Positions 1 to 64,000 of a stretch of DNA of 64,000 nucleotides are shown here, piece by piece. Position 1 is the stretch's first letter. Each line of letters starts with the position of its first letter. The notes below the pieces were generated by a model. That model did not search any database. It saw nothing but the letters and a program-made list of their open reading frames with translations, and was not told the origin of the DNA. The stretch is taken from NCBI GenBank assembly GCA_965208835.1, contig OZ242358.1, positions 4,992,001-5,056,000 on the forward strand. Reading direction: 5' to 3'. Source of the DNA: Candidatus Latescibacterota bacterium (GTDB lineage: Bacteria; Latescibacterota; UBA2968; GCA-2709665). The translations under genes were made by a program, and so were the position numbers.

Positions 1-2174
1 CCGAACGGGACTTCGGGACCTGCGAGGGTGCCTTCATCCTGCTTCTCGAAGGCCGCGTCCCCGGACAGTGCGATATCGAACCGTTCCGCATTCTCTCCGG
101 CCCAGCCGTGGAAGCTGTAGTCGTGTTCCCCACCCCCGGAAACGCGGAACAGATCGACCGCATAGGACCGCTCGTCGTCCACCGGAACCAGCACCACCGC
201 GCGCCGGTACCGTTTCGCAAGATCCGGATAGGCCCGCTCGGCGGACGCATCGGCCAGGCGCACCCACGGCCCGTCCACGAACAGGTTCGGACTGCCCGTC
301 GCGAACACCTGGTTGGTGCCGTCGATTAACGCGGTGCAATGGCTGGCCGTGTGCGTCTCCCATCCGTCCTTTTTGGGCGCCACCCAGCTAGGCGGATATC
401 CCAGGTCCGCGGACAGATCGTAACCGTACGCGATAATATTCACCGCCAGCTTGTCCATATGCCCGTGACCCCGGTTCCCCTTCCCGTAATTCAGCACCAC
501 GTGCCGGCGGCTGGCCTGCTCGTTTCCCGCGCGCAGGATGCAGAACCCCGAGTCGTGCAGCACGACGCTCCCGGAAGATTGCCCTTCTGCCTTCACCGTC
601 TCTTTCCATGGTTCGCAGTGGAACAGCAGATAGAGGTCGCCGTCCTTCCGTGCGACATCCGGATCACCGCGAGTACCCGTCAGAATCCGGCGCGCGTAAA
701 GGTCCCGCGCCTCCGGCAGGCGCAGGTAACCGATTTCGTCCTCCAGCGAATACGGCGTGCGCAACACGCGGTTCCGCCCGCCGCCCGTGTCCCCGATCAT
801 GGGCACACGCCCGTCGCAGTCCACCGCGCTGGCGAATTCCATCATCTCCCGCAGGCGGAACCTGGGGTCGCGATACAGGTCAACCGGCGATTCAAAGTGG
901 TCTCCATCCTGGAATCCGAGGGTCCATTCGGCCGCATTCAACGCCTCCCGTATGTTGCCCGCGCCGTAGCCGATGGAGTCGTACCAAAACCTCCCGTCCC
1001 GGTAGAAGCTATTGGACATCACGTTGTAGAGACCGGTGGGCGCTTCCAGGGCCTGCCGGATCATCGCCCCATTCTGCATACAGGCCCCGACCTCGAGCAG
1101 ACAGTAGAGTGACGACGTAAGGAAGTCCCCGCCGGCAATCGGCAGCGTCCGGTCCAGAAACTCGTAGGCATATGCGAACAGGTTCCGATTGATGTTAAAT
1201 ATGATATCCCCGGTTGACGCGGGACCGGCGCCGCCGTCACTTGAACGGAAGAAGCCGACGAGTTCCTCGTCCTCCTGAATCGCGTCGAAAACCAGATCGC
1301 TAGTCAGCGCCACGTTGTGCAGGAAGGACTGTTCCCGTCCCGACGCCTCCCCGACGTAGCCCCGGATGGGATCCTTGCTCCGATCGTAGGTCTCGTACCC
1401 CTCCTTGATGCCCTGCAGCCTCCCGTACACGTCGGCCAGGCGGTTCAACAGGATCCCCGCCTTATGTGCGTATTTGCGTTCACCTGTGAAGGCGTACGCA
1501 AGCGCAAGCGCCTGTGAGGCGGGCCGGCCCTGGTGCCCCTCGCCCGTCTGAGGGGCGTAGGGACTGGAAAACAAACGATATAGCAGAAAACATCGGTAGG
1601 CACCCACGAAGTAGTACGTAACGCCGGCGTTCATGAACCCCGGTGGCGCAACCCACCCCTGTCCACCGTCCATCACACGTACCGGCTTTCCCGTGCCCGG
1701 ATTCACGACCTCAATTCCCTGGTACCACCACTCGTCCCCCAGATTGCACCGCCACTGATACGGATGCAGGAGATCACCCTCGAACGTGGACCGGTTGCCG
1801 CCGTGAATCGGACACCCGTCGTACTGGGCCACCGTCAACGCCATGGGATTCTGCGTTGGCACCATCGCATAGAGCGTCTCATCGGAGAACCTCGCCCAGA
1901 AGTCGGCATCCCTTACGATCCGGTCCACCATCTCCCGCGCCCAATCCAACCGTTCCACGTTTCGCCTGGCGCGCTCCAGGTCCTCGCGATTGTAGATGCC
2001 CACCAGACCCTGCCGTTTGCCGTCGCCGATCACCGTTTCGTGGAACCGCGCGGCCCGCTCATAACGGTCCGGTTCGTGATCCGGCAGCGGATCGCGCAGA
2101 TGCAGGTCCTCGTACAGCGCCCGCAGCGCCGATTCATCCTCGACAATCTCCCCCTTCACAGGCATTCTGATCAT
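1..2174 (-). CDS. Heparinase II/III-family polysaccharide lyase (3' end beyond window edge)
   Basis: Not in the ORF track because no stop falls inside the window. Manual translation from ATG 2174 (GGAGG upstream) gives MIRMPVKGEIVEDE...LAYAFTGERKYAHKA...DSGFCILR...NYGKGNRGHGHMDKLAVNIIAYGYDLSADLGYP...HTASHCTALIDG, the heparinase II/III pattern. Confidence 0.8.
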   Translation of the reverse strand, partial: MIRMPVKGEIVEDESALRALYEDLHLRDPLPDHEPDRYERAARFHETVIGDGKRQGLVGIYNREDLERARRNVERLDWAREMVDRIVRDADFWARFSDETLYAMVPTQNPMALTVAQYDGCPIHGGNRSTFEGDLLHPYQWRCNLGDEWWYQGIEVVNPGTGKPVRVMDGGQGWVAPPGFMNAGVTYYFVGAYRCFLLYRLFSSPYAPQTGEGHQGRPASQALALAYAFTGERKYAHKAGILLNRLADVYGRLQGIKEGYETYDRSKDPIRGYVGEASGREQSFLHNVALTSDLVFDAIQEDEELVGFFRSSDGGAGPASTGDIIFNINRNLFAYAYEFLDRTLPIAGGDFLTSSLYCLLEVGACMQNGAMIRQALEAPTGLYNVMSNSFYRDGRFWYDSIGYGAGNIREALNAAEWTLGFQDGDHFESPVDLYRDPRFRLREMMEFASAVDCDGRVPMIGDTGGGRNRVLRTPYSLEDEIGYLRLPEARDLYARRILTGTRGDPDVARKDGDLYLLFHCEPWKETVKAEGQSSGSVVLHDSGFCILRAGNEQASRRHVVLNYGKGNRGHGHMDKLAVNIIAYGYDLSADLGYPPSWVAPKKDGWETHTASHCTALIDGTNQVFATGSPNLFVDGPWVRLADASAERAYPDLAKRYRRAVVLVPVDDERSYAVDLFRVSGGGEHDYSFHGWAGENAERFDIALSGDAAFEKQDEGTLAGPEVPF

Positions 2175-2346
2175 CTCGTCTCCTCCATCCATGCGTCCAG
2201 GAAACCATCGATCCCAAAAGACCCGATGCCTCCGAATATTCCCTTCAAGGTAGAAGAAACCGCTTCGAAATCCAGGAACTTCCCGTTATTTTCTACGAAG
2301 GCAGGGTCATTCAGAAGCAGCCCGGGACCTTTCCTGCCGGCTCATC

Positions 2347-2486
2347 AAGAGCGGGTAGACGTTAGACGGGAGAGGGTAGAGATTACCCGCCTTGCGAGGA
2401 TTCTTCTCGTGCCAGAGGCAAGAAAGATTAAAATATCGGGCAAGGCCTTCTTCTCCCGTCTCACCTCTACCGACTCACCGCTTTTT
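2347..2486 (+). repeat. Hairpin repeat element, copy 1
   Basis: Heptamer arms (gtagacg/gagaggg ... ccgtctc/cctctac) around core gccttgcgaggattcttctcgtgccagaggcaagaaagattaaaatatcgggcaagg; five more copies in window. Confidence 0.85.
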
Positions 2487-2539
2487 GGCATCGTCTCAAC
2501 CCCACCCTTCAAGATATCATCCAGGAGACCGATAAAACG

Positions 2540-3616
2540 ATGACCAAACCCTTGAGACTCGCGGTTGTGGGCGTGGGCCGAATCGGTGTCTTCCACGCCA
2601 TGCACGTCCAGGAACTGGGCGAAGCGGAGGGTGCCTGCAAGCTCGTTGCCGTGGCAGACCGCTACGGGAACACCGCCGAAGACGTCGCCCGCGATCTCCG
2701 GAAAAAGCAGGGGTCCGAAATCCGCGCCTTCAAGAGTACCCGGGACCTGGCGGATGCCGGCCTGATCGACGCGGCCGTTGTGGCCTCGAGGACCGAAGAC
2801 CACGAAGCCGACGCCCGGACACTGATCGACGCGGGCTGCCGCGTCATGCTGGAGAAACCCCTTACCGGTTCGGTCGAGGCCGCTGCCGACTTCGTGAGAT
2901 ACCTGTCGAGGGATAATACGAAAAAGCAAGCCCTGATGCAGGCCTTTATGAGGCGCTTCGACGAGCCGCTGCTCCATGCGAAATCCCTTCTGGACCGGAA
3001 CGCCATCGGCGACCCGTTCAAGGTCGTTTCCGTCCTCGAAGATCCGCATCCGCCGCCGGTGGGCTACAACAGCCCGGGCATCGTGCCGGACATGGCCGTG
3101 CACAACATCGACGAAGCGATCTGGCTTCTGGGCGCGCTTCCGGAACGGGTTGGCGCCATGGGCGCGAACCTGCACAACTTCAGGATTACGACCGTCAAGG
3201 AGGATTTCGACGACGCGCACCTGCACATGACGTTTCCCGAGGACGTTATCGCGCAGGTCCAGGTTAGCCGAAACCACGTGGCGGGATACCGCAACGAAAC
3301 GTGGGTCTACGGCCCGGACGGTCTCATCCACGTGGGTCCCTTCCAGGAGGATCCGTTACGGGTGACAGTGGAAGCGTACTCCCGGGAGGGCGTCATCGAA
3401 AAGAAGGACTTCCGGATGAGAGATTACGGCGGGGAAGTCCCGGTGTTCATCGAGCGGTTCGGACCGTCGTACAAACGGGAGCTCGCGTATTTCGTCGACC
3501 GCTGCCTGAAAGACGAACCCTTCAGCGTGACTCAGGAGGTCGGCCTCAATGCCATGCGCGTTGCCGAGGCCGGTGTCCGGTCGCTGCGCGCCGGCGCAAA
3601 GACCGTTGCCATTTAA
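2540..3616 (+). CDS. Gfo/Idh/MocA oxidoreductase, inositol 2-dehydrogenase-like
   Basis: GVGRIG Rossmann motif, LEKP, RRFD, DMAVHNID. Confidence 0.88.
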   Translation: MTKPLRLAVVGVGRIGVFHAMHVQELGEAEGACKLVAVADRYGNTAEDVARDLRKKQGSEIRAFKSTRDLADAGLIDAAVVASRTEDHEADARTLIDAGCRVMLEKPLTGSVEAAADFVRYLSRDNTKKQALMQAFMRRFDEPLLHAKSLLDRNAIGDPFKVVSVLEDPHPPPVGYNSPGIVPDMAVHNIDEAIWLLGALPERVGAMGANLHNFRITTVKEDFDDAHLHMTFPEDVIAQVQVSRNHVAGYRNETWVYGPDGLIHVGPFQEDPLRVTVEAYSREGVIEKKDFRMRDYGGEVPVFIERFGPSYKRELAYFVDRCLKDEPFSVTQEVGLNAMRVAEAGVRSLRAGAKTVAI

Positions 3617-3702
3617 ACACACCGGGGAGACGCCGGCCCCGAAAACAAAGGCTTATCCGAGGCGCGAAGGACGTCAACGTACCGCGCTGACCCAACCACG
3701 CC

Positions 3703-4761
3703 TTACGAGAGCGGGAAGTCGACCCGGCAGTTCCCTCCGTGGTGCGACTTCAGAATCCCCATCATCACCTCCACCGTCTTGCGAGCTTCCCGCGCGGGCG
3801 AGACCAGGTCGCCGCCTTCCTCGAGTACCCGGATGAGTTCTCCCACTGCCGCCGTCTGATTTTCCATCGCGTATTTCTCTGCCAGAATGGGAGACGTGGA
3901 CGACTCGTAGTGCGACCTGCTCCGGATCAGGGATGCATTCCGATCGGATATCTCGATGCGTCCATCCTCGCACGTCAGCGCGAATTGCGAACCTGGAAAG
4001 TTCATTTTATGGGCATTGTAGAACGCCCGCACGCCGTTGTCGAACCGGATATACGCCGATGCGTACGGATCGACGGCCGGATCTTTCCCGCCGTCCCCCT
4101 TGTACTCGGTGAAATGCTCGAATCCCTCTTCGAGCTCGGCCGCCAGCCAAAGGGGATTGGCCTCGGCGAAGAAGCAGATCATGTCCAGCAGGTGGGTGCC
4201 GTTCCGGAACATCATCGCCCGGCGGCTGAACTGCTCGCACACAACCGTTCGCAGCGGTCCGATCTCTCCGCTTCGAATAATCTCTCGCGCCTCGAGGTAG
4301 CTCGGATTCCACCGCCTGGTGTGCTCGATCGAGAGCAGTACGCCGTTGGCTTCGGCGGCGGCGATCATCCGGTCCGCGTCTTCCAGCGAGGTGGCGATCG
4401 GCTTCTCGCACAGGATGGCGCGCGCGCCGGATTCGGCGGCGGCAACGGTCATATCCGCGTGTACGTGGTCCGACGTCGCCACGCTCACCAGATCCGGCTT
4501 CTCCTTGTCCAGCATCTCCCGGTAATCGGTATAGAGACGCGCATCCGGCCACACGTCTGCCCACTGTGCCTTGAAATCCGCCAGCGCCTCCGCACGGAGG
4601 TCGCAAACGCCCACCACTTCCGTCTGTGGATGCCGATCGTACGCAGCGGCGTGCGAGCCGGGCATCGGGCCGTACACCGGAAGGCGCTCATCTTCCTCGG
4701 GTCTCCTCGCGCCTATGCCGGACAGGCCGATGATTACGGAACGGTATTCGGGTTTCGACAT
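3703..4761 (-). CDS. Gfo/Idh/MocA oxidoreductase
   Basis: IIGLSGIG, CEKPIA, GTHLLD; start moved to ATG 4761 behind AGGAGG. Confidence 0.88.
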   Translation of the reverse strand: MSKPEYRSVIIGLSGIGARRPEEDERLPVYGPMPGSHAAAYDRHPQTEVVGVCDLRAEALADFKAQWADVWPDARLYTDYREMLDKEKPDLVSVATSDHVHADMTVAAAESGARAILCEKPIATSLEDADRMIAAAEANGVLLSIEHTRRWNPSYLEAREIIRSGEIGPLRTVVCEQFSRRAMMFRNGTHLLDMICFFAEANPLWLAAELEEGFEHFTEYKGDGGKDPAVDPYASAYIRFDNGVRAFYNAHKMNFPGSQFALTCEDGRIEISDRNASLIRSRSHYESSTSPILAEKYAMENQTAAVGELIRVLEEGGDLVSPAREARKTVEVMMGILKSHHGGNCRVDFPLS

Positions 4762-4879
4762 GGACGTATCCTCCTGTTCGCTTCCCTCACGGGGAAGAAA
4801 GAGATCATGCTGCCTTAGAAGCTGCTCTTCTCGCCGATTCCCGTAAAGAACCTCCGAAATCTGTCGAATCAAGGACAAT

Positions 4880-5072
4880 CACTCCCCCCTTGAGGGGGAG
4901 TCGCAGAAGCCGAGCCTGTCCCTGAGCCCGCGGTCCTTGTGCTTGTCGAAGGGCTGTTGTATAGCGGGCATTTCGACAAGCTCAATGACCATGCGTTATT
5001 TAGTTTATTGGATGTCATTAAGCCGCTGTTAGGAGACCCACAACCTGCCCTGAGCCTTGTTGTCCCTGAGCT
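4880..5072. repeat. Cluster of short palindromic REP-like repeats (CTCCCCC..GGGGGAG and TGAGCYTGTCGAA types)
   Basis: ctccccccttgagggggag palindrome; cttgtcgaa...ttcgacaag inverted pair; tcattgagcttgtcgaaatgcccgc recurs inverted near 63567. Confidence 0.7.
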
Positions 5073-5134
5073 TACATCATTCGTCTTCTGGTTTTCTCGT
5101 TTGCTCGTCTATTTGTACTCTCGTCTCTTCGCCC

Positions 5135-6832
5135 TTACGCCTGCTGCCACAGTCCATGGAAATCGGCGTACAGCGCGTGTCGCTCAATCAGCTCTTCGTG
5201 GCTGCCGACGTCGATGCCGCCGCCGTCCATCACCAGCGCCCGACGCGCGCGCCGGGCGGCCGCCATGCGGTGTGCGACGACGATCAGGGTGCGGCCAGGG
5301 GCCATGAACGCCCGCTCCGCGCGCTCCTCCGCGGCGGGATCCAGGTGGCAGGTGGCCTCGTCCAACACGACAATCGGCGACGACGCGAGGTGCGAACGCG
5401 CCAGGGTCACCAGCTGACGTTCCCCCTCGGACAGGCCGGATTTCGTAAGGTTGACTTCCGCGTCCAGCCCGCCCAGCCGATTCAACACACGATCGAGACC
5501 CACGGCCCGGGCGGACGCGGCGATCTCCTCTTCGGTTGCGGACGGCCGCAGGTACACCAGGTTCTCGCGCAGCGATCCGGCGAAGACGTACGCCTCCTGG
5601 GGCACCATCGTAATCAGTCGTGGACGGTCCGGACGCAGAAAGCAGGGCTTCCCGCCGACCGTGATCGCGCCGCTGTCCGGACGCAGCACACCTGCCAGAA
5701 GGGCGGCCAAAGTGGACTTGCCGATCCCGCTGGGCCCGACGATGGCCAGATGGTCTCCTGCGCGGAGATCCAGCGAAAATCTCTCGACGATCGGCTCCCC
5801 GGCGCCGTATGCAAACGTCAAGTCGCGTACGGCCAGATCAGTCGGTTCATCCGACGGTGGCGACGCAGTCGGAACAGCTCCGACCAGGTCCTCCGCCTTC
5901 CCGCCAGTTTCCATCAGGCGCGCATGGTGGACCCGCAACGTGACCAGTTTGGACAGACCGTACGTCACGAACGCCGTCGCCGCCGTCAAACCCGCGAGCA
6001 GGTAAGTAAACGACCCGACCACCTCGCCCGCGCTGAGCAGATCGTTGCGAACCAGGTACGGAACGAAGCCCAGCGCCGTCAGGGCGGGAAACGTGGTGGC
6101 GACGGCGTTCACAACTCCGAATCCGACAGCCTGATGCTTGTATTGCCTGAGTGTCGCCCCGACGGACCGGTTGATCCGATCTTCCACGCGGTCCATGGCG
6201 AAGCCCTTCGCGCCTGCCGCCACCAAGTCCCGCACCGACTGGAGCGCGCGCGTCGTTTCGCCGTGGGTATCCTCATCGGCGAGCATGGACGCCGTTTCGT
6301 TGCGGACTTTGGCGCGGACAACCACAACCTGAAGAAACGCAGCCACGATGAGCCAGGGCAAAGCCAGGACCAGAAGCGTCCACGACAACGTCGCGAGCCC
6401 GGCCGCGGATCCGATGGCGAAAAGGCCGCTCGGGCCCAGACGCAGAAAGTGCGCCAGCACCTCTACAAGCGCCGGAACGTGCCGTGTGAGCTCCGCGCCG
6501 GAACGCAGGACCCGGTCCGAATGCACCGCATCTCCCAGTGTGTGCAGAACGGTGTCGCAGGTCAGGTCCACCTGCACCCTCGAAGTGAGTTTCGCCGTCC
6601 AGTGCGAGAGACGCAACAGCGACCAGACGCCGACCGCGCCCGCGGCGAGAAGCCCGCCGATCCACGCCAGGGCCGCTGAAAGGTCGCCCTCGCGCGCCGT
6701 ATCGATGGCGCTGGCGATGAGGCGTCCGGAGAGCGCCGGCGCGAGTGTCACGCCCACGCTGCACACGCCGATACGAAACAGGCATCCGCGGTGCCTCGAC
6801 ACGTAGCCGTATAGCGATCGGATGGGCGTCAC
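5135..6832 (-). CDS. ABC exporter (TMD+NBD), RamB/AmfA-like
   Basis: GPSGIGKST, LSEGERQ, LDEATCHLDPAAEERAERAF, VVAHR; overlaps upstream partner by 4 nt. Confidence 0.85.
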   Translation of the reverse strand: MTPIRSLYGYVSRHRGCLFRIGVCSVGVTLAPALSGRLIASAIDTAREGDLSAALAWIGGLLAAGAVGVWSLLRLSHWTAKLTSRVQVDLTCDTVLHTLGDAVHSDRVLRSGAELTRHVPALVEVLAHFLRLGPSGLFAIGSAAGLATLSWTLLVLALPWLIVAAFLQVVVVRAKVRNETASMLADEDTHGETTRALQSVRDLVAAGAKGFAMDRVEDRINRSVGATLRQYKHQAVGFGVVNAVATTFPALTALGFVPYLVRNDLLSAGEVVGSFTYLLAGLTAATAFVTYGLSKLVTLRVHHARLMETGGKAEDLVGAVPTASPPSDEPTDLAVRDLTFAYGAGEPIVERFSLDLRAGDHLAIVGPSGIGKSTLAALLAGVLRPDSGAITVGGKPCFLRPDRPRLITMVPQEAYVFAGSLRENLVYLRPSATEEEIAASARAVGLDRVLNRLGGLDAEVNLTKSGLSEGERQLVTLARSHLASSPIVVLDEATCHLDPAAEERAERAFMAPGRTLIVVAHRMAAARRARRALVMDGGGIDVGSHEELIERHALYADFHGLWQQA

Positions 6833-8589
6833 GCAGCCACCTCCTCACCCGGGTCGCCCATAAACGCGGCCCGGTAATCGGCGTCCCGCCATAGTTCGGC
6901 GTGAGGCGCAAGGCGCCGGACTTCGCCTTTGTAAAGCCAGGCCACGAGGTCGGCGGCGGCGGCGGTACTCGCCCGGTGGGCAATGACGACAGTCGTCCGC
7001 GACCTCCCAAGCCTCCGCAATGCCGCAAGGACCCGCGCCTCGGTGGCCACGTCCAGACTGCTGAGCGCGTCGTCCAGAATCAGGATGGGCGTAGCCCTGA
7101 GCGCTGCCCGCGCGAGCCCCAGCCGCTGGTGTTCGCCGCCTGACATCGGGGCCTCGTAAAGGGGTGAATCGTAACCCTTCGGCAGACGTTCGATGAACGC
7201 GTTCGCTTCGACCTGCCTCGCGGCCGTCCGGACGGCCTCATCCGTGACTGCAGCGCCCATCGCGATGACGTCGCGAACCGTGTCGCCGACGAGCGCGGGC
7301 CTCTCGAATGCGTAGCCCACCCGGCGAGAGAGTACGTCGCGCGGCAGTTCGCTAACCGGTGTACCGTCGATGCGGACGACGCCCAGATCCGGGTCCTGAA
7401 GCCGGCCGATCAGTCCGGCGAGCGTGGTCTTGCCGACGCCTGATCTGCCAACCAGGGCGACCGTCGTTCCCGCGGGAATAAGGAGGTCCACGCGCCGGAG
7501 GATATCCCTTTCCGGCCCGCCGAGGGTAACGCCTTCGATCCGGACCTCGCCCGGCCCCCCCGGGTCGGATGCGTCCGATCCGGGCTCGGCCACAGCGGGC
7601 GGAGATTGAAGAACGTCGAGTACCCGGGCCGCATGGGCGCGAAAGGTGGCGATCTGGAACCAGCCGTTGTCGAATATACCGGCGACGCTTGCGTAAGTCA
7701 TCTGCGCATAACGTATGGCGGCCAACAGCGCGCCCACGGACAGGCTGCCCGACGCCAACAGAAGCACTCCGGTAACGGCGGTGATGGTCAAAACGACGTG
7801 ATTGGCGCTGGTCACCAACACGGCGCCGCGTCCGAAGTTCTCCATGATTTCGCGCGTCTTGTCGGCCAGTGCCGGCAACGGAATCGTGATGCGCTCGACC
7901 TCCCGTTCGAGGGTACCGGCTGCGCGTATGGTGCGCCTTCCGGAAAGGGCGCCCGTGTAAGCGTTGACCATCCGGCTGTTCAGTTCGTCGAATCCGGTCT
8001 GTCCGGCCGTAAGCGCGCCCCACAGGCGGCGCATGAGTACGGTCACGGCGCCGACGCCCGCGAGCGCAACCGCTACAAACGCCCAGTGTACGTAAAACAG
8101 CGCGGCGAGACTGCCCGCGCCCGTGAAGAACCCCGTGCCGATCCTCAGCAGGGTCTCCGGGTAGCGCGGCAGGTACGTCGCCTCGGAGCGGATCCGGTTC
8201 TGCAGGTCCCCGTCGTCGAACGCCCGCCTGCCGGGAAGGCCGAGGTCCAGCGCATGATCGACCATTCCGCGCGTCAGCCGCCTTTCGATCGGGGCGCGGA
8301 ATCTTGCCCTCACGGGTTCCGCGACGATTTCGATAAACACCGATGCGAGCATTGCGACCGCCAGCCCCTGGAATCCCCAGCCAATTCGCCCATTCACCGC
8401 CTCGTCTATGGCAACAGCCGCAAAAGCCGGCGCGGCCAGACCCGCGCCGATGGAAAACACGCTGAAAACGGCGTCGAGGGCGAACCAGTGCCACGCCCCG
8501 CGGGCGTATGGGCGCAGAAACGCCATTACCTCACGGATATTGGGAAGTTGGGGACAGTCGGATTTGGAAACTTCGTTACGGGCGGTCAC
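6829..8589 (-). CDS. ABC exporter (TMD+NBD), RamA/AmfB-like
   Basis: GRSGVGKTT, MSGGEHQR, ILDDALSSLD (degenerate Walker B), C-terminus ADLVAWL...HAELWRDADYRAAF. Confidence 0.85.
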   Translation of the reverse strand: MTARNEVSKSDCPQLPNIREVMAFLRPYARGAWHWFALDAVFSVFSIGAGLAAPAFAAVAIDEAVNGRIGWGFQGLAVAMLASVFIEIVAEPVRARFRAPIERRLTRGMVDHALDLGLPGRRAFDDGDLQNRIRSEATYLPRYPETLLRIGTGFFTGAGSLAALFYVHWAFVAVALAGVGAVTVLMRRLWGALTAGQTGFDELNSRMVNAYTGALSGRRTIRAAGTLEREVERITIPLPALADKTREIMENFGRGAVLVTSANHVVLTITAVTGVLLLASGSLSVGALLAAIRYAQMTYASVAGIFDNGWFQIATFRAHAARVLDVLQSPPAVAEPGSDASDPGGPGEVRIEGVTLGGPERDILRRVDLLIPAGTTVALVGRSGVGKTTLAGLIGRLQDPDLGVVRIDGTPVSELPRDVLSRRVGYAFERPALVGDTVRDVIAMGAAVTDEAVRTAARQVEANAFIERLPKGYDSPLYEAPMSGGEHQRLGLARAALRATPILILDDALSSLDVATEARVLAALRRLGRSRTTVVIAHRASTAAAADLVAWLYKGEVRRLAPHAELWRDADYRAAFMGDPGEEVAA

Positions 8590-8645
8590 AGACTATACCT
8601 TTCACTTCAACTTTTTCTTCTTTCTTTTTGTTTTTTTTATTTTAC

Positions 8646-8811
8646 GTCCTTTTTCTTATGCGCAGAAAAAGGACCAAAAAGAACCGCGCCCCTCGGCGGG
8701 GGGCCGGTTTTTCCGTGAATCACCTCAGTGACCACAATGAAATTCGGGTGGCCTACAACCCCGTCAGCTGTTCCAATACAACACTGCTGGACGGACTAAC
8801 ACGGAAAAACC
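8646..8811 (-). promoter_or_regulatory. Putative structured leader upstream of the ABC exporter pair
   Basis: Perfect 11-bp inverted repeat 8646-8656/8664-8674; perfect 12-bp inverted repeat 8706-8717/8800-8811 enclosing a further hairpin at 8761-8794. Confidence 0.35.
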
Positions 8812-8844
8812 CCCCACACCACCGGACGCGCCGTATTTACATTT

Positions 8845-8869
8845 GTAGGGGCACCCCTTGTGGGTGCCC
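8845..8869 (+). repeat. GTAG-type REP palindrome
   Basis: gtaggggcaccccttgtgggtgccc: GTAG followed by a gggcaccc/gggtgccc stem. Confidence 0.7.
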
Positions 8870-8977
8870 AGATAATGGCGCAGACATCCGTGAGTCGATA
8901 TCGCCAGACCGTATCGTAGACCTGCTTTAGCTGACGGCTGATAGCTGACAGCTCTTTCCAAGGGGAGAGTTCTGCAT

Positions 8978-10141
8978 TCAATACAAATGAATCGACCCGT
9001 CCGGACCTACATAGCGACGCGGGGGCAGCGCCTGATACGGCCGCGACTTCATCAATTCCATATCCAACTCGACCCCAAGCCCCGGTCGCCGGCCCAGTTC
9101 CTCCACATCCACGCAACCGCCCGAGAGCGGCACTCCCATCGTCTGCACGTCGTCGAACCACGGGCACAGCCGGCAGTGCTCCAGGATCTCGAAATTCTGC
9201 ATCGCGGCCGCCGCGTGCGCAGCAGCAGCCAGAGCAACGGGGCCGTAGGGATTGTGCGGCGCGATCCCGATCCCGTACACCTCCGCGAAATGGGCGATCT
9301 TCATCAGTTCGCTGATCCCGCCGGCGTGGCAGAAATCCACCTGGCACACGTCAACCGCCTGTTTTTCGAACCACTCCCGGCAATCCCACCGCGTGATCCA
9401 CCGCTCGCCCGCGGCAATCCGCATTCCCGGAAAGTCGCGTTTTAACCTCACGTACGGCTCAACCGTACTCTGCTCGATCGGCTCTTCCACGAAAAAGAGG
9501 TCCAGCGGCAGCAATTCCCGCATCAGGCGGTGCGCCGCCCGGGGCGAGAACACGCCGCCGCAGTCGATCATCAGCGCGACGTCCGGCCCCATCGCCTGTC
9601 GCAGCCGGGTCATCTCCCGGACGGCGACGTCCACCTGGGCGTCCATATCGAACGGCGCAACCGCGGGTCCGTGCCCGTGCTTGAACGCATCGAACCCCTC
9701 CTCCAGGGCCTGTGCCGCGTGCGCCTCCAGCGAATCCAGGCCCAGGTCCGCCCGCGCGTAACACCGCACCCTGTCGCGGACCCTTCCGCCCAGCAACCTG
9801 AATACGGGCTGTCCGGTGGCCTTGCCCACAACATCCCACAGCGCCATGTCGATTCCGCTCACCGCGCTCGTATGAACGACGCCCCGCTTCCACCAGAAGT
9901 CCCGGTACCCCAGCTGCCAGACGTGCTCCACGTCCATTGGATTCATACCCTGCAGCCTGGGTTTCAGGGACGTCTCCACCTGCGCCGCCACGGCCATTTC
10001 GTGGTGCTCCGTTGTGGCCTCGCCGATCCCGGTGATGCCGGCATCCGTCTCCACCTCCACGAATACCCAGTTCCGTCTGGGTGTCCGCCCGTCCGCCGCG
10101 GGCACGTTCATGACGTGCGCCCTGATGTCGGCGATCTTCAT
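8978..10141 (-). CDS. Mandelate racemase/enolase superfamily, galactonate dehydratase-like
   Basis: RNWVFVEVETDAGITGIGEA, SGIDMALWD, FVEEP, AAGER, APHNPYGP. Confidence 0.88.
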   Translation of the reverse strand: MKIADIRAHVMNVPAADGRTPRRNWVFVEVETDAGITGIGEATTEHHEMAVAAQVETSLKPRLQGMNPMDVEHVWQLGYRDFWWKRGVVHTSAVSGIDMALWDVVGKATGQPVFRLLGGRVRDRVRCYARADLGLDSLEAHAAQALEEGFDAFKHGHGPAVAPFDMDAQVDVAVREMTRLRQAMGPDVALMIDCGGVFSPRAAHRLMRELLPLDLFFVEEPIEQSTVEPYVRLKRDFPGMRIAAGERWITRWDCREWFEKQAVDVCQVDFCHAGGISELMKIAHFAEVYGIGIAPHNPYGPVALAAAAHAAAAMQNFEILEHCRLCPWFDDVQTMGVPLSGGCVDVEELGRRPGLGVELDMELMKSRPYQALPPRRYVGPDGSIHLY

Positions 10142-10144
10142 CCC

Positions 10145-11374
10145 TCAGTCCTCTTTCTCCATGAACGCACCCTCCCGTTGGATTCGTTCGTAGACCCGCG
10201 CGAACGCCGCCGATCCGTCGTCCTCCCACACCTCCGAATTCACCCCGCGGATGGACCCTTCCTCGAATCCGGTGAGCCGACGCACGTCCGGTATGCTCGG
10301 CGAATACATCCTGTTGCCGCCAGGCAGGTAGAGGACGCCCACGTGTTTCGGCATCTGTGTGGGGCCGACCGCCGCCAGGCGCGCGAGCTTCTCCTCGTCC
10401 ACCTCGAACCCCAGTCCCGGCGCCTCGGGCACCGGCGAACATCCCTCGGCGATCTCGATACGCTCTGTTGTAATGTCCTCTTCATACTGGTCGTCCAGAT
10501 TGATCGAATGCCCCGCGGTCGGCAACACCGCCCCGAGGTGCATGGCCAGCGCCTTCGTCAGCGTGCCCCCGGTCAACTGCACCACCGCCTGCACGTTCGC
10601 CTTTCCATACGCGAACCCGCGGAAGAGCGCGTCTCCGAACCCGCCGCAATATTCGCCGACAATGTAGGCGTCCGCCATACCCATGATCATTTCCTGCAAC
10701 CCGCCCAGCGGGGGCAGATGCATCACGAGGGGTACGATGCACTGCGCCCGCAGCCGCCGCCACCCGTCCACGTCGGTCAGCAGCAGCGGGTCCTCGATGA
10801 ACCCCACCACCCTGGACCGCTCCAGGGCTTTCACGATGGGCAGCACCGTTGCCATCGCCCGATTGTGGTTCATATCCCACTGCATCAGGAAACCATCCGG
10901 CGCCACGTCCTCCACCGCCCGGTTCTGTTCGAACACGTCGAAATGCTGGCATGTATGCATCTTGAACATCATATAGCCCTGGTCCACGGCGCGGACGATC
11001 TCCCTGCTCAGGTCTTCCGGCGACGCCGGCCGGGTCCACGCCATCACGGGTACGCGGTCCCGCACCTTCTGTCCCATCAGCTTGTAGGCGGGGATGCCCA
11101 GGTGCTTGCCCATCACGTCGTACAGCGCGCCGCCCAGCGCCAGGTGCAATGTCTCATGGTTGAGGAAATCGAACGGGCTGCGGTCGATCAGATGCGCCAC
11201 GCTCTCCTTCGGCGGCGCGGCAGAACGGTAGTCTCCGTAGCCGACGATCCCGTTGTCGGTCACCACCTTGAAAATGGTCCGCTGGTCGATGGCGCGAAGA
11301 CGCACCTTGTGATCCGCGTACCGGGCGGCGAGTCCCGGGTTGATCGGGATAATGTCGATATCGACGATTTTCAT
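10145..11374 (-). CDS. Mandelate racemase/muconate lactonizing enzyme family protein
   Basis: ALYDVMGKHLGIPAYKLMG, FIEDP, PEAPGLG; ATG 11374 overlaps the upstream stop (ATGA). Confidence 0.82.
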   Translation of the reverse strand: MKIVDIDIIPINPGLAARYADHKVRLRAIDQRTIFKVVTDNGIVGYGDYRSAAPPKESVAHLIDRSPFDFLNHETLHLALGGALYDVMGKHLGIPAYKLMGQKVRDRVPVMAWTRPASPEDLSREIVRAVDQGYMMFKMHTCQHFDVFEQNRAVEDVAPDGFLMQWDMNHNRAMATVLPIVKALERSRVVGFIEDPLLLTDVDGWRRLRAQCIVPLVMHLPPLGGLQEMIMGMADAYIVGEYCGGFGDALFRGFAYGKANVQAVVQLTGGTLTKALAMHLGAVLPTAGHSINLDDQYEEDITTERIEIAEGCSPVPEAPGLGFEVDEEKLARLAAVGPTQMPKHVGVLYLPGGNRMYSPSIPDVRRLTGFEEGSIRGVNSEVWEDDGSAAFARVYERIQREGAFMEKED

Positions 11375-12285
11375 CTCAGCACTCCTGTTGAAGTGAAGAA
11401 TTCCCTGAGCCCGTCCATCTCCCGGTCGTTCAACGAATAGTAGGGTTTCCGGCGCCAGCGCCCGGCCACGCCGAAGATTTCCATCGCCCCGTGCAGCCCC
11501 GCGTTCCACCCGCCGGTCAGTTTGCCGATATAGTCGAAGAACGGCATGTCGTACTTCCGCATGACCTTTCGCGCCCCCTCGACGTCCGCTTTCCGGATCG
11601 CGCTCCAGTATCGCCGCGCGATCTCCGGCTTGAGCGTAATGTACGTCGACATATATCCGTCGCATCCATACGGCCACATATTCATGTGGTTCACCTTCTG
11701 CCCGCCGGCGAACACCGCCACCCGGTCGTGAGCGACCAGGCATAGCCGGCGGGCGAAATCCGCGCACATATCGTCCTTTATGGCCACCACGTTTTCGAAT
11801 CCGTCAAGCGTTCTGTCGATCACCTCCAGTCCGAATTCCGGACCCTGCGCGGAAAAAGCGCCGGTAACGATCATAACCGGCATCGTCCGGGACACCGCGC
11901 CGTAGTGTTCGACCATCGTCTCCACCGTACACGACGGCCCCCAGTTGGGCGGAAGCACCATCAGCACGTCCGCACCCTGATCTTTCGCGAATGACGCAAA
12001 GGCGATCGAGCGCCGGGTGTCGTGATACCGGTCGGCCGCCACAACCATTCCCCGTCCCGCCGTATGCTCGCACGCGACCCGGGTCACTTCCGCGATCTCC
12101 GCCTCCGACATACAGATATAGTGGCTGTCTCCCACGGTCAGCAGCACGGTGCGGCTCCCTCCCTCCAGCACGAAATCAATCTGGTGCCGCAGCCCGTCGT
12201 AATCCACGCTGCCGTCCTTCTTGAACGGCGTTGCGATCGACGAAATGATCCCGGTCAGATGCGCACGAACTTCGTCTCGATCCAT
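11371..12285 (-). CDS. Dihydrodipicolinate synthase (DapA/NAL) family aldolase/lyase
   Basis: IATPFKKDGSVDYDGL, GADVLMVLPP, NVVAIKDD (Schiff-base Lys). Confidence 0.85.
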   Translation of the reverse strand: MDRDEVRAHLTGIISSIATPFKKDGSVDYDGLRHQIDFVLEGGSRTVLLTVGDSHYICMSEAEIAEVTRVACEHTAGRGMVVAADRYHDTRRSIAFASFAKDQGADVLMVLPPNWGPSCTVETMVEHYGAVSRTMPVMIVTGAFSAQGPEFGLEVIDRTLDGFENVVAIKDDMCADFARRLCLVAHDRVAVFAGGQKVNHMNMWPYGCDGYMSTYITLKPEIARRYWSAIRKADVEGARKVMRKYDMPFFDYIGKLTGGWNAGLHGAMEIFGVAGRWRRKPYYSLNDREMDGLREFFTSTGVLR

Positions 12286-12300
12286 AAAGAACCCCAATCA

Positions 12301-12511
12301 GAAAGGCGGGAGAGGGAAGAGGGTAGAAGGCAGAGGACCACATCCCGCCCCACCACCTGGTGAGAGGGGAGCCGGGAGACGGGAGAGAATACCTGGCTTG
12401 TGACGATTCTTATCATGCCAAAGGCAAGGACGAATATCTCATCTGGCAAGGATTTCTTCTACCGTCTTACCTCTACCGTCTCACCGCATTTTTTCTACCG
12501 TCTCACCGCCT
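12301..12511 (+). repeat. Hairpin repeat element, copy 2 (long form)
   Basis: Same core (tgccaaaggca ... ggcaagg) plus a 5' module gaggaccaca..ccaccacctggtgagagggga shared with copy 6. Confidence 0.85.
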
Positions 12512-12524
12512 ATTGGCGTCCGCC

Positions 12525-12932
12525 TCAAGGCACCACCTCAAACCCCATCTGGCGGAAGTGATGATCCAGCGTCAACACACGCCGAATCCGCAATTCCTGC
12601 ATGAGAACGAAGCTGCAGCAATCCGTAAAGGAGAATTCCTTGTCCCTGTATCCGAAAAAGAGCGCACGGGCACGTTCCCGTCTCGGTTCGTGGATCGACT
12701 CGATCCTCAAGCGCGATGAGCCGTCGATCTGCCCCCACCACGCTTCAGCGGCATCCAGACCAAGGCGTGACCGGATGGTGGTCAGCGTCTCGTCGACAAC
12801 GTAGTCGCTCGTGGTCAGAAGGCCCCCGGACGAAAGCCAATTGTCGCGGGCTTCCCGCACTGCCGATCCCTTCGAATCCCGGCTATCCGCTGCAGCCACC
12901 CATCCGGCTGTATCCACGAATATCTGCCTCAC
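12525..12932 (-). CDS. vapC: PIN-domain toxin (VapC family)
   Basis: IFVDTAGW, YVVDET, SFTDCCSF, TLDHHF acidic tetrad. Confidence 0.9.
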   Translation of the reverse strand: MRQIFVDTAGWVAAADSRDSKGSAVREARDNWLSSGGLLTTSDYVVDETLTTIRSRLGLDAAEAWWGQIDGSSRLRIESIHEPRRERARALFFGYRDKEFSFTDCCSFVLMQELRIRRVLTLDHHFRQMGFEVVP

Positions 12933-13174
12933 GGGTACAGCACCTCGTCATGCCGTGCGGCAACGTCGCCCGATTCCGAAGCACCCACAGGAGGCACCTG
13001 GTAAAGGGGGTCCGCTTCAAGCGGCGTATTCTGGATTGGCGGACTGCCAACGGGGACGATGTCAAAAGCAGGACGACTGCGGTACAGGACGGTAAAGCGC
13101 GCGCCGTCTCGCACCTTTGAGACAACCTCCTTCAGACGCGCCCGAAGCTGTTTGGCGTTGATGATTTCTGGCAT
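12929..13174 (-). CDS. Phd/YefM family antitoxin
   Basis: INAKQLRARLKEVVSKVRDGARFTVLYRSRPAFDIVP; 4-nt overlap with the PIN gene. Confidence 0.85.
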   Translation of the reverse strand: MPEIINAKQLRARLKEVVSKVRDGARFTVLYRSRPAFDIVPVGSPPIQNTPLEADPLYQVPPVGASESGDVAARHDEVLYP

Positions 13175-13229
13175 CTTGTCTCCTTCTTCAAGTTTAACTT
13201 AAGATAAACTTTTTCAACGAAAAAGGCAA

Positions 13230-13372
13230 TAAGCGGGTAGAGGTGAGACGGGAGAGGGTAGAGATTACCTGCCTTGTGGATTTTTTCTTCTGGCCGGAGG
13301 CAATGAGGAAAGACAATCCAGGCAAGGCCATCTTCTCCCGTCTTCCGTCTCCCCTCTCCCCCGACTCTCCAT
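13230..13372 (+). repeat. Hairpin repeat element, copy 3
   Basis: gattacctgccttgtgga...ggccggaggcaa...ggcaaggccatcttctcccgtc with heptamer arms. Confidence 0.85.
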
Positions 13373-13930
13373 CTAATGGTGCCCTTCCTCCCTGTCGCTG
13401 TCTTCCTCGCTCCCTTCGTGCTTCTTTTTGTCATCGCCGTGTTCTTCCGCGCCTTCACCGTGCCCACCCTTGCTCGGCCCCCCGATGCGCAGAATATGTC
13501 CGTCTATGTCCGCGACCAGCATCTCACGCGCCTTCCAGGGCTGGTCGACGGGCTTCTGCCTGATATCCGCGCCCGCACGCGTTAACTTCTCGTGCAGTTC
13601 GTCGACATTATCGACGCTGTAGTAGATCCAGACCGGGCGGGCGCCCTGCGCATTCTCACAGAGAAAGATGGTCACCTCTCCATTGGTAATGGAGGCAAAG
13701 GTCTTGTCCTCTTCCCCTGCAGGCCAGTCCCAGTCCTTCCTGAAGCCGAGAACGGTGACGTAGTGCCCGATGCTCGCTTCGACGCTCGCGACGTTCAGGA
13801 TAGGGACGACCGCCGTGAACGCGGTGGATCCGGGACCGGAGTTCCCGTCGTGGCCTTCGTGGGCGGCGGCGATATGACTGACACCGATGACAATTCCTGC
13901 AACGATTGCTGCGATTCCATGACCCGTCAT
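13373..13930 (-). CDS. VOC/glyoxalase/bleomycin-resistance family protein with signal peptide and His/acidic tails
   Basis: VVPILNVASVEASIGHYVTVLGF, QPWKAREMLVADIDGHILRIG; hydrophobic N-terminus ending AAA. Confidence 0.82.
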   Translation of the reverse strand: MTGHGIAAIVAGIVIGVSHIAAAHEGHDGNSGPGSTAFTAVVPILNVASVEASIGHYVTVLGFRKDWDWPAGEEDKTFASITNGEVTIFLCENAQGARPVWIYYSVDNVDELHEKLTRAGADIRQKPVDQPWKAREMLVADIDGHILRIGGPSKGGHGEGAEEHGDDKKKHEGSEEDSDREEGHH

Positions 13931-14514
13931 GGTTTTCCTCCTGCGGTAGAGCGATTGGCTGACAGCACTCATCCGACAGTCAACACAGGTTAACGATACG
14001 TGTCCGAGATGTCAAACCGCGATATTCGCGGCAGGAAGTGGACAACCTGAATTGTTGCAGAAAGCGACTTGTGACGCAGACTGAGGCGCATTCCGCACCT
14101 TCTTATTCAGATTTTCTCATAAATGACTTTTAAACAACTATTTGTATCGATATGGGGCGCCGGAACACTCGGCACGGAACATCCCAAGGGTCGCAATCTG
14201 CAACACTGCCGCGAGCCTACACCTGATTATCGATAAACTTAACCCATTGATATTAAGGCAATTGACTCCAAATCCCGGATTCGGCACGGATTTTGTATGT
14301 ATTCAAGAACCCTCGTTCTGACAATAGGGCATGCGGTGTCTCTCCCGGAGTTCCGGAAACGCCCATCAACGACCCTCTCGACGAGCTCGCGGTTCGGAGC
14401 GTCACGCCGGCGACGGACGTGCGATGGAACCCTCATCGGGGCTCCTGCAAAAGACACACTTTTACGCTTCACCCATCGTGACCATCAGGACCCGAAGATC
14501 ATGGGAGGGAAACC

Positions 14515-15219
14515 ATGCGGTCTTCCGGCAACGGACTCGCCCACCAGATTGCAAAGCTGTTCAAAGAGCTGGTCGAACAGGAACTGAAGAGCATCGAACG
14601 GGCTATCGAAACGCAAAGGCGGGAGCTGCACAGAAAAATCAGCGCGAGGGAAACGGAATTGAGAGATGACGGCGGCCTGGATGCCCTGTTTGAGAATTAC
14701 AAAGCCGGCCTGTCCAAAACGGAGCGGCCGGAGAGCCGGGTACAGGAACGCCGCCTGTATTACAATTGGGAAGGGCGACTCAGGTCGGAACTGGGCAGTT
14801 GGAGAATGGAACTGGCTGAATTGGAAGATCGCATCAGTGACCCGCAGGCAGTACTGACAAGCGCGCGCAGGAAGGTCATGCGGCTGTTGCTGCGCGAGAC
14901 GCTGGTTGTGGTGAATCCGGGTTACAACAATAGACCGTCATCCCAAGACGAGGTGTGTGATACCCTCAAGGACTGCGTGATTCCGGTTATTCGACAAATG
15001 AGAAAAGGGAAGAGCCATTCGGAGGCCTTCCGGGTGGTTGCCGAAGAACTGGGTATCCGCAAAACAGCGGTTGCGTCCAGGTGTACAAGAGGCCTGGACC
15101 TTACTACGGAACAGTTTGTAAATCATGTTTCGAACGGCCGAATCGTTCAAGTTGTGAAGGAGAAATTCCCCGAGCAGATGCAACTGATCCGCCGTGAGTT
15201 GGCATCGCTCTATCCGTAG
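14515..15219 (+). CDS. Hypothetical protein (coiled-coil N-terminus, possible C-terminal HTH)
   Basis: 234-aa ORF with GGAGG RBS; SHSEAFRVVAEELGIRKTAVASRC resembles an HTH. Confidence 0.6.
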   Translation: MRSSGNGLAHQIAKLFKELVEQELKSIERAIETQRRELHRKISARETELRDDGGLDALFENYKAGLSKTERPESRVQERRLYYNWEGRLRSELGSWRMELAELEDRISDPQAVLTSARRKVMRLLLRETLVVVNPGYNNRPSSQDEVCDTLKDCVIPVIRQMRKGKSHSEAFRVVAEELGIRKTAVASRCTRGLDLTTEQFVNHVSNGRIVQVVKEKFPEQMQLIRRELASLYP

Positions 15220-15270
15220 TACTTGTCGATCTGTACGGGACTCGAATAGCCCGCGGCCCCGGGGCCCGTT

Positions 15271-16671
15271 CTATTTCTTAAGGGCCTCCAACCCGAACCT
15301 CTCGGTGGTGTCAAGGGTCTCCCTGACGTCTTCCCAGCTGGTGTTGTGGTTGATGATACACAGCCTGAGCGAAAACGTCCCGTGTAGCGTCGTCGAAGAA
15401 AACAACGCCCGATCTTCCCAGAACACGCGCGCAAGCACTTTCCTGTTGATTTCTTCCAGGGATGCCTCATCCAGTCCCGCGCCGCCGGGATTCACACGAA
15501 AACAAACCACACTCAGCGACACGGGCGTCACGAGTTCCAGGTTCGTATTTTTCTCCACGTACTCCCCGGCACGGCTGGCAAGTTCCATCCCCTTCGACAC
15601 GGCACGCCTGAACGCCGCCATCCCAAAGGTCTGTACCGACATCCAGATCTTCAGCGCGCGCATGGACCGGCTCAACTGCAGGCCCCGGTCCGCGATGTTG
15701 GGATGGTTCGTGCCCCACACGGTATCCTGCAGGACATCCGGGTGCACGGCGAATGCGCGATCGAGGGCGCCGGCGTCCTTCACCAGGAGGCATCCCGCCT
15801 CATACGGCTGGAAGAACCACTTGTGGGCGTCCAGACCGACCGAGTCGGCCCGCGCGATCCCCTTCAGGAGAGGCTTGCCCTGTTCGGTAACTGCCGCAAA
15901 ACCGCCGTACGCCGCATCCACATGCAGCCAGATACCTTCCGCCTCGCAGTAATCTGCCATCTCCTCCAGGGGGTCTATCGCCCCGGTGCTGCTTGTTCCG
16001 GCGTTCGCGCAAACCGCTATCGGGTTGAAGCCCGCCGCACGGTCCTCGGCCACCGACCTCACCAGGTGTTCCATATTCAGCCGGAACCGCTCGTCACTGG
16101 GAATGATGCGAATGCACTCCGGCCGGACGCCCACGACCCTGGCCGCGCGGACGTGGGCGCTGTGGCTCTGGTCGCTCATATACACGGTCGGCCGGTCCGG
16201 ATGTCCGGCTGCTTCACGCGCCGCCACGAACGCGTCCAGGCTGGCTGCCGAACCGCCGCTGGTGAGCAGGCCGCCGGCACTTTCCGGATAGCCGATCCAG
16301 TTTCGCAGCCAGTCAATAACCACCAGTTCAAGCTGGCTCGGACCGCTGGCAACCAGCCAGGTGCAGACGTTGTTGTTGTACCCCGCCGCCAGAAAGTCGG
16401 CAAGCACGCCCGGCCAGGTGGTGGACGACGGGATGAATCCGAAGCACCGCGGATGATCAAGCCGGGCCGCTAAGGGAAGGATATCCTTCGAGGCCTGCTC
16501 CATCACCTCCTCCGCGGGGCGTCCATCCTCGGGCGGCGGCGCCATCAGACGGTCATTCAGTTCCTGCCGGAACTCACCGTCCCACGCGCCTTCCGCAGGC
16601 AGGTCTTCGGATCGCGCAACCAGGAGTTCAGCGGCTTTGCGCGCCAGGTCGATCATCGCCTCAGACGACAT
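15271..16671 (-). CDS. Group II PLP-dependent decarboxylase (aromatic-L-amino-acid type)
   Basis: DHPRCFGFIP, TSGGS, WLHVDAAYGG, DAHKWFFQPY (PLP Lys). Confidence 0.9.
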   Translation of the reverse strand: MSSEAMIDLARKAAELLVARSEDLPAEGAWDGEFRQELNDRLMAPPPEDGRPAEEVMEQASKDILPLAARLDHPRCFGFIPSSTTWPGVLADFLAAGYNNNVCTWLVASGPSQLELVVIDWLRNWIGYPESAGGLLTSGGSAASLDAFVAAREAAGHPDRPTVYMSDQSHSAHVRAARVVGVRPECIRIIPSDERFRLNMEHLVRSVAEDRAAGFNPIAVCANAGTSSTGAIDPLEEMADYCEAEGIWLHVDAAYGGFAAVTEQGKPLLKGIARADSVGLDAHKWFFQPYEAGCLLVKDAGALDRAFAVHPDVLQDTVWGTNHPNIADRGLQLSRSMRALKIWMSVQTFGMAAFRRAVSKGMELASRAGEYVEKNTNLELVTPVSLSVVCFRVNPGGAGLDEASLEEINRKVLARVFWEDRALFSSTTLHGTFSLRLCIINHNTSWEDVRETLDTTERFGLEALKK

Positions 16672-16867
16672 CTGAAGATCGCCGCGCACACCGTGGTTCT
16701 TTTTCTTATCAGATTTTATAGCGCCGTCTCGTTGTTCATCGTTAACTCTCGGGGATTTCGCCTTTATTGTGGTCTTCTCCTCTATTCCGTGACGACAGGC
16801 TGCAATTCCGATGTTCAAGTCTAAAGGTGCGGACAATTTCCGGAAACGTCAAGCACCTTACCGACGC

Positions 16868-18388
16868 TTATTCGAAAACAGCCAACTCACCGTCCCTGAC
16901 GATCAACACAACCGGGTCGTAAGCCGCGTCCCCGCTGGCGTCGAAAGAAAACGCGCCCAGGACCGTAACCAGATCCCGCGTACCCGCCATCGCGTCACGA
17001 ATCTCGCCCGCGTCCGTCGACCATGCCCCGCCAATGGCCTCCACGAGAATGTAGAGGGCGGCGTACGATTGCGCCGCCCAGGTGTTGGGTTCGGAATCGT
17101 ATCTCTCAAGATAATTCGCGACAAAGGTCTCGTTGCCGGGCGTGTCAGCCGCGCCCGACCAGCTGAGAAATGAAATCGCGCCTTCCGCGGCGTCACCCGC
17201 AGTTTCGACTTCCGCCGCGGTCATTACCGGAACCAGGAATGGAATATTCGAGCCGATGCCGGCCTCGCGGGCCTGTATCAGTATCCTGGATTGTTCGGCG
17301 CCCAGGGCCGAGACAAAGACGGCATGCGGATTCAGCGCCTTGATACGCGTCAACTGTTCGGTAAACGTGGTATCGCCGGTGCTAATCGTCTCTCTCGTCA
17401 GGATTTCAACGTCAATCTCGTCCAGCGTTTTCCTGATCGTCTCGTCACTGCTGCTTGAAAAGACGTCGGTTTCGTCGACAATCGTCGCCACTCTCCGATA
17501 CCTCAGCTTTTCCTGCGTCCTCCTGACCGGACCCGGGATCAGCGCATTGACGTTCAGGCCGGAACGGAAAATGTAATCGCCGATCTCGCTCAGGCCGGCC
17601 GCCGTCGAGGTCGAACTGAACGCAACGACCTCTTTTTGTTGCGCGATCGGGAACGCCTCCCTCGCCGCGGTCGAGATAACCGGCCCGAGTATAACGGACA
17701 CGCCGTCCTGGTCGATCAGTTTGTTGAATGCGTCAACGGCGCCTTCGGCTGTACCCCTGGAGTCTTCGACAAGGAAGTTGATGCCGGCGCCGCCGAGTTT
17801 CGATGCGTTGGCAATCTCATCCCGGGCGAGTTCAAAGCCTTCTTTCGCGGGAAATCCGTAACGGGTCTGCGGTCCCGTCAGCGGCAGAACGACGCCGATG
17901 GCAATCTCCGCGGGGAGACCGCCCGGCGCCAACTTGATCGTACCCGCCGTACTCGCCCTGCCGCCCACCACCAATTCGACGGTCGTTTCAAATCCGCCGT
18001 TGACCGGAATGCTCGACCACGATCCCAGCATACTCCCGCCGCGCATCGCGCGCGCACGATAGTAACCGGTTACTCCGACCTCTGCGATCTCAATCCTCGC
18101 CTGACCGCGCGCGTTGGTCGTACGCGACCATTTGTATTCCGCCGCCCGCCCTGAAACGGATCTTCCGATTTCGACGGTAACGCCGCTGACGGGTTTTTGA
18201 CCCTGCATCACGCGAGCGTTCAAGACCGCCAGGTTCTGGCCCGCGCCCAGGGCCAGTTTACCTGGTGGCTTTACAACCCGGTCTTCGCCCTCCGGCGCGA
18301 GCGACGGTGTCCTGCTCTCGTTGCCGCAGCCCCACATCGCACCAGTCGCCAGCGCGACAAGGATGGCTCCGCGTATCCAGGTGTACAT
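16868..18388 (-). CDS. Lipoprotein: conserved N-terminal beta module + LivJ-type substrate-binding domain (subtype A)
   Basis: Lipobox AMWGC, GKLA linker, SGVTVEIGRSVSGR...GYYRARAM...GSWSSIP module, IAIGVVLPLTG, YIFRSG. Confidence 0.88.
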   Translation of the reverse strand: MYTWIRGAILVALATGAMWGCGNESRTPSLAPEGEDRVVKPPGKLALGAGQNLAVLNARVMQGQKPVSGVTVEIGRSVSGRAAEYKWSRTTNARGQARIEIAEVGVTGYYRARAMRGGSMLGSWSSIPVNGGFETTVELVVGGRASTAGTIKLAPGGLPAEIAIGVVLPLTGPQTRYGFPAKEGFELARDEIANASKLGGAGINFLVEDSRGTAEGAVDAFNKLIDQDGVSVILGPVISTAAREAFPIAQQKEVVAFSSTSTAAGLSEIGDYIFRSGLNVNALIPGPVRRTQEKLRYRRVATIVDETDVFSSSSDETIRKTLDEIDVEILTRETISTGDTTFTEQLTRIKALNPHAVFVSALGAEQSRILIQAREAGIGSNIPFLVPVMTAAEVETAGDAAEGAISFLSWSGAADTPGNETFVANYLERYDSEPNTWAAQSYAALYILVEAIGGAWSTDAGEIRDAMAGTRDLVTVLGAFSFDASGDAAYDPVVLIVRDGELAVFE

Positions 18389-18410
18389 AAAATATCCTCA
18401 AGTCAGACCG

Positions 18411-20021
18411 TTACGGCACGAACCGATAGACCACGGGCAATTGCGAGGGATCGGTGACGCTCGTGTCGGTGTGGTGGTAGATGTTGATTCGTCCGGTGCC
18501 GCAGTCGCCGAATTCGTCGCAGTCGAGCGTGCCGACGAGAGCCTCGAAACCGGACGTCGCGTGGAGTTTCCGGCGCAGCGCGTTGCGGTCCACGATCAGC
18601 TTGCCGTCCCTTGAAATCGCCACGGACTCGATGGCGCTGAGCAGCAGCGTTGTGGCGTCGTAGGAATGCGCCCAGTACGGGGTGCCCGGAAACCCGCCGT
18701 AGGCCGCGTCATATGCGGCCAGTGCCTCGTCCGCGCTCTTGCCGGTTACCGCATTCACATTCGTGCCGAGATCCGCCTCCGGTCCGGCGGCGTACACGCC
18801 TTCTGACTGCGGCGTGGCGAGAAACTCCGAGTCGAGCAAGGCTGCGCCGGCGATGAGCGTCACGCCCTCAAGACCGTCGAACTCCCGCGCCTGCTTCGCG
18901 AAAGGCAATCCTTCCTCGTCGAAGAGCGGGAAAAAGATGCCGTCCGGCCCCGCTTCCGCGAATTCCGACAGGACGGTCGTCATGTCCGTTTGCCCTTTGT
19001 CTATCCGTGCGCTGACGGGTACCTCGCCGCCCACTGCGGCGAACGCATCGCCGAACGCGCTCACGAGGGCCGTGGTATAGGCGTCTCCGTCGTCGACGGC
19101 CACCATGCGCCGCAGGCCAAGTTCGTTGTGTGCGAAATCCGCGACGGCCCGCGCCTGGTAGAGGTCGTTGATCGCAAGGCGGAAGTAACCGGAGTGATAG
19201 TCGGAGCTCGCGTTGCCCGCCAGGTCGGACGTCAATCTCGGTGACGTATTGGATGGCGAGATCATCACCAGTCCGGCCGCGCTGATGACCGGTGAGGCCG
19301 CCACCGCCGCGCCGGAGCATGAAGTTCCGATGACGCCAAGCACACGCGTATCCGAGACAATCTGCTCCGCGCCCGCCCGTCCGCCTTCCGGCCCGCACAG
19401 GCCGTCAATTGGATCGCCGAGTTCGACGTCGCGGCCCTGGACGGTTCCGTAGTCCTGGACGGCCAGCTCAACGGCATTGCGCGACGGAATGCCAAGCGAT
19501 GCCGAGATCGTATGGGTGAGCAGCGATCGGATGTGCAAGGCCTGGCCCTCGCCGAACGCAACCAGGGCCCGTTCATACGCACCCGTTACGCGCGCCTTGT
19601 CTCCAACAGGCAAATCGACTGTCGTCTCATATCCACCAGTAATCGGTATACTGGACCACGATCCCAGCGAGCTTCCGTCCTGCATCGCCCGGGCCCGGTA
19701 GTACCCTCCCGACCCGCCGACCTCCACCCGCGCCACGCCGTTCGCATCGGTCGTTCCCGATGCCTCGTAGTTGGCCGGGCGCCCGGAAATGGAACGTGCG
19801 ATTTCCACGGTGACCCCGCTTACCGGATTCGCACCTTGCATCACGCGGGCTACGACCAGGGCGGGTGCGGCGTCTCCACCGACAGCCAGTTTACCCAATG
19901 GCTGACCGTTTCGAACCTCCCCCTCGGGTACCTGCGACGTCGTCAGGCGTTCGCGCCCGCAACCCCAGGTTACAACTGCGACAAGCGCGAACAGAAACAA
20001 ACTGCGAACACGGGTTGACAT
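18411..20021 (-). CDS. Lipoprotein: same module + Cys-containing LivJ-type domain (subtype B)
   Basis: VTWGC, module, GVIGTSCSGAA, MISPSNTSP, LDCDEFGDCG. Confidence 0.88.
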   Translation of the reverse strand: MSTRVRSLFLFALVAVVTWGCGRERLTTSQVPEGEVRNGQPLGKLAVGGDAAPALVVARVMQGANPVSGVTVEIARSISGRPANYEASGTTDANGVARVEVGGSGGYYRARAMQDGSSLGSWSSIPITGGYETTVDLPVGDKARVTGAYERALVAFGEGQALHIRSLLTHTISASLGIPSRNAVELAVQDYGTVQGRDVELGDPIDGLCGPEGGRAGAEQIVSDTRVLGVIGTSCSGAAVAASPVISAAGLVMISPSNTSPRLTSDLAGNASSDYHSGYFRLAINDLYQARAVADFAHNELGLRRMVAVDDGDAYTTALVSAFGDAFAAVGGEVPVSARIDKGQTDMTTVLSEFAEAGPDGIFFPLFDEEGLPFAKQAREFDGLEGVTLIAGAALLDSEFLATPQSEGVYAAGPEADLGTNVNAVTGKSADEALAAYDAAYGGFPGTPYWAHSYDATTLLLSAIESVAISRDGKLIVDRNALRRKLHATSGFEALVGTLDCDEFGDCGTGRINIYHHTDTSVTDPSQLPVVYRFVP

Positions 20022-20155
20022 GGCAATCCCCTCCATTTTAGGATTTAACCGGGAAATGAACCCATAGAGTCAGTCAGATGCCTCGGGAACCGGCGTGTGA
20101 TACAGGAATGAAACCGACTAAGCGAAAACGGACACCGGAAGTTGCAGATGCAAGA

Positions 20156-21667
20156 TCACTCGAAAATCTCGAATTTGCCACCCCGTGCGATCAGCACGAC
20201 GGGATCGTATACCGCGTCACCGTCGGCGTTGAAAGTAAACTGGCCCAGGATTGTTTCCAAATCCTGGATTCCCGCCATCGCGTCTCGAATTGCGCTCGCG
20301 TCGGCCGAACCGGCAGTCGCGATCGCTTCCGCGAGAATATGTAGTGCGGCATACGACTGCGCCGACCGGCGACTGGCGTCAATATCGTATTTCGCCTCGA
20401 AATCCTCCACGAAGGCCTGGTTTCCCGGTGTGGCGGCCAGTCTGGTCCATCCTGTAAAGGTAATTACGCCCTCAGCGGCTGCGCCCGCGGCTCGTAGTTC
20501 GTTCAGGGTCGTCTCAAGAGTAATAAAGGGAACACCGGAGGGAACGCCTAGCCGACGGCCCTGGATCAGAATCGCAGACTGTTCTGCTGACAGGGCCGAG
20601 ACGAAGACAGCATCCGGATTCAACGCCTTAATCCGGGTCAACTGATCGGCGAAGGTGGTATCGCCGGTCTCAAAAGTCTCCCTGGCAAGGATCTCGACTC
20701 CGTTTTCAATGAGCGCGCTGCTCAATGTCTCGTCGCTGCTCCGGGAGAAGACATCGATCCGATCATAAATCGCAGCTACCCTCTGATAACCGAGCTTCTC
20801 CCGGGTCTGCCGGACACCGGCAGGCACGAGGACGTCCACGCTGAGCGCAACACGGAAAATAAAGTCGCCGATAGCGCTCAGGCCGGAGGCGCTCGATGTC
20901 GAACTGAACGCCACCACCTGATTCCGTTGCGCGATCGGGAAAACCTCTTTGGCCTCGGTTGAGAGGGTGGGACCGAGAATGGCGGGCACGCCGTCCTGAT
21001 GAATGAGTTTATTGAACGCTTCAACTGCGCCCTCTGCCGATCTTCGCGAATCCTCGATAATGAACGCAATGCTCGCCTCGCCGAGTTTCGATGAGCGGTT
21101 GATCTCGTCGCGGGCGAGCTCAAAGCCGTTCTTCATCTCCAGTCCGCGCGGGGTGGTCAGGGGCAGAACGACGCCAATCGCAATTTCACCTCGGAGACCC
21201 CCTGATGTCGGAAGGGATGAACCGGTCACGCGCGCGGTTCCCCCGACGGGCAAGTCAACCGTCACTTCATACCCGTCATTTATTGGAATACTCGACCACT
21301 TCCCCAACACATGACCGTCCCGCATGGCCCGGGCCCGATAGTATCCGCTCACCCGGTCCCCCCCGATCTCTACCCGCACCTGGCCATCCTCGTCGGTTGT
21401 GCCCGACCATTCGTAACGGACCGCCCGTCCTGAAACTGAACGCGCGAACTCGACGGTGACGCCGCTTACCGGATTCTCATCCTGCATGACCCGGGCCACA
21501 ACCTGAGCGGCCTGGGATTCTCCACTGCCAGCCAGTTTTCCCAATGGCTGGCCGGTCTGATGGTCAGCCTCCAATACCCGCGAGGTCGTCAGGCGTTCAT
21601 CCCCGCAACCCCAGGTTGCGGCAGCGACAAGCGCGAACAGCAACAAACTGCGAACACTGGCTGACAC
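20156..21667 (-). CDS. Lipoprotein: module + LivJ-type domain (subtype A)
   Basis: GTG start behind AAGGGG; ATWGC; paralogue of the 16868 gene. Confidence 0.88.
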   Translation of the reverse strand: MSASVRSLLLFALVAAATWGCGDERLTTSRVLEADHQTGQPLGKLAGSGESQAAQVVARVMQDENPVSGVTVEFARSVSGRAVRYEWSGTTDEDGQVRVEIGGDRVSGYYRARAMRDGHVLGKWSSIPINDGYEVTVDLPVGGTARVTGSSLPTSGGLRGEIAIGVVLPLTTPRGLEMKNGFELARDEINRSSKLGEASIAFIIEDSRRSAEGAVEAFNKLIHQDGVPAILGPTLSTEAKEVFPIAQRNQVVAFSSTSSASGLSAIGDFIFRVALSVDVLVPAGVRQTREKLGYQRVAAIYDRIDVFSRSSDETLSSALIENGVEILARETFETGDTTFADQLTRIKALNPDAVFVSALSAEQSAILIQGRRLGVPSGVPFITLETTLNELRAAGAAAEGVITFTGWTRLAATPGNQAFVEDFEAKYDIDASRRSAQSYAALHILAEAIATAGSADASAIRDAMAGIQDLETILGQFTFNADGDAVYDPVVLIARGGKFEIFE

Positions 21668-21802
21668 TGCAATCCCCTTCGGCTTGAACTCTACCTGTGA
21701 GATGAACTGGCTTGAATGGCTAATCCCTTTGTGTACGGGTAATCGAAACCTACAGGAGCCGTCTTCCCGGGGCATCCGTGATGGTATACAGGATACGCGC
21801 GA

Positions 21803-23326
21803 TCACTCGAAAATCTCGAATTTGCCACCCCGCGCGATCAGCACAACGGGATCGTATACCGCGTCACCGTCGGCGTTGAACGAGAACTTGCCCAGAATCG
21901 TATCCAGATCCCTGATGTCGGCCAATTCGTTTCGAATCGCGTTCGCATCGGTCGAACCTGCGTTTGCGATCGCTTCAGACAAGATGTGCAAAGCCGCAAA
22001 GGACTGCGCGGCCCAGTGGTTGGGATCGGACCCGAATTCCGCCGTGTAGTTCTCGACGAACTCCTGGTTACCTGGCGTCGTTGCCGTTCGGACCCAGCCT
22101 GTAAAGGTGATCGCGCCCTCCGCGGCTTCACCAGCGGCCTGCACTTCGTCTATCGTCAGTTCCGGAACAATATACGGCACATTGGATGGTATGCCGAGCT
22201 GTCGTCCCTCAACCATGATCCGAACCCTGTCGGCCGGCGATATCACCGAGACGAATATGGCGTCCGGGTTCAGCGCCTGGATGCGGGTCAACTGTTCGAC
22301 AAATGTGGAATCGCTCGTTTCAATCGTCTCCCTTGCCAGAATCTCGGCGTTCGCACCGGTCAGTGCGCTCCTCAGCGCCTCGTCGCTGGCCCGCGCAAAG
22401 AAATCGCTCTCATCCACCATCGTCGCCACCCGGCGATAGCCCAGTTTATCCATCGTCTTTTCAACGCCGCCGGGTACGAGTACGCCCAGACTGAGGCCGG
22501 CGCGGAAAATGTAGTCGCCGATAGCGCTCAGACCGGGGGCAACCGACGTTGAACTGAAGGCGACCACCTGGCTCTGCTGCGCGACGGGGAACGCCGCCAC
22601 GGCCCCGGTGGAAAGCGCCGGGCCGAGAATCACCGGTACTCCGTCCTGACGAATCAGCTTGTGGAACGCTTCAACCGCGCCTTCCGCGGTGCCCCGGGAG
22701 TTCCCGACAATGAAAGAGATGGACGCTCCGCCCAGCCGGGATGAACCGTTGATCTCCGCGCGGGCAAGTTCAAAGCCATTCATAATCGGCTGACTGAAGG
22801 GACGCTGCGTTTCTTCCCAGGGCAGCACCAGTCCGATCAGAATCTGCTCGGGAAGGCCTCCCGGCGTCAATCTTAATGAACCGGTCACACGGGACTTTTC
22901 ACCGATCGGCAATTCAACCGTGGATTCGTATCCCGCGTTGACGGGAATGCTGGACCAGGAACCCAGTGCGGTCCCACCATGCATGGCCCGCGCCCTATAA
23001 TAACCGCTCACCCGGTTTCCCGCAATCTCGACGCGTGTGCGCCCACGCGCATCCGTCTCTCCGGACCACGCAAAATCCGCCGCCCGTCCGGAGACGGATC
23101 GAGCGAAATCGACGGTGACGCCGCTCAGTGGCGCCTGGTCCCGGCGAACGCGAACGATGACCGAGGCGTGAGTCATGCTTTCGTCTGCAGCGAGTTTGCC
23201 CGCCCCGCGCCCAACATCGTCCTCTGCTTCCGGAAGCTGCGACGTTGTCAGGCGGTCGCCGCCGCAGCTCCAGGCCACGCCAGCGATAAGTGTAAATGCC
23301 AGCGCGCCTCCGAAATTGTTGAACAA
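21803..23326 (-). CDS. Lipoprotein: module + LivJ-type domain (subtype A)
   Basis: TTG start at 23326 behind AGGAGG gives 507 aa, matching the paralogues; VAWSC. Confidence 0.86.
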   Translation of the reverse strand: MFNNFGGALAFTLIAGVAWSCGGDRLTTSQLPEAEDDVGRGAGKLAADESMTHASVIVRVRRDQAPLSGVTVDFARSVSGRAADFAWSGETDARGRTRVEIAGNRVSGYYRARAMHGGTALGSWSSIPVNAGYESTVELPIGEKSRVTGSLRLTPGGLPEQILIGLVLPWEETQRPFSQPIMNGFELARAEINGSSRLGGASISFIVGNSRGTAEGAVEAFHKLIRQDGVPVILGPALSTGAVAAFPVAQQSQVVAFSSTSVAPGLSAIGDYIFRAGLSLGVLVPGGVEKTMDKLGYRRVATMVDESDFFARASDEALRSALTGANAEILARETIETSDSTFVEQLTRIQALNPDAIFVSVISPADRVRIMVEGRQLGIPSNVPYIVPELTIDEVQAAGEAAEGAITFTGWVRTATTPGNQEFVENYTAEFGSDPNHWAAQSFAALHILSEAIANAGSTDANAIRNELADIRDLDTILGKFSFNADGDAVYDPVVLIARGGKFEIFE

Positions 23327-23741
23327 ACCGAACCTCCTTGTGTTCTGTCCCAATAATGCCTCACCATTCTCCCGCCGATTCATCCCGTCTCGCTGCCTTG
23401 CTTGTGCCGCCTGTGCCGAGCCGGCCGAAGCAAGTTTGCCTGCATTGCCTGCGCCGTCTGCACTGAGCATGTCGAAGTGCGCTTGTCGAAATGTCGAAGC
23501 GCTTTCGCTCACCTTCATTGAAAGCGCAAAATGACAGGCAGCCCTCACTGCCTGTCATTTCAGGTAGTCCCAACCAGTCGTTGCGGAAAATCCCGACCGG
23601 TGAACCGTACGCTCGCCTGGGAAACCGGAGTAGACCGTCGCCGGAAATCGATGTTTTTCGTTTCTTAAACAACGTTCAGATTTGCATTGAATGAGTTCGA
23701 ACCCCGAATACGGTTCCTCCTCCCGACTGCCGGCCGGCGCA

Positions 23742-25361
23742 TCAGGGCACGAAACGATAGACCACAGGCAACTGCGCCGGGTCTACGATGCCCGTGTCCG
23801 TGTGGTGGTAGATGTTCACACGCCCGGTGCCGCAGTCTCCGAACGCGTCACAGGTGAGTTCGCCGATGAGACCGGGAAAGCCGGCCGTGGCGCCCACCTC
23901 CGCGCGCAGTGCGACGCGGTCTATGTATAACGTTCCGCCATCGGCCACCGCAACCGAGTTGATGGCGCTCAGTAGCAGCGTTGTGGCGTCGTACGAGTGT
24001 GCCCAGAACGGATTGGGATGGGTACCGCCGAAGTTAGACTGGATTTCAGCGAGAACCGCGTCTCCGTTCTTGCCGGTTGCGATATTGACGTTTTCGCCGT
24101 GAACCGGCTCCGGTCCGGCAAAGTAAATACCCTCGGACTGCGGTGTGCCGAGGAACTCAGACAGGAGCAGGGCCGCGTCAGTGAGGAGCGTAGCTTCATT
24201 CAGACCATCGACCCTCTTGAGCTGCTCAACGAATGGCGAGCCTTCCTCAATGAAGAGCGGGAAGAAGATGCCGTCGGGTTCGGCGGCAACGAATTCCGAG
24301 AGGATATCGGTCATATCCGTCTCTTTCTTCTCAATTCTCGCCATAACCGGGACCTCGCCGCCGAGTGCGCTGAACGCGTTGCCGAATGCGCCGGTGAGGC
24401 CCATGGTGTAGGGGTCGCCATCGTCAATGGAAACCACCCGCCGAAGGCCCAGTTCGTTGTATGCGAAGTCCGCGATCGCCTGTGCCTGATAGAGATCGTT
24501 GTTGGCCGTTCGGAAATAGCCTGGATGATAATCTGAACCTGGGTTGCCCAAAAGGTCGGAGGTGAGTACAGGCGACGTGTTGGCCGGCGAAACCATCACC
24601 AGTCCGGCCGCGCTGAGCAGAGGCGAAGCCGCCACCGCGGAGCCGGAACACAATGTGCCGATGACGCCGATCACCTGCGGGTTGGCGATGATCTGCCCCG
24701 CACCGGCGCTTCCGCCATCCGCCGAACACATGCCGTCAATGGGCCCGCCGAGTTCAACCTCGTGGCCATGGATGGCGCCGAAGTCTCTGATGGCCAGTTC
24801 GGCGCTGTAACGCGCCCAATCCGAAACCGTCGGCACGACCACGTGCGCAAGCACCGTACGGATCTGAACCGGCTGGCCTTCGCCGATCGTCACCACGTCA
24901 CGGGCGGCCGTACCCGTCACGAGGGCGCTGCCGTCGACGGGCAGATCAACCTTCGTTTCATATCCGTCGTTGACCGGGATACTCGACCACGAGCCCAGAA
25001 CGTCGCCATCCTGCACGGCCCGCGCCCGGTAGTAGCCGCCAATTCCCGGTCCGCCGATTACGACCCGTGCCCGGCCGCGGGAATCGGTTGTGCCCGACCA
25101 CTCGAAGTGGGCCGCCCGGCCTGATACCGAACGCGCGAACTCAACGGTGACGCCGCTGACGGCCGCGTCGCCCTGCTGCACGCGGGCCAGCACCGCAGCC
25201 TGTTCATTGTTTCCACCGAACGCGTGCTTGCCGAGAGGCTGGACTGCCTGTCCCTCGGTTTCCGGCGCCTGCGACGTCGTTACGCGTTCACCGCCGCAGC
25301 TCCATGCCACACCCGCGGCAAGCGCCAACACAAGCACACTGAGACGACATCGGGACATCAC
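23742..25361 (-). CDS. Lipoprotein: module + Cys-containing LivJ-type domain (subtype B)
   Basis: VAWSC, GKHA linker, GVIGTLCSGSA, LTCDAFGDCG. Confidence 0.88.
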   Translation of the reverse strand: MMSRCRLSVLVLALAAGVAWSCGGERVTTSQAPETEGQAVQPLGKHAFGGNNEQAAVLARVQQGDAAVSGVTVEFARSVSGRAAHFEWSGTTDSRGRARVVIGGPGIGGYYRARAVQDGDVLGSWSSIPVNDGYETKVDLPVDGSALVTGTAARDVVTIGEGQPVQIRTVLAHVVVPTVSDWARYSAELAIRDFGAIHGHEVELGGPIDGMCSADGGSAGAGQIIANPQVIGVIGTLCSGSAVAASPLLSAAGLVMVSPANTSPVLTSDLLGNPGSDYHPGYFRTANNDLYQAQAIADFAYNELGLRRVVSIDDGDPYTMGLTGAFGNAFSALGGEVPVMARIEKKETDMTDILSEFVAAEPDGIFFPLFIEEGSPFVEQLKRVDGLNEATLLTDAALLLSEFLGTPQSEGIYFAGPEPVHGENVNIATGKNGDAVLAEIQSNFGGTHPNPFWAHSYDATTLLLSAINSVAVADGGTLYIDRVALRAEVGATAGFPGLIGELTCDAFGDCGTGRVNIYHHTDTGIVDPAQLPVVYRFVP

Positions 25362-25501
25362 AGGTATCCACCATTTTCGAAGAAGCAGGCCGATCCGGGT
25401 ATCGTCCCGGAGAAGCCGACGAACACTTCACGAACCTGCCCATGAATTCCGGGTAAGACAACCACCGGGCTCAGGAATTCAGAAAACTGCGAGGCGAGAA
25501 C

Positions 25502-27019
25502 TTACTCGAACAACTCGAATGCGCCGTCCCGAACAACAAGCACGATGGGATCGTAGACCGCGTCGCCGTCGGCGTTGAACGAAAATCGACCCAGAACGGT
25601 GTCTACATCACGAGTATCCGCCATTTCATCCCTGATAGCGCTTGCACTCGTCGATCCGGCGTCCGCAATTGCATCCGCGAGAATGTGCAGGGACGCGTAC
25701 GAGAGTGCGGCCCACGGACCCGGTTCATTACCGTATTTCGCATTGTAACCGTCGACAAAGGTCTGATTTCCGGGCGTGGAAGCGTTGGTTGCCCAACTCG
25801 TAATGCTGACAACGCGTTCCGCGGCGTCTCCGGCGGCAACCACTTCATCCATCGTCATTTCGGGGATGATTATGGGGACACTCGAGGGAATCCCTATTTC
25901 GCGGGCCTGCTTCATAATGGGGATCATTTCCGCCGCCAGGCACGAAACAAAGAGGGCGTGCGGACTTAAATCCTTGATGGCGTTCAACTGGTCCGTGAAC
26001 GAGGTGTCTCCCGTTTCAAACGTCTCACGGGTCAGAATCTCGACGTCTCCCTCCGCCAGGGCATTGCTGATTGCCTCATCCAGGCTCTTGGAATAGACGT
26101 CGGCGTCGTCCACCATTGTGGCGACCCTGCTAAACCTCAGTTTCTCCTGCAGATTCTTGACGGCGCCCGGGACCAGCGTACCCACGTTGAGACCGGCGCG
26201 GAAGATATAATCGCCAATCGCGCTCAGGCCGACCGCGGTCGAGATCGAACTGAACGCCAGGACCTCGTTTTGTTGGGCGATCGGGAACACTTCTTTTGCC
26301 ACGGTGGAAATTGCCGGACCCAGAATAACGTCTACGCCGTCCTCTTTGATGAGTTTGTTGAACGCGGCCGCGGCGGCGTCGATTGCGCCCTCTGAATCCT
26401 CGACGATGAACTCGATGCGAGCGCCACCGAGTCTGGATGAATTGTTGATCTCCTCCAGAGCGAACTCGAATCCTTCCATTGCAGGGTCGCCGTATTGGGT
26501 CTGCGGACCGGTCAGCGGCATGGCGACGCCGATGGCGATCTTTGCAGGCAGACCGCCTGGCGTCAGAGCGATGGAACCGGTAGCGCTTGCTTTTTCGCCT
26601 ATCCGCAGTTCAACCGACGACTGATATCCACTGTTGACCGGTATGCTGGACCACGAACCGATCTCGCTCCCGTCACGCATCGCCCGCGCCCGGTAGTAGC
26701 CGGTCACCCCGGCGCCGCCGATATCCACGTGGGCCTGGCCGCGTGCGTTGGTCGATCCCGACCAGTCGAAACTGGCCGATTGACCTGAAATCGAACGCGC
26801 GAGTTCGACTGTGACGCCACTCACACGTGTCTCGCCGTCTCGAACACACGCCACCACAACCGCACGCATCATGCCATTGAGGGCCAGCTTGCCGGCGGGT
26901 TGACCGAACTGTTCTCCGGACTCCGGTACGTGCGACGTTGTCAGGCGTTCACGACCGCAACCCCACGTCAGACTCACTGCCACTGCGAATACAAACAAAC
27001 TGCGCATACCGCTAAACAT
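25502..27019 (-). CDS. Lipoprotein: module + LivJ-type domain (subtype A)
   Basis: LTWGC, GKLA, IAIGVAMPLTG; first gene of the array in transcription order. Confidence 0.88.
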   Translation of the reverse strand: MFSGMRSLFVFAVAVSLTWGCGRERLTTSHVPESGEQFGQPAGKLALNGMMRAVVVACVRDGETRVSGVTVELARSISGQSASFDWSGSTNARGQAHVDIGGAGVTGYYRARAMRDGSEIGSWSSIPVNSGYQSSVELRIGEKASATGSIALTPGGLPAKIAIGVAMPLTGPQTQYGDPAMEGFEFALEEINNSSRLGGARIEFIVEDSEGAIDAAAAAFNKLIKEDGVDVILGPAISTVAKEVFPIAQQNEVLAFSSISTAVGLSAIGDYIFRAGLNVGTLVPGAVKNLQEKLRFSRVATMVDDADVYSKSLDEAISNALAEGDVEILTRETFETGDTSFTDQLNAIKDLSPHALFVSCLAAEMIPIMKQAREIGIPSSVPIIIPEMTMDEVVAAGDAAERVVSITSWATNASTPGNQTFVDGYNAKYGNEPGPWAALSYASLHILADAIADAGSTSASAIRDEMADTRDVDTVLGRFSFNADGDAVYDPIVLVVRDGAFELFE

Positions 27020-27407
27020 GACGATCCCTCCCAATGCTGCGGGTTACCAGCGAAAAGAGCCCGAACGCCACAAGCAGTGTCCTCAAATAACGCCCACTGA
27101 GACTGGCCCCCGACTCCTTCACCATTCTGATTGAAGAAGCGAATGAACCGGACGACGAACGTACTTGCTTCAGCATTCGAACGGGTTGTAAGATTTAACC
27201 GTAATATTGAATATAAGTGCAATTTCCATGTTCACAAGGGCATGTCTGGATTTCTCAAAAAAAACCCGAATCATTTTGCCGGAATTCGAGCGGTCAACGT
27301 TTGAACAGTTACAATGCATCGTCAATCGGTCACGCCTCGAACGCCCTTCCTGTCAGGTATTTCCTTCCCTGCTTCTCGGCAGGCGCCCGGAAACCGCGGA
27401 CGGTCGG

Positions 27408-29033
27408 CTATATGCCGAGAATCCCTCTCGCCGCCTGTCGCGCCTCGTCCATCGTGTCGACAATGCGATGCCTCGGTACATGCTTGAGGATACCGAGCGC
27501 GTTCAGGGTCCTCGGAACCAGGCCGGACAGTCCCATCACAATGCACTCGGTTTTCTCGCTCCTGGCGATGTCCATGAGCTGCCCGATGACCCTGGCTGCG
27601 CTGTCGTCCAGATACGTGGCCCCGGAGAAGTCGAGGATAACCACCTCGTGGTCTTTGATATTCGCGCCGATCACGCTTGCCAGCTTGCGGGAGGATGCGA
27701 CGGTGAGGCTTCCCCCGAGTTCAACCTGTCCCACACGAGCTGAGTCCGGTCTGAAGGCGGCCACGTCAATGTCCTCCTCCCCGGAAAAGAACGTCCGGTC
27801 CAGCAGGGGCACGGAGACCACGCTGTCCAGCGCCAGGCGCTCCAGTTGCCGCGCGTGTACCATGCCCGCAACGATAAGGCCGATCGCTACGGCGGTCACC
27901 AGGTCGAAAAAGACCGTGAGGCCCAGAGTAATCAGCATCACCAGAAGCTGTTCGCGGCGCATGCGGTGGACCCGCGCGAGAAGACGCCAGTCTACGATAT
28001 CCCATCCGACTTTCATCAGGATTCCGGCGAGAACCGCATGCGGAATCGGCACCACGTACCGGCCGAGGCCGAGCAGGAGACCGAGCATCAGTATCGCATA
28101 CAGTGCGCCCGATACGGGCGTTTCCCCTCCGGCGCGTATATTGGTTACGGTTCCCGTTGTCGACCCCGCGCCAGGGAGACCGCCGAACAGTCCCGAGACC
28201 ATATTGCCGACGCCCTGCCCCATCAGTTCCCGGCTCGGATTGTGCCTCGTACCCTTGAACGAGTCGGCAACCAGAGAGGTCTGGAGGCTGTCCACCGAAC
28301 CCAGCAGGGCGAGAATGAGCGCGGGCACCAACGCATGCACCAGAAAGCTGACGGGGGGCACCGTAAGTCGCAGTTCCGGCAATCCGTTCGGTATCCGGCC
28401 GATGACCGGCACGTCCGTCAGCCAGAGCACGCCGAGCGTCGTCCCCGCGACCAGCGCCAGCAGTGGGCCGGGGAGGTATCTGGCCAGCCTTCGGGGCCAG
28501 ACCGTGCACACAACGAGTGCGACGACAGCGATGGCCACCGCGTTGTAGTTCACGTTCTCAACCGCGTCAAACACCGCGCGGGTCGTGCCGATTACACCGC
28601 CCGGCGCCAGGGCAGAGCCGAGGAACGGAAGGATGTGAATCACCATGATGATGATGCCGATACCGGACATGAATCCCGAGATCACCACGCGCGGCGTATA
28701 GGCCACGAATCGGCCGATCCTCGAAAGGCCCAGCAACACCTGCAGCAACCCGGCCATAACCACCACGGTCAGCGCTTCAGCGAGGTTGGACGTATAGATT
28801 GAGACAATGACCACGAAAGCGACGGTCATCGGCGCCGTAGGCCCCGAAATCCGTGGCCGCGTACCGCCGAATACCGCCGCGAAGAAGCCGACCGCGATCG
28901 CGCCGTACATGCCGGCCGCCGCGCCCATGCCTGACGCGACCCCCAGCGCCAACGCGACAGGCAGCGCCGCGAAGGTTGCCGTGACACCGCCTGAAATGTC
29001 CCCCCGGAGCGTTTGGTGATCGATTTTCGTCAT
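27408..29033 (-). CDS. SulP/SLC26 anion (possibly bicarbonate) permease with STAS domain
   Basis: GDISGGVTA..ALPVALALGVASG, ISGPTAPM, ELMGQGVGN, STAS motif VILDFSGATYLDDSA. Confidence 0.9.
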   Translation of the reverse strand: MTKIDHQTLRGDISGGVTATFAALPVALALGVASGMGAAAGMYGAIAVGFFAAVFGGTRPRISGPTAPMTVAFVVIVSIYTSNLAEALTVVVMAGLLQVLLGLSRIGRFVAYTPRVVISGFMSGIGIIIMVIHILPFLGSALAPGGVIGTTRAVFDAVENVNYNAVAIAVVALVVCTVWPRRLARYLPGPLLALVAGTTLGVLWLTDVPVIGRIPNGLPELRLTVPPVSFLVHALVPALILALLGSVDSLQTSLVADSFKGTRHNPSRELMGQGVGNMVSGLFGGLPGAGSTTGTVTNIRAGGETPVSGALYAILMLGLLLGLGRYVVPIPHAVLAGILMKVGWDIVDWRLLARVHRMRREQLLVMLITLGLTVFFDLVTAVAIGLIVAGMVHARQLERLALDSVVSVPLLDRTFFSGEEDIDVAAFRPDSARVGQVELGGSLTVASSRKLASVIGANIKDHEVVILDFSGATYLDDSAARVIGQLMDIARSEKTECIVMGLSGLVPRTLNALGILKHVPRHRIVDTMDEARQAARGILGI

Positions 29034-29207
29034 ATAATATCCCTGGCGAGGCTTCTTGATGTTCAGCCGGACCAGATGGGTGGCAGGGAACGCGCGCGCC
29101 AATTCGATGGACCGATCACTGCAAACCAGGCGACAGGCTTGACATTACCCGCACATACCTTATCATTTATATGAAACATCTACTTCCAATCAGGAAAGGA
29201 ATGGACG

Positions 29208-29864
29208 ATGCTGAGATTCCCCGAAGAACTCATGCTTCTCATACTCGACGACGAGAACGGGAGATTCGCACGCGTGCCGGATCAGTCCCTGCGCTATGCG
29301 CTGGCGGGCGGGGTGCTGATGGACCTGGCGATGGAGAACCGCATTGACACCGATCCGGACCGGCTGGTCCTGGTGGATTCGACCCCGGTTCAGGACAGCC
29401 TTCTCGATCCCACGCTTGCCGACATTTCGCAGGCTGACGAAACCCACGATGCGCGCTTCTGGGTGGAACGCACCGCCATTCGCAGCGCCGCCGGCATTCG
29501 GGAAGCGTCTCTTGACCGGCTGGTTGAAAAGGGCATCCTCGAACGCCGGGACGACCGGTTTCTGTGGGTCTTCCGGTCACGGCGTTACCCCGCCGTGGAC
29601 GACCAGGCCGAGCGGGAAGTCAAGCTCAGGATAATGGAGATCCTGTTCAGCGACGAGATCCCCGACCCTCGCGACGTGGTGATCATCAGCCTTGCGCACG
29701 CCTGCAATCTCTTCAGCCAGATTCTGTCTGCCAGAGAACTGGCGCGCGTGGCCCCCCGCATCAACCAGGTGAGAAAACTCGATCTGATCGGACAGGCGAC
29801 GTTTCGGGCGATCACGGAAATCGAACTCTCGCTCGCCCTCGCGGTTCAGATGCGTCCGTATTAA
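29208..29864 (+). CDS. GPP34/GOLPH3 family protein
   Basis: EELMLLILDDENG, ALAGGVLMDLAMENRI, LVEKGIL..FLWVF..RRYP pattern. Confidence 0.78.
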   Translation: MLRFPEELMLLILDDENGRFARVPDQSLRYALAGGVLMDLAMENRIDTDPDRLVLVDSTPVQDSLLDPTLADISQADETHDARFWVERTAIRSAAGIREASLDRLVEKGILERRDDRFLWVFRSRRYPAVDDQAEREVKLRIMEILFSDEIPDPRDVVIISLAHACNLFSQILSARELARVAPRINQVRKLDLIGQATFRAITEIELSLALAVQMRPY

Positions 29865-29876
29865 TGTCCTGCCCGA

Positions 29877-31619
29877 TTACGACGCGCCGTCCACCCGGAC
29901 GGTAACGATGTCCAGATCGTGATATTTCTGGTGGCGCACCGACGACGCGTAATGGCGTAACAGCCGGAACGATATTTCGTGCTCGTCCATGATCTCGGGC
30001 TGTTCACTCAGATACGCCAGCCTGTCTTCCAGATTATCTCCCGCCGCAGCCGCCAGAAACTCCAGTTCCGCTGACTCTTCCACCTTCCTGGCGGTGATGA
30101 CGAGCAGCCGCCCGCCCTCAGGCGCAGGCTCACCGGCCTGTTCTATCAGAATCGAGAGGGTCTCTTCGCCCGCGGCGCACAACCTGCCTGTTGCCGGCTC
30201 GGACCACCCGATACCTGCCGCGAACCCGCGGATGAACTTGTCGATCCCGGGAAGCGAGGCGGTGGACAATTCGACTTGGAGGCGTTTCCGGCGTCGGGCC
30301 GTCAATTCCATGAAAGCCGTCAGCAGAATTGCCGCGAGGCCGCCCGCGGTCATCCCGTTTCCGAGCAGCGTACCCCACGTCCTGCCCAGCATGTCAGGAA
30401 AGATCACCTGATTCTGAAAGCCCACGCCCAGCCAGAACGCCAGCCCGACCACCGTGGCCTTCCGGTGATCGACGCCGTCCTCCACAATCAGCTTCATGCC
30501 CTGTACGAATAACAGGCCTATCAGCAGCGTGACATAGGCGGATGCGACCGGATTGGGAATGGCGATCACGAGGGCGGTTACCTTTGGGGACAGGGCCAGC
30601 AGGACGAATATGATCCCGATGTATATCCCGACGCGGCGCGCCGCAACCCCGGTGAGTTCGGCAAGCGAAATGCTGGTGGAATAGGTGGTATTGGGCGGCG
30701 TCCCGAAGAGACCGGAGAGCAGATTGCCCATCCCGTCGGCGTTGAGGGCGCCCTGTACCAGGCGGAAGTCGGTTGCGCGGGGCCGGCGTCGGGAGACCCG
30801 TTGAATGGCAACGCCGTCGCCAACCGTCTCGATCGCGCCGACGACCGTGACCACCACAAATGCCGGAAGCAGCGCCCAGAACTCCGCGCTCAACGAGAGA
30901 TCCAGCCCCGGCCATGCGTAATTCGGAAAACCGATCCATGGCGCGTCGAAGACCGGACGCACATCGTACAGGCCGAACGGGGCGGCAACCGCGCATCCAA
31001 CGGCGATTCCGATCAGCGGCGCCCACAGCCGCAGGGATGCGGGGGCCCGCACCGCCAGCACGACGAGGGTAACGAATGCCGCACCCGCCGCGGCCGGCGG
31101 CCCTGCCGCGGGCGTCCCCTCGGGCACGTCCGTCAACAGGCCGAAAACCACGGGCATCACCGTGACAGCGATCAGCATGATCACGGTTCCGGCGACAACC
31201 GGTGTAATGATCCGGCGCAGGAGTGAAAGACGTGAGGCCAGGGCGAACTGAAACAACGAGGACACCACGATCAGACTCGCCATTAACGCGGGCCCGCCCT
31301 TCACCAGCGCCGTAATGCACACCGCGATGAAGGCGCCTGACGTGCCCATGATGAGTACGTGGCCCGCCCCGATCCGCCCCACTCTAACGGCCTGCAGGAC
31401 CGTACTCACGCCGCTGACCACCAGCGCCGCGAAGGCGATCCAGTTCAGATAGCTGTCAGGTTGACTGGCCGCCCGGCCAATAATCACGGCGCTGAGTACC
31501 ACGGGCGCCAGGACCACAACCGCGGCCTGAAAGCCGACGGCGGCGGCGACGGTGTGCGGGGGCCGTTCGTCCGGTTCGTACCGGATGGTTTCGTTTGCAC
31601 GGGTTTCTTCCGAAGGCAT
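29877..31619 (-). CDS. NCS2 xanthine/uracil permease with an extra C-terminal soluble domain
   Basis: IMGTSGAF, IETVGD, ADGMGNLLSGLFGTPPNTTYS, ELTGVAAR; ~135-aa hydrophilic tail. Confidence 0.88.
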   Translation of the reverse strand: MPSEETRANETIRYEPDERPPHTVAAAVGFQAAVVVLAPVVLSAVIIGRAASQPDSYLNWIAFAALVVSGVSTVLQAVRVGRIGAGHVLIMGTSGAFIAVCITALVKGGPALMASLIVVSSLFQFALASRLSLLRRIITPVVAGTVIMLIAVTVMPVVFGLLTDVPEGTPAAGPPAAAGAAFVTLVVLAVRAPASLRLWAPLIGIAVGCAVAAPFGLYDVRPVFDAPWIGFPNYAWPGLDLSLSAEFWALLPAFVVVTVVGAIETVGDGVAIQRVSRRRPRATDFRLVQGALNADGMGNLLSGLFGTPPNTTYSTSISLAELTGVAARRVGIYIGIIFVLLALSPKVTALVIAIPNPVASAYVTLLIGLLFVQGMKLIVEDGVDHRKATVVGLAFWLGVGFQNQVIFPDMLGRTWGTLLGNGMTAGGLAAILLTAFMELTARRRKRLQVELSTASLPGIDKFIRGFAAGIGWSEPATGRLCAAGEETLSILIEQAGEPAPEGGRLLVITARKVEESAELEFLAAAAGDNLEDRLAYLSEQPEIMDEHEISFRLLRHYASSVRHQKYHDLDIVTVRVDGAS

Positions 31620-31653
31620 TCATCTCTCCCGATCGGTTAGCACGGTACTCCGT

Positions 31654-32427
31654 TTACATTCGCCAGACCACCAGCATCTGCGCGGTCATTTCGTCTTCAT
31701 CGGTTCCGAGCTTGTTGCGCCAATATTGGAACTCTACGCCGACCATGAACTGGCTGGCTTCGCCCGCCATCGCTTTTCCCACGTCCCACACCAGTTGCGG
31801 CTGCGCAAGGACAGACCCGTTTACGTCATCTCCGAACTCGTTGGTACGACCGCCTATGTATTCGGCGTGCCCCGTGAACGTGAACGACTGCTCGCCGGCT
31901 TCGATGGGCAGCAGCCAGCTGACGTCGAACATGAAGCTGTTACCCGTCTTCGGCGCCCCGCCGCCGTCCACGCCGGTGTTGTCGTCAATATAGGCCGTCA
32001 GGTCCGTGTTCAGAAACAGGAATCCCGGCACGCTCCAGGAGGTCCGCACGCCCGGCAGGTATTTCATTACCTTGGCGTCGCCCCCCGCGTTGAAGCCGGC
32101 GACCAGGGCGAAGTCCCGAATGGGACCCACGCGCACTTCTTTTCTCGACAGTTTGCCGAAGCTCAATGTCGGATACCACTCGGAATAGAAGTCCCTGTCG
32201 TTGAAGCCGTCGCTGCCGCTGTCGTCGATGTAATCCAGAAAAAAGAAACTGTCGCCCAGTTTCCATCTGGACGCGTTCTGCACGGTAAACACGAGCGTCC
32301 ATTCGTCGGTCCCTGAGAATGGATTCAGGTGTGAACCGTATTGAAGGTGAAACTCGGTCTGCGCGATCGCGGAGGTCCTCGCGGTAAGCAGCAGAACAAC
32401 CAAAATTCCGGTGTATGCCTTTTTCAT
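31654..32427 (-). CDS. Tsx-like nucleoside-specific outer-membrane channel
   Basis: Signal peptide, WKLGDSFFFLD, QPQLVWD, GVEFQYWRNKLG; next to the nucleobase permease. Confidence 0.78.
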   Translation of the reverse strand: MKKAYTGILVVLLLTARTSAIAQTEFHLQYGSHLNPFSGTDEWTLVFTVQNASRWKLGDSFFFLDYIDDSGSDGFNDRDFYSEWYPTLSFGKLSRKEVRVGPIRDFALVAGFNAGGDAKVMKYLPGVRTSWSVPGFLFLNTDLTAYIDDNTGVDGGGAPKTGNSFMFDVSWLLPIEAGEQSFTFTGHAEYIGGRTNEFGDDVNGSVLAQPQLVWDVGKAMAGEASQFMVGVEFQYWRNKLGTDEDEMTAQMLVVWRM

Positions 32428-32616
32428 AACGAAATCTCGTTGCGTTATTGGATCTGCAATTTGCCGGGATTGCTGATCGGAGTGGGTTTATTGCGATCGC
32501 CAACTTTGTCGGAAGCCTTGCCAGCCACAATTGCTCGATAACGGTTTGGTGAAACAATGCAGCCGGACGAAAGACGTCTAATGGTAGACCCGTAATGACA
32601 ACATTGCAGATTCGGA

Positions 32617-33720
32617 CTATTCCCTTATTGTCCAAAGGTCAAACTCATCCTGAGGTGTTGTTTTGCTACGAGAAAAGCTATCTGCCTGCCGGCGGCCTTC
32701 ACGTGCCGATCCCGCTGCGACACGAGTCTGTATTCGCCACCCTGAGTCACGGAGCGAAAGTTGTAATATCTCAAAGGGATCAGCACGGCGGTCGTTAATG
32801 CCCCCGAACCGGATTACGAGACGGGCATCCGATACCGCTTTTTTTGCACAATTGCTCCACACTCGGTGAAGGTCTGCGGCGAATATCTCAGGACTGCTAT
32901 GTTTTAGCTGACCCGTCTGGCAATAGTCTACTGAATCAGCCCCTCCCAAGAACCATAGTCTTAGCCATTGGTCTGGCATGTAGGTGCGCATTCCGTAGTA
33001 GGGTGGCGACGTAATGAACCAATGCACGTCTTCTGACACACCAATGAAGGCCCTGGATCTTCGGGCGTCGCCAAGCCACACGTTTCCGATGCTTGTCTGC
33101 AACTCCGAACTAAAGAAACGGGTCGCTCGTCTTAAAACGAGCTTCCTAATGTCTACGCAAGGTGGACATAGCCCTCTTGATTCCCAGAATCTCACTGCGT
33201 AAGCCGGCTTTGGCGCATACGTCCGCGGCGATTGGTTCGAAAAATGTGAAGGAACCGTCGGTGTTAATGGGCCATGGAGTGCCCCAAGAATGATGGCCCT
33301 TAATGCATTCTTAGGTGCCGTGTCGCATCTATCAAGGAATGCCTCGCGCAATACGCAAAGTGTCTTCAAGACGGACTCATGGTATGCAAGTTCCCAGAAA
33401 CGGGTATTGGGGACGTTTCGAGGCTTGGTTTCTTTTGACAGACACATATTCAGTTCGTCCATAATCTCGTCCGGAGTCACTGACAGGAGTTTCGCATGTG
33501 AAATTGCAACGGCAAGGGGATGGCTATCGATTCCCTGTGTCGGTAGTCCAAGCAGGCGCGCAGCTAGATTTGTAGTACCACGCCCACAGAAGGGGTCAAG
33601 CACCCATTGTCCAGGAATAGCTCGTCTTTGAAGAACAGACAGGGGAAACCGGATTGGAAACATCGTGAAGTACGGACAGATCCCATTTAACATTCCCTTG
33701 CGGTCCGCAGTCGATGACAT
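32617..33720 (-). CDS. DNA amino-methyltransferase (N4-C type motif)
   Basis: PYFTMFP, VLDPFCGRGTT (SAM binding), ITSPPY (catalytic); ATG overlaps the HerA stop (TAATG). Confidence 0.88.
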   Translation of the reverse strand: MSSTADRKGMLNGICPYFTMFPIRFPLSVLQRRAIPGQWVLDPFCGRGTTNLAARLLGLPTQGIDSHPLAVAISHAKLLSVTPDEIMDELNMCLSKETKPRNVPNTRFWELAYHESVLKTLCVLREAFLDRCDTAPKNALRAIILGALHGPLTPTVPSHFSNQSPRTYAPKPAYAVRFWESRGLCPPCVDIRKLVLRRATRFFSSELQTSIGNVWLGDARRSRAFIGVSEDVHWFITSPPYYGMRTYMPDQWLRLWFLGGADSVDYCQTGQLKHSSPEIFAADLHRVWSNCAKKAVSDARLVIRFGGINDRRADPFEILQLSLRDSGWRIQTRVAAGSAREGRRQADSFSRSKTTPQDEFDLWTIRE

Positions 33721-35807
33721 TATGCGGCATCTCCCGCTTTCACCCAAGTTGCGTTCGATGACGAACTCTTGTAGGTATGCCAGCCATCCGGACGTTCGCT
33801 GAATGTTTCGTCAAGAGCCTTGGGTACAAGACGATAGGCGATATCATCACGATTATCCAATTCGTCAGGCAAGATCTCACGAAAAAATGCATTTAACATC
33901 CCCCACGGCGCACCTTTTGTGCTCACACGTTCCTTTAGATCGCTCTGCGAAAATTCCAGAATCGCACGGGCTTCGAGCTGTCTTAACACATCTAAAGGAG
34001 GCGTTTCATCGTCGTCCTTGGTTACGTCTTCTTTGTCGTCAGCGGAATCATTGCCGCGACCCGCTAGTCCAGCGAACTGTCTCCGCAGTGCTTCAGCGTA
34101 CGTTGGTGCTGCCGGCTTATTGTATTCCGGATCACGGAGATTATGAATTGCTTCGAATGACACAACTCGAATCGGAACCGGGTACGGCTTACCCTCCACA
34201 GAACTCCAAAATACGCCCTGTCCAGGAATGGGTTCGTTCAATAGTACGCTTAGCAAGTCATCACTGAAATGAGCGTTAGCCCGGCGTACATTCCCGAGGT
34301 CTCCGCCCGAAAGCAGATGAAAGATGAACCAATTATCACCTTGGCTTAGAATCTCATTCGGGATACTTCCGGGCTGTTGGGTTACCAGAACAGTGCCAAG
34401 GTCGTACTTCCTGCCCTCCTTGACCCACGCGATATAAGGCTCTGCTGCTGTACCGGACTCATTTAGAACTGCTTGGGCCTCTTCAACGACAGCGATTGTC
34501 GGGATAGTCTTGGGATCGGCGGAGGTGAACTCTTCCTGATTCCTATCAAAGATACGACGCAGTATGAGACCCGATAGAATCAGTGCCTGCCCACCTCGAA
34601 GCTGGGACAGGTCGATCACACAAAGTCTCCCGTCTGCAAGAGCTGCCATCAGCATGTCCATCAGCTGGCTGGATGGGTCGTGAAGCATTCGCACAATTGT
34701 AGTCGCGTTGGCCCTAGCTGCCAACGCCTCAACCTCTTGTCTGTCGTCTAACTGTAGAAGCTCCACAATGTCTTGCAAAGGAGCGTCATTACCATCCTTA
34801 TGAATGAGATCCACGAGTCGTTCCCACCGATCAGCATTTAGTGCACGTAACTTTCTAACATTTTGCTGATCTTGACGTTCTGGGGATAATGCGATTCCGA
34901 TGACATCTGCGGGGCGTAAGCGTCGAATATCCAGTTTGATGCCGCCTGCGACGAATGACTGATAAAACGAACTGGGGCTTCTTCTTGGAGTAAATACCAC
35001 AAGTTTGTCTTCAAGTCCTTCAACGTCACAAAGCCCTGGCCGCCCCTTGTCATCAGGCCAGAAATATTCACCATCTGGATCAAAGAGAATGGTTCCCACG
35101 GGAACACGCCGTCCCTGTCGCTTTTCGACTGTTGGAATGCTATCGTACAATCGGCTGAACAGGAGTTTGTTTAGATTGGACTTGCCGAAACCGGCACGAG
35201 CGAATATAAGAGTTCGTCGTGAAACCAGACTTCCAAGTGCGAACCGAACCTCTACTTCTTCGTCCTGTAATTGCATCCATGACTCTGCATCTTCTCGGCA
35301 CGGTCCGTATATGTATTCCCCCATGGCCAGATGCCCTATCAAGGCTCCATTCACATTGTGGCCTGAGATCTCCCTAAGAACGTCGCCGGATGGAAACGCT
35401 ACCGGACTCCCAACGTGGGGAAGCCTACGATGCGAGGGAACAAATGTCAGCCCGTCTTCATTGCGTCGGAGAACGCCAAGCACACGAATGTTGACCCTGT
35501 ATTTTAAATAATCCTCTCGAAGATTCTCCGGTACAGCGCGGTCCTCGCGAACTGCTCTGATGTTGAATTCTTCGCCACTGCCACTCGCCAATTTTCCCTC
35601 GGACGAAAGGGAAGTAATTCTCCCTAGCACCGCTTCCTCAGGCGATTCGAGCTGTACGAGGACGAATTGCCCGTGCATAGGCGTGCTCTGAAAGTCACTT
35701 CGATATGGTAGGGCGAGATCAGCGTGAAATTCTAGCCCGCCTTCTCGGAATCCCCGAAATACTCCAATGACGTGGTGACGAGGAAAAAGCGTTAAATCGG
35801 CGGCCAT
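33720..35807 (-). CDS. herA: HerA/FtsK-family ATPase with N-terminal HAS-barrel-like region
   Basis: Walker A ARAGFGKSN, LFDPDGEY, Walker B AVVEEAQ, KEGRKYDLGTVLVTQQP. Confidence 0.88.
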   Translation of the reverse strand: MAADLTLFPRHHVIGVFRGFREGGLEFHADLALPYRSDFQSTPMHGQFVLVQLESPEEAVLGRITSLSSEGKLASGSGEEFNIRAVREDRAVPENLREDYLKYRVNIRVLGVLRRNEDGLTFVPSHRRLPHVGSPVAFPSGDVLREISGHNVNGALIGHLAMGEYIYGPCREDAESWMQLQDEEVEVRFALGSLVSRRTLIFARAGFGKSNLNKLLFSRLYDSIPTVEKRQGRRVPVGTILFDPDGEYFWPDDKGRPGLCDVEGLEDKLVVFTPRRSPSSFYQSFVAGGIKLDIRRLRPADVIGIALSPERQDQQNVRKLRALNADRWERLVDLIHKDGNDAPLQDIVELLQLDDRQEVEALAARANATTIVRMLHDPSSQLMDMLMAALADGRLCVIDLSQLRGGQALILSGLILRRIFDRNQEEFTSADPKTIPTIAVVEEAQAVLNESGTAAEPYIAWVKEGRKYDLGTVLVTQQPGSIPNEILSQGDNWFIFHLLSGGDLGNVRRANAHFSDDLLSVLLNEPIPGQGVFWSSVEGKPYPVPIRVVSFEAIHNLRDPEYNKPAAPTYAEALRRQFAGLAGRGNDSADDKEDVTKDDDETPPLDVLRQLEARAILEFSQSDLKERVSTKGAPWGMLNAFFREILPDELDNRDDIAYRLVPKALDETFSERPDGWHTYKSSSSNATWVKAGDAA

Positions 35808-35816
35808 GTTTTCTCC

Positions 35817-36962
35817 TTAGTACCTGCGTCCAGAAGTGTCAACATCCTGAAATTGGAACGCATCCAATGTTGTAGCTTCTCCAGCCAATACATCTCTAAG
35901 CCCAGAAAGGACCTGATCTTGAAGAACATCGAAATCAAAGTCGACGAGGGCAGCGTTTTCGTGAGCCCTTTGAAGGCAGCGCGGATAGAAGGGAATTGGG
36001 AACCCATCGACCGAGTCGGCGAGCAGACAACCAAGGATTACTTGAGCCTGTGCCCGCTGTGGTAGAAAAATGTCCACTGGCCATATTGGATCACTTGGGC
36101 GGCTACCGAATTTTACAAGGTGCATCTTACCACCTACGAATTTGTTGATTTCCCCACCGGGAATCTCCTCGTCGTCGCCCCTTGCATATTCAGACCAAAC
36201 ATAGGCGGCCTCTTCAAGTGGTTGCGGAACTGCGAGGTATGCAGGGTACTCTGTGGTTAGGACCCTCTCCAGTGCCATTGCCAAACGGTATCGGTCAAGC
36301 ACCTTACTGTGTTTCGCTAAACCCACAAGAAAGATGCGGCGCCGATTCTCATTCCACTCTTGAGCTATCGCTTCCTCTAATTGTTTCAAGAACTTTCGAA
36401 ACAAATCTTGGGCAAAGACCTTGCTTCGTAGCAGGCCGTCGCAGACGATCATCGTGTCGGTGCCAAAGTCCTTGTCCCGAATCACGGTCAGCAAAACTGC
36501 CCATTCCATAAGCTCACGATACACTTGTACCCAACTGGGACTAGTAGGGCGATCTTCGTCATTTAGTCGAATCATGTGGCTAAGTTTTGTGAGGTCAGTA
36601 CCTACATCTAATGCGTCCATGAGTTTGCCTACAGGAGTAAATGGCTTGCCTGATTTATCGAATTGCGTTGTTCCAAGGAGTCGGACGCTAGTGGACGGCG
36701 TTATCGCTTCGAGACAATATTCATTGTTGCTGGAATCCACTACACGAACAAGCTGAATTAGAAAAGGATCGAATTGAACACGGTTATTTCCTCCATCCGT
36801 ACCAACGAGTGATATGGAGGTGGTTTCGCGAGCCTGAATTCGACGTACCTGTGTACGGAGTGGTCTAACCTCTGCACGCAACTTCTGAAGAAGCTGGTAG
36901 TCATCTTGTATACGATTATGAATCTCTCTTCGCAGGAGGCTATGGCTGGCTGGATCTATCAT
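35817..36962 (-). CDS. nurA: NurA-like nuclease (RNase H fold)
   Basis: VGTDGG, IVCDGLL, VGLAKHS, FYPRCLQRAHENA match the NurA motif order; 9 nt upstream of herA. Confidence 0.72.
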   Translation of the reverse strand: MIDPASHSLLRREIHNRIQDDYQLLQKLRAEVRPLRTQVRRIQARETTSISLVGTDGGNNRVQFDPFLIQLVRVVDSSNNEYCLEAITPSTSVRLLGTTQFDKSGKPFTPVGKLMDALDVGTDLTKLSHMIRLNDEDRPTSPSWVQVYRELMEWAVLLTVIRDKDFGTDTMIVCDGLLRSKVFAQDLFRKFLKQLEEAIAQEWNENRRRIFLVGLAKHSKVLDRYRLAMALERVLTTEYPAYLAVPQPLEEAAYVWSEYARGDDEEIPGGEINKFVGGKMHLVKFGSRPSDPIWPVDIFLPQRAQAQVILGCLLADSVDGFPIPFYPRCLQRAHENAALVDFDFDVLQDQVLSGLRDVLAGEATTLDAFQFQDVDTSGRRY

Positions 36963-37043
36963 GGCGCCTCGTGAGATTTTGGTTGTATATTATGTAAAGT
37001 GCTGCATTGGGCACAAACTCGAACCTACGAAATAGGAGACGAT

Positions 37044-37814
37044 ATGCTTGGTATCGAACCGACGATCTTGATACTCATTGTGTGTATTGCGATGTATGCG
37101 TGTTGTGAATCGGAAGATTCGCTATCCCATTCGGATAAGGCCGCGTGGGGGTACGGCGCCGATAACGGGCCCGACGTGTGGGGTCGGCTCAGCCCGAACT
37201 ATGCGCTCTGCGCCACAGGGTCGCGCCAATCACCCATTGACCTCCGAAACCCCAGCTCGGCAAGCCTGCCGTCCATCACAATCAACTACCTGCCTACGCC
37301 CCTTAATATCCACAATAACGGCCATACCATAGAAGTTGCTTCCACCGACGAAAACTGGATAGAGGTTGGCGGCGAGAGATACAGCCTGCTGCAGTTCCAT
37401 TTCCACGCGCCATCCGAACATACGGTGGAAGGCAGGTCGTTCGACATGGAAATGCATCTCGTTCACCGCAACGGCGAGGGTGCGTTGGCCGTCATCGGCG
37501 TTCTCATCGAGCGCGGAAGCCGACACATCGCATTCGATCCCGTCTGGGCGCATTTGCCGCAAACGCCTGGTGAAATGAAACGCATCGAAGGCGTCACGGT
37601 CAACTCCGGTGACCTGCTGCCGCGTGACACGCGTACCTACAGGTATGACGGCTCGCTGACAACCCCGCCCTGTTCCGAGGACGTGAAATGGCTCGTGATG
37701 GCGACGCCCGTTGAACTCTCAGAGGCGCAGATTGCCGCATTCAAAGCTATCGTCAACAAGAATAACCGGCCGGTACAGGCGTTGAACGGCCGCGAGATTC
37801 TCACGGATATCTGA
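37044..37814 (+). CDS. Alpha-class carbonic anhydrase, exported
   Basis: QSPID, QFHFHAPSEH, EMHLVH, YDGSLTTPPCSE, NNRPVQ. Confidence 0.95.
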   Translation: MLGIEPTILILIVCIAMYACCESEDSLSHSDKAAWGYGADNGPDVWGRLSPNYALCATGSRQSPIDLRNPSSASLPSITINYLPTPLNIHNNGHTIEVASTDENWIEVGGERYSLLQFHFHAPSEHTVEGRSFDMEMHLVHRNGEGALAVIGVLIERGSRHIAFDPVWAHLPQTPGEMKRIEGVTVNSGDLLPRDTRTYRYDGSLTTPPCSEDVKWLVMATPVELSEAQIAAFKAIVNKNNRPVQALNGREILTDI

Positions 37815-37924
37815 AAGGAAGAATAGACCGGGATTGGCAGGCTGAAGAATTGGGGGAAGGAATTCTACAGTTCTAAATTCGTGTCTGCGGTTATTGGACT
37901 TCAATGCTTCCATTCTTGTAGCGT

Positions 37925-39229
37925 TCAGGATTTCCCCGGTACAGGTATCCCGTAACGATGCAAAGTGCTTGAAAGCGTGGGACGCCCCAGGCGAATCCTG
38001 CCGTCGTTCAGCAGGTATGAGAACAGATACCCGACGCCGAGCATGAGAATTCCGATGAGGAAACAATACATGACGGCTCTGTCGGGATAGACGTCCTTGA
38101 GATACCCCACGTACAACGGACCCGATATACCGGCGGCCGCCCAGGCCGTCAGGACGGCGCCGTAAATCGTAGACATCTTCTTTGTGCCGAAGACGTCCAG
38201 AACGAAGGGCGGCATGGTCGCGAATCCGCCGCCGAAGCAAAGCAGGACGTAACATACGAGGGCGGAGAATATCCAGGGATTGGTCTCCGTCATGAGGATG
38301 CCGAAGACGACCATCTGGCTGGCGAGGAGAACCCTGAAAACCGTGACCCGGCCGAAGCGGTCCGAGAGCAGTCCCCAGAACAGACGCCCCAATCCGTTGC
38401 AGATCGAGCTGACGGCGATGAGCGTGGCGCCGTATTCGGCCAGCGTGCTCGGCTCGATCGTACTATCAGCGAGGCCCCAGATCTCCTGGAGGATTTCCGA
38501 CTGGAAGCTGATGACGGAGATTCCGGCGGCGATGTTGAAGAAGAAGACGATCCACATGATGACGAACTGGGTCGTCTTGAGGTACGTTACGGCGGAGTCC
38601 GGCTCCCCGTAGTCAAAAGCATCATCGGCTGTACCGCCGGCGGGAGTCGCGGACGCAGGCGGATCGCTGAGGGCCAGGCTGCACGGGAGCAGAATGATTC
38701 CGAATATGATCCCGAGCCAGATGAAGACGAGCGGGAGTGTGCCATGCGTGGTTACGATTAAAAACGGCGCCAGCCCCTTGCTCAGCAGGAAGGCGCCGAC
38801 GCCGAAGCCCATAACGACGATACCGGTGGCCAGTCCCTTGCGGTCCGGGAACCACTTTGCTACCGTGGCGACGGGTGTGACGTACCCCAATCCGATTCCC
38901 GCGCCGCTTATCACGCCGTAACCCAGATAGAACAGCCAGATAGAATCCAGTTGCAATGCCGCGCCCGAGATCAGGTAACCGCCGGAAAACAGGATGCTGC
39001 CGGTTACCGCCAGGAATCTTGGGCCCAATCGCGAGAGCATATTGCCCGCCCAGGCCGCGGAGACTCCCAGCGTAAAGATCGCGATACTGAAGGCCCACGC
39101 GGTTTCGGTATGGGTCCAGCCGCCCTGACGAACCAGGATCGTCTGGAAGAAACTCCAGGCGTAGACCGTGCCGAAGCATACCTGCAGAACCGTGCAAAAG
39201 AGTGCGATAACGCTTCTTGGAATGCGCAA
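37925..39229 (-). CDS. MFS transporter, oxalate/formate antiporter (OFA) family
   Basis: GTVYAWSFF, VAKWFPDRKGLATG, NGLGRLFWGLLSDRFGR. Confidence 0.9.
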   Translation of the reverse strand: MRIPRSVIALFCTVLQVCFGTVYAWSFFQTILVRQGGWTHTETAWAFSIAIFTLGVSAAWAGNMLSRLGPRFLAVTGSILFSGGYLISGAALQLDSIWLFYLGYGVISGAGIGLGYVTPVATVAKWFPDRKGLATGIVVMGFGVGAFLLSKGLAPFLIVTTHGTLPLVFIWLGIIFGIILLPCSLALSDPPASATPAGGTADDAFDYGEPDSAVTYLKTTQFVIMWIVFFFNIAAGISVISFQSEILQEIWGLADSTIEPSTLAEYGATLIAVSSICNGLGRLFWGLLSDRFGRVTVFRVLLASQMVVFGILMTETNPWIFSALVCYVLLCFGGGFATMPPFVLDVFGTKKMSTIYGAVLTAWAAAGISGPLYVGYLKDVYPDRAVMYCFLIGILMLGVGYLFSYLLNDGRIRLGRPTLSSTLHRYGIPVPGKS

Positions 39230-39244
39230 CGCCGCGTCCTCCGA

Positions 39245-39988
39245 TTAACCTGGCCTTTCCGCCGACCCTCCCGGTCCCCCAACGCCAGGCGAATTCCCCG
39301 ATATATGCCGGAACAACCGGGCGAGGTCGCCTACTTCATCATCGCGGGCGAGCAGTTCGTCGTCGTCCTGCTTATCCCGCTTTCGATCGTCGGCCAGATC
39401 CACCGCGTAGGAAAGAAGCCCTCCCAGCGGTTTTGCGGCCAGGTTGACCAGCCAGATCGAAGCCAGCACGCCCACAACGAGAAAGATACTGATGAGAATG
39501 ACCTGCTGGCCGATCGCGCGTTGAATCTTAAGTGCCACGATGTCCAGGTCCATACCGACGTGAACCGTGCCGGCCACTCCGGCCAGGATCGGGCTGCCCA
39601 CCTCAAGGAAATCGCCCAGACCCGGTATGTTTCGTTCAACAGGTTCGGTATTGGACGGATCGCTCGCCAGAATCTCTTCGGGGATTCCCGGAACGAAGGT
39701 ATGCGCCAGGTATTCGCCCTTCTCGCTGGTAATATAAATGTAGCGTATGCCCTGAATCTCGACGAATTGATCGATCATCGACTGCAGCGTCGCGAGATTC
39801 CGGTTCAGGAGGATGTCCACACTGGCGTTGGCGATGGTCTTCGCGATGTCCTTGCTGTTGGACGCGTATTCGGCCGACAACTGCGTGTCTACCGTGTAGA
39901 TGCACAGGAAAGACGTCGACAGTACGATCAGCCCGAAGAGCGCAAAGATGCCGAATCGGGTCTTCTGAAACAGCCTTTGTATTTTCAT
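39245..39988 (-). CDS. Membrane sensor: TM + extracytoplasmic domain + TM + HAMP, no output domain
   Basis: Two TM helices; KPLGGL...RDDEVGDLARLF HAMP, then stop. Confidence 0.78.
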   Translation of the reverse strand: MKIQRLFQKTRFGIFALFGLIVLSTSFLCIYTVDTQLSAEYASNSKDIAKTIANASVDILLNRNLATLQSMIDQFVEIQGIRYIYITSEKGEYLAHTFVPGIPEEILASDPSNTEPVERNIPGLGDFLEVGSPILAGVAGTVHVGMDLDIVALKIQRAIGQQVILISIFLVVGVLASIWLVNLAAKPLGGLLSYAVDLADDRKRDKQDDDELLARDDEVGDLARLFRHISGNSPGVGGPGGSAERPG

Positions 39989-39989
39989 A

Positions 39990-41357
39990 TTACGAAAGCC
40001 AGCTTTCCCAGTCGTTCAGAGTGACGAAGCGGCCGTCCTGAACGACGGTATAGTAAACGGTTTGCAGTCCCTGTCGACGGTCGGGTCCGAATGAAACTTT
40101 CTCCCCGATGCCGAGGTCGAAATTCCGGACCGAGAAGACCGCGTCCTCCAGCCCGGCCCTGTTGGGATTGTCTCCCAGGCGCCTGAGTATCTCGGTCATC
40201 AGCTTTGCGTCGAGAAAACCCTCCAGGCTGACAAAGCTCTGCTCGAACGGACTGTAGGGCTCTTTGACAAGTTCCTCGGGAACGGCCGGGTTGTAGCGCG
40301 CCATCAACTCGCGGTACTCTCTCACGGCAGGAATGGACGTGTCTTCATAGCTGGGCACGACCTGGGAGTTGACGAGGTACTTCGTATAAGTCTCCGCGTC
40401 ATCCCGGCCCTCACTGAGCAGATGCAGCAGATTCTCGCTGCCAACAAACGAGAGATTGGCGATCGGCACCTTCAGGCCCAGGTCGATCGCGTCGCGGGCG
40501 AAGGCTGCGCACGCGGCGTATGATCCGATGCAGATGACGGCGTCCGGAGAGGCCTTCTTCAAGATTTCAACCTGCCGCCTCATGCTTCCGGTGAACCTTT
40601 GACCCCGCCGGTAGGTCGCCTCGCCGGCGATTTGTCCGCCGTGCACCTCGATTGCCGCCCTCACACCCGCCCATCCGCTGCGTCCGTACGCGTCGGCCTG
40701 GTAGAACACGGCGATCCGCTTTCTGCCGGTCCGAACGAAGTTGTTCACAAGGCCGGCGGTCTCCTGGCGATAGGACGCCCGGAGGTTGAACGCGAAATCC
40801 CCATAGGGCGGCTCCCTCTGCGGCTGGGCGCCGGTAAACGGGAAGAACAGGTAGACCCGCTGGTCCTGGAATTTTTTCAGCAGGGGAAGCGCACGAGTAA
40901 CGGTGGGCGTGCCAACGTAGCCGAAAAGCAGGAAGACACGATCCTCGATCATGAGTCTCATGGTGTTCTTTACACACGGATCCGGCTGGTACCCGTCGTC
41001 GTACAGCTTGAAGTCTATCTTACGGCCGCCAACGCCGCCATTGTTATTGACATGGTTGAAGTAGGATTTGGCTCCTCTATAGAGTTCGCTGCCGAGCCCC
41101 CGGGAGGGCCCGGAAAACGCGGCGGACATACCCAGGACGATCTTGCCGTCATAAACGCCTTCAAAACCTTCGCCACTGCCCGAATCATCCGGTAAAACCC
41201 TGCCTGAACCGCCGTCCTGGGCTCCAGCGTCCTGCCAACTTCCCCAGGATAACGCCAGCAGCCCGAGTAAACCTCGACGGAGCATCGACCTTCGCGTAAG
41301 ATCGGACGCCTGGCCGCCCCGCCCGTCGTGTCCCTCGGTGCAATTGGGAATTCTCAT
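39990..41357 (-). CDS. Tat-exported LivJ-type (PBP1) ligand-binding protein
   Basis: TRRSMLRR twin-arginine signal; IVLGMSAAFSGP, YDDGYQP, LFGYVGTPT, FNLRASY. Confidence 0.85.
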   Translation of the reverse strand: MRIPNCTEGHDGRGGQASDLTRRSMLRRGLLGLLALSWGSWQDAGAQDGGSGRVLPDDSGSGEGFEGVYDGKIVLGMSAAFSGPSRGLGSELYRGAKSYFNHVNNNGGVGGRKIDFKLYDDGYQPDPCVKNTMRLMIEDRVFLLFGYVGTPTVTRALPLLKKFQDQRVYLFFPFTGAQPQREPPYGDFAFNLRASYRQETAGLVNNFVRTGRKRIAVFYQADAYGRSGWAGVRAAIEVHGGQIAGEATYRRGQRFTGSMRRQVEILKKASPDAVICIGSYAACAAFARDAIDLGLKVPIANLSFVGSENLLHLLSEGRDDAETYTKYLVNSQVVPSYEDTSIPAVREYRELMARYNPAVPEELVKEPYSPFEQSFVSLEGFLDAKLMTEILRRLGDNPNRAGLEDAVFSVRNFDLGIGEKVSFGPDRRQGLQTVYYTVVQDGRFVTLNDWESWLS

Positions 41358-41393
41358 TCCGCTCCTCGTCAACTGAAATGCGGCTTGCCTGAA

Positions 41394-41586
41394 TGCGGGT
41401 AGAGGGTAGACCAAAGGCGGTGAGACGTAAGCCGGGAGAGGTTAGAGATGTCCTGCCTCGTGAGGATTCTTTTCGTGCCGAAGGCAACGAGGAATTAAAT
41501 ATCGGGCGAGGATATCATCTACCGTCTACCCTCTCACCTCTACCCACCTTTCTTCTACCGTCTACCGTCTCCCGTCTACCCGCTTC
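41394..41586 (+). repeat. Hairpin repeat element, copy 4
   Basis: Core gcctcgtgaggattcttttcgtgccgaaggcaacgaggaattaaatatcgggcgagg carries the compensatory cctcg/cgagg pair. Confidence 0.85.
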
Positions 41587-41714
41587 TGAGGGGCCCGGGG
41601 GAGAGGTCCCGTTCACGTCCAGCAACCTGGTGTATCCTGGTAATCCGCAGTTTAATCGCCTTTATCAACTTGCATATATTCGGTGTAACGTCCGCGAATA
41701 CATACGAATCATGG

Positions 41715-42836
41715 TCAAAAATTGTAGGTAAAGTGAATATCCAGCCGGTTGGCGATCCCGTCGTTCGGTCCCTTGTAGGAGGTTTTCCAGTAAAGATATT
41801 CGACGGCTACCTGTAACGGCTTCCACGGCCGATAACGGCCGACTGCAAAGAAGGCCCCATTCCTGGTGCGCCCTCCCGAGGGCACGGCATCCTCATCCGG
41901 CTGCTCCATCGTTGCCCCGGCGTAGAGCTTCCACTGGGCATTGGGCATGATCACAATCTGCGCCCACCCGCCGGTAGAGGCGATCTCCTCGCCCGTCGCT
42001 GTGTTGACCCCCTGTCCGATGCCGCCGCGGATGTCCGTGAGATTTTTCCCGGTCCAGGCTTCGCCCTGTACCATAAACTGGTCGGTAAGTGAGATCGAAG
42101 CGTCAACTCCCACCGCGGTCGAGGTGAAGCTTGTCTCGCCCCTGTCGCCCACGGGGACGGCTGTCTCCTCGGCGCCCCAATGCGCCCAGGCGCCTCCCTT
42201 GAACTTCGGCTGCGCGAATCCCAGCCGGGCCTGCAGGAAAGGCAATGCGGCATCCCAGCCATCCAGAATGCCATTCTTGTCCAGGTCTTTCTTATCCACG
42301 GCCCCGGTCTGTCCCGCCGCAATCGCCAGGGAAAACCCGCCCTCAGGCTTGTACGTGAGCCGCGCCTGGGGATGACGGTCTCCAAGATTGCCCGCGTGCC
42401 ACATCAGACCGTCATTGTTGGCGATCGGGAATATCGGCGAAATGACGTCCCAGCACTGACCGGCGAGAAAGTGCCAGTCTCCCCGCTGAAGATTGAAATA
42501 GGCCTGCCGGAGGCGCAGAATCTGGCGCGATTCGCTGCCCCCGTTCTGAAAGTCGATCTCGACGAGTCCGCTTATGCTTGAGTTTTCGTCCAACTTCACG
42601 GGTTTGAATCTCGCCCCAAGGCGGGTGAGACGCGGGTACATGGTCAAATTGCCATCGGTTTCGGCCCCAGGTTCTTCCGGCTTTACCCAGAAGCCGAATT
42701 GGTGGCTCTGCATCTTCGAATCGTCGAAAACGGCGTCGAAGCGGACAAAGCCGTAAATCGACAATTCTCCGGCAAAAGCCCATTGTCCCCCGCTGAGCAG
42801 ACAACCCAGAATCGCTGCGGCAATTGCCTTTTTCAA
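41715..42836 (-). CDS. Outer-membrane porin, DcaP-like
   Basis: Signal peptide, IYGFVRFD, TRLG, EIDF..LRLRQAY..LAGQ.W, terminal YNF. Confidence 0.78.
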   Translation of the reverse strand: MKKAIAAAILGCLLSGGQWAFAGELSIYGFVRFDAVFDDSKMQSHQFGFWVKPEEPGAETDGNLTMYPRLTRLGARFKPVKLDENSSISGLVEIDFQNGGSESRQILRLRQAYFNLQRGDWHFLAGQCWDVISPIFPIANNDGLMWHAGNLGDRHPQARLTYKPEGGFSLAIAAGQTGAVDKKDLDKNGILDGWDAALPFLQARLGFAQPKFKGGAWAHWGAEETAVPVGDRGETSFTSTAVGVDASISLTDQFMVQGEAWTGKNLTDIRGGIGQGVNTATGEEIASTGGWAQIVIMPNAQWKLYAGATMEQPDEDAVPSGGRTRNGAFFAVGRYRPWKPLQVAVEYLYWKTSYKGPNDGIANRLDIHFTYNF

Positions 42837-42935
42837 GAGTCACTCCTTCGCAGGTGAGTATCCAGATCCAGCGGCGCGCAGGCAGTACAAATCCATGGCC
42901 TGCCTTTCTTGTCGAACGCCACGTGGACGGAAAAT

Positions 42936-43169
42936 CTAGGATTCGGCGGGTTCTTCCGCACCGTCGCCGTTTTGCGCGCGGATGCGTTCCACGAATGACC
43001 TGCCCTTGTTGACGGCTTTGTCCACGTTGCGTCGAACGGTCTGGCGGGTTTCGGTACCGCTCCGGGGCGCCAGCAGAACGCCGGCGATTATCCCCAGAGC
43101 CATCCCGATGATGGCGCCGAGACCGAAAACGCCCAGGCAAAACCCCATGTTATTCATCTCACGATCCAC
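42936..43169 (-). CDS. YtxH-domain small membrane protein
   Basis: GAIIGMALGIIAGVLLAPRSGTETR. Confidence 0.82.
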   Translation of the reverse strand: MDREMNNMGFCLGVFGLGAIIGMALGIIAGVLLAPRSGTETRQTVRRNVDKAVNKGRSFVERIRAQNGDGAEEPAES

Positions 43170-43362
43170 CGAAGCCTCCTGGTCAGTTGGTTGTCCTCAT
43201 TGAGATTCTCGCAGGAATCCCTAATTTATAATGCAAATTATCAGATTAGTCAATGTATTTGGTTGAATCTGCCCCGAAACGGCGCGCATAATCCCCAAGC
43301 ACATATAATCTCTGACGAACTTCCGCACCCGCCCTGCCGAAGGCGTCGCGACACATTCTCCT

Positions 43363-44463
43363 TCAATAATCCCACGGAATCCGATACGGGTGCGTGAATC
43401 CTTCGGGTTCCCGCAGTACGATTTCATAGGCGGTGAGGATTTGCGTCCGTACACCCGGATAGGCGCCCCGGTCCGGCGGGCCCACCCCCATCACCAGCGC
43501 CTCCGGCATCTCGAACGCCGCCCGGAAACCCAGCGTCTTCAACACCTCCGTCTTCGTCGTTTTGCCCGGCGTGTCCAACGTGCGCAGACGGCAGAACCCC
43601 ATGTCCGCGGCCGACTTCAGGATACCGTCGAACAACGCGCGGCACCGGTCCAGGCGCCAGGAACCCCGGTACAGATACATATCCATCAGCCCGATATGGG
43701 CCTCGTGCCGGTTGTCCCATCGCGTAGTCCGCCACGGCGCCAGCGTTGAGAACCCGATCAACTTCGATCCGGAAAACAATCCGAGCATCCGTACGTGCCG
43801 CGCCTCGGAACGCCCCTCCGACAGCTTCGGAATCTCCACCAGAATCTGGCCCTCGTGCAGCTGATCGTCCGCAAACAGCGTCAGCAGATAACTCTTCACC
43901 GGAACGTCAGGGTCCACCGCGGAGTTCAGCAGGACCTGAATCTCGTTCAGATGGCTGAAATCGAGGGGCCGCACCTCCAGCGGGTCGGAATCTTCAATAC
44001 GGAAGTACGCATCCAGGTATTCCTGTATACTCGCGCCGCCGTAGTCCAAACCCAGCCATTCCGGATGGTCTTTCACCACGTCCCGAAACCCGCACTTTTC
44101 ATATACCCGGTGTGCGATGCTCGGGCCGGTGTCGATGAACATCGCCTCGGCGCCCGTCTCTCTCACCGCGTCGATGCACAGCTTCAGCAGCCTCCCGCCC
44201 AGCCCCTTCCGCTTGTGTTCGTCGGCAAACATCCCATAGTGTCCCAGCCGCCCCCAGGGACTGTGCCGGGACGTTAGCGTCCACCCCTCTCCCACGATCT
44301 CGCCGTTGAGATCCGCCACAAACCGCCGGATATTTTCAAAATACCCGTACGGATTGATTCCGCACAGTGTGAACGGCACCTCGGTATCACTCTGGATTTC
44401 TCTGAACCCCTGTTCGCGGATCGCATAGTCATCCACCTGTTCGATGATTCCGGGTTTAGACAT
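43363..44463 (-). CDS. GNAT-family acetyltransferase (probably two domains)
   Basis: HKRKGLGGRLL, AHRVYEKCGF; second region LKTLGF. Confidence 0.75.
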   Translation of the reverse strand: MSKPGIIEQVDDYAIREQGFREIQSDTEVPFTLCGINPYGYFENIRRFVADLNGEIVGEGWTLTSRHSPWGRLGHYGMFADEHKRKGLGGRLLKLCIDAVRETGAEAMFIDTGPSIAHRVYEKCGFRDVVKDHPEWLGLDYGGASIQEYLDAYFRIEDSDPLEVRPLDFSHLNEIQVLLNSAVDPDVPVKSYLLTLFADDQLHEGQILVEIPKLSEGRSEARHVRMLGLFSGSKLIGFSTLAPWRTTRWDNRHEAHIGLMDMYLYRGSWRLDRCRALFDGILKSAADMGFCRLRTLDTPGKTTKTEVLKTLGFRAAFEMPEALVMGVGPPDRGAYPGVRTQILTAYEIVLREPEGFTHPYRIPWDY

Positions 44464-44532
44464 GGGTCCATCCGTCCACGCGAAATCTCCGTTCCCCGAC
44501 GATTGGAACCGGGAACTGCGTTCGGGCGCCGC

Positions 44533-45813
44533 TCATGTTCCTTTGCGATCGTAAAACCACGCGAGCGGATAGACTCGCAGTACCAGTTCGCCGGGCTTTC
44601 TGGCCGTGAGCTTCCGTTCACCGAGCGTCACGGCTTCGCCGGTGTCCTCATCCGCCTCCACCCAGCTTCGATGATATATCAGCAGCACGCGGTCGCCGTG
44701 AAACCAGACGTTCGCGTAATCGAACGTCGCGAAGTCGTTCGGCAGCGTCCCCAGTTCCGGAAGTGCGATCACGGGGCTGACGGGATACTGAGGGGGGACC
44801 CGTTCCACGTCCTCCATCCCACCGCTGAGTTCGATGGTCCTGAAGTGAGACCAACTGGCGCCGCCGTCGCTCGAAATCGCCGAGGACAGTCTCCCCCGAC
44901 GGTACCCCCTCAGGATTTCCTCCCGCGACGTCTGGTTCCAGACGCACATCAAGTCGCCCGTACCCGGAATCCGTCTAAGCCTGGGCGGCGAATAAGAAGC
45001 GGCCAGGTCGCTCGGAACCACGGGCGTCCAGGTCTCGCCGCCGTCCTCGCTGTAACACTGCACCAGCCGTCCCACCGTGGACCTCGCCATCATCATCAGC
45101 CGTCCGTCGGGACACACCGCTACGCCGGGTTCATCCACGGCGGTGATGCCGCCGCGGCCGTTCGGTATGCCCTCGTCATCGAACCAGCCCATCAACTGGC
45201 CCCCGCACATCTGCCACGTGCGGCCGTCGTCGTCCGAATAGCTCACCGCGGCAATATCCACCTCCGGGTAATGATAGTGCCCGCTCACCTGAAGGCGCAG
45301 CCCCTTCCAGGACCCGTAGCTGCTCACCCGCGCGTACTCCAATCCAGAATGGTGGTTGTTGCTGTGGCAGATCCGGCTCGGCATCACCAGCCTGCCGCCG
45401 GGCATCTGAATCATCGTATCGTAATACGGCCCCCCGAGCAGATTCATCGGCCACCCTCCGGACCAGGACCCGCCCTCGTCTTCAGATACCGACAGGTAGA
45501 ACGGATTCCAGTTGAACATCTCGGATCCGCGATGCCGGTTTCCCTTTCCGAGATGCGCGAGGGCAAGCCCGCCCGACTGCAGCCGGACGCACGACAGGCA
45601 GGAGGTTTCTCCCAGGGATTCCCAGTCGGGCGCTTCCGCTTCTTCCCAGGTCAATCCGGCGTCTCCGGACCGGTAACATCTGCGGCCCGCTATCATCAGC
45701 AGTCCGCCCCGCGCCTCCACAACAGCCGTCGCGCTTCCGGCGCCAACCCCGATATGCTCGATAACGCCCTCAGGGGCCGGCTTTCGAAAATTCGGCTTTC
45801 CCGAATCGGCCAT
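44533..45813 (-). CDS. Sialidase-like BNR/Asp-box beta-propeller
   Basis: Five Asp-boxes: SGDAGLTW, SEDEGGSW, SDDDGRTW, SEDGGETW, SSDGGASW. Confidence 0.82.
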   Translation of the reverse strand: MADSGKPNFRKPAPEGVIEHIGVGAGSATAVVEARGGLLMIAGRRCYRSGDAGLTWEEAEAPDWESLGETSCLSCVRLQSGGLALAHLGKGNRHRGSEMFNWNPFYLSVSEDEGGSWSGGWPMNLLGGPYYDTMIQMPGGRLVMPSRICHSNNHHSGLEYARVSSYGSWKGLRLQVSGHYHYPEVDIAAVSYSDDDGRTWQMCGGQLMGWFDDEGIPNGRGGITAVDEPGVAVCPDGRLMMMARSTVGRLVQCYSEDGGETWTPVVPSDLAASYSPPRLRRIPGTGDLMCVWNQTSREEILRGYRRGRLSSAISSDGGASWSHFRTIELSGGMEDVERVPPQYPVSPVIALPELGTLPNDFATFDYANVWFHGDRVLLIYHRSWVEADEDTGEAVTLGERKLTARKPGELVLRVYPLAWFYDRKGT

Positions 45814-45907
45814 GCTTATTTCCTCCAGGTCTCGTTACGCACACATTCGAAGAATCGAGGGCGGGATCCCGGCCATGAAGGGTATTCAGGGTCGAACGCC
45901 CCATCAG

Positions 45908-47290
45908 CTACCGGAAGCGAATGGCGTAGAGATCGGCCTCCTTCATCGCCGCGCGAAGACGCACCGGCCTTCCGGCAAGCCCGGACACGTCTGAGCCGCT
46001 TTCCCAGCTGACCGTCCGCGCAATCTCGTCTCCAAAGATCTCGGCGCTTTCGGAGAGCGTGCGGCCCTCGATGGGGTTGCACCGTTCGTCCTGCAACTCG
46101 AACCGGATTTCGCCGGCCACCGACGTCGAGTAGTTGATGACCAGCTCGGTGCCAGCGAAGGTGAAGGGCCTGGTTATCATCTCGCCACCGCCGAAGGGCG
46201 CGTTGACGGAGACGAAACCGTCGGTCCGAAGAACGCCCCGACGGAGACGGCACGTCGGGTTCCGGTAGTTCTCCACGTAGTAGATCGAAATTTCATCGGC
46301 GCCGGTGGGCACAACGCCCACGCCGGCGGCCATATTCCGCTCATTCCAGTTCCTTGCGTCAAGGCCCGGGCGGATGAACGGCCCCATGAACCGGCGGTCC
46401 CACCGGATGCCGTCACGGCTGGACATGAAGACCCCCTCTGACAGGCCGTCGAACCCCCAGTCCTTGTGGAACTTCCGGCCAACCCGGAGCCGCTTGGGGA
46501 ACATCAGGTAGACGTGGGGAGCGCGGAAGTAGAGGGTCGCAGCGTTGGTGTACAGGTGCTCCTTCTGCGTTCCGCCCATGTCGATCAGCTCCGGCACGGA
46601 CCAGTCCAGGAAGTCGTCCGACTCGGCCCTCCGAATCGACCGGTAGACGCCGCCCCGAGCGGGGCCTCCGCCGCGGTCGCAATCGGGCGTGAAACCCCTC
46701 AAATAGCTGACGTACTTGCGAATGTTGACGTCCCAGAAGGCTACGTTGGGTGAGTCGAAGACGGGGCGGTCGTTGGGTGGCGCATGCAGGATCGGTCCGT
46801 CCCGGATCAGGTCCCAAACGATGCCGTCGGTCGAACCATAGCCGTAAATCGTGGAGCGCCCGTCCAGCTTTTCACCCCTCAGGAAGCCCTTGTACCGCTG
46901 CGAGGCCGACGCGGCAGGATTGGGATCCTTGAAGACGCAGGCGTTCCAGTGTGTGGCCCCCATGACGATGTTGTTCTCCTTCGAGCCCTCGAACTCGTGG
47001 AGCCCGAGGGTTGGACGCTCGAAGTGGATGCCGTCGGGGCTCTCGGCGTAACAGGTCGTCCTGTTCGTTCCGTCAGCGCCGGTGCCGCGGTACCACAGGC
47101 GGTAGCGCCCGTCGTCGAGGATAACGTTGGCGACCCAGGACGTCTCCCCTTCCCAGGGTTGGACGAAGTCGAGGGCAACCTCAGCCGGCGCCGGAGGATG
47201 GAGTTTGAGGCTCGTGTCCGTCATCGTGTCGATCAGCCAGTCGTCGATGAACAGCTCAAGCCTGGAGCCTATGTCTCTGGTACCAGCGAT
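45908..47290 (-). CDS. Beta-propeller glycoside-hydrolase-like protein (GH32/43-like); probable ATC start
   Basis: YAESPDGIHF, STDGIVW, SRDGIRW, LRTDGFVSV; frame is open to ATC 47290 behind AGGAGG. Confidence 0.72.
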   Translation of the reverse strand: MAGTRDIGSRLELFIDDWLIDTMTDTSLKLHPPAPAEVALDFVQPWEGETSWVANVILDDGRYRLWYRGTGADGTNRTTCYAESPDGIHFERPTLGLHEFEGSKENNIVMGATHWNACVFKDPNPAASASQRYKGFLRGEKLDGRSTIYGYGSTDGIVWDLIRDGPILHAPPNDRPVFDSPNVAFWDVNIRKYVSYLRGFTPDCDRGGGPARGGVYRSIRRAESDDFLDWSVPELIDMGGTQKEHLYTNAATLYFRAPHVYLMFPKRLRVGRKFHKDWGFDGLSEGVFMSSRDGIRWDRRFMGPFIRPGLDARNWNERNMAAGVGVVPTGADEISIYYVENYRNPTCRLRRGVLRTDGFVSVNAPFGGGEMITRPFTFAGTELVINYSTSVAGEIRFELQDERCNPIEGRTLSESAEIFGDEIARTVSWESGSDVSGLAGRPVRLRAAMKEADLYAIRFR

Positions 47291-47320
47291 GGTTCATCCT
47301 CCTGTCCCGACGCCTCGGGG

Positions 47321-48544
47321 TTAATTCCAATCGACAGGCGATTCCAGCACACCCAGCACGGCCCTTCTGACGCGGTCCAGGCCCTGAATCACGGTCCACC
47401 GTCGAACCAGGTCGGAGTCTTCGAAGCGCCGCCCCTGCTCGTTCGTCCTCATTTCTCCCGGCCCTCGAACCGCTATCACCGTCGAATTTCCATTAAACGG
47501 GCCGATCATCGCCAGCCCGACGCCGCCGTCGGCCGCGGCCCGCTCCGCCAGCAGTCCGGCCAGCATCCGATCGTCGGATCCTTTCGGCAAGTCCCTGCGC
47601 GCGGCCGTCTGCGCCCGCTCGGCATCGCTCTCATGCAAATCTGAAATGACGACACGCTCGAATCCCGCTTCGTTCAACTCCCGCGTCAGTTGTCCCCCGG
47701 TCAAGGTATCCACCACGCCCAGCTTCATATCCCGCTCTGACAGCAGCCGGCCCACGACTTCGGCTACCGTCTCTTTGTCGACGCCGTAGACCGCCACGCC
47801 CAGCCGTTTTCGGAGTTCGGCCTCCATACCGGCAATGAGCGCGTCGGCATCCGCCTCCGAATCGGCCCTGGCTGTCACGCGAACATCCGTCTGTCCCGCG
47901 TGCGCGGCCAGGCCAACCGTCGGATTCGACGACGCCATCAGGTCCCCGATACCCCGGTCGATATTGCTCTCGCCGACCGCGCACGTCCGGAGTACCCGCA
48001 CCCGGATTACCTTTATCCCTCCCATCCTTTCCACGAGCAGCGGCACGAGGGTATGCTCCAGCAGGTGCGCCAGTTCCCTGGGGACGCCGGGAAGGCAGAC
48101 AATGAACCCGCGTTCTTCCGTATCTTCGCTCAGAAAACACGGCGCGGTCCCGACGGGGTTCTCAAGCGGCAGCGCGCCCTCCGGCAGGTACGCCTGCCGT
48201 TTGTTGTTCGCGGCCATCCTCCGGCCGAAACCGCGAAAACGGGCCGCGATCTGGCGTTCCAGTTCCTCGCTGTAGATCAGCTTCCGGCCCGTCGCGCGCG
48301 CAATCGCCTGCCTGGTCACATCGTCCACGGTCGGTCCGATGCCTCCCGACGTGATCACCACGTCCGACCGATCCAGCGCGAGATTGAGTACCTGCGTTAT
48401 GCGGTCCTCGTTGTCGCCCACGGTGGTCTTGTAATAGAGGTCCAGGCCAATATTCCGGCACGCCACGGCCAGCAGGTTCGCGTTCGTGTCCACGATTTCA
48501 CCCAGCAGAAGCTCGGTCCCGATCATCACAATTTCCGCGCGCAC
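47321..48544 (-). CDS. cinA: CinA-family protein (MoCF domain + degenerate PncC domain)
   Basis: IGTELLLGEIVDTN, VGDN, GGIGPTVDDVT, LPGVPREL. Confidence 0.88.
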   Translation of the reverse strand: MRAEIVMIGTELLLGEIVDTNANLLAVACRNIGLDLYYKTTVGDNEDRITQVLNLALDRSDVVITSGGIGPTVDDVTRQAIARATGRKLIYSEELERQIAARFRGFGRRMAANNKRQAYLPEGALPLENPVGTAPCFLSEDTEERGFIVCLPGVPRELAHLLEHTLVPLLVERMGGIKVIRVRVLRTCAVGESNIDRGIGDLMASSNPTVGLAAHAGQTDVRVTARADSEADADALIAGMEAELRKRLGVAVYGVDKETVAEVVGRLLSERDMKLGVVDTLTGGQLTRELNEAGFERVVISDLHESDAERAQTAARRDLPKGSDDRMLAGLLAERAAADGGVGLAMIGPFNGNSTVIAVRGPGEMRTNEQGRRFEDSDLVRRWTVIQGLDRVRRAVLGVLESPVDWN

Positions 48545-48565
48545 AATCCCCTCTCAAGTGTCCTG

Positions 48566-50155
48566 TCAACGAAATGCCGGCGCGGCGGCGGGCTCTATCG
48601 CCACGTTCACGCACGAGGGAAGGCCGGACGCCACCGCGTCGTGCAGCGCGGCCGGGAGATCCTCCGCGCGGTCTACAAGGGCACCGTATCCGCCCAGCGC
48701 CTCTGCCACCCGATCGTACCTCGTATCCAGCAGATCGCACCCGATGGTTCGATCGGACCCGTAGGTTTCGACCTGGAGAACGTGCTCTGCATTCCACCTT
48801 GCGTCGTTTCCGACGATTGCGACCACCGGCAACCCATAGCGCAGCGCCGTATCCAGTTCCATCGCGTGGTAACCGAACGTCCCGTCCCCCAGGAAGACGA
48901 ATACGGTCCTGTCCGGAAAGGCCAGCTTTGCCGCCAGACCCATCGGCAACGCGCTCCCGATTGCGCCGGACGGTCCGTTGATCAACCTGATCTCCGCCGC
49001 CAGTCCCGCCTGCGCCCACTGCCCGAACTCCCCGCCGTCGCTCACGAGGATCGCACCGTCATCCAGGAACGGCTGTACCGCCTCGCACACGCCCAAAGGA
49101 TGTACGGGGCTGGCGTCCAGGCGCAGCAGGCCGTCCCATTCCGCCGGTGCGGCGACACGCAAACTGTCCGCGTCTGACCGCCACGACCCGGAATTCCAGG
49201 ACCGGGCGCGCGCCATTTCCGCAAGCCGTCGCGTCGTTTCCCACGGATCCGCGCAATGACGCAACGTCACACCGTCGTGGTCCCTCAATTCGCTTTGATC
49301 CGCGTCGATCTGAATAAACCTTTGCTGTACGGAAAAAAACGGGCGCTGCCCGAAGCGCAGCGAAAAATCGAGCTTCTTGCCAAGCAGAAGCAAAACGTCG
49401 GCGCTCGCCAGGCACGCGGCCGCCCGGCGCAGCGCCGGATCGTTCACGCCGCGCGGGCTTTCCATCGGCAGCGCCGGAATTCCCGTTGCCTCCGCCAGCG
49501 CTTCCACGGCCAGCCAGCGCTGCCCCCGCCCCATCGCGGGTCCGGCCAGAATCAGCGGCCGATCCGCCCTGCTCAGCAGAGCCAGCACGCCTTCCAGATC
49601 CCCGTTCACCGCATCATCCGCGCCTTTCGAAGGCGCATTGCGCGAGCGGCCTGCAGATGCCTCCAGGACATCCGACGGTAGACTCAGGTGCACCGGGCCG
49701 GGTCGGCCGGATACCGCCATTTCCAACGCCCTGTAAAGGTCGCTTTCAAGATCATCGCTCCCCTCAACCCGCCAGGACGCCTTACTGACGGGCCGCGCGG
49801 CGGCCGCCTGGTCAATCTCCTGGAACGCGCCCTTTCCGATCTGCGCCTCGGGACAGTGACCGCTCAACATCAACAGCGGCGACTCCGCCATCAGCGCCAC
49901 GTAGAGCGCCGTCAGCCCGTTGCAGTGGCCGGGCCCCGCGGTCAGCAATGCGACGCCGGGCTCCTCCGTCAACCTGCCCCAGCCGTCCGCCATGTGGACG
50001 GCCGCGGCTTCGTGGCGGGTGTGGATCAGTTCGATGTCCTGTCCGATGGTCGCATCGTAGACCGAAAGGATCTGGTTGCCAGAAAGCGAAAACAGGTGCT
50101 TTACCCCGGCGGCCATCAGCCCTTCAACCAGCACCTCCGCACCCGTCATTGGCAT
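48566..50155 (-). CDS. Thiamine-pyrophosphate enzyme, acetolactate synthase-like lyase
   Basis: TRHEAAAVHMADGW, GAFQEIDQ, GDGTFG...GND. Confidence 0.9.
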   Translation of the reverse strand: MPMTGAEVLVEGLMAAGVKHLFSLSGNQILSVYDATIGQDIELIHTRHEAAAVHMADGWGRLTEEPGVALLTAGPGHCNGLTALYVALMAESPLLMLSGHCPEAQIGKGAFQEIDQAAAARPVSKASWRVEGSDDLESDLYRALEMAVSGRPGPVHLSLPSDVLEASAGRSRNAPSKGADDAVNGDLEGVLALLSRADRPLILAGPAMGRGQRWLAVEALAEATGIPALPMESPRGVNDPALRRAAACLASADVLLLLGKKLDFSLRFGQRPFFSVQQRFIQIDADQSELRDHDGVTLRHCADPWETTRRLAEMARARSWNSGSWRSDADSLRVAAPAEWDGLLRLDASPVHPLGVCEAVQPFLDDGAILVSDGGEFGQWAQAGLAAEIRLINGPSGAIGSALPMGLAAKLAFPDRTVFVFLGDGTFGYHAMELDTALRYGLPVVAIVGNDARWNAEHVLQVETYGSDRTIGCDLLDTRYDRVAEALGGYGALVDRAEDLPAALHDAVASGLPSCVNVAIEPAAAPAFR

Positions 50156-50376
50156 GAATTGCTTCCTTCCCGTGTCTTCGGCATCAGCGCCGGGGGCCAT
50201 CGAACTACATTTCTCGACCCGGAAACCGAATGTCGAACCTACTGTCCTGTCCCGAAAATTCCTCACCATTCGACCGCCGATTCATCCTGTCTCGCTACGT
50301 TCCCCTCGCTTGCCGACCTTACGCAGGTCGGTGGCGCCTTGCGAGCCAGGGGACTCGACGGTCGAATTTTGGCAAC

Positions 50377-51585
50377 TTATTTCCGGGACAGAACACTACC
50401 CCTTACCAGCGCGTTCATTTCTCTCGCCCTGTGGAATGTTTCCGCGACTTCCTCTTTAAGGTCTTCCGGCCTGTACAGAACTCCCTTTCGAACGGTCAAC
50501 ACGGGCGCTATCATCCGGGAGCCAACTTCCAGGTTGTCGCCCACGTCCCGGAACTCGAACGCGCCCCCCCGCACCTCGAACGCTGCCAGGTCCGCTACGG
50601 TCCCGACCTTCAACGTACCCAGTTCATCGTCCCTTCCGATCGCCGCTGCCGGCGCGGCTGTTGTCTGGTAGACGACCTCCGGCAACTCCATTCCCAGATT
50701 CAGCATCTTGGAGGCCGTTTCGGGCAGACTGTAAACCGGATCGTTCAGACAGTGTACGTGCAGGTCGGTGCTGATCACGTCCGAAGGAAAACCCTGAGCC
50801 AGCGCCTTCTTGGCCACTTCGAACAGGAAACTGCCGCCGCCGTGGCCCAGGTCGAACAGGACGCCCCGTTCCCGTGCCGCCCACACTTCCGGAATAACCC
50901 GTTCCCCGTTGCCCAGGATCGTATCGCCGCCGCCGTGATAGCAGTGGGTGACGATATCCCCGGGGCGAACCACGCCCAGCACGTCCGGCAGAGGAACGCC
51001 GGCTCCGGCGTGTACCATCACTTTCGAGTTCGAAAGCTCGGCGGCCTTTACCGCGAGTTTCAGAGGCGCCACCCCGTTGTCCCCCACCTGGTGTTTACCC
51101 TGGCGCACCTTCACGCCCACGCAGTGTTCCGGCCATCTTCCGATGATGTACGCCGTGCGCTCCGGGTCCGCGTACCTCAAGTCCTGCATCTCGCCCACGG
51201 GCCCGTAGGTCAACCCGATCCCGCTGATATGCACGAATGTCAGGACCTGCGTGCGCGCCGGCGCCGCGACGTAATCCCTGAAGCCCATGAAATTCGCCCA
51301 TCCCGGGCTGCCCGCGTCCACGACCGTTGTCACCCCGGTTGCCAGGCAGAGCGCATCCCCCCGGATGCCCCAGGTGGTCGCTCCCGCGTAGAGGTGGGTA
51401 TGGATATCGATCCAGCCCGGCGTCAGAATCCTTCCTCCCAGGTCCACCGTTTCTCTCGCGGGCTCCGCGATCTCCTTCTCCACGGCGGCGATTTTTTCAC
51501 CATTCACCGCCACGTCGTACTCCCCGTTCAACCCCTGGGCGCCGTCAATCACGGAGGCGCCTTTCAATACCAGGTCATAAGTCAT
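50377..51585 (-). CDS. Amidohydrolase (dihydroorotase/deacetylase-like)
   Basis: PGWIDIHTH, GVTTVVDAGS, DLGHGGGSF, ISTDLH. Confidence 0.88.
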   Translation of the reverse strand: MTYDLVLKGASVIDGAQGLNGEYDVAVNGEKIAAVEKEIAEPARETVDLGGRILTPGWIDIHTHLYAGATTWGIRGDALCLATGVTTVVDAGSPGWANFMGFRDYVAAPARTQVLTFVHISGIGLTYGPVGEMQDLRYADPERTAYIIGRWPEHCVGVKVRQGKHQVGDNGVAPLKLAVKAAELSNSKVMVHAGAGVPLPDVLGVVRPGDIVTHCYHGGGDTILGNGERVIPEVWAARERGVLFDLGHGGGSFLFEVAKKALAQGFPSDVISTDLHVHCLNDPVYSLPETASKMLNLGMELPEVVYQTTAAPAAAIGRDDELGTLKVGTVADLAAFEVRGGAFEFRDVGDNLEVGSRMIAPVLTVRKGVLYRPEDLKEEVAETFHRAREMNALVRGSVLSRK

Positions 51586-51772
51586 ACTCCGGATTCTCCG
51601 CTTCCCGGCTAACAGTCCGTTGATAAAGTCGCTCTGCAGGCGAGGCCGAGCCATTGTGGCCGAAGACAAGGCGCGCGACCGAGTCCCATCCTGCGATTCG
51701 GCGAGGGAGCGCAACGCAGTAATTCGACCGCAAGGGCCGGCCGTAGACCGGATGGGCTTTTTCAGCGGGCTG

Positions 51773-52312
51773 TCAAACCTGAACGCGTTCACGTTCGGCG
51801 CCAGCCCGCGTCAAATATTTCTGAAAGAATTCCTGCGGGGACAACCCGGATTCCACAAATATCCGGCGCAGGTCCCTCCGGTTGACATCGGCTTCCCACG
51901 GCCAGATCCGGTCCTGCAGACAGACGGTGCCGCAGACACCGTCCAGGGTATCGGTGATCCACCGGCGGTGCCACCAGACAAAGGGCTCCGGCAGTTGAAT
52001 GGCAGAAAAATAACCGGATTCGATAACCTCCTCCGGTTGCGGCGTAATTTTCCGGCTGAGAGGTCGGGATGCGAAGACAACCGTGTGGTTTCCCCCTGAA
52101 CGCCAACGCGGGCTTGCGTAAATCCCCACAAGCCGCGTCAGCTCGATTTCGATTCCCGTTTCTTCCCTGACCTCCCGGATGGCCGTTTGCGCGACGGTTT
52201 CTCCTGCCTCTGCGTTCCCGCCCGGCAGCGCCCACGCCTCGCAGTCCCGCCTCTTGATCAGCAGCACCTTCCCTTCAGAAATGACAACCGCGCCTGCTCC
52301 GAACGTCGGCAT
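51773..52312 (-). CDS. NUDIX hydrolase
   Basis: GGNAEAGETVAQTAIREVREETG Nudix box. Confidence 0.92.
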   Translation of the reverse strand: MPTFGAGAVVISEGKVLLIKRRDCEAWALPGGNAEAGETVAQTAIREVREETGIEIELTRLVGIYASPRWRSGGNHTVVFASRPLSRKITPQPEEVIESGYFSAIQLPEPFVWWHRRWITDTLDGVCGTVCLQDRIWPWEADVNRRDLRRIFVESGLSPQEFFQKYLTRAGAERERVQV

Positions 52313-52344
52313 ACAACTCCCTGCTACGCTGTGCTCAGCCGCAA

Positions 52345-53130
52345 CTAACGGTAATGCGGATGTTCCATCACCGCCCGTTCCGCATCCGTCATATCCAGAA
52401 TGTAGTCAGGATAGGTCACCGAATGCGCGCCCACACCGTAGGCCTGGAATCCCGGGCTGAATTTGTACAGCAGCGCCCGCCGCTGATGGTCGGCCGTCCA
52501 CGGCAACGTCCCGTGGGTCAGCGTCTCCGTAAAAATCACCACATCTCCGGCGCGCCCGTTGACCTCCACCACATGTTCCTGGTATTTCTCACCCCGCATC
52601 ATCTCCCTCGGGCACGTCAGATTCGCCTTGTGGCTTCCCGGCACCACCGCCACACCCCCTTCGCCCGGCCCCTCGTCCGCCAGCAGATACTCCACGACCG
52701 TCAACCCGCAGTAGATGCGCCCGCTCTTGAAAAAATACGCCTCCGAAAGATCCGGACGTTCCACACCGCCCCCGTGCAGCGTGCCCCCTTCGCAGCCCTT
52801 GTCCATGGCAATCAGACCGGGCCCGTGGTCCAGCCGATAATTCTTGCCCAGAATCACGTGCAGATAAGGCATCACACGCGGATGCACGAGCATCGCCCGA
52901 AAGGGTTCGCACCACGGCCGCTCCCATGCCAGCATGCCGCCCAGATCCTTCCGGTTCGACGTACCCCCGAGCGCCGGCGCGCCTATCGTGAGCGACCCCT
53001 CCCTCTCCCTGAGCTGATCGTCATGGCGATCGATCGCCTCGTTGCAGCGGCCGACTTCCTCCGGTGTCAGGACGTCTTTGAGTACCAGGTACCCGTTCAG
53101 ATCGAATAGATATTTCTCGTCCTCTGTCAT
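52345..53130 (-). CDS. Phytanoyl-CoA dioxygenase (PhyH) family
   Basis: FDLNGYLV, VPGSHK, AGDVVIFTETLTHGT. Confidence 0.85.
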   Translation of the reverse strand: MTEDEKYLFDLNGYLVLKDVLTPEEVGRCNEAIDRHDDQLREREGSLTIGAPALGGTSNRKDLGGMLAWERPWCEPFRAMLVHPRVMPYLHVILGKNYRLDHGPGLIAMDKGCEGGTLHGGGVERPDLSEAYFFKSGRIYCGLTVVEYLLADEGPGEGGVAVVPGSHKANLTCPREMMRGEKYQEHVVEVNGRAGDVVIFTETLTHGTLPWTADHQRRALLYKFSPGFQAYGVGAHSVTYPDYILDMTDAERAVMEHPHYR

Positions 53131-53196
53131 GGCGTTCCTCCTTGGAAATCCCTGCGCCTATCAGGTAGATGAAACGTCGTCACATCCCAATCTCGA

Positions 53197-53661
53197 TTAT
53201 TTGTACATCTGTATTGAAAACATCCCATAGCCGTGCCGTTCATAGAATCGATACGTACGCAGCCAATCGACGTTATTTGAGCCGACCATGGAGCGGTTGA
53301 TTCCTTCCGATTCCGATCTGGATAGCAATGCCTCCATGAGTCGGTCTCCGACGCCCTTTTCGCGGTGGTCAACATGGACAAAGACCTCATGAACATCCAG
53401 GAATCGCTCGCCATGGGGTCTGAATACCGCATTTTTCCCGACTTTCAAGACTCCCGCCGCGTACGCGATGACGGCACCTTCATGTTCGCCGACGAAAAAA
53501 TAGCCGCCGTCGAGCCAGGACCGCAGATGTTTGTCTCCTTCCATCAACGCGACATAGCCGATTGTACAACCTTCATCAGCCCAGAGTTTCGACAAACCCA
53601 CCACCGCACGCACATCGTCAGTTTTTGCCTGTCTGATTTGATAGTCCGAAGCGTCTGCCAC
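53197..53661 (-). CDS. GNAT acetyltransferase
   Basis: VFVHVDHREKGVGDRLM, FYERHGY. Confidence 0.85.
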   Translation of the reverse strand: MADASDYQIRQAKTDDVRAVVGLSKLWADEGCTIGYVALMEGDKHLRSWLDGGYFFVGEHEGAVIAYAAGVLKVGKNAVFRPHGERFLDVHEVFVHVDHREKGVGDRLMEALLSRSESEGINRSMVGSNNVDWLRTYRFYERHGYGMFSIQMYK

Positions 53662-53725
53662 CTTCCAGTTACCTCCAGATCAACCCACCTGAACCGGTAC
53701 ATCTCCCGCCAATCTGGCATGCGCT

Positions 53726-54775
53726 TTACCGCGTTACTATGTTCTGGTGATAATCGCCGTGAGCGATAAGCTCGGGCGCGTAGGCGAACAGCGCCGGGTT
53801 GCCTCCAGTGTGCACATACACCACGTTCGATCCGGTCGGAATTTCTCCCGTCCGGATCCGGTCGATGACCCCGGACATGGCCTTTCCCGTGTATACCGGA
53901 TCCAGCAGGATGCCCTCCGTCCTCGCCAGCAGGTGCAATGCGTCCAGCCCCGCTTCGGTTACAATCCCGTATTCTTCGCCGACGTACGCGTCCGTATTCT
54001 CCATTTCGCCGGCCGTCATTTGAATATCCAGTTCCATCAGCGCCGCGGTTTCGTTGGCGATTTCCGCAATTTGCGCGTTCCGCCTCGCGTTGTCTCCCCT
54101 GCTCGGCGAGAATCCCTGCGTGCGAACCGGCAGCCCCAGCGCCTTCATCCCAAGCGCCAGCCCGGCGTGTGTGCCGTGTCCGGATGCCGTACAGATGTAA
54201 TCCGCCTGCGCGTCCATCGCCTCGAGTTGATTCACGATCTCCAGCGCGCAACCGACGTACGCCACCGTTCCCAGCACCACCGCCTGCCGCCCGATGAGAT
54301 AGGGTGTCTCTCCCCGCGCCCGCAGCTCTTCCATAACCCCTTTCTTGACTTCCTCCTGGCTCACGCCGTCGGCGACCAGCCTGACGTCTGCGCCGAAGAT
54401 ATTGTCCAGCAGCTGATTACCCTGGATTCCCATCAGGCTCCGGTGATCGTGACGGTTCACCAGCACGCATTTCATGCCCAGCTTCGCAGCCGCGGCGGCC
54501 GCCTGCCGTGCGTGGTTCGACTGCGATGCCGCGCCCGTCACCACGGCCGTCGCCCCCTGCGCCAACGCGTCTCCCAGGGCCAGATCGAACTTTCGTGTCT
54601 TGTTCCCTCCGAACGCGAGCCCGGTCAGGTCGTCCCGCTTCACCATCACACGCACCTTCCCCCCGAGCGCTTCCGAGAACCGCGGGCAATCGTGCAGCGG
54701 CGTGGGCAGTTCGGCCAGTGCCGTCCTCGGAAATCGTTCGATTACCGCCTGCAACTCCTGTGCGCTCAAAGCCAT
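53726..54775 (-). CDS. D-cysteine desulfhydrase / ACC deaminase family PLP enzyme
   Basis: KRDDLTGLAFGGNKTRK, QSNHAR, LDPVYTGK, HTGG. Confidence 0.92.
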   Translation of the reverse strand: MALSAQELQAVIERFPRTALAELPTPLHDCPRFSEALGGKVRVMVKRDDLTGLAFGGNKTRKFDLALGDALAQGATAVVTGAASQSNHARQAAAAAAKLGMKCVLVNRHDHRSLMGIQGNQLLDNIFGADVRLVADGVSQEEVKKGVMEELRARGETPYLIGRQAVVLGTVAYVGCALEIVNQLEAMDAQADYICTASGHGTHAGLALGMKALGLPVRTQGFSPSRGDNARRNAQIAEIANETAALMELDIQMTAGEMENTDAYVGEEYGIVTEAGLDALHLLARTEGILLDPVYTGKAMSGVIDRIRTGEIPTGSNVVYVHTGGNPALFAYAPELIAHGDYHQNIVTR

Positions 54776-54998
54776 GGATTCCTCCATCCGGAGTGTGGGA
54801 TCCGGGTATCGCGGATTGACCCCGATTCCAGCGAACAATCAATGACGACACCACAACGGGCGGCGCCGATGGCATGATGACACAGTTTCCCGCGGAAGTC
54901 AAAGAGAAATGGCGTTGTGCGCCTCCGTTCAATTCCGTTGTGCCCGCCCCGGCCGATTTCTATATTCGGAAAACCACAGACCAGCCATGGAGGTACGG

Positions 54999-55823
54999 AT
55001 GTCCGCAACCGACAACAGCGTAATCGCGAAAAACGCACAGCCCTTCGACGAAGAAACCACCAGGAGAATTGTGGAGGATTTCAACCGCGACGGCTACTGT
55101 TTCCTGGAGAACGTGCTCACCCTCGAGGAGGTGGACGCACTGAGGGAGGGTATGAAGCGCAAGTGGAACGACCCTCGCATTCAGGCCGATGAAGCCGGCG
55201 ATCACATCCGCGGCATCAGCATGATGCGCATGTACGAGTACGACCGCAATTTCAGAGACCTGATCGAACGGGAGCCCATCGTCAGCCTGGCTGAGGCCAT
55301 CCTGGGCGCGGACTGCCACATGATGTCCCAGAACGCGCTGCGTTACGAACCCGGCCAGGGCGGCGGCTGGCATCTGGACGACAGAATTCACTTCCCGCTG
55401 CCGGATGGTGTCCAGCGTCACAGTCCGGATATCCCCATCCCCTGCTTCGTGATGAACGCAATGATCCCGCTGAGCAGGGCCGATTCCATCGAATACGGCG
55501 TCACCGAAGTCATCCCCGGCAGTCACTTCGCCGGCCGGAATCCGAACGACCGCGAGAATCCCACCTTCGAAGGCCGGCAGGCGGTTTCCCTGACCGCGAA
55601 TCCGGGCGACGTCTACATGTTCCACAACCAGGTCTGGCACCGCGGGTCGCGGAACGACTCCGACGAAGTCCGGTACGTGGGTTCCGTCGTCTACAGCCAG
55701 CGAATGATCGCCCAGCGCCTCTATCCGTTCATCGACTACCGCATGCCGGACCACGTCTGGGAAGACGCAGGCCCCCGCCTCCAGCGGCTCCTGGGACGGC
55801 ACGAAAAAGGGGCTTACGGATAG
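54999..55823 (+). CDS. PhyH family dioxygenase
   Basis: DGYCFL, WHLD, IPGSH, QVWHRG. Confidence 0.87.
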   Translation: MSATDNSVIAKNAQPFDEETTRRIVEDFNRDGYCFLENVLTLEEVDALREGMKRKWNDPRIQADEAGDHIRGISMMRMYEYDRNFRDLIEREPIVSLAEAILGADCHMMSQNALRYEPGQGGGWHLDDRIHFPLPDGVQRHSPDIPIPCFVMNAMIPLSRADSIEYGVTEVIPGSHFAGRNPNDRENPTFEGRQAVSLTANPGDVYMFHNQVWHRGSRNDSDEVRYVGSVVYSQRMIAQRLYPFIDYRMPDHVWEDAGPRLQRLLGRHEKGAYG

Positions 55824-55826
55824 CCG

Positions 55827-55958
55827 AAAAGCGGGGAGACGTGAGCCGGGAGAGACTGTCTGCCTTGTGAGGTTTCTCTTCGTGCCGGAGGCAAAAGGGA
55901 ACAAAATTTCGGGCAAGGGCTTCTTCTACCGTCTTCCCTCTCCCTCTCACCGCCTTTT
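55827..55958 (+). repeat. Hairpin repeat element, copy 5
   Basis: aaaagcgg...gccttgtgagg...gtgccggaggcaa...gggcaagg...ccgcctttt. Confidence 0.85.
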
Positions 55959-56018
55959 GCAGACACTAAGGACAAGACATCGATGAGCGATCTGCAGATA
56001 GCAGGCCGGGGTAACCCC

Positions 56019-56363
56019 ATGAACACAATGACGTATAGAGGATACGCGGCTCGAATCGACTATAGCGATGAAGATGGCTGCTTCGTTGGTCATATTGCGG
56101 GGATCAACGACGTGGTGGGTATTCACGGCGAATCGGTCGAAGAACTGCGTGATGCTTTTATAGAATCGGTGGATGACTATCTCCTAACCTGTGAAAAGCT
56201 GAACAGACCCCCTCAGAAGCCCTATTCCGGAAATCTGATGTTGCGGATTCCACCACAGGTCCACGCCGCGATTGCCATGGCGGCAGAAGTCAGTGGGAAG
56301 AGCATCAATCAGTGGGCGTCCGATACGCTCGCCGGTGTTCTGGATACGGATGCACCACAATGA
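56019..56363 (+). CDS. hicB: HicB antitoxin (orphan)
   Basis: MTYRGYAARIDYSDED..GESVEELRDAF..SVDDYL..KPYSGNLMLRIPPQVH. Confidence 0.9.
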   Translation: MNTMTYRGYAARIDYSDEDGCFVGHIAGINDVVGIHGESVEELRDAFIESVDDYLLTCEKLNRPPQKPYSGNLMLRIPPQVHAAIAMAAEVSGKSINQWASDTLAGVLDTDAPQ

Positions 56364-56416
56364 GGGAAACGAAAAACCCTTAAGCATATCGACGGCTAAA
56401 CAACGAAAGGAATCAC

Positions 56417-57490
56417 ATGACGAAATCCGATCCATTTGAACAGGGCCTGGCAGCGGGTGAGGCGGCGGCTTCCGCCTCAGGAGACGCTTCACAGTCAACG
56501 TCATCGAACGGCGGGCGCATGTACGTGCGCACACAGAGTTTCGGGTCAACCGACGCCGAGTTGCGCTTTCTGCAGCGCTGCGGCGTGCGCCACAAGGCCG
56601 TTATCTTTCCGTTCCATCACGGCCGAGGATGGGACCTCGACGAACTGGTCCAGGTACGTGAACACCACGAGCGTTTCGGGATCACGCTGGATATGAGCTC
56701 GCTGCCCATATACGAGCGTTTTCACAACATCATCTATTATGGCAAGAGCCCGGAACGCGACCGGGAAATCGACATCGTGTGCGAGATGATCCGAACGGCC
56801 TCGCGCGCCGGCGTCGACTCCCTGCGCTATAACACCTGCGTCCTGCCCATCGACCGCACCGAGCCGGAAGAAGGCCGCGGCGGCTTCTTCCACACCGCGT
56901 TCCGCGTGGACAAGATCCCGGCCGAAGAACAGGCCAGGCTGACCGAGGCCGGGCGCGTCACGGCGGACATGTACTGGGAACGCATCGAGTATCTGCTGGA
57001 ACGGATGATTCCGGTGGCGGAAGAATTCAAGGTGCGAATGGGCAATTCGCAGGAGGACCCCGCCACGCCTCCCGGCTACAAGGGCGTTGACAAAGTCCTC
57101 AATGACTTCGAGGGCATGAAGCGTTTCATCGAGATACAGCGCGGACCGTATCACGGCTGGAACTTCTGCGTGGGCTCCGTCGCGGAAGGGCTCGAAGACC
57201 CGGCCACCGAGATCTATCCCATCATTGAGTACTTCAACAGCCGCAATACGATTTTCCTGGTTCACTATCGAAACATCATCGGAGGGCTGTACAGCTTCCG
57301 CGAGTCTCTGCCCGATGAGGGAGACATGGACTTCTACCGCGTTATAAAGGCCCTCAAGGACACCGGCTACTGTTACGGCATCGATCCCGATCACGTCCCG
57401 TGGACCGACGACGATCCGAACCGTTCCTATCAGTCATACGCGTACTGCTTCGGTTACATCAATGCCATGATTCAGGCCGTGTACGGTTAA
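56417..57490 (+). CDS. Mannonate dehydratase (UxuA)-like protein
   Basis: RDREID, YLLERMIPVAEEFKVRM, FCVGS, VHYRNI, DEGDMD, PDHVP, GYINAM. Confidence 0.8.
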   Translation: MTKSDPFEQGLAAGEAAASASGDASQSTSSNGGRMYVRTQSFGSTDAELRFLQRCGVRHKAVIFPFHHGRGWDLDELVQVREHHERFGITLDMSSLPIYERFHNIIYYGKSPERDREIDIVCEMIRTASRAGVDSLRYNTCVLPIDRTEPEEGRGGFFHTAFRVDKIPAEEQARLTEAGRVTADMYWERIEYLLERMIPVAEEFKVRMGNSQEDPATPPGYKGVDKVLNDFEGMKRFIEIQRGPYHGWNFCVGSVAEGLEDPATEIYPIIEYFNSRNTIFLVHYRNIIGGLYSFRESLPDEGDMDFYRVIKALKDTGYCYGIDPDHVPWTDDDPNRSYQSYAYCFGYINAMIQAVYG

Positions 57491-57547
57491 CCAGGATACA
57501 AGTCACTAGGAAGTGAACAGGACCTTTCACCCGGTCCCCTCAAATTA

Positions 57548-57730
57548 GGGTAGACGGGAGACGGTAGAGGGGAGAGGACCACACCCCGGCCCACCACCTG
57601 GTGAGAGGGGAGACGTTAGACGGGAGAGATTGTCTGCCTTGTGAGAATTCTTTTCGTGCCAAAGGCAAGGAGGGAAAACATACCCGGCAAGGATTTCATC
57701 TACCGTCTACCGGCTCCCGTCTCCCCGCAT
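57548..57730 (+). repeat. Hairpin repeat element, copy 6 (long form)
   Basis: Core with tgccaaaggca; 5' module shared with copy 2. Confidence 0.85.
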
Positions 57731-57786
57731 TCATGCTTTTTGTGGTCGATTCAATCGGGTTCTTTTTTTCGAATTGAGGCTGAGAC

Positions 57787-58632
57787 ATGGAACCAGATGA
57801 AATTGCGCGCCGCATCAGGGAAAACGGCTGCTGTATCGTCGATGACGTCATTCCCTCTGGGGAAGTGGGCGGGATCCGCAAACGCGTCCTGCGGGCGCAG
57901 GCCGCCAATGACGCCGTCCACCAGGCCAGGGAGAAGGCGACTCGGGCCAGGGGCCACCGCGTGGGCGCCCGCGGCGTCGGCGTGCTCAAGCAGGCCATCA
58001 ACCACGACCAGTCGTTCGCGCCGTACCTGGCCGACCGGCGGATCGTCGGGGCCCTCGAAATTATCTTCGGTCCCTGGCTGAGAATCTCCTGCACCGACGT
58101 CGTGGTGAACCATCCGGGGAACGAGCGCGGCTACTGGCACGCGGACTGGCCGTTCAACCAGACGAACGCCTCCAATGTCCCCACCCCCTACCCGGACGCG
58201 ATGATGCACGCGTCGTCGCTGTGGATGCTGACCGATTTCACCGCGGCCAACGGAGGGACGCTGCTGTTGCCCGGCACGCACCGGAAGGACCACAATCCGG
58301 CGACGGGAGACATCGCCGGCTTCGACAACGAGGCGCCCCAGCCGACCGAGATCAATGCCCAGGGCAGGGCGGGATCGGTTCTGCTCTACGACAGCCGGCA
58401 GTGGCACGCGGTTGCCCCCAACCGGAGCGGCAACCCCCGGGTGGCCCTGATCGTGCGTTACGCGCCCTGGTGGCTGAACCTGAATCCGACGCACAAAGGC
58501 ACGCCGGAGCACGAAATGATGGTGGTGGAGACCGGCGGGAAGAACTACGAGATGGAGCCCCTGAGCCGAGACGTGTACGAGGGACTTCCGGAGGAAGTGA
58601 AGCCGCTCTTCCGGCACTTCGTGGCCAGTTAG
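57787..58632 (+). CDS. PhyH family dioxygenase
   Basis: WHADWP, DFTAANGGT.LLPGTH, DSRQWH. Confidence 0.87.
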   Translation: MEPDEIARRIRENGCCIVDDVIPSGEVGGIRKRVLRAQAANDAVHQAREKATRARGHRVGARGVGVLKQAINHDQSFAPYLADRRIVGALEIIFGPWLRISCTDVVVNHPGNERGYWHADWPFNQTNASNVPTPYPDAMMHASSLWMLTDFTAANGGTLLLPGTHRKDHNPATGDIAGFDNEAPQPTEINAQGRAGSVLLYDSRQWHAVAPNRSGNPRVALIVRYAPWWLNLNPTHKGTPEHEMMVVETGGKNYEMEPLSRDVYEGLPEEVKPLFRHFVAS

Positions 58633-58748
58633 GCGAGGTGTCCGATATGGAGAGGTATTGTCAGTTTTTTAGGTTGGCGGCGAACGCTTCCTGATGGATT
58701 AAACGATGGCGTTCAGCACGCCAATATATGTAGTAGAGGTTTCCAACA

Positions 58749-60490
58749 ATGGCAAAGAGGACTCATCGAAATGAATCCCCGTCAAGAGACGACGTATTTG
58801 CAGATGCAATCGGCATGTGCAACGCTGCGCAAGCCGGAGACTTAAAAAGAGTAGAAATGCTGATGAAGAGGAATCCGGATCTGGCAACTGCCAAAAACCA
58901 TCCGCAATACGGGCGGCGCCCCATTTACTATGCCGCTCGGGAAGGTCATACCGAGGTCGTTGAGATACTGCTTGAGGCGGGCGCCAATCCGGCCGTTGGG
59001 GTCTGGCCTAACCGTGAGGCGTCGCAACCGTTGACATTGGCACGGGACCGAGGGCATACCGAGGTCGTCGCTTTAATTGAAGCGTGGTTGAATGCGCAAC
59101 AAGGGACGACATCTCGCGGGATGGAATTTTGCGATGCGGCCCGGATGCAGATGCACGAAAAAGTACGCTCATTTTTGGACAAGGAACCGGCAATTGTAAA
59201 CGAAAGCGATGCAGCGGGTAATACAGCGCTTCATTACGCGGTGTGGCATATGCAGTTTGACGTTGTGGCCGACTTGCTCGCCGCTGGCGCCGACGTAAAT
59301 ATCAGGAATGCCGAAAATGAACTACCCATCCACCGCGCTCTATTCAAGGGTAATGGCCCCAACCGTGATAAGCCGGCGGACCGAAAGATGGCTGAATTGT
59401 TGCTTGAGCATGGGGCGGATTGCGACATCTGGTAGCCAGTGCTCTTGGTGATCTGGAAGGCGTCAGGAAGATGCTGGAAGCGGACTCCAGCCTGGTGAAT
59501 TATCAGTGCGGGCGTGTGAATAACAAGAATGCATCGACCTATCCCCTGGCGATAGCCGCGCGCGAGGGACACCTGGAAGTCGTGGACCTGCTCCTGGATT
59601 TCGGCGCTGACGTGGATACAAAATGTGAACGCAATGGTAAGGTGGTACATATTTCCGGCGCGTTGATTTATGCACTGGAACGCAAACACTTTGACGTGGC
59701 CGAACGGTTAATGGAACGCGGTGCCCGCACGGATGCACCCTCAAATGACTCGGAATTGGGCGTAGCTGACGAGGCGTTGCTGTCGGGCAACCAGGAATTG
59801 GCAGACCGCGTCTATGTTAACGGCGGGCGCCCGATGATGTGGACGTACGTGAAGGCGAGGCAATATTGCGTTATAGGTGAGTTACTGGATCGCGCCATGG
59901 CTGTTCCGGAAGCAGGCTATCTGCCTCAGGATCGTAGTGAAGGCGTGGTTCGACAGACCATGCGTTGGGGATTGAGTTTTGGAGACGTCAACGTCGTAAA
60001 AATGTGCTTGCGTTGTGAACCCGATCTTGACGCGGATTATTGGTTTGAATGTCTGCGTTGGGGGCTGCAGAGCGGCGCCGGAGAAACCGTGCGGATGATT
60101 CTGGACTATGGAGTTGACGTTAACGTCCGGGGGCCGGAAAACTCAACCTTATTGCATTGGATCGGTGGCAGCTATCTGGAACGTGAGGAAAAATGGAGCA
60201 ATAGCGAAACCGTGATGATTGAGATGGCAGAAGTGTTGCTCGACTATAAGGCTGACGTGAACGTTCAAGATGAGGAACTGTGTTCGACGCCGCTGGGTTG
60301 GCATGTCCGCGCGGGGCACAAAGAGGTGGTTGCTTTTCTGCTCGACCATGGGGCTTACGTGAATATTCCCGACACACCGAAATGGGCAGCGCCACTGAGT
60401 TGGGCTGAAAGACGTGGGCATATGGGAATCGCGGAGATGCTTCGGCAAGCAGGCGCCGGTTCGCAAGAACAGGAACGGCTCAGCGTGTAG
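58749..60490 (+). pseudogene. Ankyrin-repeat protein (~580 aa) split by a 1-nt frameshift near 59432
   Basis: Ankyrin motifs in both ORFs (GNTALHYAV, AAREGHLEVVDLLL, STPLGW); one extra G joins ...GADCDIW to VASALGD... Confidence 0.8.
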
Positions 60491-60810
60491 GCGCCCGCTG
60501 TGAACCGGTGGCCGACGGACAATTCGCCTCGACCTCAATTTGAAAAGAGACAACAGTCAATTTACCACAAAAAGCACAAAAGGCACAGAAGGTAACAGCG
60601 CGAGACGGCGTATCGAGGTCGTTCAAATGGATGAGACTTTCGAGTGCCTCCAGTAACCTCGAGTATCCTGGAACTCTGACATCAATTCTCCCTTATTCTA
60701 CTGTGTATATTCGACAACCAGGTCCCCGCATAATCGCGAATCAATGCTTGGCCCTTGCGAGCGGGGAGTTAGAGACAAGACATGCGGATTGATGAACGCA
60801 AGGAGGAATT

Positions 60811-61008
60811 ATGAAGTATAAGATCGCGCTGCACAGATCCGATGAAGGCTACAGTTTCTCGGTACCCGGACTGCCAGGTTGCTGGTCGCAAGGAGCCACC
60901 GAAGATGAAGCGATTGCAAACATCCAAGCGGCAATACGCGAGTATCTGGAAGTCGTTGACGATCTCTTGGAAAACGTAGAAATACGAGAGATCGAACTGA
61001 CGGTATAG
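60811..61008 (+). CDS. hicB: Short HicB-family antitoxin
   Basis: YSFSVPGLPGCWSQGATEDEAIANIQAAIREYL. Confidence 0.9.
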   Translation: MKYKIALHRSDEGYSFSVPGLPGCWSQGATEDEAIANIQAAIREYLEVVDDLLENVEIREIELTV

Positions 61009-61009
61009 A

Positions 61010-61223
61010 ATGCCGAGACTACAGGGTGTCAACCATCTCGATGCTGTGCCCGCACTGGAAAAAAGCGGGTTTTCGAACGGCACGCCAGGGCAAGCACATC
61101 ATAATGACTGATGGCGTGCGCATTCTGACCATTCCAAGGAATAATCCTGTAAATGCGTTCACTATGGGAGGAATTGTTAAGGACGCAGGATTGACCATTG
61201 GAGAATTTCGCAGGCTTTTGTGA
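61010..61223 (+). pseudogene. hicA: HicA toxin with one extra A in a poly-A run
   Basis: MPRLQGVNHLDAVPALEK, then in the next frame AGFRTARQGKHIIM..LTIPR..MGGIVKDAGLT; A6 at 61059-61064. Confidence 0.82.
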
Positions 61224-61238
61224 CGGCAAGAGCAGGAG

Positions 61239-62003
61239 GTGTCCGTTTTGGAATGGTATGAGGATGAGTCGTTCTGGAAAGCGACTTGTCCGTTTCTGTT
61301 TTCCGAGACAAGGTTTGAGGCTGCCGAGACGCACCTTGAAAGTATCCTGAATCTGGTCGGCATGGACTCGGGCCCGGTCCTCGACCTGTGTTGCGGACCC
61401 GGCCGCGTTTCTATCCCGCTGGCGCAGCGCGGGTTCAGGGTCACGGCGGTCGACAGGAGCCCGTTTCTGCTGGACGAAGGGCGGAAGAGGGCGGCGCAAA
61501 GGGATCTGGATATAGAATGGGTTGAGAGAGACATGCGCGAGTTTGAGCGACCGGAAGCCTTCGACCTTGTCCTCAACCTAAACACTTCCTTCGGATACTT
61601 CGATGCCAAAGACGAAGACGTACGGGTGCTGCGGAAGATCTTCGCCAGCCTGAAGCCCGGCGGACATCTCGTGATGGATCTCATGGGCAAAGAGAAGCTC
61701 GCGCGGATTTTCCAGCCGACGGTCTCCGAGAAGCTCGAAGACGGTACCCTTCTGGTTCAGCGCCATGAGATCTTCGACGAATGGACACGGATCAGGAATG
61801 AATGGACCATCATCAAGGGTACCGAGGTCCGTACCTTCGAATTTCACCACACGGTATATTCCGGCCAGGAGTTGAAGGACAGGTTGCAGTCCGTCGGCTT
61901 TCAAGATGTAAGGCTCTGCGGCAGTTTCGAAGGAGAGGAATACGGCAGGGAATCCGACCGGTTTGTGGCCGTCGCCGGAAAACCGGACGGTGAAACTGTC
62001 TGA
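61239..62003 (+). CDS. Class I SAM-dependent methyltransferase
   Basis: VLDLCCGPGR, TSFGYF, LKPGG. Confidence 0.9.
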   Translation: MSVLEWYEDESFWKATCPFLFSETRFEAAETHLESILNLVGMDSGPVLDLCCGPGRVSIPLAQRGFRVTAVDRSPFLLDEGRKRAAQRDLDIEWVERDMREFERPEAFDLVLNLNTSFGYFDAKDEDVRVLRKIFASLKPGGHLVMDLMGKEKLARIFQPTVSEKLEDGTLLVQRHEIFDEWTRIRNEWTIIKGTEVRTFEFHHTVYSGQELKDRLQSVGFQDVRLCGSFEGEEYGRESDRFVAVAGKPDGETV

Positions 62004-62067
62004 TCATACGACCGGAAGCGCGCCGGTCTCGCGAAGGTGTCAGTCCTTACAGCAAGCAATGGAACTC

Positions 62068-62493
62068 ATGGACACCCACGACGCGAAGTCAATCAGATAC
62101 CAGAGTAGCCTTGAGGGAATCCGTTCCGACAATCTCAAGGGTCACTTCATGGGTTGGCCCAATCCCCCCTCTCCGGATGCGCATCTCAGGATTCTTCAGG
62201 GCAGCGATTACCTCGTTCTGGCTGTTTCGACGCAAGGAACGGTCGCCGGCTGGATTTCCGCCATTTCGGACGGCGTGTCCTGTGCGTATATTCCCCACCT
62301 CAGCGTACTCCCGGAATACCAGGGTATGGGCATTGGCGCCGAGCTTGTCAGGCGAATGCTCGAACAGGTCGGCCATCTCTACATGATCGACCTTGCGTGC
62401 GACCGGGATGTGGCCGATTTCTACGTCAAGCAGGGGTTTTCCGAGTGCGTGGGCATGGTCGTCCGTAATTTCGAGAGACAAAACTGCGAATAG
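62068..62493 (+). CDS. GNAT acetyltransferase
   Basis: LSVLPEYQGMGIGAELVR, FYVKQGF; exact start uncertain. Confidence 0.85.
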   Translation: MDTHDAKSIRYQSSLEGIRSDNLKGHFMGWPNPPSPDAHLRILQGSDYLVLAVSTQGTVAGWISAISDGVSCAYIPHLSVLPEYQGMGIGAELVRRMLEQVGHLYMIDLACDRDVADFYVKQGFSECVGMVVRNFERQNCE

Positions 62494-62634
62494 AGCGGCG
62501 AACCGCGACGATTACATGCGTTAATCGGGGCAAATCGCAGCCAATAAATACTATATATAATATGATAGATACTATATTTGATATATAGAACGCACACAAA
62601 ACATCCTGAAACGCTTGTAATAGAAAATGAAAAC

Positions 62635-63459
62635 ATGAAGATCGTCGATCCGGACAAGGCAGCCGCTTTCGTTCTCGACGCGAATGATCCCGTTCTTTCG
62701 AGTCTCGCCCTGTATGCGCGTGGCAATTGCGGTCGCGAAGAGGTGATAAACGCGCTTCGGGTCTATCAACGGAATGACGGGGGCTGGACGCGAACCGACA
62801 AGGACTTTCAGGGAGACCTGTCCATAATCAGCGCGACGTGGGTAGCCGTGCAATGGTTGAACTGGATCGGAGATCGAAACAGTTCGGTACTTACCGACAC
62901 GGTCGATTATCTTCGAAGAACCCAGCGTGAAGACGGGAGCTGGGATGAGCCGGATGAGATTGTCGATTTCAATCCGCCATTCTGGATGCTGCCCGGGCGG
63001 TACGAGAATCAGGTGTGGCTGACCTCCGCGATCTGTTGTAAACTGAAGGAATCGGGCCGGGAACAACAGGTGGATTACACAAAGGCGCTGGAGTTTCTCC
63101 GGCAGGGCTGGAATGGCGAAAGATTCCCGGTCTACCAGCACACGCATTGGATGACAATGCCTCTGTTGAGTCTGATTGGAACCGGCGACGACGCGGATGA
63201 GAAAATCATCGAAGGCTGCAGGGACGTTCTTTACGATGCCGTGTCCACGGACGGGGCGGACCCGGGAGACACGATCTCGATCGCTTATGCCAGCCACCTT
63301 GCCGGTGAAATCGCGAAAGACCTTTTCGATATATCGCTCGAAAAGGCAATCGGCTTTCAGCAGGATGACGGGGGCTGGACCACGAATCACGGAGACGAAC
63401 ATCGAGCCGCCTTCACGGTCGAAGCGCTGTTTCTGTTCAGGAGAATCGGCGCGGTCTGA
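62635..63459 (+). CDS. Prenyltransferase/squalene-cyclase (QW-repeat) fold protein
   Basis: YQRNDGGW, TQREDGSW, FQQDDGGW. Confidence 0.72.
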   Translation: MKIVDPDKAAAFVLDANDPVLSSLALYARGNCGREEVINALRVYQRNDGGWTRTDKDFQGDLSIISATWVAVQWLNWIGDRNSSVLTDTVDYLRRTQREDGSWDEPDEIVDFNPPFWMLPGRYENQVWLTSAICCKLKESGREQQVDYTKALEFLRQGWNGERFPVYQHTHWMTMPLLSLIGTGDDADEKIIEGCRDVLYDAVSTDGADPGDTISIAYASHLAGEIAKDLFDISLEKAIGFQQDDGGWTTNHGDEHRAAFTVEALFLFRRIGAV

Positions 63460-63565
63460 ATGCCATGGTGCGCTGGGAAGAAAGACACTGGCAGGTGAAG
63501 ACGCTTGATCTGGCAGCGCAATTTGTCAGTTTGCGCTACGGTGAAAAACAGTCCGTCGAAGCGCG

Positions 63566-63681
63566 TTCATTGAGCTTGTCGAAATGCCCGCGCTTCGCTC
63601 TCGGAACCATGCCATTCGACCTTCGCCGACCCTTCGACCCTTCGACAGGCTCAGGGACCACAAGCTCAGGGAGCGGCTCAG
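63566..63681. repeat. REP-like cluster (TGAGCYTGTCGAA family)
   Basis: cattgagcttgtcgaaatg and cccttcgacaggctcaggg; shares 25 nt with 4964-4988. Confidence 0.7.
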
Positions 63682-63749
63682 CACGCACATGCGGAGGAAC
63701 TCCTGGTGATACCGCCACAGCACAGGAAATTCCTCCAGGGACCTTCGAA

Positions 63750-64000
63750 ATGACGCCTCCATCCAACGATGCGACATCCGATGAGACGGCCCGGTACTAT
63801 GCGGCGCGCGCGCCGGAATACGACCTCAGCGCCGGGTATCTGACTCTCGATGCAGACCCTGTCCGCGTCGCGAAAAAGAGAAGGTTTCAGCAGATTTTTC
63901 GGGGACACGACGTCATCGAGATCGCGTGTGGAACCGGATACTGGACGGCGGTCCTCGCGGAAACCGCAAAGTCGGTTGTCGGAATCGACGTCAATCCGGA
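63750..64000 (+). CDS. Class I SAM-dependent methyltransferase (truncated by window end)
   Basis: Manual translation MTPPSND...RYYAARAPEYD...VIEIACGTGYWT...VVGIDVNP. Confidence 0.8.
   Translation, partial: MTPPSNDATSDETARYYAARAPEYDLSAGYLTLDADPVRVAKKRRFQQIFRGHDVIEIACGTGYWTAVLAETAKSVVGIDVNP

Follow-up and report, generated by a model that had tools for sequence, protein, structure and literature searches.

The three genes described here, encoding a NurA-like nuclease, a HerA-like ATPase and a DNA methyltransferase, are on balance probably a self-contained, horizontally moving, restriction-modification (R-M)-like defence cassette built on a motor-nuclease pair of the TdpAB type. TdpAB is reportedly the restriction half of TdpABC, which is said to be a phosphorothioate-based R-M system of thermophiles; the PDB entries 8wet, 8wfd and 8y1k are taken here to be Tdp structures. 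In the proposed mechanism, the circularly permuted PF01555 methyltransferase would methylate the host DNA, the hexameric HerA-like ring would thread double-stranded DNA in an ATP-driven manner, and the ring would feed this DNA to a docked dimer of the NurA-like protein, by which unmarked DNA would be degraded. We infer by analogy that the NurA-like and HerA-like proteins form a complex, that DNA is degraded by it, and that modification gives protection.

This reading is favoured because both core proteins are nearest to TdpA and TdpB in sequence and fold, because Tdp ties an equivalent pair to a DNA-modifying enzyme of another chemistry, and because the methyltransferase is linked to the pair in 60 of the 70 informative loci. 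It is also favoured by the invariant or nearly invariant catalytic residues of the three proteins, by the defence-type and mobile-element-type genes among the flanking ORFs, by the patchy, indel-like occurrence of the cassette with its foreign GC3, and by a deletion in a related genome that hits all three genes together. As PADLOC-DB 2.0 holds no model for the NurA-like protein, no named-system call stands behind it. A preliminary description of this DNA had likewise proposed that the methylase marks self and that HerA-NurA degrades unmarked DNA; this proposal gains support from the closeness to TdpA/TdpB and from the methyltransferase linkage, while the accompanying term "undescribed" says too much.

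Layout, composition and insertion site

The window is the whole stretch of 64,000 nucleotides that was analysed; the features in and around the cassette are collected in Table 1. Genes 1 and 2 are spaced by 9 nt (GGAGAAAAC), and the stop codon of the HerA gene and the start codon of the methyltransferase gene share TAATG with a 1-nt overlap, which confirms the tight coupling noted earlier. An alternative TTG start, taken from the ORF reading, extends the methyltransferase ORF to 33747.

Table 1 Features of the cassette and its surroundings
Feature	Coordinates	Strand	Length or basis
Gene 1, putative NurA-superfamily (TdpB-like) nuclease	35817..36962	minus	381 aa; profile and fold comparison
Gene 2, HerA/FtsK-type hexameric ATPase (TdpA-like)	33720..35807	minus	695 aa; Pfam, PDB, Foldseek
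HerA C-terminal extension, residues 556-695	33723..34142	minus	alignment and AF2 model
Gene 3, circularly permuted PF01555 (N6_N4) DNA methyltransferase	32617..33720	minus	367 aa from ATG
Inserted segment	32428..36998		between Tsx-like and carbonic anhydrase genes; congener comparison and GC3
Tsx-like gene	31654-32427	minus	weak Pfam match
Alpha carbonic anhydrase gene	36999-37814	plus	divergent from Tsx-like gene

The cassette is indeed more AT-rich than its flanks: its GC content of 0.507 compares with 0.616 and 0.578 for the two 5-kb flanks, and the GC3 of its genes is 0.46-0.50 versus 0.68-0.78 in four flanking genes. The GC3 of the cassette is foreign. With respect to the two neighbours named in the preliminary description, the carbonic anhydrase was upheld, while the match of the other to Tsx is weak (24.4 bits, below the Pfam cut-off of 27.2). 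The insert amounts to 4.4 kb. The cassette is not present at the corresponding site in 12 out of 12 congeners having the Tsx-like gene, and in 8 of these 12 cassette-free congeners the carbonic anhydrase gene is located within ~170 bp of the Tsx-like gene. Of 41 related genomes, 6 have it, a number that counts G000. In the copy of G016 (locus L082), located at the same site, a single deletion has taken the end of the NurA gene, the entire HerA gene and the start of the methyltransferase gene. The cassette at its present site is an indel.

In the window the cassette is surrounded by transport and metabolic genes and lies outside a defence island, an observation that counts against the R-M-like reading. 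A tRNA, an integrase, a type IIG enzyme or transfer genes were not found around it in the window. Among the ORFs ~5 kb to either side, neither mre11/rad50 nor an endonuclease gene was found, and over that distance the absence reported earlier holds. None of the three cassette genes has a Pfam match to PD-(D/E)XK or HNH.

The fold and family of HerA and NurA would also suit a module for the repair of double-strand breaks by end resection, as in Archaea and Deinococcus. Such a role is very improbable for a cassette that is not at the site in any of the 12 congeners nor present in most relatives, that has a foreign GC3 and no mre11/rad50 within ~5 kb, that is coupled to a methylase gene and in many loci has defence or mobile neighbours, and whose core proteins are nearer to TdpAB than to the repair HerA-NurA.

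The three proteins

Gene 1 was not assigned to a family by Pfam, NCBIfam or PADLOC. The Pfam NurA family (PF09376) gave no match even at an E value of 0.1 and, among the matches listed, was precomputed for 1 of 120 homologues. A profile of 42 homologues matches TdpB (8wet_G; E = 1.6e-12). Using Foldseek, the best match of the AF2 model (pLDDT 91.8) was also TdpB (E = 6e-11, TM 0.60/0.63, identity 17 %), followed in rank by NurA 2ygk, 9x1m, 3taz and 7f6d. By the fold of its model, gene 1 is NurA-like and lies outside the reach of Pfam NurA; the label "NurA" used in the preliminary description is correct as to fold and not as to family assignment. Putative metal-binding residues are D56, E153, D175 and H334. 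In 42 diverse homologues, D56-G-G is conserved in 39, E153 in 41, D175-G-L-L in 33 (with Glu in 8 others) and H334 in 33.

Gene 2 matches Pfam DUF87/HerA (2.7e-21). In a phmmer search against the PDB, TdpA (8wet_A; 4.5e-21) was at the top of 7 matches, with HerA 4d2i at 8e-11, and Foldseek ranked the TdpA chains first, archaeal HerA next and then the HerA proteins of the SIR2 and DUF4297 systems. The identity to one Thermaceae TdpA-like protein is ~25 %. The PADLOC/NCBIfam models of antiphage HerA proteins gave 57-63 bits, against an NCBIfam cut-off of 800. The protein carries the motifs GFGKSN (Walker A), VVEEA (Walker B), GRK and TQQP; in 38 sequences, G206, G208, K209 and S210 of Walker A, E442/E443, R466/K467 and T476-Q-Q-P are invariant.

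The C-terminal extension noted earlier is real, as the alignment of gene 2 to TdpA and classical HerA stops near residue 554 of 695. It consists of an acidic, disordered linker (residues 584-606; AF2 pLDDT <50) and a compact, helix-rich domain with a beta hairpin at its end (residues 607-691; pLDDT 89-95 in blocks over 610-690), which is net acidic (12 K+R vs 14 D+E) and in which W676 is invariant in 38 sequences. TdpA lacks the extension, in the DruA-linked clade it cannot be aligned, and in the 60-67 % clade it is kept irrespective of the third gene (67 % identity over residues 3-691). An Atlas search with it returned no usable match. This clade-specific domain is a candidate sensor of the base methyl group.

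Gene 3 has the features of PF01555 beta-class N4/N6 enzymes, with an AdoMet-binding motif I and a catalytic (S/D/N)PP(Y/F) motif IV. It matches PADLOC MTase_II (3e-17) and Pfam N6_N4_Mtase (1.1e-10), the latter over the C-terminal part of the model only. Motif I (DPFCGRGTT) is close to the N-terminus, motif IV (SPPY) follows around residue 238, and the two halves of the protein align in exchanged order with the beta-class enzyme 2zie, which indicates a circular permutation. In 34 orthologues, neither DPFxGRGTT nor SPPY varies. The SPPY motif suggests that N4-cytosine would be the product. The catalytic motifs, described earlier as intact, are conserved or invariant in 42 NurA-like, 38 HerA and 34 methyltransferase sequences.

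Distribution, linkage and alternative partners

Species-representative genomes contain 191 relatives, and a large protein collection more than 3,300 proteins of the family. The triad recurs across many phyla at ~60-65 % identity, and the methylase-linked clade covers at least a dozen phyla. From the 191 relatives 80 loci were kept, 70 of which have enough sequence to judge the methyltransferase. In 78 of the 80, HerA lies adjacent. The methyltransferase linkage, whose lack of conservation had been named beforehand as a refutation of the proposal, is conserved: 60 of the 70 informative loci have a gene like gene 3, which is directly adjacent in 57, namely downstream on the same strand in 50, downstream and inverted in 4, and upstream in 3. 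The retention of the linkage despite rearrangement points to function. Across the surveyed loci, the conserved cassette consists of three genes only.

Nearest flanking ORFs were classified by Pfam names; of 123 picked, 91 were scanned, and 24 were of a restriction/defence type and 17 of a mobile-element type, these being raw counts without a matched control set in which several loci share one island.

The pairwise divergence of NurA is tightly correlated with that of HerA (Spearman 0.95), whereas the methyltransferase follows NurA only moderately (0.44), which counts against the R-M-like reading. The same holds for the 10 of 70 informative loci in which a gene-3-like methyltransferase is missing, several of them with other partners instead. 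In four of these (L006, L010, L011 and L022), a TmtA-like GHKL+NOV_C gene is located upstream. A DUF3223/HamC-like gene takes the third slot in three to four of them, with WYL and HsdM genes upstream in three; in L009 it lies 55 bp after HerA, and a gene of that family is found in L015 and L020. In a paralogous 35-39 % clade, DruA (PADLOC DruA, 1.4e-123) is located directly upstream instead. On account of these loci and the DruA clade, the NurA-HerA pair appears to function without a gene-3-like methyltransferase in some settings.

The variety of third partners and the loose coupling of methyltransferase divergence to the core would also fit a defence role other than R-M, in which NurA-HerA is a generic DNA-destroying effector and the third gene an interchangeable sensor, a regulator or an independent neighbour; the methylase could then serve, for instance, in target recognition inside the complex, in epigenetic control or in shielding the element from other R-M systems. 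The dispensability of the methylase in ICEth1 (see below) points the same way. This alternative is unlikely, as the majority partner is a DNA-modifying enzyme, as in Tdp, the methylase motifs are invariant, and some of the alternative partners may be adjacent systems in one island across related Burkholderiales.

A broader version of the R-M-like reading is conceivable, albeit doubtful as a whole: NurA-HerA would be a general DNA-shredding chassis, and the methylase-linked clade a new class of ATP-dependent R-M systems. The TdpAB-like pair would have been coupled repeatedly to different modules for telling self from non-self, namely phosphorothioation by TdpC, base methylation by the permuted PF01555 enzyme, DruA and a DUF3223/HamC-like protein. 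Methylation would be read by the ring translocase, perhaps through its C-terminal domain, and not by a sequence-specific endonuclease, and such a system would have the "transjugation" phenotype of Thermus as a side effect.

If the R-M-like reading is true, there would be a widespread restriction family in which ordinary base methylation controls a HerA-NurA ring machine that does the killing. The Tdp principle, tied in thermophiles to a rare sulfur modification, would then reach mesophiles in many phyla, a large number of proteins annotated as "hypothetical protein" would be explained, and the DNA-donation phenotype of Thermus could be reconciled with defence. The changing identity of the third gene (methylase, DruA, DUF3223/HamC-like) would offer a way to learn how a single effector chassis is adapted to different sensors.

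Comparison with known systems

The end-resection complex of Archaea and Deinococcus has the architecture of a HerA ring and a NurA dimer in common with the window pair by fold, but the latter is methylase-linked, patchy and horizontally transferred. The antiphage systems SIR2-HerA (Nezha) and DUF4297-HerA also combine a HerA-family ATPase with an effector, which is SIR2 or DUF4297 instead of a NurA-like protein, and they are not known to carry a methylase. Neither SIR2 nor DUF4297 is found beside the window HerA, its neighbours being the NurA-like gene and the methyltransferase gene. Type I and III R-M systems resemble the window in the genetic coupling of a methylase to a nuclease and a DNA translocase driven by ATP. 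Their motor is an SF2 helicase and their nuclease of the PD-(D/E)XK type, whereas the window encodes a HerA/FtsK ring and a predicted RNase-H-like NurA fold, and the cassette has no specificity subunit. A type II R-M system was considered and rejected: no gene for a sequence-specific restriction enzyme lies next to that of the methylase, and only three genes are conserved across loci.

The tdtA operon of ICEth1 from T. thermophilus HB27 encodes a NurA-like protein of 377 aa, TdtA of 568 aa and a PF01555 methylase of 410 aa, from co-transcribed genes with junctions of 2 bp and -4 bp (PMC5365140). From its reported length, TdtA would lack the extension of the window HerA. The operon belongs to an ICE of 14 kb, in which an integrase and a type IIG enzyme are encoded upstream (Blesa et al., PLoS Genet 2017, PMC5365140; PMC7767461). 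Knockout of tdtA reportedly abolishes DNA donation and that of the nurA-like gene lowers it by 4-5 logs (PMC5365140), whereas the methylase knockout is described as viable with minor effects only (PMC5365140; PMC7767461). The latter is contrary to strict R-M logic, and the association with DNA donation of the only operon with these three families in this order known to have been studied counts against the R-M-like reading. A search of Thermaceae representatives did not recover the HB27 element (TTC1878-1880) and yielded Tdp-type loci only.

These knockouts, together with the many loci that adjoin integrases, recombinases, RepB or DUF4400 genes, would agree with a DNA export or processing engine of a mobile element, in which the HerA-like protein pumps DNA out, the NurA-like protein processes it and the methylase is a passenger. 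That is improbable for the window cassette, which lacks an integrase, a tRNA, a type IIG enzyme and transfer genes in its surroundings, consists of three genes only wherever present, and has the restriction proteins TdpAB as its closest solved relatives; moreover, the transjugation phenotype could be a by-product of a DNA-fragmenting nuclease-motor. Compared by description, the tdtA operon and the window share a NurA-like protein, a HerA/FtsK-like ATPase and a PF01555 methylase in this order and with tight coupling, but they differ in the reported role in DNA donation with a dispensable methylase and in context, the window cassette being flanked by transport and metabolic genes and not by those of an ICE. 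The preliminary claims that the system is "undescribed" and that there is "no characterised NurA-HerA-MTase system" went too far: Tdp sets the principle with a different modification, and ICEth1 has an operon of like order that was studied experimentally, albeit for DNA donation.

TdpABC, like the window, encodes a hexameric HerA-like ATPase and a NurA-like nuclease beside one DNA-modifying enzyme; in sequence and in fold, window gene 2 matches TdpA best and window gene 1 TdpB. Tdp is listed as a phosphorothioate-based R-M system in PMC12914056 and PMC13223576 (its Table 1). The modification gene of TdpABC is PAPS-reductase/DndC-like and upstream, and that of the window is a permuted PF01555 methyltransferase and downstream; TdpC is not in the window cassette, and TdpABC is without the 140-residue C-terminal extension. 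In Thermaceae loci, PAPS-reductase/DndC-like, NurA-like and HerA-like genes follow each other in this order, on the basis of Pfam for L093, L095 and L096, ORF layout for L094 and tblastn for L097; the modification gene of L093 matches DndC (4.9e-48). As these loci pair a DndC-like gene with NurA-like and HerA-like genes, the window holds the equivalent motor-nuclease pair, with a methylase replacing the sulfur enzyme.

Layout of the cassette and identity of its products

The preliminary description of the three genes as a tightly coupled operon of low GC content proved sound. The NurA-like gene (P0001) and the HerA-like gene (P0002) are separated by a 9-nt spacer, GGAGAAAAC, the stop codon of the latter overlaps the start codon of the methyltransferase gene (P0003) in the sequence TAATG, and the GC content of the cassette is 0.507, with a GC3 of 0.46-0.50 versus 0.68-0.78 in four flanking genes. 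The products of the flanking genes are a weak Tsx-like porin, a xanthine/uracil permease, an alpha carbonic anhydrase, an MFS transporter and a periplasmic binding protein. At 29208-29864 on the plus strand, flanked by a sulfate permease gene and a xanthine permease gene, lies a gene for a bacterial member of the GPP34/GOLPH3 family (Pfam PF05719, E 6.4e-48), which is homologous to the Golgi phosphoprotein of eukaryotes.

Neither an integrase nor a tRNA gene was found in the window. Scanning of 32300-37300 for promoters and terminators gave 5 and 3 predictions, respectively, which is the level of shuffled sequence, and none lies upstream of gene 1. As to sequencing runs, four holders, all from a single study, were listed, none of them recorded as RNA. 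The sole flanking-repeat candidate is an imperfect direct repeat of 15 nt (32483-32497 and 37079-37093; 13/15 matching), the copies of which are located ~120-135 bp beyond either end of the cassette. It was rejected as an attachment site because the match is too weak, and could be either the trace of an insertion or a product of chance.

Coordinates of the cassette genes and of two variant arrangements
Feature	Location	Strand	Remark
NurA-like ORF (P0001)	window 36962-35817, within 36962-32617	minus	381 aa
HerA-like ORF (P0002)	window 35807-33720, within 36962-32617	minus	695 aa
PF01555 methyltransferase ORF (P0003)	window 33720-32617, within 36962-32617	minus	367 aa from ATG
DUF3223 protein, third slot	L009 5359-6105; L015 3549-4295; L020 7073-7819		replaces methylase
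DruA/DUF4338-NurA-like-HerA triad	L085 (G002:C1:1684000-1700000) 5714-10113; also G027 (L086)		separate 4.4-kb insert

The earlier identification of P0001 as a NurA was borne out by profile and fold, although no family in Pfam, NCBIfam or PADLOC contains the protein. The one convincing match of its profile (42 diverse homologues) to a solved protein is TdpB (8wet_G; E 1.6e-12), and TdpB was also the best fold match of the AF2 model (pLDDT 91.8; E 6e-11, TM 0.60/0.63), followed by NurA of Sulfolobus, Thermococcus, Pyrococcus and Deinococcus. Weak scan matches to baeRF_family3 (0.07) and NDT_II-A (0.0072) were dismissed as noise. P0002 belongs to the HerA/DUF87 ATPases (Pfam 2.7e-21). Among PDB sequences TdpA came first (4.5e-21), with Sulfolobus HerA behind it (8e-11), and TdpA chains were likewise on top in a fold search with the P0002 model. 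A PADLOC match to mad8 (1e-10) covers the P-loop region only and further mad genes are absent, so that an assignment to MADS was rejected. P0003 could be aligned only with the AdoMet-binding end of Pfam N6_N4_Mtase (1.1e-10). Its N-terminal motif I aligns with the C-terminus of the beta-class template 2zie and its SPPY region with the N-terminus; as the two halves are thus swapped, the enzyme is circularly permuted. Catalytic motifs, which had been read as intact, are present and conserved throughout: D56, E153, D175 and H334 in the nuclease, Walker A, the Walker B EE, RK and TQQP in HerA, and DPFxGRGTT and SPPY in the methylase.

Insertion history and conservation of the triad

The Tsx-like gene occurs in 12 of 14 congeners, and the cassette lies beside it in none of these 12. 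Eight have the carbonic anhydrase gene within ~170 bp of the Tsx-like gene; in three others (L105, L106 and L113) it is a short remnant, and in one (L112) it is missing. The intergenic site between the two genes seems prone to rearrangement. Copies of the cassette at the same site were detected in two genomes from other genera of the family: one (G019; 86 % identity) is cut by a contig end, and the other (G016; L072 8001-9313, and L082), flanked by the carbonic anhydrase gene and the Tsx-like gene, has decayed. A single deletion in the latter joined NurA residue 275 to methylase residue ~196-205, with the entire loss of HerA (84 % and 74 % identity). Any match to the cassette was obtained in 6/41 related genomes, that of the window included (G000).

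Relatives of the NurA-like protein numbered more than 3,324 among the best 7,999 candidates scored in a large protein collection, and formed 414 clusters at 50 % identity in a representative library. Species-representative genomes yielded 191 stretches encoding a relative, from which 80 loci were kept, with identities of ~57-70 %; judged by record titles, these belong to Chloroflexota, Cyanobacteria, Pseudomonadota, Verrucomicrobiota, Bacteroidota, Nitrospirota, Acidobacteriota, Planctomycetota, Deinococcota and other phyla. HerA directly follows the NurA-like gene in 78 of the 80, the exceptions being one contig end and one deletion. Ten loci end too early for the third gene to be judged. A P0003-like methylase is present in 60 of the 70 informative loci and directly adjacent in 57, where it lies downstream on the same strand (50), downstream but inverted (4) or upstream (3). 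Besides these three genes, the loci have no recurrent gene in common. Pairwise identities in 46 complete triads (medians: NurA 68 %, HerA 68 %, methylase 53 %) gave a Spearman coefficient of 0.95 for NurA versus HerA and of 0.44 for NurA versus the methylase, a value reached in none of 500 permutations. NurA and HerA are one unit, and the methylase travels with the pair in a looser coupling.

In loci L002-L063 the closest ORF with a length of 200 aa or more was picked on either flank, and 91 of the 123 ORFs were scanned and sorted by Pfam names. Restriction- or defence-type proteins made up 24/91 (HsdM, GmrSD, ResIII/SNF2, MrcB+HNH, NACHT+Mrr, TIR, SIR2, AbiEi, WYL, DUF3223 and Sacsin/NOV_C) and mobile-element-type proteins 17/91 (integrases, serine recombinases, transposases, RepB, DUF4400, a phage tail protein and a group II intron RT), while ~20 belong to ordinary metabolism and ~25 were without a match. 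The survey, which had no control set and in which several loci fall in one island, favours a defence or mobile context in a supportive, not a quantitative, sense.

Loci with other partners and the HerA C-terminal extension

Ten of the 70 informative loci are without a P0003-like methylase: L006, L009-L011, L013, L015, L020, L022, L059 and L067. In four of them, from Burkholderiales (L006, L010, L011 and L022; ~4400-7900), a GHKL (Sacsin) + NOV_C protein of 1,084-1,152 aa is encoded directly upstream, which in L011 matches PADLOC TmtA (Tiamat) at 4.8e-67; it is either a partner or merely a neighbouring system. A UvrD + PD-(D/E)XK helicase-nuclease follows past this gene in L006, L010 and L011. 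The DUF3223 gene of L009 begins 55 bp past HerA and its product matches PADLOC HamC (Hachiman-associated; 1.7e-83). A WYL gene is located upstream in L009, L013 and L020, with two HsdM genes also in L013. Nothing recognisable takes the place of the methylase in L059, and L067 has decayed. A paralogous clade with 35-39 % identity, in a congener (G002) and in a genome of another genus (G027), has the order DruA (PADLOC DruA 1.4e-123), NurA-like, HerA. The congener's triad lies ~6 kb from the insertion site of the window; its flanking genes are ~290 bp apart in the window, the empty counterpart being at ~43080-43366. These variants show that the NurA-HerA pair can operate with other partners, and it is for this reason that defence by a logic other than R-M was considered; such a reading is judged unlikely.

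The C-terminal extension noted previously in HerA is present as residues 556-695 and has no counterpart in TdpA. BLASTP alignment with the DruA-clade HerA (681 aa) stops at residue 555. The main clade retains the extension (67 % identity over residues 3-691) with each kind of partner: methylase, TmtA-like protein or WYL/HsdM. In the model, a disordered acidic linker leads into a confidently predicted, net acidic small domain made up of four helices plus a hairpin, the order of which, at the level of secondary structure, resembles a winged helix. A search of the C-terminal part against Protein Atlas gave no usable match, and prediction of a complex between the methylase and residues 556-695 gave no verdict either way (score 0.00).

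Function and comparison with known systems

No named NurA-HerA-methylase defence system was found in the literature covered, which excluded subscription papers and bioRxiv supplements. The earlier statement that no characterised system was known goes too far, since the tdtA operon of ICEth1 in Thermus thermophilus HB27, compared by description, has the same architecture, and the triad is therefore already in the literature. The order of the operon is described as Tth111II, NurA-like (377 aa), TdtA (568 aa) and PF01555 methylase (410 aa), co-transcribed with junctions of 4, 2 and -4 bp (PMC5365140). Knockout of tdtA abolished DNA donation, that of the nurA-like gene lowered it by 4-5 logs, and a methylase knockout strain is listed (PMC5365140); loss of the methylase had only minor effects on transfer (PMC7767461). 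This one functional study counts against a simple R-M logic, and DNA export as in ICEth1 is a rival explanation, albeit a rather improbable one. A search for the operon among Thermaceae representatives retrieved nothing but Tdp-type loci and further HerA genes. Two Thermaceae genomes (L099, ~6194-8450; L100, ~1574-3828) carry HerA-like genes of ~700 aa preceded by a gene weakly matching the methylase motif I region, and no NurA-like gene by profile.

For archaeal HerA-NurA, a role in defence is still a suggestion in a 2026 mBio paper. A 2026 review assigns bacterial NurA-HerA a defence function and describes remote NurA-like sequences of bacteria as uncharacterised. A role of the cassette in DNA repair is considered very improbable.

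TdpABC comprises the HerA-like TdpA, the NurA-like TdpB and the modification enzyme TdpC. The sulfur mark reportedly prevents TdpAB from acting on self DNA, a finding attributed to An et al. 2025. The tdp system is described as a third phosphorothioate (PT) R-M system, from extremophiles, with tdpC alone needed for modification (PMC12914056), and TdpABC is included among PT-based R-M systems (Table 1 of PMC13223576). Thermaceae loci L093, L095 and L096 have the order PAPS_reduct, NurA-like ORF (no Pfam match), HerA-like ORF; the layout of L094 is the same, and for L097 the match is by tblastn. The PAPS_reduct protein of L093 matches PADLOC DndC at 4.9e-48. The most likely function of the cassette, at slightly better than an even chance, is that of a Tdp-related restriction machine coupled to methylation. 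TdpAB forms the restriction half of TdpABC, and the window has the same motor-nuclease pair; the defining modification gene, however, is missing, and the methylase is a different type of DNA-modifying enzyme. The cassette plausibly works like Tdp, though by its defining gene it falls outside that system.
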